Positions 1 to 39,105 of a stretch of DNA of 39,105 nucleotides are shown piece after piece (the first letter of the stretch is position 1; each line of letters starts with the position of its first letter). The notes below the pieces were generated by a model that ran no database searches, was not told the origin of the DNA, and worked only from the letters and a program-made list of their open reading frames with translations. Both the position numbers and the translations under genes were made by a program. This DNA is from a virus (lineage: Duplodnaviria > Caudoviricetes): IMG/VR virus record IMGVR_UViG_3300034197_000036, positions 1 through 39,105 of that record; one strand, given 5' to 3'.

Positions 1-1
1 C

Positions 2-487
2 ATTTTAATAAACCGCCGACGGGACAACAGGCTTTTCTCCATAGAGTTGAAGGCCGAAGCGACCCACACAGGGAACCTGTTTTTAGAGACGTGGTCGAAC
101 AAGAACCTTGAGGACATGCAGAAAAGGGCCACGTTTGGCTCAAATCCTGGGTGGCTTCATAAGAGCAGGGCCGACCTGTTGTTCTATTATTTTTTAGATA
201 CCGACCAGCTTTATGTTGGGCAGATGTTTGCCCTACAGAGGTGGGCATTCGGATATCGCGGAAGGTTGGGGAATTTGTACGCTGTTCGCTCAAGCGATGT
301 GACAGGTAGGGGTGACTTCGTGTCGGATGACTGTTACCCGGAGCGGGCACAGCACAAGTACCAACAGGCCAATGATACATGGGGCCGCCTCGTTCCTGTG
401 CGGGTTTTAATGAGAGCCATGGTTCCTCCATTGCAAGTCGTCACAGTGCGACAGATTGATATGTTTGACCAATCTGGTCCACTTTAA
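2..487 (+). CDS. PD-(D/E)XK-like phage nuclease-family protein, 5'-partial
   Basis: Frame is open from the window edge; IELKAE..TGNLFLETWS..PGWL..SRADLLFYYF pattern. Confidence 0.6.
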   Translation: MLINRRRDNRLFSIELKAEATHTGNLFLETWSNKNLEDMQKRATFGSNPGWLHKSRADLLFYYFLDTDQLYVGQMFALQRWAFGYRGRLGNLYAVRSSDVTGRGDFVSDDCYPERAQHKYQQANDTWGRLVPVRVLMRAMVPPLQVVTVRQIDMFDQSGPL

Positions 488-494
488 TGGAGAC

Positions 495-678
495 TTGACG
501 TCAACGTGTTCTAACTCAGAAGATGAGGTGGGCGACGACCCGGAGCCACCGAGTCGCCGCCGGGAACAACCGAACTCCACGGACGGCTGTTCCAAAGGCT
601 TGCGGCCTCGTCCAGGATTATGGGCGAATCCGCCGCATCCTTCAAGCCTACGGTGGCGATTGTTTGAAGGACCCACCA
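495..678 (+). promoter_or_regulatory. Structured leader of the replication gene
   Basis: TTGACGTCAA palindrome at 495-504, then four successive stems; the last (638-647/662-671) pairs the GAAGGA SD. Confidence 0.4.
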
Positions 679-1554
679 ATGGCGTTGCCTGACCCATTAA
701 CTCCGCCCGAATGCGACCTCAGGGGCATGGAATACATGCCGCTGATGGTCCCTCGTCTCTGGCGCAGCCGCGGGTGGCTGCTGGCCAAACGGCAACCGGA
801 ACTCGGTTTCTATATGCTCAACCTCTGGGCTGCCTCGTTTTACGAGGTGCCGGCCGCCTCATTAGAAGACGATGATGTGCTGCTTTGCGAACTAGCCATG
901 TGCGACCCTGTCCGGTGGTCGGCTGTCCGTGATGTCGTCCTGCGTGGATGGGTCAGATGCGCAGACAAGAGGCTGTATCATCCGGTTGTTGCTGAGCGTG
1001 CGTTGGAGACATGGAAGGGTCGCAAGGGCTATCGCGACCGCCTCGCCATAGCACGCGCTGCCAGGAAGGCGAAATCGGCGGAAAAGGCCGATTCTGACTC
1101 TATGATAGAGGCTGTGATAGAGCCTGTGATAGGGCCTGTCATAGACCTTAAGGTACAAGGTATAAGCTGTAAGGTACAAGATAGTAAGAAAGAGAAGGAA
1201 GACTCTCCCCCCAAACCTCCCAAGCGGGAGGTTCGCGGGACGGACATGGACCCTGACTTTTGCAGGTTCTGGGATATCTATCCGAGGAAGGACGGCAAGG
1301 GGGCTGCGCGGGCGGCATGGAGGGCCGCGCTAAAGAAGGCCGACCCCGAGACCATTATTACCGGCTGCGTGGCTTACCAATTCAACCTGGACCGGAAATA
1401 CATCCCCCACCCCTCCACATGGCTCAACGGGGAGCGGTGGCTACAGGCGAAAGAGGATGACCACTTTGACCCCGTCCTGCGGGCTGCTGGGCTCATTCCA
1501 GAGGACTTTGCCCTTGACGGCGAAAACGCTCACGAATGGAAATTGCTCCAATGA
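679..1554 (+). CDS. DUF1376/YdaU-type phage replication initiator
   Basis: PLTPPECDLRG..MPL N-terminus, RLYHPVVAE, C-terminal FW..YPRK..K..A...W and HPSTWLN..RW; SD GAAGGA before ATG 679. Confidence 0.8.
   Translation: MALPDPLTPPECDLRGMEYMPLMVPRLWRSRGWLLAKRQPELGFYMLNLWAASFYEVPAASLEDDDVLLCELAMCDPVRWSAVRDVVLRGWVRCADKRLYHPVVAERALETWKGRKGYRDRLAIARAARKAKSAEKADSDSMIEAVIEPVIGPVIDLKVQGISCKVQDSKKEKEDSPPKPPKREVRGTDMDPDFCRFWDIYPRKDGKGAARAAWRAALKKADPETIITGCVAYQFNLDRKYIPHPSTWLNGERWLQAKEDDHFDPVLRAAGLIPEDFALDGENAHEWKLLQ
1099..1180 (+). repeat. Iteron-like repeats (putative replication origin) inside the initiator gene
   Basis: Four tandem 12-mers tctatgatagag/gctgtgatagag/cctgtgataggg/cctgtcatagac, then TAAGGTACAAG twice (1149-1159, 1170-1180), then an A-rich tract. 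Confidence 0.75.
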
Positions 1555-2060
1555 CAGAAACCGACCAGAAAGTCCGACGGCAGTGGATAGCGATGCTGGC
1601 CCGGCTCACGAACCCAACGGACGCAGTGGCCACGAGTCAGGCGTTAACGTCGATGCTGCCGCTGCTGAGAAGCCTGGCGGACAATGTGTTCACCATGGAG
1701 TCTCTGGACATCGTGGCGCGGGCGTCCCCTAACCGGACGCCAAATTACGGCCAACTCCGGGCGCTGCTGGATGGATATGCCGAGACGCTAAAGCCCAAAC
1801 CTCAATACCAGATCCACGAGGACCCGGACATCGCCCGGGCGCGGAAGACAGCAGAGGACCGCGCGCTGGCGGTGCAGGACTGGTCCGACCCACAGACGGT
1901 CATGCGAGCGGCAAGGGAGTTGGATGGCCACCCCTGGCGGTCTGTCCTCGGCGGAATGCTTGGCGGTCTGGTATTCAAGCATGCCCCGCAGAACCAGCAA
2001 TATCTGCCTCCTGAGTTCATCCGGTCGATTGACCAAGTGCCAAAGGCGCGGCGCGCTTGA
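1551..2060 (+). CDS. Hypothetical protein in the helicase-loader position
   Basis: ATGA overlap with the initiator stop; function inferred from position only. Confidence 0.55.
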   Translation: MTETDQKVRRQWIAMLARLTNPTDAVATSQALTSMLPLLRSLADNVFTMESLDIVARASPNRTPNYGQLRALLDGYAETLKPKPQYQIHEDPDIARARKTAEDRALAVQDWSDPQTVMRAARELDGHPWRSVLGGMLGGLVFKHAPQNQQYLPPEFIRSIDQVPKARRA

Positions 2061-2108
2061 CAAATCCAGGCGCAGGATATTTCCTGCCGCGCAACCCATG
2101 GAGTCGCT

Positions 2109-2480
2109 ATGTCTGACCAGCCTCAATTTCCACCGGACGGCGCGGCTCTCGCTGCAAAGCACCAGCAATTGCTGCGTGAGCTCAACGCAGAGCGTGTCAC
2201 GAGGATGCTGACGCGGTGCTTTGAGGAGCAAGACGACAGGGACGTCACGATTGCCGACCTGCTGGTGATGGCGGCCGAGATGATCGGGCGGGCGTGCTTT
2301 TTCCTGCCCAACGATGCGGAGCGGCAAATTGCAATCGCGGCTCTCCTTGTCCACGCGATCAACGTCAAAGACGATTGGGCACGACGAGCGGCCGAGGCAT
2401 CTACCGGCCTCGGTGGGGGAGAAGGAGGTCTGGCCGGCCATGCCATGGTGCTTCGTGCTGACGGGACGGTGGAGCCGTAG
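2109..2480 (+). CDS. Hypothetical protein
   Basis: GGAG SD, 123-aa ORF. Confidence 0.6.
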   Translation: MSDQPQFPPDGAALAAKHQQLLRELNAERVTRMLTRCFEEQDDRDVTIADLLVMAAEMIGRACFFLPNDAERQIAIAALLVHAINVKDDWARRAAEASTGLGGGEGGLAGHAMVLRADGTVEP

Positions 2481-2813
2481 ATGGACTTTGACCCCAAAAC
2501 GGCCACGACGGATTACATCATCCGGCAGGCCCAGGACAAGCAGGACCTAATCAGACTGGCGGCATCATACGCCCCGGATCTTGCCAAGGCGCTGGTTGGG
2601 AAGTCACTGATTTCATCAAAGTCTGTCTACGGGCCAATAGTCGGGGCTGGCGTGTCGTGGTTTGCCACCCGCTATGGGCTCGGGTGGGATGATGAGACAT
2701 CGGCCACGATCACAGGGGCGGTTATATTCGTGGTCTCCGCCGTTTTGCGTGCGATGACCTCGGCGCCCATTACCTCGGTCCTTCCAAAAAAGGACACGCC
2801 TCCAACGGAGTGA
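2481..2813 (+). CDS. Holin-like two-TM membrane protein
   Basis: SKSVY + two hydrophobic segments + LRAMTSAP ending, typical of small phage holins. Confidence 0.5.
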   Translation: MDFDPKTATTDYIIRQAQDKQDLIRLAASYAPDLAKALVGKSLISSKSVYGPIVGAGVSWFATRYGLGWDDETSATITGAVIFVVSAVLRAMTSAPITSVLPKKDTPPTE

Positions 2814-2827
2814 TCTCCGCGCCTTCG

Positions 2828-2843
2828 GTCGTGATGCCACCTT
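2828..2843 (+). promoter_or_regulatory. Putative late-promoter motif, copy 1
   Basis: GTCGTGATGCCACCTT; related copies at 15136, 19969 and 26307. Confidence 0.55.
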
Positions 2844-2873
2844 TTGTGGCATTGACCGGAGAAGGCCCGATTC

Positions 2874-5800
2874 ATGGCAGCGCCACCGATGGCAGCCGCA
2901 GTTGGCTACAACACGCTGACCTACGGCCCACACGTCACTATCGGTGATAACTGGCTCAAAGCGTTCGATAACAACAGCGTCCAGAACCCGGACGGGTCTG
3001 TTAGCCTCTATGGTCCGTGGCACTACGGCGAAAACCTGACCACGCTCGGCAGGAAACTGTTCGGTGGTGGCGGGTATTTTGAGGCAACCTTCAGGTTTGA
3101 TAACCCATCGGCGGGGTGGAGCGATGCCGGGTGGTGTTGCTGGTGGGGCAACACTTTTGAAGGCTCGTCCTTCGGCTGGGTGAACGGCGTTCGGACCCGA
3201 GGCGTGGAAGTCGATTTCTACGAAATGCTCGGCGGGGACAACCAGTATAACGCGGGTTTCCACGATTGGTATCAGGCCGCGAATGGCTCGGTGGCAGACG
3301 ACGGCGCCGGCGGTCAGTACACCATGCCGGCAGGACAGGACGGCCACTCCCTACACCGCTACGGATGCCTGTGGGTGCCGGCGACAAACACCACCAAGGG
3401 TTATTTGGAATACTATTTCGACGGCGTCCCATGGCAGCGCCAGTCGTGGGATAAGTACAATCCAAACTCGCCGGCTCCGTACCAGCAAGGTACCACAGCC
3501 GCGGCAATCTTGGACATCCAGCACCTCTACCTGGACCTTGGGAACGCCCCAGCGAATCCCATGCACATAACCAAGGTTGAGGTCTGGCAGCGCGACGGCA
3601 CTCAAAATCTCCCACCGACAGGAACATCAACAGTGGCCGCCCCTCCGCAAGCAGCAGAAGTCGGCTATAATACAAGGACGTATGGCCCGAACGTGACGCT
3701 CGGCGTCAACTGGGACATCGCCTTTGCCGGTGCTCACGTCACACAGAACGCGGATGGCTCGGTCACAGCAGGTGGCCCGGCCCATTTTAGCGACCATGTC
3801 AACACGCACGATCGGCAGGCATTCGGTGGGGGAGCCTATTTTGAGGCCACCTTCTCATTCACTGGAGGTGCGCCCGTTTGGGATCCGTCGGTCGGCTGGC
3901 CGTGCTGGTGGGCGAACTCCCTGGAGGGCAGGACCCTCCCCTTCCCTGACAGGCGAGGGATAGAGATCGACTTCGCGGAGATGTTAAAAGGGACGCACGA
4001 CACATTCACGGCGAATATATTTGATTGGTACGACCGCGCGGCGCCGACTTACTACCAAGCGGAGACAACGGGTGAGGTTCGGGTTCCGACTGGCACCTCA
4101 CACAACCCACACAAGTACGGTTGTTTGTGGGTTCCTGCGACGGCAACAACCAAGGGTTACTGCAAATTCTATGTAGACGACATTTTGATTACCCAGTGGA
4201 TTCCGACTTGGAATCGGTACTATGACAATCAGCCCGTGCCTTACCAGTCGGGCACGACCCTTTTTTCGAATATGGACGTCCAGCACTTCTATTTGATTTT
4301 CGGTTCCGGTGATCCCTGGCCAATGACGGTAACGGACGTCTCTGTGTGGCAAAGAGACGGGACTCAGAATCTGCCGCCATCCGGGGCAGTCGCGACAGTC
4401 TCAATCTCCACGATCAGCAACAAGACCGCCGGGGTTCCTTTCACCGTCACCGGCACACTGGCGAATTTCGGATCCACTCCGACGCTGCAGTATCGCGCCA
4501 ACAACACGGGCTCGTGGCTATCTCTGCCGTCGGGTGCCAGCGTTTCGACCACGGCGTATAGCTTCACCGCCCCTGGCATGGTCGCAAACTCAGCCGCGGT
4601 CATATCCGTGCGGGATAGCTCAACGCTCAACTCCGCCACCTCCAACGCCTTTGCTGTCACGGGTGTTGTCTCAACTGAGGTTCTGACGATCAACACCATC
4701 GCCAATCAGACCGCCGGGGTCACATTCGCCATTACCGGTACGATCAGCGGCGTGACCTCCGCCCCTACCCTTCAATATCGCGACGACGCCGGCTCCTGGT
4801 TATCCCTGCCGGGCGGCAGCACGGTTTCGTCCAGCGCGTTCAGCTTCACCCACCCGGCTCTGTCGGTGACGAGCACGTCGCCGACCACATTTACCGACGA
4901 CTTCACTTCATATCGGCCGGCGAACTGGTTCTATAACCAGTATGACGAAGCATCCGACACCTCGTGGGTCAACAGCCCGACGGTGCTTGGGCAGATTTAT
5001 AACTACACGGGCGGCCGTCTGAACCTGATGCTGCTGAACACCGGTTCCACGGGCCTCACGTCGAAGCCATTCATCTCTGGCGTGATGGATACGATCGGCG
5101 CCAGCGGGGCGTTTCAGCAGGAATACGGCTACTGGGAGGTAACCGTTGCGGTTGACCGGCTAGTTGGTCTGACCTGGGATTTTGTGATCCTGTCATACAC
5201 GGCCACGCCGTTCTCTGCATTCACCATCAGAATTTCCACCGATGCGTCAAACGTCCAACATCTGGAATTTTTCGATTACACCTCGGTCAATTATTACGAG
5301 ACAAATTCAAACAACGGCCTTGATCCCTCCATCCCGCACACGTACGGCATGGACTGGCAGGCTGGATATCTGCGGTGGTACATCGACGGCGTTCTAACCG
5401 TGAGCTATGCCAGCCCCTACGTCGGCATCGGGCCGTTTTATTTCAAAACCCGCTGCGCATCGAATTATAACCCGGCGTTCGGGACGCCTGTGGTCAATAC
5501 CGCGGCGCTGCCAAAAGGCGCCCACATTGACCAGGTGAGCGTGTGGACCACGAAACCCGCAGCGCCTGGCAGCCGGACGGTCAGTGTGCGAGATGCCAAC
5601 AACACCAGCGTCACGAGCACATCGAACGTATTCCTTGTCTCTGCTGCCCCGGCCGGAGTCCTTGCCATTGGCAACATCGCAACGCAGCAGGCGGGCGTTG
5701 CTTTTACAGTGAGTGGCACGATCAGCGGGGTCTCATCCGCCCCTACCCTCCAATACCGCGATGACTCCGGCACATGGCTATCACTCACGGTCGGCGCCAC

Positions 5801-7949
5801 TGTCACCGCCACGGCATTCAGTTTTTCCCACCCAGGCATGGCGGCGGGAAGCCACACGGTCAGCATCCGCGATGCGGTCACAACAAGCATCACAGTGACG
5901 TCGAATAGCTTCTCTGTCACGGCACAGCCGGTCGAGACTATCACGATCGCCACCATCGCCAGTCAGACGGCCAGCGCGCCATTCACAGTCAGCGGGACGA
6001 TTACGAACACTACGGCCATGCCGATCCTGCAATACAGCAACAACAACGGGTCGACATGGACGGCCCTGCCAGGCGGCAGCACGGTCTCAACAACGGCATT
6101 CAGTTTTACAAACCCCGGACTTCCCGCGTCCGCGTCCGCACGTGTGATGGTACGGGAGCAAAACACACCCACCATCTCGGCAACTTCAAATGCGTTTGTC
6201 GTCAACGCCCTTCCGGTCGAAGCCATCACGGTTGATACGATTTCCACCAGGACCACGGGGGCCACGTTCGCGGTCACCGGCACGGTCGCGAACGCCCCCA
6301 CAAGCCTGACTCTGGTCCTGCAGTATCAGGACAACGGCGGCAATTGGAATTCGGCAAACGCGACGACCAACCTCACGGCAGGCTCCGGGACCTATACATT
6401 CACCCACCCGGCTATGTCCGCGGCTCTCTCAAACACTATTGCGGTGCGTGATGCCGCGAACACTGGGGTTGTCGGCACATCGAATGCGTTCCGTGTCCGC
6501 CTGCCGGAGAGTGCCAACAACACGGTCGTCACCACGGTTGGGCCCTACATCGTCAACACGATCGGGGAAGTTTGGACAATCACCTCTACCGGCCAGATCG
6601 CGGTTGATGGCGTGGTTGATGTGCCCACCAACAGCGTCACCGTACTCGCGTATGTGGGTGGGCGGGTTTACCAGCAGGCCCATGCGGGGTTGTGGTGGAG
6701 CAAAGCGGTCTCGTCTGACTCATGGACACCGACGGAGGGTTCAGCGGTCTCGCCCCTTCCTGCTGAAACTCTGGCCGTCAACACAGTCGCCGGACAACTG
6801 GTTAACATCGCCTTCACCGTCACTGGCACAATCTCCGCGGCGCTCGTCATTCCAACGCTACAATACCGTGTCGGCGCGGGGACGTGGCTGGCGTTTCCAT
6901 CCAATGCGACGGTCACCACCGGGGCATTCTCGTTTGTCGTGCCTGGGATTGCGGTCGCCGGGTCCACGACAGTCGGCGTCCGGGACGCCAACAACACGAG
7001 CATATCCGCCACGTCGAACACATTCGCTGTCCTCTCAATCAGTGCGACGCTGTCGGTCAATACCATCCCCACGCAGAACGCCGGCTACGCCTTCCTCGTG
7101 CGCGGCACGATAAGCGGGGCCACGGCGGCGCCCGCGCTGGATTACATCGACCCCAACGGGGCGTGGCGTCCTCTCCCGACTGGAAGCACGGTCACCACAA
7201 ACACCTTCAGTTTCACCCACCCGGGCGTTTCCGCGGCCCAGGGCTTTTACGTCACGGTACGTCTACGGGATAAGCCGTCCGTCAGCGCGGCCAGCGCGCC
7301 GTTCCGTGTCAGTGGTCCGGAAAGCCAGAACAACACGGTCATCGTAACTCCTGGCCCGCAGATCACGGATGCCCTTGGGAACGCCTACACGATCACTCTG
7401 ACCGGGGAGGTCGCTATCAATGGCATAGCCGATCTAACAACATCCTCGGTGGTTGCCATCGCCTATGTCTCCAGAACCGCATGGTTTGAGAATGCGGACC
7501 AGCAGTGGTGGTCAAGGACCACGGTTGGCGCCTGGACGCCCATCGGCGGCAGCCCGCTGGGGCCGGTGCCATCTTCCAAGCCGACGATTTACCTTACGTC
7601 TCTGGCTCCGCTGGCTGTCGTGCCGGGTTTCACGATTCCAGTCCCTGGGATTGTCGTCAATGACACGGTTGTCTCCGGGACGTTCAAAGTCACGCTTTCC
7701 TGCCTGCTTGGGACAGCGTCCATGCCTGGGGCTCAAGGTTCCGGGACGGCCTTTGTCACGGCAAGCGGATCCATGACCTTGATCAACACGTACCTTCGGT
7801 CCCTGACATTCACGGGCGAGACCGTGGGCGATGGGGGCGTCACGGTCACCATCCGTGACGCGGCAGGTCAAACTGCGACGGCCTTTGTCCCGATCTCTGT
7901 TCCACGTGAAGCGCCGGCGCTGGAGATAGACGAAACCCCAGACACTTAG
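2874..7949 (+). CDS. Giant GH16/ConA-like + Ig-like repeat protein (putative virion adhesin/depolymerase)
   Basis: Two tandem domains with EVDFYE and EIDFAE GH16-type motifs, a third degenerate GH16-like domain, seven ~90-aa Thr/Ser-rich beta repeats, two PES.NN modules. Confidence 0.75.
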   Translation: MAAPPMAAAVGYNTLTYGPHVTIGDNWLKAFDNNSVQNPDGSVSLYGPWHYGENLTTLGRKLFGGGGYFEATFRFDNPSAGWSDAGWCCWWGNTFEGSSFGWVNGVRTRGVEVDFYEMLGGDNQYNAGFHDWYQAANGSVADDGAGGQYTMPAGQDGHSLHRYGCLWVPATNTTKGYLEYYFDGVPWQRQSWDKYNPNSPAPYQQGTTAAAILDIQHLYLDLGNAPANPMHITKVEVWQRDGTQNLPPTGTSTVAAPPQAAEVGYNTRTYGPNVTLGVNWDIAFAGAHVTQNADGSVTAGGPAHFSDHVNTHDRQAFGGGAYFEATFSFTGGAPVWDPSVGWPCWWANSLEGRTLPFPDRRGIEIDFAEMLKGTHDTFTANIFDWYDRAAPTYYQAETTGEVRVPTGTSHNPHKYGCLWVPATATTKGYCKFYVDDILITQWIPTWNRYYDNQPVPYQSGTTLFSNMDVQHFYLIFGSGDPWPMTVTDVSVWQRDGTQNLPPSGAVATVSISTISNKTAGVPFTVTGTLANFGSTPTLQYRANNTGSWLSLPSGASVSTTAYSFTAPGMVANSAAVISVRDSSTLNSATSNAFAVTGVVSTEVLTINTIANQTAGVTFAITGTISGVTSAPTLQYRDDAGSWLSLPGGSTVSSSAFSFTHPALSVTSTSPTTFTDDFTSYRPANWFYNQYDEASDTSWVNSPTVLGQIYNYTGGRLNLMLLNTGSTGLTSKPFISGVMDTIGASGAFQQEYGYWEVTVAVDRLVGLTWDFVILSYTATPFSAFTIRISTDASNVQHLEFFDYTSVNYYETNSNNGLDPSIPHTYGMDWQAGYLRWYIDGVLTVSYASPYVGIGPFYFKTRCASNYNPAFGTPVVNTAALPKGAHIDQVSVWTTKPAAPGSRTVSVRDANNTSVTSTSNVFLVSAAPAGVLAIGNIATQQAGVAFTVSGTISGVSSAPTLQYRDDSGTWLSLTVGATVTATAFSFSHPGMAAGSHTVSIRDAVTTSITVTSNSFSVTAQPVETITIATIASQTASAPFTVSGTITNTTAMPILQYSNNNGSTWTALPGGSTVSTTAFSFTNPGLPASASARVMVREQNTPTISATSNAFVVNALPVEAITVDTISTRTTGATFAVTGTVANAPTSLTLVLQYQDNGGNWNSANATTNLTAGSGTYTFTHPAMSAALSNTIAVRDAANTGVVGTSNAFRVRLPESANNTVVTTVGPYIVNTIGEVWTITSTGQIAVDGVVDVPTNSVTVLAYVGGRVYQQAHAGLWWSKAVSSDSWTPTEGSAVSPLPAETLAVNTVAGQLVNIAFTVTGTISAALVIPTLQYRVGAGTWLAFPSNATVTTGAFSFVVPGIAVAGSTTVGVRDANNTSISATSNTFAVLSISATLSVNTIPTQNAGYAFLVRGTISGATAAPALDYIDPNGAWRPLPTGSTVTTNTFSFTHPGVSAAQGFYVTVRLRDKPSVSAASAPFRVSGPESQNNTVIVTPGPQITDALGNAYTITLTGEVAINGIADLTTSSVVAIAYVSRTAWFENADQQWWSRTTVGAWTPIGGSPLGPVPSSKPTIYLTSLAPLAVVPGFTIPVPGIVVNDTVVSGTFKVTLSCLLGTASMPGAQGSGTAFVTASGSMTLINTYLRSLTFTGETVGDGGVTVTIRDAAGQTATAFVPISVPREAPALEIDETPDT

Positions 7950-8017
7950 GCAATGTGTTGCAGAATCAGACACTAAGCCGTAAGGGCGACGAGGTGCGCA
8001 ACTTCTAGGCGATTCGC

Positions 8018-8662
8018 ATGGAGATTCCGGAAGTCTTTCGGTGTGACAAACGCACGCTCACACTGACAAAGGCTGGGTGCGTCCGGCTTTTTCAAGCCGC
8101 AAATCTCCCCAAACCGCCAGACCCTTGGTCTGGCATGGCCTCCTGTCGGGGCTGCACATTGGGGAGTTTCCACGCCACGGGGAAAGAGTTTGATCCCGTG
8201 GCGACCATCGTCAACTCCCTCCGGAATATCTGTTCGCGATGCTCTGGAAAGACCGAACGCCTCATCCTTGGTGCACTCTGTCCCTCATGTGACGCAAGAG
8301 ACCGGGAGGCGAAGCGTTTCCGGAACTCCAAAGGCACGGTCCCTAAGCTCTCTTCGGTGCTCCATGATGAGCACATAGCAGTTGCAGAGGGCGGCGTGAT
8401 CCGCGTCCTCAACCGGAGTTTCGTCACAGGATTACCGGAGGTGATGATCCAAGCGGCGCGCTCTGCCACCACCCCGCTCGTATTCGGCAGGCGTCAGATG
8501 GTCTGGACGAATGCAATGGTTCGGTCCTCATCCCACCGTCCATGGGCGACACAGTTTGAGATTGTCGGCCTCGCTGGCGGGCTGGCCACCTGGCAGCGGC
8601 GGAACGCTCCGCGGCGCCCCAAACTCCAAGCGGTCTCCATGACCGGGGATCTGTTCGCATGA
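8018..8662 (+). CDS. Cys-rich (zinc-binding) hypothetical protein
   Basis: CRGC, CSRC and CPSC pairs. Confidence 0.65.
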   Translation: MEIPEVFRCDKRTLTLTKAGCVRLFQAANLPKPPDPWSGMASCRGCTLGSFHATGKEFDPVATIVNSLRNICSRCSGKTERLILGALCPSCDARDREAKRFRNSKGTVPKLSSVLHDEHIAVAEGGVIRVLNRSFVTGLPEVMIQAARSATTPLVFGRRQMVWTNAMVRSSSHRPWATQFEIVGLAGGLATWQRRNAPRRPKLQAVSMTGDLFA

Positions 8663-8958
8663 TAGACACAGGCGGCCGGTGGACGATAACCGACCATGTA
8701 TGCCGGGTGTGCCTTGGGCGCATCCTGGAGCGCAACGGGGCGTATCTCTGCTCAATCTGTGAGGTAACAGCCAGTCTTCGGCCCAACGCCATCTGCGGCT
8801 GCGGCATGCGTGGGGTCGGAACCAGCCCGGACAAAGACCTCCCTCGGCTCATCAAGCAAGCCTATCACTGCGGGCAGAACCCTGTCCGAGGTCCGGGTTC
8901 CCCTGCGCGCATCGCAATTCTGTTCGCTGATGGCACGCCAGCTAAAGCAGAACCTTGA
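8659..8958 (+). CDS. Small zinc-finger protein
   Basis: CRVC, CSIC, CGC; ATGA-coupled. Confidence 0.65.
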   Translation: MIDTGGRWTITDHVCRVCLGRILERNGAYLCSICEVTASLRPNAICGCGMRGVGTSPDKDLPRLIKQAYHCGQNPVRGPGSPARIAILFADGTPAKAEP

Positions 8959-9009
8959 CTATCGTGTGCGATGTTCGATAGGATATTCCCACTGACGGGA
9001 GAACTCCAC

Positions 9010-9249
9010 ATGAACTGGCTCAAGAACATCGGCAGCCTACTGGTGGCGCCATACCAGGGGAAGGAGATCGTCGAGACGATTGGCAGCGGCGCGCGGTGGA
9101 TCGTCACAGCTATTGTCATCAATCAATTCAATCCATCTACCATCGTCTTTTGGACATCCATCCTTGTCATTTTCACGGCCAATGTCGTAGGGCGTGTGGT
9201 CGGCAAGGTGATTTATGATGTTCGCCGCGATAGGAGCGAGCAGACATGA
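9010..9249 (+). CDS. Small membrane protein
   Basis: GGGAGA SD; hydrophobic segments; alternative start at 8971. Confidence 0.55.
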   Translation: MNWLKNIGSLLVAPYQGKEIVETIGSGARWIVTAIVINQFNPSTIVFWTSILVIFTANVVGRVVGKVIYDVRRDRSEQT

Positions 9250-9434
9250 TGACCGTCATCGACTTTGATCTGTTTTCCCGCACGATTTGGGCTGTGCTGT
9301 CTCATGTAGCTGGCGGCGCGGAGGTTCTCCTTGCTGTCGCTATCTTTTTTGTCTGGCAGGTGGTCGCCGGGTATGCGCTGATAAGCTGGATATGTCTTAT
9401 CCTGTGCGGCGGCCACAGGAGTCCCTCGCCATGA
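9246..9434 (+). CDS. Small membrane protein
   Basis: Hydrophobic; ATGA-coupled at both ends. Confidence 0.5.
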   Translation: MMTVIDFDLFSRTIWAVLSHVAGGAEVLLAVAIFFVWQVVAGYALISWICLILCGGHRSPSP

Positions 9435-9562
9435 CCGTCGGTGACGCATACTGGCTACGCTGGCTCATGGACATGCTAACCCCTCCGGTATTCCTGATCC
9501 TCGGCCTGCTGCTTCTCGGATCCCTGCGCCGCCTGCGCAAAGCAATTGAGCGCAAGCCATAA
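9431..9562 (+). CDS. Single-TM peptide (43 aa)
   Basis: AGGAG SD, ATGA overlap, PPVFLILGLLLLGSL followed by a basic tail. Confidence 0.5.
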   Translation: MTVGDAYWLRWLMDMLTPPVFLILGLLLLGSLRRLRKAIERKP

Positions 9563-9747
9563 TGGATCCCGCCCAGATCGCAGCCGGCGCTGCCGTTACC
9601 GCATTAATGGCAGGTCAGCAGACGGGTGCGCTCCATGGCTGGACTGCCCTGATAGGTGGTGGTCTTGTATTGATAGGGTTCATTGGAACCGCATTCCTGA
9701 TTGGTTTCATCGTTTGGGACATGTGGCAGGAAAGGCGTAAGCCATGA
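9562..9747 (+). CDS. Small membrane protein
   Basis: TAATG coupling; hydrophobic. Confidence 0.5.
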   Translation: MDPAQIAAGAAVTALMAGQQTGALHGWTALIGGGLVLIGFIGTAFLIGFIVWDMWQERRKP

Positions 9748-9848
9748 TGTGGGTATTCTGGCTCCTCCTGTGGTTCGTCGGTGGCGCTGTCCTGGCACCG
9801 ATCATTGGCCGGTTCCTAGGCTTCGGCGAAGAGATGCGCCGTGACTGA
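9744..9848 (+). CDS. Single-TM peptide (34 aa)
   Basis: MMWVFWLLLWFVGGAVLAPIIGRFLGFGEEMRRD, translated manually; ATGA overlap. Confidence 0.45.
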   Translation: MMWVFWLLLWFVGGAVLAPIIGRFLGFGEEMRRD

Positions 9849-9924
9849 CACCACGCTCCTCATCATTGATGTCTGGATCGCCATCGGGTTCCTTATCATC
9901 GTGGTTCCTCTCTGTGGCCGATGA
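9841..9924 (+). CDS. Single-TM peptide (27 aa)
   Basis: GTG start; TLLIIDVWIAIGFLIIVVPL; translated manually. Confidence 0.3.
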   Translation: MTDTTLLIIDVWIAIGFLIIVVPLCGR

Positions 9925-10213
9925 CATCAAGACTGTGATTTGGTCTAAGTATCCAGCCGCGTCCACGCGGCTTGTGAACGCCTGCATATATAAGTCTGTC
10001 AGATCACCAGATGATTTGGCGCGACTCTCTGATGAGGAGCTTTTGGACCTCCCTAATTTTGGGGTCCGGACCCTATCCGAACTACGGGCACTCACGGGCA
10101 TTGAAGCGCCTGGGTTATCCCGGACATCGCCGGTCTCCTTGCGAAGCCTGAGCACACGGACATTGTTGGAGGAACTTCTCCGCCGCTTTCCGCAGGGGGC
10201 GGAGGATGTCTGA
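9866..10213 (+). CDS. Stand-alone RNA polymerase alpha-subunit CTD-like protein
   Basis: STRLVNAC...DL...SDEELLDLPNFGVRTLSEL resembles the RpoA CTD (SVRSANCL...ELLKTPNLGKKSLTEI); start may be GTG 9935. Confidence 0.7.
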   Translation: MMSGSPSGSLSSWFLSVADDIKTVIWSKYPAASTRLVNACIYKSVRSPDDLARLSDEELLDLPNFGVRTLSELRALTGIEAPGLSRTSPVSLRSLSTRTLLEELLRRFPQGAEDV

Positions 10214-10736
10214 CGATGATATCTCAGGCTCATTCTCTATCCCGGAAGAAGGCGAGCGCGGGCCGGCAATGATCGCGGCCAATCTGGTCAAGACAGATGA
10301 CGCGCTCTTTGACCTTAAAGAAGGCGAACCCCTCTTCCTGTTTCTGATGAGGGAAGAAAGCCGCTACGTCGGGGACAAGGTCGAACTCGGCTCCATGCAC
10401 CTGCCGATGTTCCAAGGGCGGTTAGGCCCGGTTGCGCGCTGGCTGCTGGCGAAGCTGTGCGACGGCCTGCCGGATTATATCATGATCCTGGACGCCCAAT
10501 TCTGGCTGCAGGCCACGATGGAGCAACGCCGCGCACTCGTTTTCCACGAGCTTCTACATGCCGGGATTGAGACAGACAGGGACGGGCTGAAGAAGTTTAC
10601 CGCGGACGGCCGCCCGAAATGGTGTGTCCGGCCACATGACCTTGAAGCGTTCAACCTGGAGGTGGCGCGCTACGGCGCATGGGCGCCTGACATACTCGGG
10701 TTCCTGAAAGCGGCGCGTGAAGGCGGGGCAATCTAA
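10206..10736 (+). CDS. Putative phage metallopeptidase
   Basis: ALVFHELLH (HExxH) and HDLEAF..V.RYG motifs; usual location near terminase. Confidence 0.8.
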   Translation: MSDDDISGSFSIPEEGERGPAMIAANLVKTDDALFDLKEGEPLFLFLMREESRYVGDKVELGSMHLPMFQGRLGPVARWLLAKLCDGLPDYIMILDAQFWLQATMEQRRALVFHELLHAGIETDRDGLKKFTADGRPKWCVRPHDLEAFNLEVARYGAWAPDILGFLKAAREGGAI

Positions 10737-10752
10737 CATGGGAGGCAGAACG

Positions 10753-11040
10753 ATGGATGCATTCAGGCTTGCTATTCATGATGGACCAGCGATCGACGCC
10801 CCATCGCAAAGCGGCAAGAGCGTCGTAGACACGCCATGGTCAGCAAATCGCGCTCTAAGCAATCTACTCATTGGCATGTCCAAGCAGGAGACAGAGGCTG
10901 AATTGCACTCGTGCCTACGGCGAAACCTGGTCGGCGCATACGAGGATGGGATCAAGGCCGCGCAAGAAGTCGCGATGCGCGCAGGGCAGTTCGATCTGGC
11001 TAAAGCCATTATCGCCTTGCGGGAAGGTGGGGCAATATGA
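10753..11040 (+). CDS. Hypothetical protein
   Basis: GGAGG SD at 10741; ends in REGGAI like the upstream gene. Confidence 0.55.
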   Translation: MDAFRLAIHDGPAIDAPSQSGKSVVDTPWSANRALSNLLIGMSKQETEAELHSCLRRNLVGAYEDGIKAAQEVAMRAGQFDLAKAIIALREGGAI

Positions 11041-11051
11041 AGGAGGACACC

Positions 11052-11360
11052 ATGCTACAGCAGACCGACATAGAGGACGAAGCGAACCTCGGGAAATACC
11101 CTGAGACGAAGGCACGCAAGGCCAAGGGTGAGACAGTGGCAGCAGACCGGCTCCGCTCCCTCGTAGAGCGCATCGAACGCCTGAGAGAGGAACAGAAGGC
11201 ACTGGCCGATGACATCAAGGACATCTACCAGGAGGCCAAGAGCGCCGGCTTTGACGTTAAGGTGCTGCGCCAACTGATCTCCATCAGGACCAAGGACGCC
11301 AACGAGGTGGATGAGCAAATGTCCCTCTTGGACGTGTACAAGCGCGCGCTAGGGATGTAA
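11052..11360 (+). CDS. gapR: GapR/DUF2312 nucleoid-associated protein homologue
   Basis: LRSLVERIERL.EE.KAL.DDIKDIY.EAK..GFDVKVLRQ...LLDVY..ALGM; AGGAGG SD; alternative start at 11037. Confidence 0.9.
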   Translation: MLQQTDIEDEANLGKYPETKARKAKGETVAADRLRSLVERIERLREEQKALADDIKDIYQEAKSAGFDVKVLRQLISIRTKDANEVDEQMSLLDVYKRALGM

Positions 11361-11391
11361 TCGGCAGAATACCTACAGATTATCATTGAGC

Positions 11392-11437
11392 GTGAGAATC
11401 CGGTGAGAAAGTGAGAATGGGGTGATAAATTCTCACC
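11392..11437 (+). repeat. GTGAGAA repeat cluster upstream of the terminase genes
   Basis: GTGAGAA at 11392, 11403 and 11411; GTGATAA at 11422; inverted TTCTCAC at 11430. Confidence 0.65.
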
Positions 11438-12001
11438 ATGGCTGATAATACGGCTGAGATCCGGGCTAAAGTAGAGGCTGCCGTTGATGCGGCGCTTCTC
11501 CAGGGCAAGGTCACGCGCAGCACCATCATAGCGGACTTTGCCGATAGCGGTGTTGGTCAGGCAACGCTCTACCGCTGGATCAATGCCAGGATGCGCGTGG
11601 TTGCTGCTGACGTGGTTATGCAGGGTCGACCGATAGTGACCAAGGTGGAGGCTTTGGCGGTGAGGGGCGACACTGCCCCTCGGCCTGCTGGCATCGACTT
11701 CCACCAGCGCCTGTTATCCAGCCTTGAACGTACTGACGTCCTGCGGGCTATGGCGTACACGGCCGACGGCAAGCCGAAGAATGTCAAACTGGCGCGCGAC
11801 ACAGACGAGGATGAGCGCAGGAAGCTGCACACGGCAGCCTCGATCCAGGAGAAGCTAGAGGCATCGGCTATGCACAAGATGTATGCTGCCTTCATTGATG
11901 AGATATTGAGCATCGTGATGGCGGAGTTGCCTGAAAGCCGGGACCGGATACTTAGCCGCATGGAGGAGGTCCGGGCCCGCTATGGTGCCGGGTTCTCGTG
12001 A
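11438..12001 (+). CDS. Probable terminase small subunit (N-terminal HTH)
   Basis: GVGQATLYRWI HTH; helical; overlaps the TerL start. Confidence 0.55.
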   Translation: MADNTAEIRAKVEAAVDAALLQGKVTRSTIIADFADSGVGQATLYRWINARMRVVAADVVMQGRPIVTKVEALAVRGDTAPRPAGIDFHQRLLSSLERTDVLRAMAYTADGKPKNVKLARDTDEDERRKLHTAASIQEKLEASAMHKMYAAFIDEILSIVMAELPESRDRILSRMEEVRARYGAGFS

Positions 12002-14043
12002 GCCAGGGGCTTGCCCCGTGGGACCTGCTGCGGGAGCGGCTTGACGCACATCTTGCCAAAGCCGGATACGCGCGGCCTGGTTCCATTCCTGCCGATATGA
12101 CATTTACCGCTTGGTGCGAAGACCTGGCAGCCAAGGGGTTGAAGGTCGACGGTTTCCCTTGGTCGTTGGACAACCGCCCGTCTCTCAGACCGCTCTATGA
12201 AGCGATACCGACCACGGTTGAAGAGGCGATGCGGCGCACTGTGGTCTTGATGAAAGGCGCCCAACTTGGCGCGACGCTGTGGGAAATGCTGGCGGACCTT
12301 TACCTCGCCATCAAGTTTGAACCGGCGGTCATCGGCATGTACCTGCCCGACCAGCAGACCGCGGCGGACAAGAGCCAGCGGCGGTTTCTCAGGATCATCC
12401 GCACCATCCCGGATGTCTATCGGCGCCTCATCACACGTACGGGCCCGGGCGATGAGGCTATCCGGGTTGGAGAGGGTAACGTCCTCACCAGGATCATGGG
12501 AGAGTCCAGCTTCCTGTTCCTGTGGACATCATCAAAGACAGGCACCGAAAGCCGTCCTGTTGACGTGCTGTCCCTGGATGAGGTCCAGGAGATGACGCTT
12601 GAACAGATCGACCGCACCAATGAGCGTATGAGCGCATCGCGGATCCGGTTCAGGCTTATGCTGTCCACGGCCAACGTACCGGACGCGGATATCTCTTTCT
12701 GGTTTCAGCAGGGGACACAGAATGAATGGTTCACGGAATGCCCGAGGTGCCGGGCGGAGACGGACCTATCCCAACGCTGGCCGGACTGTGTGGCTTACAA
12801 TGAGGGGCAGATTGATCACGCGCCCCAGAATGACTGGGTTTATGTCTGTCCTGAGTGCAACGGCTGGATTGAGGACACCCAGCGCGGCCGGTTTATAGAG
12901 AAGAACCCGAAAGCATCTATCGAGAGTTATCACCTCTCACAGATCACATCGCCCACGATAACCGCCAGAGATATGGCTGAAGCATGGAACCGTGCGGTCA
13001 CAGGCGACCAGCGCAAGACGTTCTATAACAGGAAGCTCGGCCGCCCCTACATCGACAGTGAGCAATTACCCGTCACCATGGCACACTGCCTCGCCTGCAT
13101 GGCTGAAGGCATGGCTATGGGCCTGACCTGGCAGAAGTCAGCCGATCGGACAGATGACGTCTACATGGGCGTCGACCAGATGGGTGGATACAACGCCGTC
13201 ATCGTCAAGAAGCGTCTCCCTGACGGGAGGCAGGCTGTCATTCATGTAGAGGCGATATTCCACCTGGACCCGTTTGACCGCTGCGCCGACCTCATGGATG
13301 ACTTCAACGTCAACCTGTGCGTTGTCGAGCAATTGCCGAACGTGAATGACGCAAGGAAGTTCGCCAACAAATTCCGTGGGCGCGTCTATCTGGCAGGCTA
13401 CGCCACAGATCCCAAGTCAGACATGATCACGTGGGGCGATGCCATCACCCCGTCCGATCGCAAGACAGCCGAAGAGGACAGAACGCGATACACTGTCGTC
13501 CTGCAGCAGTACAAGGCGATGCAGGCCAGCCTGTTCCGGATCAAAAACACGCACTGTCTGTTCCCCAATTCCGCAGACTTAGAACAGGACGTCATCGAAC
13601 GGGGTGAGCGCAAGCGCCTTCAGATTGTGCGCGACTGGGTATTCCTCCATTTCACAAAGACCGCCCTTGTGGTTGAACAGGATGAGGAAACCCGCACGCT
13701 AAAGCCAAAGGTCGTTAAAATCGGCCTAGATCCACACTTCTCGTTTGCCAACATGCTGTGCGATGTCGCCTGGGCAAGGAACCACGGGATGTCTAGCTTC
13801 ATCCTGCCCGAGTCCATCGCCAAGGGCGATCGCCCCAAGCCCGAGACCCCGATGGGGCAGCGCATAGACAAGGTGATGCCCGGATTGCCGAAGCACGTAC
13901 TAGACATGATGGACCAGGGCGAGCGTGAAGGGACTTGCGGACGTTGCGTCGAATTCGACAAGGGCCGGTGCACAATCAGGATGTTGAACGTCGCGGCCAA
14001 TGACGTAAGTTGCCCGCTATATGATCCATTACCAAGGCCATAG
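11998..14043 (+). CDS. terL: Terminase large subunit, GpA-like
   Basis: MKGAQLGAT Walker A, LSLDEV Walker B, LSTA, zinc ribbon CPRC/CPEC, MGVDQ nuclease motif, DPHF. Confidence 0.92.
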   Translation: MSQGLAPWDLLRERLDAHLAKAGYARPGSIPADMTFTAWCEDLAAKGLKVDGFPWSLDNRPSLRPLYEAIPTTVEEAMRRTVVLMKGAQLGATLWEMLADLYLAIKFEPAVIGMYLPDQQTAADKSQRRFLRIIRTIPDVYRRLITRTGPGDEAIRVGEGNVLTRIMGESSFLFLWTSSKTGTESRPVDVLSLDEVQEMTLEQIDRTNERMSASRIRFRLMLSTANVPDADISFWFQQGTQNEWFTECPRCRAETDLSQRWPDCVAYNEGQIDHAPQNDWVYVCPECNGWIEDTQRGRFIEKNPKASIESYHLSQITSPTITARDMAEAWNRAVTGDQRKTFYNRKLGRPYIDSEQLPVTMAHCLACMAEGMAMGLTWQKSADRTDDVYMGVDQMGGYNAVIVKKRLPDGRQAVIHVEAIFHLDPFDRCADLMDDFNVNLCVVEQLPNVNDARKFANKFRGRVYLAGYATDPKSDMITWGDAITPSDRKTAEEDRTRYTVVLQQYKAMQASLFRIKNTHCLFPNSADLEQDVIERGERKRLQIVRDWVFLHFTKTALVVEQDEETRTLKPKVVKIGLDPHFSFANMLCDVAWARNHGMSSFILPESIAKGDRPKPETPMGQRIDKVMPGLPKHVLDMMDQGEREGTCGRCVEFDKGRCTIRMLNVAANDVSCPLYDPLPRP

Positions 14044-14053
14044 GAGAGACCCC

Positions 14054-14371
14054 GTGCTGCAAGGTTTCGATGATGCGTTTGACGACGACGAAAGGGCGCT
14101 CGTCGGTGCGCTGTTTGGCACTGCGACGCTCTGGGTCGGCTTCCTGCACAACAACGCGGAGGTCAAACTGGACGGCTACGCGCGGGTTCCGGCTACGCTC
14201 GCGGAATTGCAACATGGCGCTGATATCCCGACACCGGCAGGGCACAAGTTTGGGGCGCTGCACAAGGTCGGGGTATGGGATGCGTCGACCCGTGGGAACC
14301 TGTTGTGCTGGGCGGAACTGCCCAATCGGACAGTCTCGGGCGATTCCGTGAGGTTTACTGTTAGACCGTAG
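14054..14371 (+). CDS. Small phage structural-type protein
   Basis: YARVP...VGVWDASTRGNLL.W..L pattern, recalled from phage tail-region proteins; AGGAG SD. Confidence 0.5.
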   Translation: MLQGFDDAFDDDERALVGALFGTATLWVGFLHNNAEVKLDGYARVPATLAELQHGADIPTPAGHKFGALHKVGVWDASTRGNLLCWAELPNRTVSGDSVRFTVRP

Positions 14372-14374
14372 GAC

Positions 14375-14767
14375 ATGGCACGCAAGCTCATAGAGTGGCC
14401 GGAGCCGGAGGCATACACACCCCCGGAATGTCCGGTTGATGTGCGCCTTAAAGCGAGACGCTACCTCCTGATGCCTGGGTCAGTCCCAAGTGTTCCGCCC
14501 CACGCTGTGTGGGTTTCCTTCTCTTATAAGGGAGAGGAGCTTCCAATTGAGCGCGGCGCGGCGCGGGCCATTGACTTCATAACCGGAACATCTGTCGGAA
14601 CCCCAAAGGGGATGCTCTATGATACGGTCGAGATTTATGACACGGCCGACGGACCGAACAGAATCTACTGGGAGTGTCCGCACTATATAGGAGACATCCG
14701 AGGGTTCGTTCAAATCCGCATAGATGAGCCACATGACCTTTGGGAAGATTGGGAGTTTGATCCATGA
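14375..14767 (+). CDS. Hypothetical protein
   Basis: 130-aa ORF in operon. Confidence 0.55.
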   Translation: MARKLIEWPEPEAYTPPECPVDVRLKARRYLLMPGSVPSVPPHAVWVSFSYKGEELPIERGAARAIDFITGTSVGTPKGMLYDTVEIYDTADGPNRIYWECPHYIGDIRGFVQIRIDEPHDLWEDWEFDP

Positions 14768-14872
14768 CACCAGGCGCGGAAGCGACTAAGCCGACGCTTC
14801 TCAACTATGATGAGACACCGGCACTTGTCGTGGGCGTGGAATAATGACCCAAATTGGCAAAGGAGCAGACCC

Positions 14873-15142
14873 ATGATGACACCAGGACAAGCGTTCTTTC
14901 TGCTGAAGCTGCGCCGCAACAGCGTTCCTATCCCGCCCACGTGGGAGGATATGTCTGACTATACCCAACTGAAGAATGAGGCGGATGCGGCGCATATCCT
15001 GGCGCAAGCGGACGAAATCCGGGCGGTTATGGCGGGCGGCGACCAGTCTGGCCCGATCATCGACGCCTTCTATACCGAGGTGACGCGGGAGGAGGCGGAA
15101 GGCCGTCGCCTGCCCACGCACCTTCCTGAATCCGGGTCGTGA
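14873..15142 (+). CDS. Hypothetical protein
   Basis: AAGGAG SD before ATG 14873. Confidence 0.55.
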   Translation: MMTPGQAFFLLKLRRNSVPIPPTWEDMSDYTQLKNEADAAHILAQADEIRAVMAGGDQSGPIIDAFYTEVTREEAEGRRLPTHLPESGS

Positions 15143-15151
15143 TAGCACAAG
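15136..15151 (+). promoter_or_regulatory. Putative late-promoter motif, copy 2
   Basis: GTCGTGATAGCACAAG. Confidence 0.5.
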
Positions 15152-15175
15152 ACAGCCATCCAAGGAGGCTGCCCG

Positions 15176-15346
15176 ATGAAACAGGATAGCTCATTGCTTG
15201 ATGCGGCCAAGGCGATCTCACGGCAGGACCTAGCGGACATGGAGCCGCGGCATGCGGTGCTGGTCGAGCGGCTGATGCGTGCGGCACTGACCGAGGCTGC
15301 ACACATCCCGGTGCCACCGAAGCGGACGCGCCTGGCGCACGATTGA
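15176..15346 (+). CDS. Hypothetical protein (56 aa)
   Basis: AAGGAGG SD; MKQDSSLLDAAKAIS..., translated manually. Confidence 0.55.
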   Translation: MKQDSSLLDAAKAISRQDLADMEPRHAVLVERLMRAALTEAAHIPVPPKRTRLAHD

Positions 15347-15359
15347 ACAGGAGGCACAA

Positions 15360-15749
15360 TTGGCAGCCGACCCGAACCCTGAACTGAGCGCGCAGCTTGC
15401 TGCGGCTCGTGCTGTCCTCGCCCCACAAATCAGGGGACTGGCCGACCTTGCCGCCACGAGCGTATCAACGGACCTCCGGGTTAAGCTGGAGGAAGTCCGC
15501 CAAGCCCGCCAGCGCCGTGATGACCTGATTGCGAGTGCAGAAGCGGCGCGCGATGCCTACATTGCCACACTGGAACGCCTGGAGGATGATGGATATCCGG
15601 CACTTCCGACGATCCCGGTCCTTGGATCTCTGATGAACGAGATCACAGAGGAGAACGCCGACCTCGCGGCGGCGACCGCCATCTTCCGCGATGCGACCGC
15701 AGCAACCATGGCGATTGGGCTCTCTGCCCCAGTCACCAAAACGGAGTAA
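15360..15749 (+). CDS. Helical hypothetical protein
   Basis: AGGAGG SD + TTG start. Confidence 0.65.
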   Translation: MAADPNPELSAQLAAARAVLAPQIRGLADLAATSVSTDLRVKLEEVRQARQRRDDLIASAEAARDAYIATLERLEDDGYPALPTIPVLGSLMNEITEENADLAAATAIFRDATAATMAIGLSAPVTKTE

Positions 15750-15756
15750 GTGAAAC

Positions 15757-16092
15757 ATGGCAACAGGCAATACCTCACAGAAGTTCGTCGCGACCCTTGG
15801 TATCTTTCAGGCTGACGGCGTGACGCCTGCGACTGTCGATGGCGTTCCCGTGTGGGCATCAAGCGACGAGACCGTTATCCAGGTCGTCCCCGCGGCGGAT
15901 GGTATGGGTGCCGAACTTCTGTGCATTGCGCCGGGGACTGGGGTGCGGGTGACTGTGACGGCAGACGCCGACCTCGGCACTGGCGTTCAGACTATTACCG
16001 GCGTGTCGGAAGACATTGAGGTGACGCTTGATCCGGCGCAGTTGGCGTCCGTGATGACGCTCACTCTCGGCGCCCCCGTTCCGAAGGCTTAA
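15757..16092 (+). CDS. Ig-like (BIG2-type) putative virion protein
   Basis: VWASSDETV motif; beta-rich. Confidence 0.6.
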   Translation: MATGNTSQKFVATLGIFQADGVTPATVDGVPVWASSDETVIQVVPAADGMGAELLCIAPGTGVRVTVTADADLGTGVQTITGVSEDIEVTLDPAQLASVMTLTLGAPVPKA

Positions 16093-16137
16093 AGCCGGAT
16101 CGCGCCGGCCTTTCCCCACCTGTCGGGCTGGCACGAA

Positions 16138-16167
16138 GGGGCGCTCCTGGCCGCACAGGAGCGCCCC
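16138..16167. terminator. GC-rich hairpin between convergent genes
   Basis: Perfect 12-bp stem GGGGCGCTCCTG / CAGGAGCGCCCC. Confidence 0.65.
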
Positions 16168-16170
16168 ACT

Positions 16171-16848
16171 CTATTTCTGGATCCTGCACTCTTTGTGCTG
16201 AAGGCGCTCGCCCGCAGAGGCGGTATAGCACCAGTCCGGCTGGTCGGCGCGCGTCGCGTAAACCGGGGCAGACGACATCTCAGGGCAGATCCCACCGAAT
16301 GTCTCTTTCACCCGTTCAATGTTCATGCAGAGGTGTCGGACCGCGGCGGGGCGGTTTCCGAGTGCGTCAAGGCTGGCAGCTTCCCGGACCGCTTTACAGT
16401 CTCCGAACTCCCATAGAGTTCCGCCAAGACCTCCGCCACCAGCAGAACCAGCGCCACCGAGGCCAATCCCGCCGCCGCATGGAGCGCTGCCGAAGCCGTT
16501 TGGAATAGCCAGGAATACGCCGCCGCTACCACCGCCAGAGCCGCCGCCGTTGACGTTAACAGATCCAATACCCGTTCCACTTGCTCGCCCCCCCTGTCCG
16601 CCCATGCCGCCTGTACCACCAGCCCCGCCCGTTCCACCTGTTGCCGTCGGCCGGTTGATGTTGGTATTCCGGTTCTGGTTAAGGTTAGCATTGCGGTTGA
16701 TCCCCACTGAGGATGAGCCAGCAATGGCTGCGGCGCCCGCCGCTGCATTCCCACCTGCTCCGCCAGCGCCACCACCTGGCACAGTTTCCCAAGCCCAAGC
16801 CGGCGGCGCCATAAGCAACGCCAGAGCTATAACCGCTACGCTTTTCAT
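16171..16848 (-). CDS. Secreted glycine-rich protein with Cys-containing C-terminus
   Basis: Signal peptide MKSVAVIALALLMAPPAWA; Gly/Asn low-complexity tracts; six Cys. Confidence 0.7.
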   Translation of the reverse strand: MKSVAVIALALLMAPPAWAWETVPGGGAGGAGGNAAAGAAAIAGSSSVGINRNANLNQNRNTNINRPTATGGTGGAGGTGGMGGQGGRASGTGIGSVNVNGGGSGGGSGGVFLAIPNGFGSAPCGGGIGLGGAGSAGGGGLGGTLWEFGDCKAVREAASLDALGNRPAAVRHLCMNIERVKETFGGICPEMSSAPVYATRADQPDWCYTASAGERLQHKECRIQK

Positions 16849-16935
16849 AAGCACATTTCCTAATGGACCCACACGGGCGATTCCGTATGGGTTTATCCAC
16901 AGGATGCTTACATCAGAAAATACCGTTACGCCATA

Positions 16936-17124
16936 TTATCTGTCGTCCTGGCATCGCTCCCGTTGACGCTTGTCGATGATGTTGTCATTCAGCATTGAGA
17001 AAACACAGCCGATGATGGTCATCAGCCCCCATGGGATAGGGGATACGTAGTCCCCGTTCCACGAAAGCAGGATGGCCAATGCGGCGCCGACTGACCCGGT
17101 CAAGAACCATATAAAGCAACTCAT
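16936..17124 (-). CDS. Small two-TM protein
   Basis: GGAGG SD; hydrophobic. Confidence 0.55.
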   Translation of the reverse strand: MSCFIWFLTGSVGAALAILLSWNGDYVSPIPWGLMTIIGCVFSMLNDNIIDKRQRERCQDDR

Positions 17125-17366
17125 GGCTTGTCCTCCGGTAGATCAGACACATCAACAGCGGCGGCGATGGTTGTGGCTATCACGCGCGTTCCCTCGTTTG
17201 GTTTGAAACCCGCCATCAGACCTGCGACTGTGCAAAAGTATGTGGCCACCATGGCCGCAAGCCCGGCGCGGTTACACGGCGCATTTTTGATGATTTCTGC
17301 GAGGAACGTCAGTTCTGGCTCGATTTCCGTAAACGCCTGATCTGGCGTCACTGTCGTCCTGGTCAT
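17121..17366 (-). CDS. Hypothetical protein flanked by 16-bp direct repeats
   Basis: GGAGG SD; ATGA coupling. Confidence 0.6.
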   Translation of the reverse strand: MTRTTVTPDQAFTEIEPELTFLAEIIKNAPCNRAGLAAMVATYFCTVAGLMAGFKPNEGTRVIATTIAAAVDVSDLPEDKP

Positions 17367-17378
17367 GGCTTGTCCTCC
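17121..17378 (-). repeat. Perfect 16-bp direct repeat GGAGGACAAGCCATGA (17121-17136 and 17363-17378)
   Basis: Read directly; each copy is SD + stop/start overlap. Confidence 0.9.
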
Positions 17379-17611
17379 CTCATGCGCCTCAGAGCATCCT
17401 TCCCGGCTTCGGTTAGGGAGACCGCACAGAACATCATGGCGTCACCTTTCGCGATGAAGCCGCTCTGTCCGCTACCGTCAGAATGAACCTGCACCAGTCC
17501 CGCATCTATTAGGGCATCAAGAGACCTGCCGTGACATTCTCCGTATTGGCTGAAGTCTTCCCGCCCAAGCCACTCCAACAGGGCCCGCTGGTCTTTTGTT
17601 AGGTCGCTCAT
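17363..17611 (-). CDS. Winged-helix-like hypothetical protein
   Basis: LTKDQRALL..L...LDALIDAGLV...LTEAGK pattern. Confidence 0.55.
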   Translation of the reverse strand: MSDLTKDQRALLEWLGREDFSQYGECHGRSLDALIDAGLVQVHSDGSGQSGFIAKGDAMMFCAVSLTEAGKDALRRMREDKP

Positions 17612-17613
17612 GA

Positions 17614-17919
17614 TTACCTCCGCATCCGCAGCACGGCCTCTGCCGCGTGCTCAAGAGCTATGTTGTATGAGATATCAGTCGGGTCTGGTTTACCTAGCGG
17701 CGGCACGTCTGGCGTAACAGCCTCTGCCAGAACGGTTCTAGCTGCGGCTTCAAGGGTTTCGTTCCGCGTTCTGAGTGCTTCGTACAGCATGCGGCGGATT
17801 GCCTCGGCCTCGCTCTGGATGGGTCTCTGAGCGGCGCGTAGGTCGGCAATTCTCCCCCAGATGCTGCGGGGAAGCCCGATGGTTTTCCGGATGATTGGGT
17901 CGTCTGGGTTCTCGCTCAT
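17614..17919 (-). CDS. Ribbon-helix-helix-type regulator (probably leaderless)
   Basis: RKTIGLPRSIW.RI...R......SEAEAIRRML..AL. Confidence 0.65.
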   Translation of the reverse strand: MSENPDDPIIRKTIGLPRSIWGRIADLRAAQRPIQSEAEAIRRMLYEALRTRNETLEAAARTVLAEAVTPDVPPLGKPDPTDISYNIALEHAAEAVLRMRR

Positions 17920-17925
17920 GGGCAT

Positions 17926-17998
17926 CTTATAGCAGGGAAATAAATATGGCGCAATGGTGTTTTTGCTATTGACGCACCACTGGTGTCGTGTATGGTGT
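17926..17998. promoter_or_regulatory. Divergent promoters with TGGTGT repeats
   Basis: Minus strand TTGCGC-17-TATAAG; plus strand TTGACG-16-TATGGT; TGGTGT three times. Confidence 0.6.
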
Positions 17999-18028
17999 CC
18001 ATGGATAAAGCCTATCAGGAGACACGAA

Positions 18029-18229
18029 ATGACCTGCTCCACAATCAAGTTCTCCACTACCGCCAAGGGACGCCGGGCCTACTACTGGTCGCGGCTGGCG
18101 CTGCGGTGGCTGCCGCTGAAGGTAGCCGAGGCTGAAGCCGCTGTGGCCGAAGGACGGGTTCTAGAAGTCCGCGGTTTTACGGCTGAGGTTCGTGACACTG
18201 ATGATGGCTTGGTCCTGGGCAACATTTAG
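18029..18229 (+). CDS. Hypothetical protein
   Basis: AGGAG SD. Confidence 0.6.
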   Translation: MTCSTIKFSTTAKGRRAYYWSRLALRWLPLKVAEAEAAVAEGRVLEVRGFTAEVRDTDDGLVLGNI

Positions 18230-18244
18230 GTAGGAGCGCGTCAG

Positions 18245-18463
18245 ATGAACAACGGTTGGTATGCCATCCTGACATGGGGTTCGTCCTATGACGGACCCTG
18301 CGGTCCCTGGAAGAGTGAGGCGGACGCGGAAGCGTCCCTAGGCCGCTGGCGCTACCGGAAGGGCGCAGAGGCGGGCTCGATTGAGGCTGCGTCCAGCCTC
18401 CGGATTGCTGGCCCGTTCCCGACACGCGATGCGGCGCGGTCCGCAGACATTTCCGATTACTGA
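18245..18463 (+). CDS. Hypothetical protein
   Basis: AGGAG SD; two GP(W/F) repeats. Confidence 0.6.
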   Translation: MNNGWYAILTWGSSYDGPCGPWKSEADAEASLGRWRYRKGAEAGSIEAASSLRIAGPFPTRDAARSADISDY

Positions 18464-18475
18464 GGGGGAAGAACA

Positions 18476-18700
18476 ATGCTCATAGATTGTCCGGTTCTAT
18501 CAGACGACATGCCCACATACACCGAGGCCGCCATCCTCCTGATCGCGCGGCAGGCGATGCACGCATGGATACTAACCGACACGAACAAGTGGGTTCCAAA
18601 CCCCTTCTACGTGGGGCCGCCCGTGCTGCACCCCGATGACGGGGCTGTCGAACTTACTGACATCGACGCTTCAGTGAACCCTTTCGGGGCTGGGTCATGA
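18476..18700 (+). CDS. Hypothetical protein
   Basis: WILTD...W..NPFY.GP...HP pattern; SD present. Confidence 0.6.
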   Translation: MLIDCPVLSDDMPTYTEAAILLIARQAMHAWILTDTNKWVPNPFYVGPPVLHPDDGAVELTDIDASVNPFGAGS

Positions 18701-18828
18701 TCATGCGCTGCATCCTCGGGGGCTTGGGTCTTGCTGCCCTAGTTGTTGCTGAGCAGGGGACGGTGGTCCAGTCGTTGCTTCTGTGCCTGTTCGGCGCGGT
18801 CTTTTTGGCCGTTGCCTTTGAACTTTGA
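18697..18828 (+). CDS. Small two-TM peptide (43 aa)
   Basis: Translated manually; ATGA overlap. Confidence 0.45.
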   Translation: MIMRCILGGLGLAALVVAEQGTVVQSLLLCLFGAVFLAVAFEL

Positions 18829-18840
18829 GGTCTAGCGTAT

Positions 18841-18966
18841 ATGTCTGTCAGGATACTCCACGGGGATTGCCGGTCGGTTCTCCCCACGCTAGAGGCGGAC
18901 AGCGTCCATGCTGTGGTGACAGATCCTCCGTATGAACGCTGTTCTCTGACATCATCTGAGGCATAA
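18841..18966 (+). pseudogene. N-terminal stub of a beta-class N6A/N4C DNA methyltransferase
   Basis: MSVRILHGDCRSVLPTLEADSVHAVVTDPPYE, then a stop after 41 aa; GAGG SD. Confidence 0.8.
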
Positions 18967-18967
18967 C

Positions 18968-19975
18968 ATGCGAGTCCGGCTGACACAGATTGACGGCAAG
19001 ATGCCAAACTTGGCGCTGATGAAGCTGTCACACTGGCACAAGGCGCGCGGGGATGAGGTGGTGTTCACGCGGCAAGCTCATCGCGACGTGTTTGAGTCAG
19101 ACTATGACGTCGTTTACGGTTCTGCGATTTTTGAATTCTCGGCGCCAAAGATTGCGCGCTTCTTGGCGGACTGGCCATGCGCGATCCTTGGGGGCTCCTA
19201 TGACAAGGATAATAAACGTGCGGTCGAAGACATTACCGGACTGTATGACGGCCTCGATTACAGCCTTTATCCGGACTTCAAGCCTTCAATTGGCTACACG
19301 CAACGCGGTTGTCGCTTTAAGTGCGGATTCTGTAGCGTCCCCATCCGTGAGGGTAAAGCCAGGAGCGTCAACGTCGTTGCCGGAATATGGCGCGGCACCG
19401 GGCACCCAAAGCAATTGCACCTCCTTGACAACGATTTTTTCGGTCAACCTAAGCACGAATGGACTGCGAGACTGACGGAAATGCGCGATGGCGGGTTCAG
19501 GGTGTGTTTTAACCAGGGCATTAATATCCGCGTCATCACAGATGAGATTGCCCGCGCGATCGCTTCCGTCGAATATCGTGACGATAAGTTCAAGGAGCGT
19601 CGACTTTATACCGCATGGGACTCACTCGGCGACGAGATGCTGTTCTTTCGCGGTGTGAAGCACCTAGAGGACGCAGGCATCCCGCCGAAGCATCTGCGCG
19701 TCTACATGCTTATCGGTTGGGATCCGGATGAACAGGAGCGGGACATCCTTTATCGCTTCAATGCGATGGCTGATCTCGGCATAGAACCGTATCCGATGGT
19801 GTACGACTGTCGTGCGACCGATCTGGCGCGATATAGGCGACTGAAGCAGGTCCAGCGGTGGGCCGTGACCGGGCTGTATCGGGCTATCCCGTTTAGCGAT
19901 TACGACAGCAGCGCCAAGTCTGGACGTGGTCCTGATATGCGCCAGTTCGGGTTGTTCGAAGAGGCGGCGTCGTGA
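18968..19975 (+). CDS. Radical SAM protein (phage type)
   Basis: RGCRFKCGFC (CxxxCxxC); PNLALMKLS N-terminal domain; LLDNDF. Confidence 0.9.
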   Translation: MRVRLTQIDGKMPNLALMKLSHWHKARGDEVVFTRQAHRDVFESDYDVVYGSAIFEFSAPKIARFLADWPCAILGGSYDKDNKRAVEDITGLYDGLDYSLYPDFKPSIGYTQRGCRFKCGFCSVPIREGKARSVNVVAGIWRGTGHPKQLHLLDNDFFGQPKHEWTARLTEMRDGGFRVCFNQGINIRVITDEIARAIASVEYRDDKFKERRLYTAWDSLGDEMLFFRGVKHLEDAGIPPKHLRVYMLIGWDPDEQERDILYRFNAMADLGIEPYPMVYDCRATDLARYRRLKQVQRWAVTGLYRAIPFSDYDSSAKSGRGPDMRQFGLFEEAAS

Positions 19976-19984
19976 CGCTACCTT
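19969..19984 (+). promoter_or_regulatory. Putative late-promoter motif, copy 3
   Basis: GTCGTGACGCTACCTT, 22 nt before the portal ATG. Confidence 0.6.
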
Positions 19985-19990
19985 TGGGGT

Positions 19991-21736
19991 ATGTCCGACG
20001 ATGCCCGCGATGTTGCCTTCAATCCTGACGCGCCGGCCTCAGAAAGGTTCGACGCGAACGCCGTTCTAGGCAAGGCGTATCGGCCCACGGCTGGCGGCCT
20101 AATCCCGCCCGAAACCCTCCGCCCCTTAATCGACATGATCAACCAGGGGCTGGATGACGCGGACCTGCTCAAGGCGGCGAACATCGTCAAATTCCCGGAC
20201 GCGCGCGGCGGCTACGGCCGGGCGCAGACGCACCGCAACGACAAAAGAGGCATGCAGTCCCTGTACGTGGATGACCTCCAGGTCTTTGCCCAGGGGGATT
20301 ATTTCGAGAAGCCAAGCCCCATAGGGTTTGAGGGGCTTCGCCACATGTGCGAGCAAACGCCGATCCTCGCCTCAGTCATCCAGACGCGCATCCGCCAGGT
20401 CAACCGCTTCTGCGGTATCAGCGAGGATGGCGGGCCCGGTTTCGAGATCAGGCACGTCGACCGCAAGCACATCCTCACCCCGGAGGAGACCACCGTCACC
20501 GGGCTCCTCGGGCAGTTTATGGCCAACTGTGGATGGGAGTTCAACGCCCGATCCCGCAAGCGCCTGCGCCGGGATCCGTTCTCGCAATTCATGGCCAAGA
20601 GCATGCGGGACTCACTGGCGATGGATGCCTGCCCGATCGAGACCGAATGGAAGCGGGACCGCAATCTTGGGTTCGATGGTTTTTACGCGGTCGATGGCGC
20701 TACGGTCAGACTGTGCATGGAAGATGGTTACCAGGGGGATGATGAGATCGTGGCGCTGCAGGTTGTGCATGGCCGCGTCGTCACGGGGTATTCCTGGGAT
20801 CACCTGATCTATGAGGTTCGCAATCCGCGGACTGACGTGCGGCTATCGGGCTATGGGTGCGCCGAACCTGAGTTGATGATCCGTGTGGTGACCGGCTTCC
20901 TGAACGCGATGAGTTATAATATCGCCGGGTTCGATCAGAACAGCATCCCAAAGGGAATGTTGCACATGAGCGGGGACTACAGCCAAGAGGACTTGGTTGC
21001 GTTCCGACGCTACTGGAACAGCATGGTCAGGGGCGTCAACAACGCCTGGGCGCTCCCGGTGATGATCTCCAAGGACCAGGAGTCCAAAGCCACCTTTGAG
21101 CGGTTCGGTGTTGAATTCAATGAGATGTATTTCTCAAAATGGATGACGTTCCTATCTAGCATTGTTTGTGCCATATACGGAATGGACCCGGCTGAGATAA
21201 ACTTTGAGAGTTTCGCAGCAAATAAGTCCAGCCTGTCGGGCAATGATACCGGTGAGAAATTAGCGGCAGCACAGGACAAGGGCCTGCGGCCGTTCATGAG
21301 CTTCTTTGAGAACATTCTAACCGACTTCATCGTGAAGGAGTTTGCAGAGAAATACTGCTTCCGCTGGGTCGGAATGGATGAGGAAGACGAAGAAAAGGCG
21401 TGGGAAGCGCAGAAGTTGACCCTGACCCTTAATGAGCTTCGCGCGGAGAAGGGTTACGAGCCGTACCCTGTTGAGGATGATGGGCTGGACCTAGGTGGCG
21501 CACCGCTCAACCCTGCCTTGGTCGGCGCCTGGCAGATGTCCAATCAGCCTCAACCCGGTGAGGAATTCGGTGGCGAGGCTGGCGAGCAAGAGGACTTCGG
21601 GCAGGTTCCTGACGATGGCGGCGGGGACAGTCCCGGTGGGATGCCGCCTGATGCGGGTCCACCATCTGGTGGAGACTTCGGCGCGAGCAAGCAGCCTGAG
21701 CCGGCGATGGCCAAGGCGTTCATTATAGGAGCCTGA
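19991..21736 (+). CDS. Portal protein
   Basis: F.QNSIPKGML, CAIYGMDPAEI, GLRPFM.F.E, LTLNELRA..GYEP motifs. Confidence 0.9.
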   Translation: MSDDARDVAFNPDAPASERFDANAVLGKAYRPTAGGLIPPETLRPLIDMINQGLDDADLLKAANIVKFPDARGGYGRAQTHRNDKRGMQSLYVDDLQVFAQGDYFEKPSPIGFEGLRHMCEQTPILASVIQTRIRQVNRFCGISEDGGPGFEIRHVDRKHILTPEETTVTGLLGQFMANCGWEFNARSRKRLRRDPFSQFMAKSMRDSLAMDACPIETEWKRDRNLGFDGFYAVDGATVRLCMEDGYQGDDEIVALQVVHGRVVTGYSWDHLIYEVRNPRTDVRLSGYGCAEPELMIRVVTGFLNAMSYNIAGFDQNSIPKGMLHMSGDYSQEDLVAFRRYWNSMVRGVNNAWALPVMISKDQESKATFERFGVEFNEMYFSKWMTFLSSIVCAIYGMDPAEINFESFAANKSSLSGNDTGEKLAAAQDKGLRPFMSFFENILTDFIVKEFAEKYCFRWVGMDEEDEEKAWEAQKLTLTLNELRAEKGYEPYPVEDDGLDLGGAPLNPALVGAWQMSNQPQPGEEFGGEAGEQEDFGQVPDDGGGDSPGGMPPDAGPPSGGDFGASKQPEPAMAKAFIIGA

Positions 21737-21737
21737 C

Positions 21738-22010
21738 ATGGCTGAGAAAGCGGTTGATGTTTCGATAGCGGCGCTGGCGATCTACGGGGCTGGCTCTTGG
21801 CGCGCGGTCACGCCGTCAGACACGGTCCCTCTGGACCCGGGTTGCAGAGGGCTTTACGTAACAGCAACAGGGACCTTGTCGATTAAGGGGGTATGGGACA
21901 GCACGGCGGCCAGCCTCGGCACGCCTGCTGCCAATGTCCTAATCCCGGGGCGCTTTGCTTACGTCATGAGCACAGGCACATCCGCCACAGTCCTGGCGCT
22001 GTATCAGTAA
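21738..22010 (+). CDS. Head spike-base protein (RcGTA Rcc01079-like)
   Basis: AVTPSD..L....RGLYV...G.L...P.R...V.STGT.AT pattern. Confidence 0.65.
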   Translation: MAEKAVDVSIAALAIYGAGSWRAVTPSDTVPLDPGCRGLYVTATGTLSIKGVWDSTAASLGTPAANVLIPGRFAYVMSTGTSATVLALYQ

Positions 22011-24103
22011 TGCCTAAGCCGAACAAAGCCACGCAGACAGCCGCAGACGGGCTTGATGTGGGCGATGTCGTCTACGCCAAGCACCCGCAGAAAGGCGCTG
22101 TGGCGGTCACGGTTAAAGCCGTCGGGGCGCATGGCTTCACGGCCGACGATGAGACCGGCGCGCGGCACAAACTCCACCACGAGACCTATCTAGGCCACAA
22201 GACGCGCATGCTCCACACGTATGAGCTTGTGGACCAGGGCGCTGATGGCGTTTTGGTCGAGAACCAACAGGGCAGGCGCCGCTTCCTCCGTGGTGAGCTT
22301 CCCAAGGAAAAGGAAGGCTCTGACAACGGGGGCATGAACGGGTCGGACGCTGGCGACCCACTGCTTGGCGGGCTGGACCTGATGACAAAGGCGCTCACAC
22401 CGCCTCGGCCGCTTCCTCCATTTCCGGACCTACTGTTCTTCAAAGCCGGCTCGATCGCGCGCCGCCCGGGGCTCATGCTGCAGGACCGGACAGACAGGAC
22501 CGGCCGTCACCAAAAGAAGTGGGTCCGAACCCAAAAGGACCAGCCGCACCCGCGCGAGCGCAAGGGGCAAGAGGACGAGCCGAAGCCACGCCAGAAGGCT
22601 GCTGACAAGCCAGAGCCGACCCGCCACAAGCATGGCGACGAAGTCACGTTCACCCATGACAACATCGAAGGGCGCGGGGTTATCGTGGCCAGCGGCAAGG
22701 ATGGCGCCACGATCAGGGACGCCTCCGGGCGCGAGCACCAGGTCCGCCACGAGGCGATTGAACCGCCACCGCAGTATGAGGCGAGGAACGAAGGCGAGGA
22801 CGATAAGGCATACGCCAAGCGCAGCATCGACAAGATGCCATCTCCTAAGCATGTCCCGGAGCAACACGATCGCTTTTTCAACATGGACAAGGCGACCGCG
22901 ACAATCCCTCTCGACAAGCTGGTCAGCACCAAATCAGACGCAGAGAACAAGCAGGGTGGCGACAACGCACCGAAGCGGTTGATGGCCGCCTACCACGGCA
23001 AGGTGGCTAAGCGGGATCCGATCACGGTCCGCCCGACGGGTGACGGCAAGTACGAGGTGGTCGACGGAAACGGGACATTCACAGCGGCGAAAGCGGCAGG
23101 GTGGAAAGCTATCCCGGTCCAGCAAGAGGGCGGCGCTAAGGCAGGTGGCGAACAGGGCCCGCTGTTTGATGAGACCGACGTTGCCCACCTCCCGCCACCG
23201 CCGGCAGAGGCAATCGGACAGCCGGTCAAGACCGAGGCTGAGATATTTGAGAAGGCCCAAGAGGCACAGAAGCAACTGGAAGAATGGCTGGACCTCGGCA
23301 AAGGCGTTGCTGCGAAACTCGGTTTCGAGCGCGCCAAGGGGTCGCCGGATGACGAGGGCGCGCTGGATGGGACGGGCGGAAAGCTATTCATCGCCCCGAT
23401 CAAGTCGGCCAAGCGGTCAGCGGAGAAGGTAAGAGACGACTATGCCGGGGACTGGTCGAAACTCCTCGATCCCGTGCGCTGCTCTTTCGCGTGCGACACC
23501 TTTGACGATGTCCGCCGCACACTGGTTGCCTTGAAGCAAAGCGGCATGAAGCTGCACCGCAAGCCCAAGGACAGGTTCGCGAAGCCCACCGATGAAGGCT
23601 ATCGGGACTGCATGCTGAACGTAGTTCTTCCCAACGGTCTGGTCGGTGAGGTGCAGGTCCACGTCAAGGAAATGCTGAAGGCCAAGGCCGAAGGCCATAA
23701 GTGGTATGAGATACAGAGGGAACTGGACGGGAAGGCCCAGACTGGGGATTTATCCACAGAAGAACAGTCGAAACGCCTTGCATCTGTAGAAGCGCAGAGG
23801 CAAATATATGGAGCGGCGTGGAAAAAAGCCACGGGCAAAAACCAGGAGGGACAGATGGCCAAAGCCCTCAATATCACAGGCAAGACCTACACATACTACG
23901 AAAAGGACAACGCCTATTTCCGGCGCCTGGAGCGGCCTGGCGGGCATGATGCTGCGTCGATTGATGACGTCCTGCATGGTGACAAGTGGGTGCCATACAA
24001 GGGCGACAGGCTGGCGCCGGTAGTGTTCGGCGACCGGGTTGACGATCCGCTTGGTTCGGACTCTGGTGAGGAGAAGCCCGATGCGGCGGGTGCTGCTTCT
24101 TAA
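22010..24103 (+). CDS. Multidomain head-region protein: SH3/Tudor-like + ParB/Srx-like + RelA/SpoT-type nucleotidyltransferase
   Basis: PITV.....GKYEVVDGNGT..AAK..GW..IPV; IKS..R..EK....Y.GD...L.D.VR; KDRF....GYRD...NV......EVQVH. Confidence 0.8.
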   Translation: MPKPNKATQTAADGLDVGDVVYAKHPQKGAVAVTVKAVGAHGFTADDETGARHKLHHETYLGHKTRMLHTYELVDQGADGVLVENQQGRRRFLRGELPKEKEGSDNGGMNGSDAGDPLLGGLDLMTKALTPPRPLPPFPDLLFFKAGSIARRPGLMLQDRTDRTGRHQKKWVRTQKDQPHPRERKGQEDEPKPRQKAADKPEPTRHKHGDEVTFTHDNIEGRGVIVASGKDGATIRDASGREHQVRHEAIEPPPQYEARNEGEDDKAYAKRSIDKMPSPKHVPEQHDRFFNMDKATATIPLDKLVSTKSDAENKQGGDNAPKRLMAAYHGKVAKRDPITVRPTGDGKYEVVDGNGTFTAAKAAGWKAIPVQQEGGAKAGGEQGPLFDETDVAHLPPPPAEAIGQPVKTEAEIFEKAQEAQKQLEEWLDLGKGVAAKLGFERAKGSPDDEGALDGTGGKLFIAPIKSAKRSAEKVRDDYAGDWSKLLDPVRCSFACDTFDDVRRTLVALKQSGMKLHRKPKDRFAKPTDEGYRDCMLNVVLPNGLVGEVQVHVKEMLKAKAEGHKWYEIQRELDGKAQTGDLSTEEQSKRLASVEAQRQIYGAAWKKATGKNQEGQMAKALNITGKTYTYYEKDNAYFRRLERPGGHDAASIDDVLHGDKWVPYKGDRLAPVVFGDRVDDPLGSDSGEEKPDAAGAAS

Positions 24104-25058
24104 GGCTGCCATCAAGGGCGGCGCGGTTGGCGACCTCTTTGCCGAACCGGTGCCGGTCAAGGGGCACACCAGGGGCGCGCGTTACATCCTACCCACCACG
24201 GCCATCCGTCATAAGAAGCATGAGGAGCCGAAGGCAATGACCTGGGGGACACAGGCGCCAGAGACGCTAAAGGCGGCATGGGTGGCTCGGAAGGTTGCGC
24301 GGGAGGCATTCGAGCCGCTTCAGCAGAACGCGATGATCCGTGGCATTCGCAAGGACCCTGCCGTTGAAGCGGCGCAGATCAAGCTGGATGCGGCGAACGC
24401 AAGCGTAGCGGCAGAGGAGATCGCAGCACGTTGGCACAAGCCGTCAACGGGCGCATCTATCCTGGCGCTATACGGCATTCCTGCGCGCGGGAAACAACTC
24501 TTCTACTCGGTCCAAGAGACCTACATGGCGGGCAAGCCTCGGCCGCGGGCCATCTTCGTGACGACGGCCAGCGCCAAGGATCCTGACAAGCCAAGCGGCG
24601 GCACACCACGCGAGCGCATCGGCATTACGTGGGACGGGACTGAACCCAGGTTTCAACCGTTCTACTGGGACTACGGCACGGCATCCTACGGGCCGGGCTG
24701 GCGCGAGACCCGTCACAAACCAATGGACGTTGCCGGGCTGCAGGCATACCTGCGGAAAGAGGACGAAGCCCTCCAGAAGTATGTGGACGAGGCTCCTGCG
24801 CGACAGGCCGAGTGGGAATCGGCGCGAGACGCTGAGTTGGCTGAAGCCGAAGCCGCCCGTACGCCGCCACCGCAGCCCGAACCGCTGCCTATCGTCTCCC
24901 ATGTCACCAAGAGCGGCAAGACCATCAAGGGTATTGTCCGCAAGGATGTCACGCGCGAGCAAGCGCAGTCGATAGACGAATACACGTTCGGCAAGGATGG
25001 CGGGTTCTTCATCCGAGAGAAGCACGTCCCTGCGCGCCTGCGTTTGGAGACTGCATGA
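24081..25058 (+). CDS. Putative internal virion (ejected) protein
   Basis: GAGGAG SD; N-terminal LLKA..LF...VKGHTR leader shared with the next gene. Confidence 0.65.
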   Translation: MRRVLLLKAAIKGGAVGDLFAEPVPVKGHTRGARYILPTTAIRHKKHEEPKAMTWGTQAPETLKAAWVARKVAREAFEPLQQNAMIRGIRKDPAVEAAQIKLDAANASVAAEEIAARWHKPSTGASILALYGIPARGKQLFYSVQETYMAGKPRPRAIFVTTASAKDPDKPSGGTPRERIGITWDGTEPRFQPFYWDYGTASYGPGWRETRHKPMDVAGLQAYLRKEDEALQKYVDEAPARQAEWESARDAELAEAEAARTPPPQPEPLPIVSHVTKSGKTIKGIVRKDVTREQAQSIDEYTFGKDGGFFIREKHVPARLRLETA

Positions 25059-26158
25059 TGTTGATGATCCTTCGTAAGGCGACGATCCACGCTGCCGGTC
25101 AGTCGTCGCTCTTCCCAGAGCATGTCCAGGTAAAGGGCCACGTCAGGGAGGGGCGCTTCGTCGGGCCGCACACAGCGACGCGGCGAAAGCGGATCGAAGA
25201 GGCGCCGAACCAGCACATGCCGCAGGACGTGCCGGACAAACCCACCGATAAGAAGATGTCTCCAGAGGCTGAAGCAAAGTGGGAGGCTATGTTGGCGCGC
25301 GGCGCTGCCGATAAGAAGCGCGCACAGGAATATGCGGACGCCGGAAAACCGATGAAGTTCAAGGACAACCATCGGGATGACATGACGTGGCTTGTCACTC
25401 CGGAGGTTCATGAGGGACACAAGCCCGGCGCCTGGCGCGCGACTTACTTCGATGCTTCTGGCCCGGCGGGCCACATGGAGTTCAACAACGCCTTTGATGC
25501 GTTCATGGAAATGCGGGCGAAAGAGCCGATCGCACCAAAGCCCCTAGTCGTAGTGAAACCGACGGCGGAACCCGAAGCCAAGCCAGCGCCGAAGGAGCCA
25601 GAACTCCCCAAGGGCGCGGAATGGATTGAGGGAAGGGGGCCGCTTGGCTCTGGCAAGTGGGGCGTGAGGCTGTCGAAGGACACACCCGGTCTGACGCATG
25701 GCCGTTTGGGTTTCGGCAACCTGTTCCCGACTAAGGCGGAAGCAGCAGCGGACGCGCATGTTCGGACCAAAGAACACGGGGAATGGGTTGAACGAGAGAA
25801 AGCCAAGGAGGCGCGCGATCAGGCGATTGCGGCAAAGCTGAAGGCAGGTGAGGAAATCACCGATGATGACCTGAAGCACCTCGGGCTACGCACACAAGGC
25901 GGTTCGTGGTTTGATTACATATCTCCCGTCGTGCAAAGGCTATTCCCGCACATCAGCAAGGCTAAGGTCCGGGAGGCAATGGGCGATGCGCTGCGCGACA
26001 GCCATTCAGACATGGGCGTGAAAAAGACCATCGCGAACCCACGCAAGGCACTCGCCAATGCCGCGGCATGGAAGCCAGCGCCGAAGGTCGTCGTCACCAG
26101 GGGGAAGAAGGATGACGGTAGCAGGAAGTCAAAGTCGGGGCGGACGGTGGTTGGATGA
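25055..26158 (+). CDS. Putative internal virion (ejected) protein
   Basis: N-terminal LRKA..LF...VKGHVR leader; mosaic with Pro/Lys linkers. Confidence 0.65.
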   Translation: MMLMILRKATIHAAGQSSLFPEHVQVKGHVREGRFVGPHTATRRKRIEEAPNQHMPQDVPDKPTDKKMSPEAEAKWEAMLARGAADKKRAQEYADAGKPMKFKDNHRDDMTWLVTPEVHEGHKPGAWRATYFDASGPAGHMEFNNAFDAFMEMRAKEPIAPKPLVVVKPTAEPEAKPAPKEPELPKGAEWIEGRGPLGSGKWGVRLSKDTPGLTHGRLGFGNLFPTKAEAAADAHVRTKEHGEWVEREKAKEARDQAIAAKLKAGEEITDDDLKHLGLRTQGGSWFDYISPVVQRLFPHISKAKVREAMGDALRDSHSDMGVKKTIANPRKALANAAAWKPAPKVVVTRGKKDDGSRKSKSGRTVVG

Positions 26159-26313
26159 AGCTCGGACAGGCCGCCAAAACACCCAAAGAGAAGTCTGACG
26201 TGTCCTATCTGAAACAGGACATCGCCACAGCAAAGCGGCTTGGGAAGAACGCTCAGGCCGCTGTGCTGATTAAGAAGCTGGAGGCGTTGGATGCTTCACA
26301 GCAAGGGTCGTGA
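26155..26313 (+). CDS. Hypothetical protein (52 aa)
   Basis: ATGA overlap; translated manually. Confidence 0.4.
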   Translation: MKLGQAAKTPKEKSDVSYLKQDIATAKRLGKNAQAAVLIKKLEALDASQQGS

Positions 26314-26322
26314 TGGCATCCT
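26307..26322 (+). promoter_or_regulatory. Putative late-promoter motif, copy 4
   Basis: GTCGTGATGGCATCCT, 22 nt before ATG 26329. Confidence 0.6.
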
Positions 26323-26328
26323 CTCTCC

Positions 26329-26676
26329 ATGAGCGAGCACAACTACACCGGTTTTAGGCAGTGCGAGCCGTGCGGCGGGTCGGGGTTCCTGCGCTTTGGT
26401 GAGTTCCCGTACTCGTTCCATGCGTGCGGGCCGTGTGGGGGCTCCGGGCAGGTTTACCTGGAACTGAGGGGCGATGCTCCGAAGGCTGCGGCAGTGAGTG
26501 CGGGCGCGAGCTTCGCGGCACAGCGGACGGCTAACGCAACCGGCGCTGTGGCTGAATCGCTTGGGGTTATGAGTGACGAAGAGATTGCGGACGCCTGCGC
26601 TGCGTGGAAGGCCAATCATGCGGCCTTCACCTTCCATGCTGCACACGCCCTATTTTATCAGGGAGACGACGATTGA
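26329..26676 (+). CDS. DnaJ-type zinc-finger protein
   Basis: CEPCGGSG and CGPCGGSG. Confidence 0.65.
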   Translation: MSEHNYTGFRQCEPCGGSGFLRFGEFPYSFHACGPCGGSGQVYLELRGDAPKAAAVSAGASFAAQRTANATGAVAESLGVMSDEEIADACAAWKANHAAFTFHAAHALFYQGDDD

Positions 26677-27140
26677 CCGTCACCACGAGCCCCGCTGAGT
26701 TAGAGGCAGCAGCCAAGCGCGCGGCGGTCCTGGGGGCGCCTGCGTCCTACGTTTCCGCGCTCTACACTGAAGCAGCGGCCAACGCTGGTGACATCGCATT
26801 CACCCGGGCGGTTGCTGATCAGGCTGCGGCTTACGCACGTCTTGCCGCACAGTGGGCGGGCAGCAGTGCCATGACCAGTCCGATGGGTCCGATCACCTGG
26901 ACGGTTGCCGGATGGGGCGCGTTCACGAACGGCTCCGGGCTGGTGCAGCGTATGGCGTCCCGGTTCAGTGCAGCCGGCGCTGGCGCGATGTCCGGTGGTG
27001 CTGTTCAGTGGTGGAAAACGCCCGCCAGTGCTATGGCTGGGGCAGGCGCGCTGTCCGGCGGATCCACCCAACGGTGGCGGGTTCCGAACAGCGCCATGGC
27101 CGGCGCTGGGGCTTTTGCTGGCAACGGCGTCCGGCCGTAG
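26673..27140 (+). CDS. Ala/Gly-rich putative structural protein with three ~20-aa repeats
   Basis: GGAG SD + TTG; AGAGA(M/L/F)(S/A)G repeats. Confidence 0.55.
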   Translation: MTVTTSPAELEAAAKRAAVLGAPASYVSALYTEAAANAGDIAFTRAVADQAAAYARLAAQWAGSSAMTSPMGPITWTVAGWGAFTNGSGLVQRMASRFSAAGAGAMSGGAVQWWKTPASAMAGAGALSGGSTQRWRVPNSAMAGAGAFAGNGVRP

Positions 27141-27155
27141 AGAAAGGATTAAGTT

Positions 27156-27458
27156 ATGAGCGTTACGCAGACCCCCAAGGAACTGGTCGCCGCGGCGGAT
27201 CGCGAAAAGGCACTCGGCAACCACGCCTATGCGAGTCATCTTTATAACATGGCATGGCTGAACGCCGGCGCGGCGCCAGCTATCCAGGAAGCCAGCATGC
27301 CCCGGCTGTCGCCTGCGCTCGTCGGTCCCTGGACATCCGCACTGCAGACCGCTCGCGCGGCCTATGCCACATCCCGGAACACTGCGATCGACGCAAGCCA
27401 CGTCCGCAAGAACACGGGACAGGATGGTCGGGTCCTGAGTTCCGGCCCCGTCTCCTAA
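27156..27458 (+). CDS. Hypothetical protein
   Basis: AAGGA SD. Confidence 0.6.
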   Translation: MSVTQTPKELVAAADREKALGNHAYASHLYNMAWLNAGAAPAIQEASMPRLSPALVGPWTSALQTARAAYATSRNTAIDASHVRKNTGQDGRVLSSGPVS

Positions 27459-27462
27459 TTCC

Positions 27463-28629
27463 ATGACGCTCCTGGTCGACCTCGGCCAGGTTCCGGCGGC
27501 GTGCTGCAATGACCATCTGGAAGACCTCGCTAAGGCGATAGCCGAAGGGCCGGGCGGCCATGACATCTGGGCGCCGTTGGAGAATCGGTTCGCCCGCTAT
27601 GTCTGTGAGCAATTCACGGCCCGTTTTTCTGCAATCCTCGGGGCGATGGAGGCGGCGCTTCGGCAGTTCATAGCTGGTGACACCTCCGGTCTGCAGAAGG
27701 CTGAAGTCCCCTGGTTGCGGTGGGACGAGGCGCGGTTTCAAGAGGTGCGGATGTACCTGGAGACGCGCGATCCCGCGGCCATGTCCATGGATGATTGGTC
27801 GCTTTTACTGGAATACCTCATCAACCGCTATCTTCCTCCGGGCGTGATTGAGCGGGAGGCCGACTTCCTTGCCGTGCGGGCTGTTTTGATGGGGAAGATC
27901 CAAGCGAACTTGGAGACAGACCACCGGCTCACGGACCCGATGTTGGAGACGTTGACCGCGCTCCTACCCACACGATTTGCCCACGTCCCGTTGCGCGTGC
28001 TGTCTCCTATTGAGATCGCCATATTGGAATACGGGCGGGCCCACGCTGCTGAGAACATCCGATCAGTCACGGAAAGCGCACGCCATCGCATGGCCACCAT
28101 CGTTCTGGAGCACACGCAAGCCGGGATCCTCGGACAACCCGGCGGCGGGTGGCAGTATGCCGAGACACGCTTGTTCGATGCGTATGGTGCGCTCAACCGG
28201 GACATGCGGCGCATCGCAGTCACGGAAAGCGGCGAGCTAACAAACCAGGGCTACATCGTCGCCTCTGGGACGGGAAAGCGCGTCAAGAGGGTGGAAGCCT
28301 ACCGGGGGGCCTGTGACTTCTGCGCGTCTATCAATGGAAAGATATTCACCATCGTCCCGGCGGATGCTCCTAACAAAGACGGAGCAACACAGATATGGCC
28401 CGGCAAGACCAACATCGGCCGGTCAGCATCACCCATGAAGCGGGTTGGAACCGCGCTGGTCGAGCGTGAGCCCCACGAGCTTTGGTGGCCCGCGTCCGGC
28501 GTGCAGCACCCCAACTGCAGAGGTGCGTGGATGCCAGTGACAGACCGGCCGCCCGCTGTCAGCCGGGAGTTCTTCGACCTCACACAGGACCTGCTGGATA
28601 GAGCAACGAAGGTGCGCCCGGCGGCCTAA
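27463..28629 (+). CDS. Head morphogenesis protein (MuF/SPP1 gp7-like)
   Basis: RRIAVTE, ACDFC and HPNCRG motifs. Confidence 0.85.
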   Translation: MTLLVDLGQVPAACCNDHLEDLAKAIAEGPGGHDIWAPLENRFARYVCEQFTARFSAILGAMEAALRQFIAGDTSGLQKAEVPWLRWDEARFQEVRMYLETRDPAAMSMDDWSLLLEYLINRYLPPGVIEREADFLAVRAVLMGKIQANLETDHRLTDPMLETLTALLPTRFAHVPLRVLSPIEIAILEYGRAHAAENIRSVTESARHRMATIVLEHTQAGILGQPGGGWQYAETRLFDAYGALNRDMRRIAVTESGELTNQGYIVASGTGKRVKRVEAYRGACDFCASINGKIFTIVPADAPNKDGATQIWPGKTNIGRSASPMKRVGTALVEREPHELWWPASGVQHPNCRGAWMPVTDRPPAVSREFFDLTQDLLDRATKVRPAA

Positions 28630-28716
28630 GCCACCGGGCGCTTGCTCGCCAAACCTAGCGCCTCCTGACGTTGCGACGCCATTCCTCGCCCCGCCTGCCA
28701 TGCCAAGTCACGCCCA

Positions 28717-28914
28717 TCACGCGCCGCCGTGACGCTTCAGAACAGCCTCCGCTGTGGACTTCCGGATCTGCTGCACCAGGTCGTAGCTCGCGCCTTCCAC
28801 CCCGTCTGGCAGATCGGCGAACGCGCGCTGTAGCTCGTGGAGGAATTCGTCGTTCATCGCCGCAAGCTGGTCGGCCGAGAGGCCCCAGGTGTTGTCTGTG
28901 GTGAATTCGCTCAT
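28717..28914 (-). CDS. Hypothetical protein
   Basis: AAGGAGG SD. Confidence 0.6.
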   Translation of the reverse strand: MSEFTTDNTWGLSADQLAAMNDEFLHELQRAFADLPDGVEGASYDLVQQIRKSTAEAVLKRHGGA

Positions 28915-29032
28915 CGTTCTTCCTCCTTATTGGAAAGCCCGCGCCGCAGTTTCCTGCCCTCGCAGTAGCTATTGGACGCCATCACCCCGAGGGCGACAGC
29001 CAGGATAACCAGTGGGAACCAAAGAATATCCA

Positions 29033-29248
29033 TCATCGTTCCTCCTTGTTGGCAGGCTGACTTTGGATAGGCCACAAGATCCACCGTATTGCGCGTTCAA
29101 AAGGCATATCCGATACCGCGCAGAGGAACATTGCGATCGGCAGTTTTATCATCCACAGCATGGCGGCGTAGAGCATAAACTGCAAAGTGAGCGAAGCGGC
29201 GAACGCACAGACAAGAAACGCAACTTCAAAGTAGGGTTCCACGGCCAC
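29033..29248 (-). CDS. Small membrane protein
   Basis: Hydrophobic; GGAGG SD. Confidence 0.45.
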   Translation of the reverse strand: MAVEPYFEVAFLVCAFAASLTLQFMLYAAMLWMIKLPIAMFLCAVSDMPFERAIRWILWPIQSQPANKEER

Positions 29249-29268
29249 ACAGCCTCCATACAGCAGGG

Positions 29269-29490
29269 CTACAGCACGAACGTAGCAACGGCGATCAGTG
29301 GGACGCTGCCGTTATAACCCGCTTCACTCCACCGTGCGCCGAAATAGCCGCATTCCCTGGCGGTCTTGTGCCATCCGGTAGTGCGGGCATCTACCGTGTA
29401 GCGTGGAGAACCCCAATCAAGCCGGGTGCGCACGTAATAAACGGCACCAGCGTTTTTGCCTTCCTTGACGATGCAGGGGGTAACTTTCAT
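29269..29490 (-). CDS. Hypothetical protein
   Basis: GGGAGA SD; first gene after the minus-strand promoter. Confidence 0.5.
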   Translation of the reverse strand: MKVTPCIVKEGKNAGAVYYVRTRLDWGSPRYTVDARTTGWHKTARECGYFGARWSEAGYNGSVPLIAVATFVL

Positions 29491-29521
29491 TTGGTATCTC
29501 CCGGTCTCTCTGTCTGCACCA

Positions 29522-29592
29522 CTTATACGCCCGCGCCGGAACCGCGTCAACCAAAATAACCACTTGCACCAGACGCGGGGATGTGCCATAAC
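29522..29592. promoter_or_regulatory. Back-to-back sigma70-type promoters
   Basis: Minus strand TTGACG(29550-45)-17-TATAAG(29527-22); plus strand TTGCAC(29564-69)-17-CATAAC(29587-92). Confidence 0.65.
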
Positions 29593-29615
29593 AATGGCGG
29601 AGACAGGAGCGCAAC

Positions 29616-29822
29616 ATGACGGACGAGCAGAGGGCAGAACTAGACGCATACATAGCTGCCAATCCACAGACGCCCCGCCAGAAGTCGTTTATTGAACGGG
29701 CTATGGATGGCGAACTGACAGCAGAAGAAAGTGCCGCGCATAGCGCCCGCAAAGCCAAGAGCCGCCGCCTCTATCAGTTTGGCAGCACGCCTCGGAGCCT
29801 TGACGGATCATGGGGGAGGTAA
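29616..29822 (+). CDS. Hypothetical protein
   Basis: AGGAG SD. Confidence 0.55.
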   Translation: MTDEQRAELDAYIAANPQTPRQKSFIERAMDGELTAEESAAHSARKAKSRRLYQFGSTPRSLDGSWGR

Positions 29823-30010
29823 TGTTTTCTGATGCCGAATGCAGTCTTTTATTGGACTGCCTCAAAATTGCGCGCGGCGCGTTGTTGTCGCAGCCTCTTT
29901 CAACGCTGACTGACGATCAGCGGGAGGCGGTTAAATCATATCTGATCGAAACAGTGAGGCAGATAGACCGCCTAAGCGTTCGTGTTTCCGACAGGGTCTA
30001 TGTGCGGTGA
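29822..30010 (+). CDS. Hypothetical protein
   Basis: GGAGG SD; TAATG coupling. Confidence 0.5.
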   Translation: MFSDAECSLLLDCLKIARGALLSQPLSTLTDDQREAVKSYLIETVRQIDRLSVRVSDRVYVR

Positions 30011-30186
30011 AGGACACAGCCCGTAAGTCCATCGACCTCCCCCTCTCCCTGTGGGAGCGGATCTCCGACTACCGGCACGCGCACAAAATGCGGTCTGAGC
30101 GTCAGGCGGTCGAAACGCTGCTTGAGGTGGCGCTTGAGGTGAAGGCGCCCGTAGTGGCCGCGCTGAAGCGGAAGGAGAAGCAGTGA
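30007..30186 (+). CDS. Ribbon-helix-helix-type regulator (59 aa)
   Basis: RKSIDLPLSLWERISDYR.....SERQAVETLLEVAL; paralogue of 17614-17919; translated manually. Confidence 0.65.
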   Translation: MKDTARKSIDLPLSLWERISDYRHAHKMRSERQAVETLLEVALEVKAPVVAALKRKEKQ

Positions 30187-30335
30187 TGACCGACCAGCCA
30201 ACAAAGACGGCGCCGGACCCGCGGGACCGCGCAATCGAACTTCTCGAAAACCGCGTAGAGGAACTTGAGACTGAATTGGACTACTGGCGCGCAAGGGTGG
30301 CGCGTGCTGCGGTGGAGGCAATCAATGGCGAGTGA
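30186..30335 (+). CDS. Short coiled-coil protein (49 aa)
   Basis: AAGGAG SD; LENRVEELETEL. Confidence 0.5.
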   Translation: MTDQPTKTAPDPRDRAIELLENRVEELETELDYWRARVARAAVEAINGE

Positions 30336-30582
30336 CCCAACAAAGACGACGATGGCCATATTTTACGACACTGAGGCCGACGCAGCACATATCGCTTTGC
30401 TGGGCGGGATCGGGCCGGGAGAGACAGTGCGGAATGTCCAGGCTTGTGACGGACTGATCAATCTCGACTTTAACGCAGCAGGGCAACTCATCGGGATCGA
30501 ACTGCTCGACATCGACATGCTGCACCCAGAATTGGCCAAGCACGCAATCCAGATGAGACCCATACAGGAAGGCGATCTGTAA
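30325..30582 (+). CDS. DUF2283-family protein
   Basis: YDTEADAAHI.L...INLDFNAAGQLIGIELL. Confidence 0.75.
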   Translation: MASDPTKTTMAIFYDTEADAAHIALLGGIGPGETVRNVQACDGLINLDFNAAGQLIGIELLDIDMLHPELAKHAIQMRPIQEGDL

Positions 30583-30585
30583 CCG

Positions 30586-30918
30586 ATGCTCCTCCCGAAG
30601 CCTGAGCGCATCCGCGCGCCAAGGCACCTCAAATGGCTCAAGACGTTGCCATGCTCTGTCCCGCTGTGCCAGCGGACAGATGTCCAGGCCCATCACCTGA
30701 CATGCGCGCAACCGAAGGCGCGGGGACTGACGGCGGGAGACCAGTTCGCCGTACCGTTGTGTTTCGTCCACCACGATCCGAGGTCATCTGCCAGCGTCCA
30801 CTTCGCCGGGGCGGAGCGGGTATGGTGGGAACGCCATCGTGTGGACCCGATCGCGCTGGCGGAGCGCCTATGGGCGGAAAGCCCGTCGCTGTGGGCACAC
30901 AAAAAGACTGCCCGATGA
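30586..30918 (+). CDS. DUF968/HNH-like zinc-binding protein
   Basis: HL.W...LPC...C.....AHH......D..AVPLC..HH. Confidence 0.75.
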   Translation: MLLPKPERIRAPRHLKWLKTLPCSVPLCQRTDVQAHHLTCAQPKARGLTAGDQFAVPLCFVHHDPRSSASVHFAGAERVWWERHRVDPIALAERLWAESPSLWAHKKTAR

Positions 30919-31766
30919 TCCACTACCATGGCACGCCAATCACGCCGATGACCGCGCTCTATGAACTGCGGGGCAGAAATTTCTGCGTCTCGCACATGGC
31001 GCCGCGGGATGTGAAACGCTGCCACGATATCGGCCAGTCTGTGATGCTAGATAACGGTGCTTTCAGCAAATGGAAGTCGGGCAAGGCCACGGACTGGCCG
31101 GCATTCTATGCTTGGTGCGATCGCTGGCTTGATTACCCGACGACGTGGGCAATCCCGCCTGACGTGATCGACGCGCCATCGCAAGAGCAAGACGGACTGT
31201 TGAACGAGTGGCCGCACGGCAAGCGTATGAAAGTCCTCGTTTGTCTGAGTGGCGGCATCGATAGCGCCTTGGTGCTCGACATGATGCTGGAGCATGAGGT
31301 TGTAGCAGTCGGTTTTAACTACGGTCAGCCCCATGCGATTGAACTTCAATGCGCTCGGCGGGTGGCTGAAGTGGCCGGCGTGAAGTTTCACGAAATGAAA
31401 CTCAACCTGATTCCGCTGGTCGATGAAGTGGTGTTCGCCGGCCGTAACATGGTGCTTGCCGCACAGGCGATCTCCATTGCCGCTGCGGTTGGGTGCGATG
31501 CTGTGGCGTTCGGTTGTAACCAATCGGACTGGGGACGCTTCCCCGATTGCCGGCCGGCGTTCTGGAAGGGGATCAACGCGGCGGCAGGAGCCTATGGCGT
31601 GTCTGTGCTGCTGCCTCTGCTGCACATGACCAAGGCGCAAGTCGTTACTGAGGCCAAGGCCCGCGGCCTGGACATCGCCGGCACATGGTCCTGCTACAGC
31701 CCACAGGACGGGCGCCCGTGCGGCAAGTGCTTGGCGTGCGAGACGCGGACTGCGGCGGGCGCTTAA
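30915..31766 (+). CDS. queC: In-frame fusion: N-terminal half of a DpdA/TGT-like protein (30915-31226) + QueC (31227-31766)
   Basis: MIHYHGTPI..MLDNGAFS.W..PDVI; then LSGGIDS, YGQ.H..E, GRN, PDCRP.F, TKAQV, TWSCY, CGKCLAC. Confidence 0.85.
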   Translation: MIHYHGTPITPMTALYELRGRNFCVSHMAPRDVKRCHDIGQSVMLDNGAFSKWKSGKATDWPAFYAWCDRWLDYPTTWAIPPDVIDAPSQEQDGLLNEWPHGKRMKVLVCLSGGIDSALVLDMMLEHEVVAVGFNYGQPHAIELQCARRVAEVAGVKFHEMKLNLIPLVDEVVFAGRNMVLAAQAISIAAAVGCDAVAFGCNQSDWGRFPDCRPAFWKGINAAAGAYGVSVLLPLLHMTKAQVVTEAKARGLDIAGTWSCYSPQDGRPCGKCLACETRTAAGA

Positions 31767-31794
31767 CCTTATCTAACCAACAAGGAAACCGTAG

Positions 31795-32358
31795 ATGACT
31801 AATCCGATGCGCGCGGGACTTTTCTCTGCCTATCTTGCCTGCGTGCCGATGGCTAATTGGATGATAGGCCACGTGGGAATTGTCTGCATTCCGCAGGGGC
31901 CATGCCTAGTTCCCGTAGGCTTTGGCCTTATGGCGCCGTCAGGCGTTCTGGTGATTGGCGCCGCTCTCGTGCTTCGGGACATGGTGCAGCGCGCATGTGG
32001 CGTAGCATGGGCGCTGCTGGCGGTCGTGGTTGGATCTGCGCTGTCCTGGCTTGTGGCCGATCCGTTCATTGCGTTGGCATCCGCCGCGGCATTCCTGGTC
32101 TCTGAACTTGCTGACTGTGCAGTCTATACGCCGCTTCAGCGCCGTGGCTTGATATGGGCTGTGCTAGCATCCGGCTTCGTTGGCGCAGCGGTTGATAGTG
32201 TCGCGTTCCTATGGTTGGCGTTTGGGTCGCTTGATTTCCTCGCAGGGCAGATTGTCGGCAAAGTCTGGGCGGTTCTGGTTGCCGTGACGGTGATCTCCGC
32301 AGCGCGTCGTATTCAGTCTGCCAGGTCTAAGCCTGCACTGCTGGGGAAATCACGATGA
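31795..32358 (+). CDS. yhhQ: VUT/YhhQ-family queuosine-precursor transporter
   Basis: G...IG.ALVLRD.VQ, ALAS.AAFLVSELAD..VY..L, S..VGA.VDS..FL.LAFG; multi-TM; adjacent to queC. Confidence 0.85.
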   Translation: MTNPMRAGLFSAYLACVPMANWMIGHVGIVCIPQGPCLVPVGFGLMAPSGVLVIGAALVLRDMVQRACGVAWALLAVVVGSALSWLVADPFIALASAAAFLVSELADCAVYTPLQRRGLIWAVLASGFVGAAVDSVAFLWLAFGSLDFLAGQIVGKVWAVLVAVTVISAARRIQSARSKPALLGKSR

Positions 32359-32657
32359 TAGAGTTTGTTGCTTCGGTATTAGGTAGCGCCTGTTGGATGG
32401 TGCTGGCCGTTGCTTTCATCATCATGTTTGGCGCGGACTGGCCGTTCGTCGGGGCCATGCTCTACGGTCTGATTATCCCGGCAGGCATGGTTGCAGGCTG
32501 GCTTGCTACCGAGGTTTGGGACTTACCCGGCTACTGCCTTCGCATAGTTCGCAGCCCAGTCCGCTGGCCTTGGCTTTCCCGGGCGCCACACTCGGATGTA
32601 GTAATCCCACGCCGCGTCCGCGTCACCGACCTGCGGCAGTGGCGCCGGGTCCGGTAG
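32355..32657 (+). CDS. Possible membrane protein overlapping the lysin 3' end
   Basis: ATGA coupling and two hydrophobic segments, but a 135-bp convergent overlap. Confidence 0.35.
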   Translation: MIEFVASVLGSACWMVLAVAFIIMFGADWPFVGAMLYGLIIPAGMVAGWLATEVWDLPGYCLRIVRSPVRWPWLSRAPHSDVVIPRRVRVTDLRQWRRVR

Positions 32658-32996
32658 CAGCAACAACCTGGCGCATCCCGCCGCGGCGATGTCATGGAAT
32701 TCGATCGCGTCGAACAGGCGCGCGGGGTCAATGGCGAGGTCCGTCAGCAGTATGCGGAGCCTGCGTTGTGTCGTCCCGTTGTTCTTTAGGAGCGTGAGCG
32801 TCGGCGCTTCAAACTGCCAGAACGAGCGGGCGGGCCCGCCTCCGGCCTGCCGTCTCCATCGAAGGTCACTCTCCTGCAGCGCGATTGCCGTTAGCAACAC
32901 GAGCGCCTTGTTGCCTGGATCTGGAAGTCGCGTGTCCCGTCCCAGCAGCGCCAGGGCTGGCTCAATCGCAAAAGCGGCAAGGTCGGCTGGGGTCAC
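32523..32996 (-). CDS. Lysozyme-like endolysin
   Basis: AIALQES....RQ..GGPARSFWQFE...ARLLL..DP.PLP...W.YY.R.WRPGKP. Confidence 0.75.
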   Translation of the reverse strand: MTPADLAAFAIEPALALLGRDTRLPDPGNKALVLLTAIALQESDLRWRRQAGGGPARSFWQFEAPTLTLLKNNGTTQRRLRILLTDLAIDPARLFDAIEFHDIAAAGCARLLLLPDPAPLPQVGDADAAWDYYIRVWRPGKPRPADWAANYAKAVAG

Positions 32997-34452
32997 TCCT
33001 TGGTTCCTTCCATCATTTGGATGCGCCGACCGATCCAGGCCATGACCGGAACCGCCATGCTATTGCCGAGGGCTCGGTACTTGTTCCCATCCGCGGCGGG
33101 CTTTCCGCGATAGGTGATGTCTAGGTAGTCGTCAGGAAATCCCTGAAGTCGGCAGCACTCCCGTGGGGTCAGGCGGCGGACTGCGGATGTAGACACATAC
33201 GTTTGCTGCTTCATGCCGGGTTCAGACGCCAACGCACCGGCCACATTCATCATCCGTACTTCGTCTCGCTGGTTCTGGGCGAAAGCCACGGCGCTCTGCG
33301 CATGTCCATCCGTTGTAAGCGTTGGAACCGCCTCCGTCTCCAGCGTCACCATTGCGGTATGCGCTGACTTCCGGCCCGCCGGGCGCCCCTTGTTCACATG
33401 CAGAAACGTCGCCACCAGCGGCGTCCCGCGTCCCGTCCCGTCCTCGCTGGCGTCGAACCCGTCGGCGCGGAGGGCAAGGCGCGCTTTGTAGTCCCGACCG
33501 CTATTCTGCGGCATGATAGAATACATCTCAGTGACGAATGTCTCGCTCTCAAAGTCCAGCCGCCCATGCGGGCCTCCATGGGCGTTGACCGCTGTTGCTA
33601 CGTCAATCGGTCCGGCGGTGTTGTTGCCGCCGGAGGCGACCGGGATATAGGTCTCCAGGTCGGCAGCGTGGGCGATAGGGTGGAGAACGACAGGTCGTTC
33701 AGCCGCGCCTCGCGCACCAGGGCCTTTTCCATAATTCGCGTCCAATCCGCAGATGACATCGCCGCCTAAATGCGTATCCAGGGGGAGCTGCATGGGGCGT
33801 GCAATCAGTCCTCCGTCGCAGTCGAAGTCGGTTCCGAGGCCGCCGCCCCCTCTAGTGCGCGCTGCAATTGTGGGGGCAAGGTCTTTCCCCTTTTGGCGGC
33901 TCGGCGCAGGATGCCCGCGCAGGCTTTCCGGCTCAAAAAGAACCGCTGCGGCACGTCTCCAGTCTCCAAGATATCCGACAACGAACACACGCTTCCGGCG
34001 CTGGGCCAGTCCGAAGTACTGAGCGTCAAGCACTCTGTAGGCGAACCCATACCCGAGTTCGCCCACCCCCCGAGGAAGGAACCAAAGTCCCGTCCGCCTC
34101 CTGACGACAGGACACCGGGGACGTTCTCCCAAACAATCCAGCGGGGGCGCAGTCGTTCAGCCAGCCGTAGATACTCAAGGGCGAGGTTGCCGCGCTCGTC
34201 TGCCAATCCTCCGCGCAGTCCTGCGACCGAGAAAGACTGGCAGGGGGTTCCACCCACAAGAATGTCAATTGGTTCATAGTCCCCATCCTTGATGGTGGTG
34301 AAGTCTCCATGACAAGGCACGCTTGGGTAATGATGCCGTAACACCGCCCTTGGGAAAGCATCAATCTCGGATAGGAATGCAGCGCGCCATCCAAGCGGGT
34401 GCCACGCTACTGAAGCCGCCTCTATGCCGCTGCACACGCTGCCGTAGATCAC
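32993..34452 (-). pseudogene. C5-cytosine DNA methyltransferase (alpha chain), frameshifted at a G6 tract (34066-34071)
   Basis: Motifs I (CSGIE), IV (GGTPCQSFS) and VI (ENV) lie in one frame; VIII (QRRKRVF) and X (RLTPREC.RLQGFP, GNS) lie in another; adding one base joins them. Confidence 0.85.
33805..34277 (-). pseudogene. Overlapping alternative-frame beta chain of the C5 MTase (M.EcoHK31I-beta-like), split by the same frameshift
   Basis: MNQLTFLW...PSSGG | WANSGM...CSLSDILE...FFLS.KAC.GILRRA..RGK.LP..L..AL. Confidence 0.7.
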
Positions 34453-34461
34453 CTCTCTCTC

Positions 34462-34875
34462 CTACTTCGTGGGCGGTATCAGCCAATGGTAGCAGATTCG
34501 CCCGCCCTGCTGGTCAACGCACCGTAGCGCCGGGGCTGTGAACATTCCGCCGGCAAACCCTATTCCTCCTATCGCCACAGCGGCCACAACGGACGCAAGA
34601 ATGTGCCACCTATTCAGCAGGGCATACTGGCGGAGCAGGAGCGCGCCCATCTGGCGGACAGCGCCAGCCTGCATCTGCTTTAGCTGCGCCTCCGTGATTG
34701 GGTACAGGGTTCCACGTAGCGCCTCTGCCACCTCTGCCATTGCGTCGACCACGGCGACCTGTGCCTCAATGACAGGGACAAGCGGGTCGCCCTGTGCGGT
34801 TGACGCTTTCAAGGCCATTGCCAACTTGGCACGGGCTGCGCCTATCTCCGTGACGGCGCGGTCTACGGCAGCCAT
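34462..34875 (-). CDS. StbC/TraM/MobE-like membrane-anchored protein
   Basis: Third gene of the oriT-adjacent operon; C-terminal TM; assignment is positional. Confidence 0.5.
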   Translation of the reverse strand: MAAVDRAVTEIGAARAKLAMALKASTAQGDPLVPVIEAQVAVVDAMAEVAEALRGTLYPITEAQLKQMQAGAVRQMGALLLRQYALLNRWHILASVVAAVAIGGIGFAGGMFTAPALRCVDQQGGRICYHWLIPPTK

Positions 34876-35723
34876 GACGCGATCGGCTTCAGGTTGGTTT
34901 CCATGTCCGCAAGCCAGCGGGTGACGCGGGACCGGTCGAATACGTCCATCGGTACAACCTTCACGCCGGCGGGCGCCGTCCCTGCCGCGGCCTGGGCGAA
35001 CGTCAATTGCCGAAGCTCTACACCCTGCGCTGGTAGCAACCGGGGGATGGTTAGCACGACTGCGCCGCGGTCTACGGCTCCTCGGAACACGCTATGCCGA
35101 CGGGTCGGCGCCCACACGACGTCCGCAAACACGGTCGGGTCCACCCGCCCCTCGTTCAGCAGTAGTGCCGTAGCGGGGGGCTGGAACCCTGCGTGTTCTA
35201 GTGTGTCCAGCGCCGACAGATCGGACGTCCGCGGGGACAGGACATAAATCGCCACGGGTTCCACGCCAGAGGACTGCAGCACAGTCACTAGGTCAGGGGT
35301 TGCGGCGACCAGTCGGCTAAGGGCTGTATCCCCTCCTCCGAGGTCAATGACGGCTGTCGCCTTCTGTGCCATCACATGGCCAATGAAGCGTTCAAGCCAG
35401 GACAGCACCGCGCCAGGGTCGAAGTTCGGCGGCTCGTAGACGCCGTCGAAGTAGTGCCCCAACTCCCTGTTCTCGGGGTCAATGGCAGCAAGGAGAACAT
35501 CGCTTCCGGTGGTCGCCGCTTGCTCCGCAAGGTAGCGGGCCAAGGTGGTCTTGCCCGTGTTCCCTGCCCCGATCAGGAACAGCAGTTTTGGCTTGTTGGA
35601 TAGGTCCATTGCCGTCGGCATATCGGCCGTGACGTTGGCGACAGTCGCGCGCCGACCTACGGGCACCTCGTCTGCCACGGGCAGGACGGACTCAAATAAG
35701 GGGACAACTTTCTCACGCGGCAT
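34863..35723 (-). CDS. StbB/TraL/MobD-like P-loop ATPase
   Basis: GAGNTGKT Walker A; VIDLGGG. Confidence 0.7.
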   Translation of the reverse strand: MPREKVVPLFESVLPVADEVPVGRRATVANVTADMPTAMDLSNKPKLLFLIGAGNTGKTTLARYLAEQAATTGSDVLLAAIDPENRELGHYFDGVYEPPNFDPGAVLSWLERFIGHVMAQKATAVIDLGGGDTALSRLVAATPDLVTVLQSSGVEPVAIYVLSPRTSDLSALDTLEHAGFQPPATALLLNEGRVDPTVFADVVWAPTRRHSVFRGAVDRGAVVLTIPRLLPAQGVELRQLTFAQAAAGTAPAGVKVVPMDVFDRSRVTRWLADMETNLKPIASWLP

Positions 35724-35970
35724 TGGCGTTTCCATCGAGTTTGGCGAGGGCTGTGCGGGCGATATATCCAGCAGCGTAGAAGCCCCCGCTACCGCCAACG
35801 GTCTTGTTAAGGTGGCTTATCTGACGCAACGCTTCCACAACTTCCGCATACGGCGACACTGCCAGCGCGGCTTCAAGTCCCTCCTTAAATTGGTACACAC
35901 AGTCCCCCGGCACACCTCCAACGCGCCTATCGAAGGCTTTCCACATCTCATCCGTCACTGTCATTCTCAC
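35713..35970 (-). CDS. Phage-like hypothetical protein inserted in the stb-like operon
   Basis: VTDEM..A, EALRQI...IARTAL patterns; coupled at both ends. Confidence 0.55.
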   Translation of the reverse strand: MRMTVTDEMWKAFDRRVGGVPGDCVYQFKEGLEAALAVSPYAEVVEALRQISHLNKTVGGSGGFYAAGYIARTALAKLDGNANAA

Positions 35971-36347
35971 GTCCTTATCTTCACTGGGGTATGGGTAAAC
36001 TCAGTAGGCACCTCATCCCTGGGTTCAGCGCGGGGGATCGGAGGGGCTGGCTGCGGCCTTGACCTGGCCGGCTGTGACTTTCGCTTGCGCGCGACGTCAG
36101 CCTCAAGCCTCGTCCACGACGAGCGGACAGCAGCAGGGGACGGTCTCTCACCGTCAGAGTTCAGCACACCACCGTCACCGAGGTATTTTGCCAAAGCCTT
36201 CCATTTTGGAGGCTCGCTCTTGAAGGCTTCGGCCAGCGCGTCATACCGCGCCTCAAGCCAACCATAAATGGGACTGCGATTGCGCGGGCCTCGGGTCACC
36301 GACCGCATGGCGGCCAAGGCTCCCGCAACGTCGGGCGGCTTGCTCAT
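35967..36347 (-). CDS. StbA/TraK/MobC-like DNA-binding protein
   Basis: First gene beside oriT; RSPIY.WL...W..LA..L...G....G..P....VR..W.R; Pro-rich tail. Confidence 0.55.
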   Translation of the reverse strand: MSKPPDVAGALAAMRSVTRGPRNRSPIYGWLEARYDALAEAFKSEPPKWKALAKYLGDGGVLNSDGERPSPAAVRSSWTRLEADVARKRKSQPARSRPQPAPPIPRAEPRDEVPTEFTHTPVKIRT

Positions 36348-36454
36348 TACCGGACACTATGCCGCTCGCCCTCGGGGTGTCAAGAGTTCCGTGGCCGGTT
36401 ACAATGCCGTTCGCGCACGGGTCTCTTGTGGTAGTCGTGAGCGCAAGGGCAGTT

Positions 36455-36482
36455 CAATAGACAATATGCCGGTAAACCGGCA
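36455..36482 (-). other. oriT: oriT (MOBF/R388-type); predicted nic between 36459 and 36458 on the minus strand
   Basis: Minus strand reads TGCCGG-TTTA-CCGGCA-TATTGTCT^ATTG; R388 (recalled) reads GCACC-GAAA-GGTGCG-TATTGTCT^ATAG. Confidence 0.85.
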
Positions 36483-36549
36483 GGAAGGAAGTTTCCTTGC
36501 GTCCGGGGTTTCTGTTGGCGTAGGGTTTATCCGTTTGATGGAGGGTTTC

Positions 36550-36777
36550 ATGTCGGACCGGGACAAGGTGATGAGCGACATTAGGCGTGGCCTTATGCCG
36601 CCGAGGATTTTCGTGGAAGTGACCAGGGAGATTATCGGCGGCGGCGGCCATATTTGGTGCCGCGGGGAAATCAGTCGAGAGGTCTGGCTGACAGCGCGTT
36701 ATCCCGGCGATATCGCTAGGGTAGCGATTGATACTGTGTTGGCGGAGGCGGATCAGTATGGCCGGGACAAGCCATGA
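36550..36777 (+). CDS. Hypothetical protein
   Basis: GGAGG SD. Confidence 0.55.
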   Translation: MSDRDKVMSDIRRGLMPPRIFVEVTREIIGGGGHIWCRGEISREVWLTARYPGDIARVAIDTVLAEADQYGRDKP

Positions 36778-37010
36778 GCGACCCTATTCTGACCATCCTG
36801 CGTCAGCAGAACGAGACCATCATCGCCGCGATATCGGGGCTGGCCGAGGTGGTGCAGCACCAGAACGAGATGCTGGAGGCGTTGGACGGGTGGCTTCGGG
36901 AGCCGTCGTCCGGAGACCTTGGTGAGACACTGAAGGCCATGACGCGCGCCATCAACGAGGTGGCGGTTAGCACAAGTCAGATTCTCGCCATTCTTGGTCG
37001 GCGGCCATGA
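36774..37010 (+). CDS. Helical protein, possible relaxosome accessory
   Basis: ATGA-coupled; lies between oriT and the relaxase. Confidence 0.55.
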   Translation: MSDPILTILRQQNETIIAAISGLAEVVQHQNEMLEALDGWLREPSSGDLGETLKAMTRAINEVAVSTSQILAILGRRP

Positions 37011-37336
37011 GTGGCAGGACCTGGGTGCCGGGTGGCTCCCACGCATTGGATCGCCTCAATGAGCGGTATGACATGACCGTCACAGTCGAAGAATGGCCGG
37101 AAGTGTGGGATTCTATCTTTAAGGCAATCAAGACTGGCCGCGCGCTCATGACCGGCCGCGAGGTGGGCGCCAAAGGGCACCAACTAGAGCGGTGGGCGCT
37201 AATGTTGAAAGGGGAGACCGTACGGGTGCTTTGGTGCCCGGACACTAGGGCGATTGTCACGGTGCTGCCGCGTTCGAGTAGGAACCGGCAAGGGCGGGCA
37301 AAGGGCTACAAAAAGCCGAAGGGGAGGCAGCCATGA
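37007..37336 (+). CDS. Possible RelE/DUF4258-like RNase-fold protein
   Basis: SHALDRLNERY...V.....T.AIVTVLP. Confidence 0.45.
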   Translation: MSGRTWVPGGSHALDRLNERYDMTVTVEEWPEVWDSIFKAIKTGRALMTGREVGAKGHQLERWALMLKGETVRVLWCPDTRAIVTVLPRSSRNRQGRAKGYKKPKGRQP

Positions 37337-37653
37337 TCAGTCACTGCGGCGATCAGATAATGCGTGTGGTGAGCGAGTTTGACGGGTGGGTAGTGTGTCG
37401 GTGGGTGAACGATGACAACACACTGGCCTTCGCCATGAGCTACCTTTTGGTCATTCCCGTGGCTGTGGTGGGCTGCATCTTCGGTATAGCGTTGGGGCTT
37501 GTGGTTGGCTTGTGCTGGAGTGTCTTTAATGAAGGACTTTTGTGGTGGGGCGTTTTTGATGCTTACGACCCGTTCAAGAGCATAAATGGATTTGCCAAGG
37601 CCGGCGGATTGGTGGGCTTAGTAGGGTCAGTTCTTGCGTTCTTCCTTTGCTGA
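37333..37653 (+). CDS. Chimeric protein: DUF2158-like stub + membrane domain
   Basis: First 30 aa are similar to the next gene; hydrophobic remainder. Confidence 0.5.
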   Translation: MISHCGDQIMRVVSEFDGWVVCRWVNDDNTLAFAMSYLLVIPVAVVGCIFGIALGLVVGLCWSVFNEGLLWWGVFDAYDPFKSINGFAKAGGLVGLVGSVLAFFLC

Positions 37654-37838
37654 TGATCACGTTCAAACCCGGCGCTGCCGTGGTCAGGCACAGCGGCGAT
37701 CAGCCAATGCGGGTGGTGAGCCAGACTGACGGGTTGGTGGTGTGTCAGTGGGTAGACCATGACAACGTACTGCGTACAGTGACGCATCCGGCGGACACCT
37801 TGTTGTTCATTTATGTGCCTGATGCTGACCTTCGCTAA
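37653..37838 (+). CDS. YodC/DUF2158-like small protein
   Basis: FKPG..V...SG..PM.V.......V.C.W......T.P...L. Confidence 0.6.
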   Translation: MITFKPGAAVVRHSGDQPMRVVSQTDGLVVCQWVDHDNVLRTVTHPADTLLFIYVPDADLR

Positions 37839-39105
37839 GATTGCCGGCGGCGCTCCGTCGCGCACCTCGGCCATGACGGCGCATCTGATGGCCAACACGC
37901 TTGACCCAGCGCAAGCCAAAGCAGCGGCCTACTATGGCCATGGCATGGGCAACGATGGCGGCGACAAACTCATGCGGGGAACCGCAGTCGCCATAGCTGA
38001 TGGGGATATCGGTTTCGATGAGGGGTTGAAGCTCCTGATGGAGCGGTGGGACCGGCGGAACCCGATGCCGACTGATGAGGAGTGGCAGCAGGACGCGGAT
38101 ACCCTGATGACGTGGGATCCGGTTGCGCGGACCTGGCAGTGGTCGGGGCCGGACGCTTATGAGAGGTGGGAGGAACGTCGCCTTGATGCGGAGCTAGAAC
38201 TAGGGGACCGGCTTGACGTGCTGGTCGAGCGCGCCGCCGCCGGTCTACTTGACGCGCCGCTTGCTGTGGTGCGGCAGGACGCACACCCGATGGCACTGCG
38301 GGGGTTAGGCATCAACTCAGACGGTATCCTGTCCATTGCGGAGATTGATGCTCTGTTGGCTGGCAGGCGGGCGGACGGGGAGGTGATTGAGGGGAAGAAG
38401 TACGCCAAGGAACAGAGGTTGCCCGTGAACCCAAAGACGGGCGAACAGAGGTGGTCAACGCCGATCGGTTCCTATGACTTCTGCCCCACGCCGGACAAGT
38501 CAGTGTCTGTGGCCTGGGCGTTCGCTCCGGACAACGAGCGGGCCATGATCTATCAGGCGCACATTGAGGCGGCGCGAGAGGCAGTAGCCTACATCGCGAC
38601 ACAGGTTGGACAGGCGCGGTTTGGCGACCACGATCGGGACTTTGAGCGCGGCCACATCGCGTGGCTGGAGTTCACCCACCACACGGCCCGACAGACGATG
38701 TTTGATGTGGTCGACGGTGAGGTTGTCCTGCGGGATTCCGGTGTGGCTGGCGACCCGGACCTTCACACGCATTTCCTAATCCCCAACGCTGTGTTCTGCG
38801 ATTCCGGCCGTGTTGGCTCACTCGATACCGCGTCAATCCGGGGATTTTTGTTCGAGGCGGATGCTTACTACCATGCCAGGTTGACCGCGAACCTGCGGGA
38901 GGCGGGGTTTGCCACACATCTGGATGATAAGACCGGAGCGGTCCGGATTACTGCAATCCCAGAGGATGTCAGAACCCTCTTTTCCAAGCGGACGCAGGCC
39001 GGCGAAATGCTCGCACGGCAGGAGACGAAAGCGAGGGGCGAATCATGGGATGATCTGACCACGGACCAGCGGGAAGCGCGGATGAAGGCCGCAGTCCAAA
39101 GCAGG
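37822..39105 (+). CDS. MOBF (TrwC/TraI-like) conjugative relaxase, 3'-partial
   Basis: Translated manually, 428 codons with no stop: MLTF start, AAYY (37930-35), YDFCPTPDKSVSVAW, FTHHTAR, GDPDLHTHFLIPN (HUH), FSKRT. Confidence 0.92.
   Translation, partial: MLTFAKIAGGAPSRTSAMTAHLMANTLDPAQAKAAAYYGHGMGNDGGDKLMRGTAVAIADGDIGFDEGLKLLMERWDRRNPMPTDEEWQQDADTLMTWDPVARTWQWSGPDAYERWEERRLDAELELGDRLDVLVERAAAGLLDAPLAVVRQDAHPMALRGLGINSDGILSIAEIDALLAGRRADGEVIEGKKYAKEQRLPVNPKTGEQRWSTPIGSYDFCPTPDKSVSVAWAFAPDNERAMIYQAHIEAAREAVAYIATQVGQARFGDHDRDFERGHIAWLEFTHHTARQTMFDVVDGEVVLRDSGVAGDPDLHTHFLIPNAVFCDSGRVGSLDTASIRGFLFEADAYYHARLTANLREAGFATHLDDKTGAVRITAIPEDVRTLFSKRTQAGEMLARQETKARGESWDDLTTDQREARMKAAVQSR

Follow-up and report, generated by a model that had tools for sequence, protein, structure and literature searches.

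A peat-metagenome fragment of 39,105 nt (hereafter the window) carries a MOBF relaxase gene, an oriT nick region and an stb-like operon on one contiguous stretch with genes for the terminase large subunit (TerL), a portal protein, a MuF-like protein and a lysin, as the first-pass annotation had proposed. From sequence comparison we favor, with moderate confidence, the reading that the window is part of a temperate myovirus of ~90-115 kb that would be maintained as a plasmid by Acetobacteraceae-like peat bacteria and be transferred both in virions and by conjugation. It probably belongs to a family of self-conjugative, dual-mobility phage-plasmids.

Phage genes and mobilization module of the window

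The 59 ORFs of the window were scanned for protein families. The plus strand encodes a DUF1376 phage replication initiator (523..1554; PF07120, E 5e-9; phrog_22470), a portal protein (19991..21736; PF04860, phrog_15361), a MuF-like minor head protein (27463..28629) and a TerL of 681 aa from the PHB04-like clade (11998..14043; phrog_675, E 2e-90), which matches that of Bordetella phage PHB04 at 52% and whose homologues mostly measure 640-710 aa. The MuF-like protein matches phrog_581 weakly (E 0.004) and the syntenic gene of relatives at 37-48%; TerL, portal and MuF are all full length. On the minus strand lie an endolysin/lysozyme-like gene (32523..32996; phrog_3108), at 43-45% to annotated lysozymes/endolysins and matched by 103 phage records, and a phage-type C5 DNA methylase (32993..34452; phrog_116, PF00145 on both ORFs). 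Three-frame translation places a frameshift in the methylase near 34070, where contigs of two runs show no difference. A TGT-like/QueC gene appears partial; with the frameshifted methylase, it could indicate early decay. Among the 59 ORFs, none for capsid, tail tube or sheath was detected, and the window has no T4CP, T4SS, plasmid Rep or tRNA gene. The earlier designation as a tailed phage thus holds for TerL and portal and otherwise derives from relatives, since capsid and tail genes are present in the relatives G008 and RHOApe and in the myovirus G017, which also has a DUF1376 family member.

The MOBF relaxase-helicase gene (37822..39105, plus strand) had indeed been missed by the ORF track. 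Its frame is open from 37813 to the contig end, with a likely start at 37822, and it encodes the N-terminal 428 of about 1085 aa before running off the contig. It matches TrwC (PF08751, E 6e-37) and NCBIfam MobF (NF041492, 138.6 bits against a cut-off of 100), and its catalytic motifs are intact: an alignment of 27 sequences shows no variation in the YY pair at 37930 or in the His motifs (FTHH, DLHTH). The last 199 aa of the window relaxase are identical in a protein from another assembly (P0036), which continues for a further 657 aa that include a helicase domain (AAA_30); the gene is thus cut by the contig end and not truncated. In the relaxase tree, the window falls within a clade of 23 of the 133 sequences (support 0.988). 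When the relaxase, P0036 or the StbB-like protein was used singly as query against IMG/VR, no match was obtained.

Comparison with the published R388 nick site (PMC4814116, Table 1) located the oriT nick region at 36457..36482 on the minus strand, where a 7-bp hairpin (36467-36482) is followed by a 10-nt core identical to that of R388. Its orientation relative to stb is as in R388, with stb on the 3' side; the predicted nick lies between 36459 and 36458, and the stb side would be transferred first. The 8-nt nick core occurs once in the window. Since a match to the 10-mer alone is expected by chance in 12-22% of cases, the oriT assignment is supported by its position, the hairpin and conservation of the core in 12 of 20 relatives, which agree with the earlier claim. 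Plasmid searches by blastn with the oriT region returned chance matches only; of the motif scans, one was empty and another recovered G017 only.

The divergent operon on the leading side consists of three genes with a ParA/MinD-type ATPase in second place, the arrangement given for stbABC/traKLM as far as PMC3098194 describes it. The protein in the StbA/TraK position (35967..36347, minus strand) is helical, presumably binds DNA, and is conserved by alignment in this plasmid family; its comparison to R388 StbA is not significant (hhalign E 0.078), and a fold search gave no match with a query model of pLDDT only 69. The StbB-like ParA/MinD-superfamily ATPase (34863..35723, minus strand) has CbiA/ParA matches below cut-off, a weak match to the R388 StbB profile (E 0.005), and 28-51% to homologues adjoining mobF. 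The third gene (34462..34875, minus strand), placed at the StbC/TraM position by gene order, shows no family match and no similarity to R388 StbC. The stb/traKLM likeness previously suggested stands for gene order, ATPase and position, and homology to StbA and StbC is putative. The described 9-bp gap to the methylase, followed by the endolysin, is exact, and the methylase is the first gene past the operon in the predicted leading region.

Small insertions interrupt this module. An 85-aa ORF (35713..35970, minus strand), without phage match, separates the stbA-like and stbB-like genes, which abut in 6/6 relatives where both are delimited. Downstream of oriT, a 75-aa ORF without family match (36550..36777, plus strand) precedes a gene (36774..37010, plus strand) that had been taken for a phage ORF; we rejected this assignment, as the gene is a MOB accessory gene conserved in plasmids and normally coupled to mobF, its homologue ending -4 to +10 nt from mobF in all 11 loci having it. 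In the window, three overlapping ORFs of about 810 bp (37007..37838, plus strand) are inserted between the two. They are missing from the same 11 loci, are skipped by a variant contig in run X1, and include a 99-nt internal duplication; they show a weak phrog_3261/DUF2158 match and an Atlas lead of 0.89 to mostly viral clusters, and a profile search with 37007-37336 gave 20 matches, none named. The interleaving noted at first pass is thus real as regards the insertions, although one of the ORFs is a plasmid gene and the phage origin of the others is weakly supported.

Assembly continuity was assessed in run X1, the likely source run, and run X2; run X3 (share 0.15) was left out of evidence. 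Depth is flat: in run X1, the main contigs between 19 and 39 kb stand at 7.5-10.4. A single contig (32336-36824, 4.5 kb, depth 9.4, 0 differences) bridges lysin to oriT, and run X2 covers 30/30 bins of 24-39 kb; no coverage break was seen. The path from MuF to lysin crosses contig breaks in run X1. The window has no GC step and no att-like repeat above 11-12 nt, and no repeat above 11 nt flanks the MOB region as an att or target-site duplication would. GC3 is 0.73 for the relaxase region and 0.71 for the head genes; in seven other loci the relaxase or T4SS genes have values of 0.77-0.95, GC3 being also host-dependent.

Relatives carrying terminase and relaxase together

The most complete case is IMGVR_UViG_3300036790_000408 (G017), a circular genome of 134,436 bp (terminal repeats) whose gene content was read directly. 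It carries TerL, portal, capsid, sheath, baseplate and tape measure genes together with virB1-6 and 8-11, virD4, a 1135-aa MobF, the same nick motif and stb; virB7 was not found. HNH and nucleotidyltransferase genes lie among its conjugation genes, which are interleaved with phage genes; a resolvase adjoins virB1, and there is no att-like repeat above 11-12 nt. Its head lineage is unrelated to that of the window, and its MOB module is of the same kind.

For other relatives, linkage was inferred where TerL and relaxase homologues agree in contig bp total and source. Such agreement was found at 88,085 and 85,725 bp (for contigs of at least 80 kb, 2 pairs observed against 0.004 expected, P about 1e-5), and further pairs at 115,328 and 106,193 bp. 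These four contigs of 86-115 kb, compared to 86-112 kb for the phage family, represent three lineages in which TerL (support 1.0 / 100) and relaxase both belong to the clades of the window. In these three lineages TerL is apparently retained with mobF, at 53-64% identity. With these contigs and G017, the linkage sought at first pass is present in related genomes. A 14,013-bp pair (P0016/P0214) was set aside, being on a short contig, within chance, and with its TerL outside the clade. Strict co-divergence of TerL and relaxase is not claimed, as large and six-taxon trees pair the lineages differently; inner TerL topology varies between trees (inner support 33-81).

The relaxase of the 88,085-bp contig, second closest overall and closest on a long contig, forms a three-member clade with that of the window (0.997), and this contig also appears to carry VirD4 (P0351, same bp total). 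The pairing method yielded 11 relaxase/VirD4 pairs against 0.1 expected, with source agreement in 10; the pair at 11,310 was rejected for differing sources. For the 85,725, 106,193 and 115,328 bp contigs, no VirD4 was present among the 120 matches listed of 652. Because the 88,085-bp contig appears to carry VirD4, the choice left earlier between a T4SS in trans and one outside the window leans to the latter, on the element itself, and we think it likely that the channel is encoded beyond base 39105.

TrwC is absent from 16/16 TerL relatives at greater distance, of which 4 have a completeness of at least 90%, and from the TerL contig in 4/4 cellular genomes. Among 401 genomes of one family, 57 have this relaxase type and 19 of the 57 also a portal, which in none of the 19 is on the relaxase contig except for one chromosome, 1.1 Mb apart; TerL was found in 0/237 genomes of a second family. 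A TerL-clade alignment scan (22 loci) returned no long close relative and three new ones at 57-58%, each <13 kb.

Comparison with known phages and plasmids

The module resembles R388 in its MOBF relaxase-helicase with YY and His motifs, in the hairpin with an identical nick core, and in the three-gene leading-side operon with its ATPase. It differs in that TrwC has only 27% over 203 aa to the window relaxase, StbA/StbC similarity is undetectable and StbB similarity weak, and the window module is embedded in phage genes. Between oriT and relaxase, BLASTP against TrwA and TrwB found no homologue. Thus, of the R388 layout stbABC-oriT-trwABC initially invoked, the nick site and stb position are retained, and trwAB and the StbA/StbC sequences are not. 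Likeness is also seen in MOBF/VirB plasmids from Acetobacteraceae and their relatives (Roseomonas p3-AD3, Lichenicola, Skermanella pTT6-1), where the same three genes, oriT, accessory gene and mobF follow each other in the same divergent order, with relaxases at 36-51% to that of the window and a related nick motif. Unlike the window, these plasmids are free of phage genes in the annotated regions read, and nothing is inserted between their accessory gene and mobF. The MOB module is derived from RepA_C/MOBF/VirB plasmids of Acetobacteraceae, and later gained small insertions.

On the phage side, RHOApe (NZ_OW485606.1), a 112 kb phage-plasmid of Rhodovastum atsumiense, represents the head family of the window in plasmid form, within an isolate of the Acetobacteraceae (TerL 48%, portal 60%, MuF 48%). 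It has capsid and tail sheath genes and a StbB-like operon (31%) near RepA (RepA_C), but no annotated relaxase or T4SS, no tblastn match to the window relaxase and no nick core. Among myoviruses, PHB04 and its 86-95 kb relatives share full-length TerL at 43-52% and differ by the lack of TrwC, for which 50,697 phage records gave no match. Phage and conjugation genes also share one replicon in E. coli fusions, namely p1002-1 and six phage-plasmids of about 175 kb, and in mobilizable plasmids derived from P1; these are one-off fusions of about double phage size or have shed phage genes, whereas in the window family linkage recurs in diverged lineages, at normal genome size and with interleaved genes.

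Life cycle, alternatives and significance

Relaxase nicking, attachment to the 5' end, unwinding and hand-over to a VirD4/VirB channel are standard MOBF biology. In a lysogen, the circle would be kept outside the chromosome; to judge from R388 and RHOApe, its segregation would be helped by the stb-like operon. After cutting at 36459/36458, the relaxase would remain on the 5' end and unwind the strand by its own helicase; the strand would then pass to the VirD4/VirB channel with the stb genes, the methylase gene and the lysin gene in the lead. If the lysogen is induced, this genome would be packaged through TerL and portal, with capsid and tail genes presumably encoded outside the window.

The main rival is that a phage-plasmid is becoming a plain conjugative plasmid, having gained MOB/T4SS genes while virion production is lost or fading. 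Relaxase gain usually accompanies phage-gene loss in the comparisons that PMC10879196 draws, and a relaxase or oriT is found in 30 of the 38 P1-derived plasmids discussed there and in only two P1-like phage-plasmids; the frameshifted methylase fits this course as well, and so does a window in which neither capsid nor tail genes were detected. We nevertheless regard it as rather unlikely, for TerL, portal and MuF are full length, TerL is apparently kept with mobF in three lineages besides that of the window, linked contigs match the phage family in size, and G017 retains a whole myovirus gene set beside its T4SS.

A recent cointegrate, with a prophage in a conjugative plasmid or a plasmid-phage fusion, would imply an unpackageable size or accidental linkage. 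Such fusions are known from p1002-1 and the six replicons of about 175 kb; moreover, the relatives of the module are ordinary plasmids, and the G017 resolvase is next to virB1. This origin is improbable given the insertions within the MOB operons, the linkage in several lineages, and the absence of att-like repeats in the window and G017 and of a GC step. The tyrosine integrase of G008 also adjoins tail/lysin genes and does not lie at the MOB block site between MuF and capsid.

Even less probable is that relaxase and oriT serve the phage cycle, through nick-primed rolling-circle replication or site-specific recombination, and not transfer. TrwC has recombinase/integrase activity according to PMC4176350, the window has no T4CP, and for three of the four linked contigs no VirD4 was present among the matches listed; but the fourth apparently has it, G017 has a VirB/D4 set, the conjugative-plasmid order stb-oriT-accessory-mobF is retained, and the phage has its own DUF1376 initiator. 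An assembly chimera of phage and co-occurring plasmid, suggested by breaks between contigs and by related variants of depth about 3-8, both seen in the likely source run, is hardly credible in view of the flat depth, the lysin-oriT contig, the second run and the independent linked contigs.

Returning to the dual-mobility phage-plasmid, we tentatively propose, at slightly below even chances, that at least two unrelated myovirus head lineages in peat/soil Alphaproteobacteria, those of G017 and the window, stably hold MOBF/VirB-D4 systems and keep both virion and mating transfer. Surveys set these two modes as alternatives. Of about 222 E. coli phage-plasmids, only 6 had conjugation elements, and PMC10123127 interprets those as cointegrates or artefacts. 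Stable dual lineages, if true, would form a lasting exception. A prophage could then reach receptor-less hosts with the donor not killed, phage/plasmid classifiers would mislabel such elements, and the trade-off between the two transfer modes would be testable within one genome. One genome would choose among lysis, plasmid maintenance and conjugation, with G017 as a complete example and the window family as a second.

Phage genes of the window

The window is the entire record: 39,105 bases of a virus genome fragment that also turns up in metagenome runs from peat. The parts described here, their order and their continuity are observed directly, and we consider it somewhat likely that they serve dual mobility, in virions and by conjugation. 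The head module is PHB04-like (TerL 52%; relatives of 86–95 kb), and no capsid, tail-tube or sheath genes were detected among the 59 window ORFs scanned. Decay of the phage into a plasmid is a reading to be set beside both this negative result and the relatives that appear to retain TerL together with a relaxase; we regard it as unlikely. The Acetobacteraceae member of the head family, the Rhodovastum atsumiense phage-plasmid RHOApe, is a plasmid of 112 kb that carries capsid and sheath genes, RepA_C and a StbB-like operon, and has neither relaxase nor nick core. RepA_C and the three-gene StbB-like operon lie at L071:3750-7999; RHOApe may use stb as a partition system.

Several other genes were recorded. 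A 1691-aa protein (2874-7949) with GH16 domain(s) and repeats of ~95 aa may be a fibre; G017, a second virus record, has similar repeats in a tail-region protein of 2769 aa. Between portal and MuF, the protein at 21893-24103 has weak ParB_N and RelA/SpoT-like matches, and its C-terminal domains differ among relatives. At 30915-32358, a short TGT-like domain fused to QueC is followed by a Vut_1 transporter, apparently a partial 7-deazaguanine cluster.

The mobilisation region

The MOBF relaxase proposed by the first-pass annotation was confirmed in the frame running from 37813 to the contig end (TrwC E 6e-37; MobF above cut-off), with YY and His motifs invariant in the alignment. Its last 199 residues are identical in a protein from another assembly, P0036, which extends a further 657 residues and includes a helicase domain; the gene is thus whole rather than truncated, and the contig merely ends. 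Named relatives share the module order and are plasmid-borne in Roseomonas, Lichenicola and Skermanella; many of the metagenome loci, too, belong to ordinary RepA_C/ParA/VirB plasmids.

The suggested oriT was also borne out at sequence level: a 7-bp hairpin (36467-36482) precedes, on the minus strand, 10 bases that match the R388 nick core exactly (as listed in Table 1 of PMC4814116), oriented relative to stb as in R388. By itself the 10-mer match is weak (chance probability 12-22%). Both the window and G017 have a single occurrence of the 8-nt core, and among the regions of 20 relatives, 12 show a short motif at the corresponding position: 8 have the core of the window and 4 a related one. 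The R388-like layout holds for this core and its orientation; neither trwA nor trwB, present in R388, was found in the window. The locus L021:1-8774 carries a relaxase of the window's clade, an identical nick core and two flanking small genes matching PHROGs, and is possibly another phage-borne copy.

The divergent operon (34462-36347, minus strand), annotated as stb/traKLM-like, encodes a ParA/MinD-type ATPase weakly similar to R388 StbB (E 0.005); homology to StbA and StbC could not be demonstrated. It ends, as noted earlier, 9 bp from a frameshifted phage methylase (32993-34452), which overlaps an endolysin homologue (32523-32996). The stb genes closest to the window's belong to locus L023, where a 777-aa ORF and a reverse transcriptase lie downstream of mobF (L023:7146-10234).

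Of the small ORFs taken to be phage-like, those at 35713-35970 and 37007-37838 are true insertions; the ORF at 36774-37010 is an accessory gene conserved in plasmids, and in all 11 loci where it was found it is coupled to mobF. One phrog_3261 match and an Atlas lead of 0.89 hint weakly at a phage origin of the insertions, and the two that were tested against phage records gave no matches. Inside the MOB insertion the start of a DUF2158-like gene is present twice, as 99-nt copies (81%) at 37327-37425 and 37674-37772. A recent cointegrate, set against the absence of both a GC step and any flanking repeat >11 nt that could mark an att or target-site duplication, appears improbable. Non-conjugative use of relaxase and oriT seems very improbable.

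Coverage across 32-38 kb is unbroken. In run X1, possibly the sample of origin, the main contigs covering positions 19 to 39 kb have depth 7.5-10.4, and a single 4,489-base contig covers lysin, methylase, stb and oriT with 0 differences; in run X2, 30/30 bins of 24-39 kb are covered. Continuity was judged from contigs, the interval from MuF (27463-28629) to lysin being without a bridging read. Contig breaks in X1 fall where there are variant contigs from at least one co-occurring relative, and one such contig skips 37007-37838. These variants occur within 20-38 kb, in both head and MOB regions, at depth ~3-8. A chimera is the least credible explanation, with very little probability. Some of the variant contigs skip small ORFs at 24083-25065, 28604-29070 and 36962-37881.

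Linkage among relatives

TrwC was found in 0/16 distant TerL relatives and was absent from TerL contigs of cellular genomes in 4/4 cases, and a portal lay near the relaxase in 0/57 relaxase-bearing genomes, indicating that the combination is rare. When 119 relaxase and 120 terminase matches were compared for equal contig size and same source, two coincidences were observed (88,085 and 85,725) versus 0.004 expected. Cluster members added 115,328 and 106,193, both variants of one cluster. At all four, TerL belongs to the window's TerL clade and the relaxase to its relaxase clade; the 88,085 relaxase and the window's fall in a three-member clade, and a VirD4 match also occurs at 88,085. Applied as a control to relaxase and VirD4, this comparison produced 11 coincidences versus 0.1 expected. 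Close relatives thus appear to carry both genes, co-location being deduced indirectly, from equal contig size and source. The trees do not settle the branching within the TerL clade, which puts module swapping or repeated gain on a par with co-descent.

A larger parallel and the proposed dual mobility

The G017 record is 134,436 bp long, bears terminal repeats and has 144 called ORFs, of which 116 were scanned with PHROGs and 56, including the relaxase, with Pfam. It carries TerL (of another family), portal, capsid, sheath, baseplate and tape measure genes along with virB1-6, virB8-11 and virD4 (virB2 below cut-off); virB7 was not found among the ORFs scanned. Its MobF (1135 aa, 63% over the best segment) is accompanied by a nick motif and stb-like operon. 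Phage and conjugation genes are interspersed with HNH, DUF1643 and nucleotidyltransferase genes, and the record shows no shift in GC along its length. The relaxase falls in a different subclade and so represents a separate acquisition. This circular 134-kb myovirus (L047-L053, positions 83,497-105,679), known from the assembled record alone, is the strongest candidate among readable records for a self-conjugative phage. A relaxase sister to G017's and a VirD4 81% identical are found on a contig of 123,001 bp. The G017 protein at L047:15096-16466 has a match to the TIGR-Tas endonuclease model NF052498 at 59 bits, below the cut-off of 100.

For the window, dual mobility would presuppose plasmid-state lysogeny, functional virions and a T4SS beyond the contig end. 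The relaxase would nick and covalently pilot the strand, with the stb side transferred first, as established for MOBF systems (parts of PMC3098194 and PMC4176350). Conjugation genes in phage-plasmids are described, in the portions of the sources used, as sporadic, as fusions or as accompanied by phage-gene loss (PMC7969092, PMC10879196, PMC12282955, PMC10123127, PMC13221032; likewise 10.1101/2025.11.07.687105, 10.1101/2025.08.29.673033, 10.1101/2025.03.14.643293, 10.64898/2025.12.20.690322). Passages of the last mention conjugative phage-plasmids, and similar cases may be contained in its Table 3 or in Figure S14 of PMC10123127. No stable conjugative phage family was found in the literature searched, most subscription journals being outside its scope. 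The phage/MOB linkage is real, with no obvious artefact, and lies within a recurring pattern; its function is predicted, and the window is a putative phage-plasmid.
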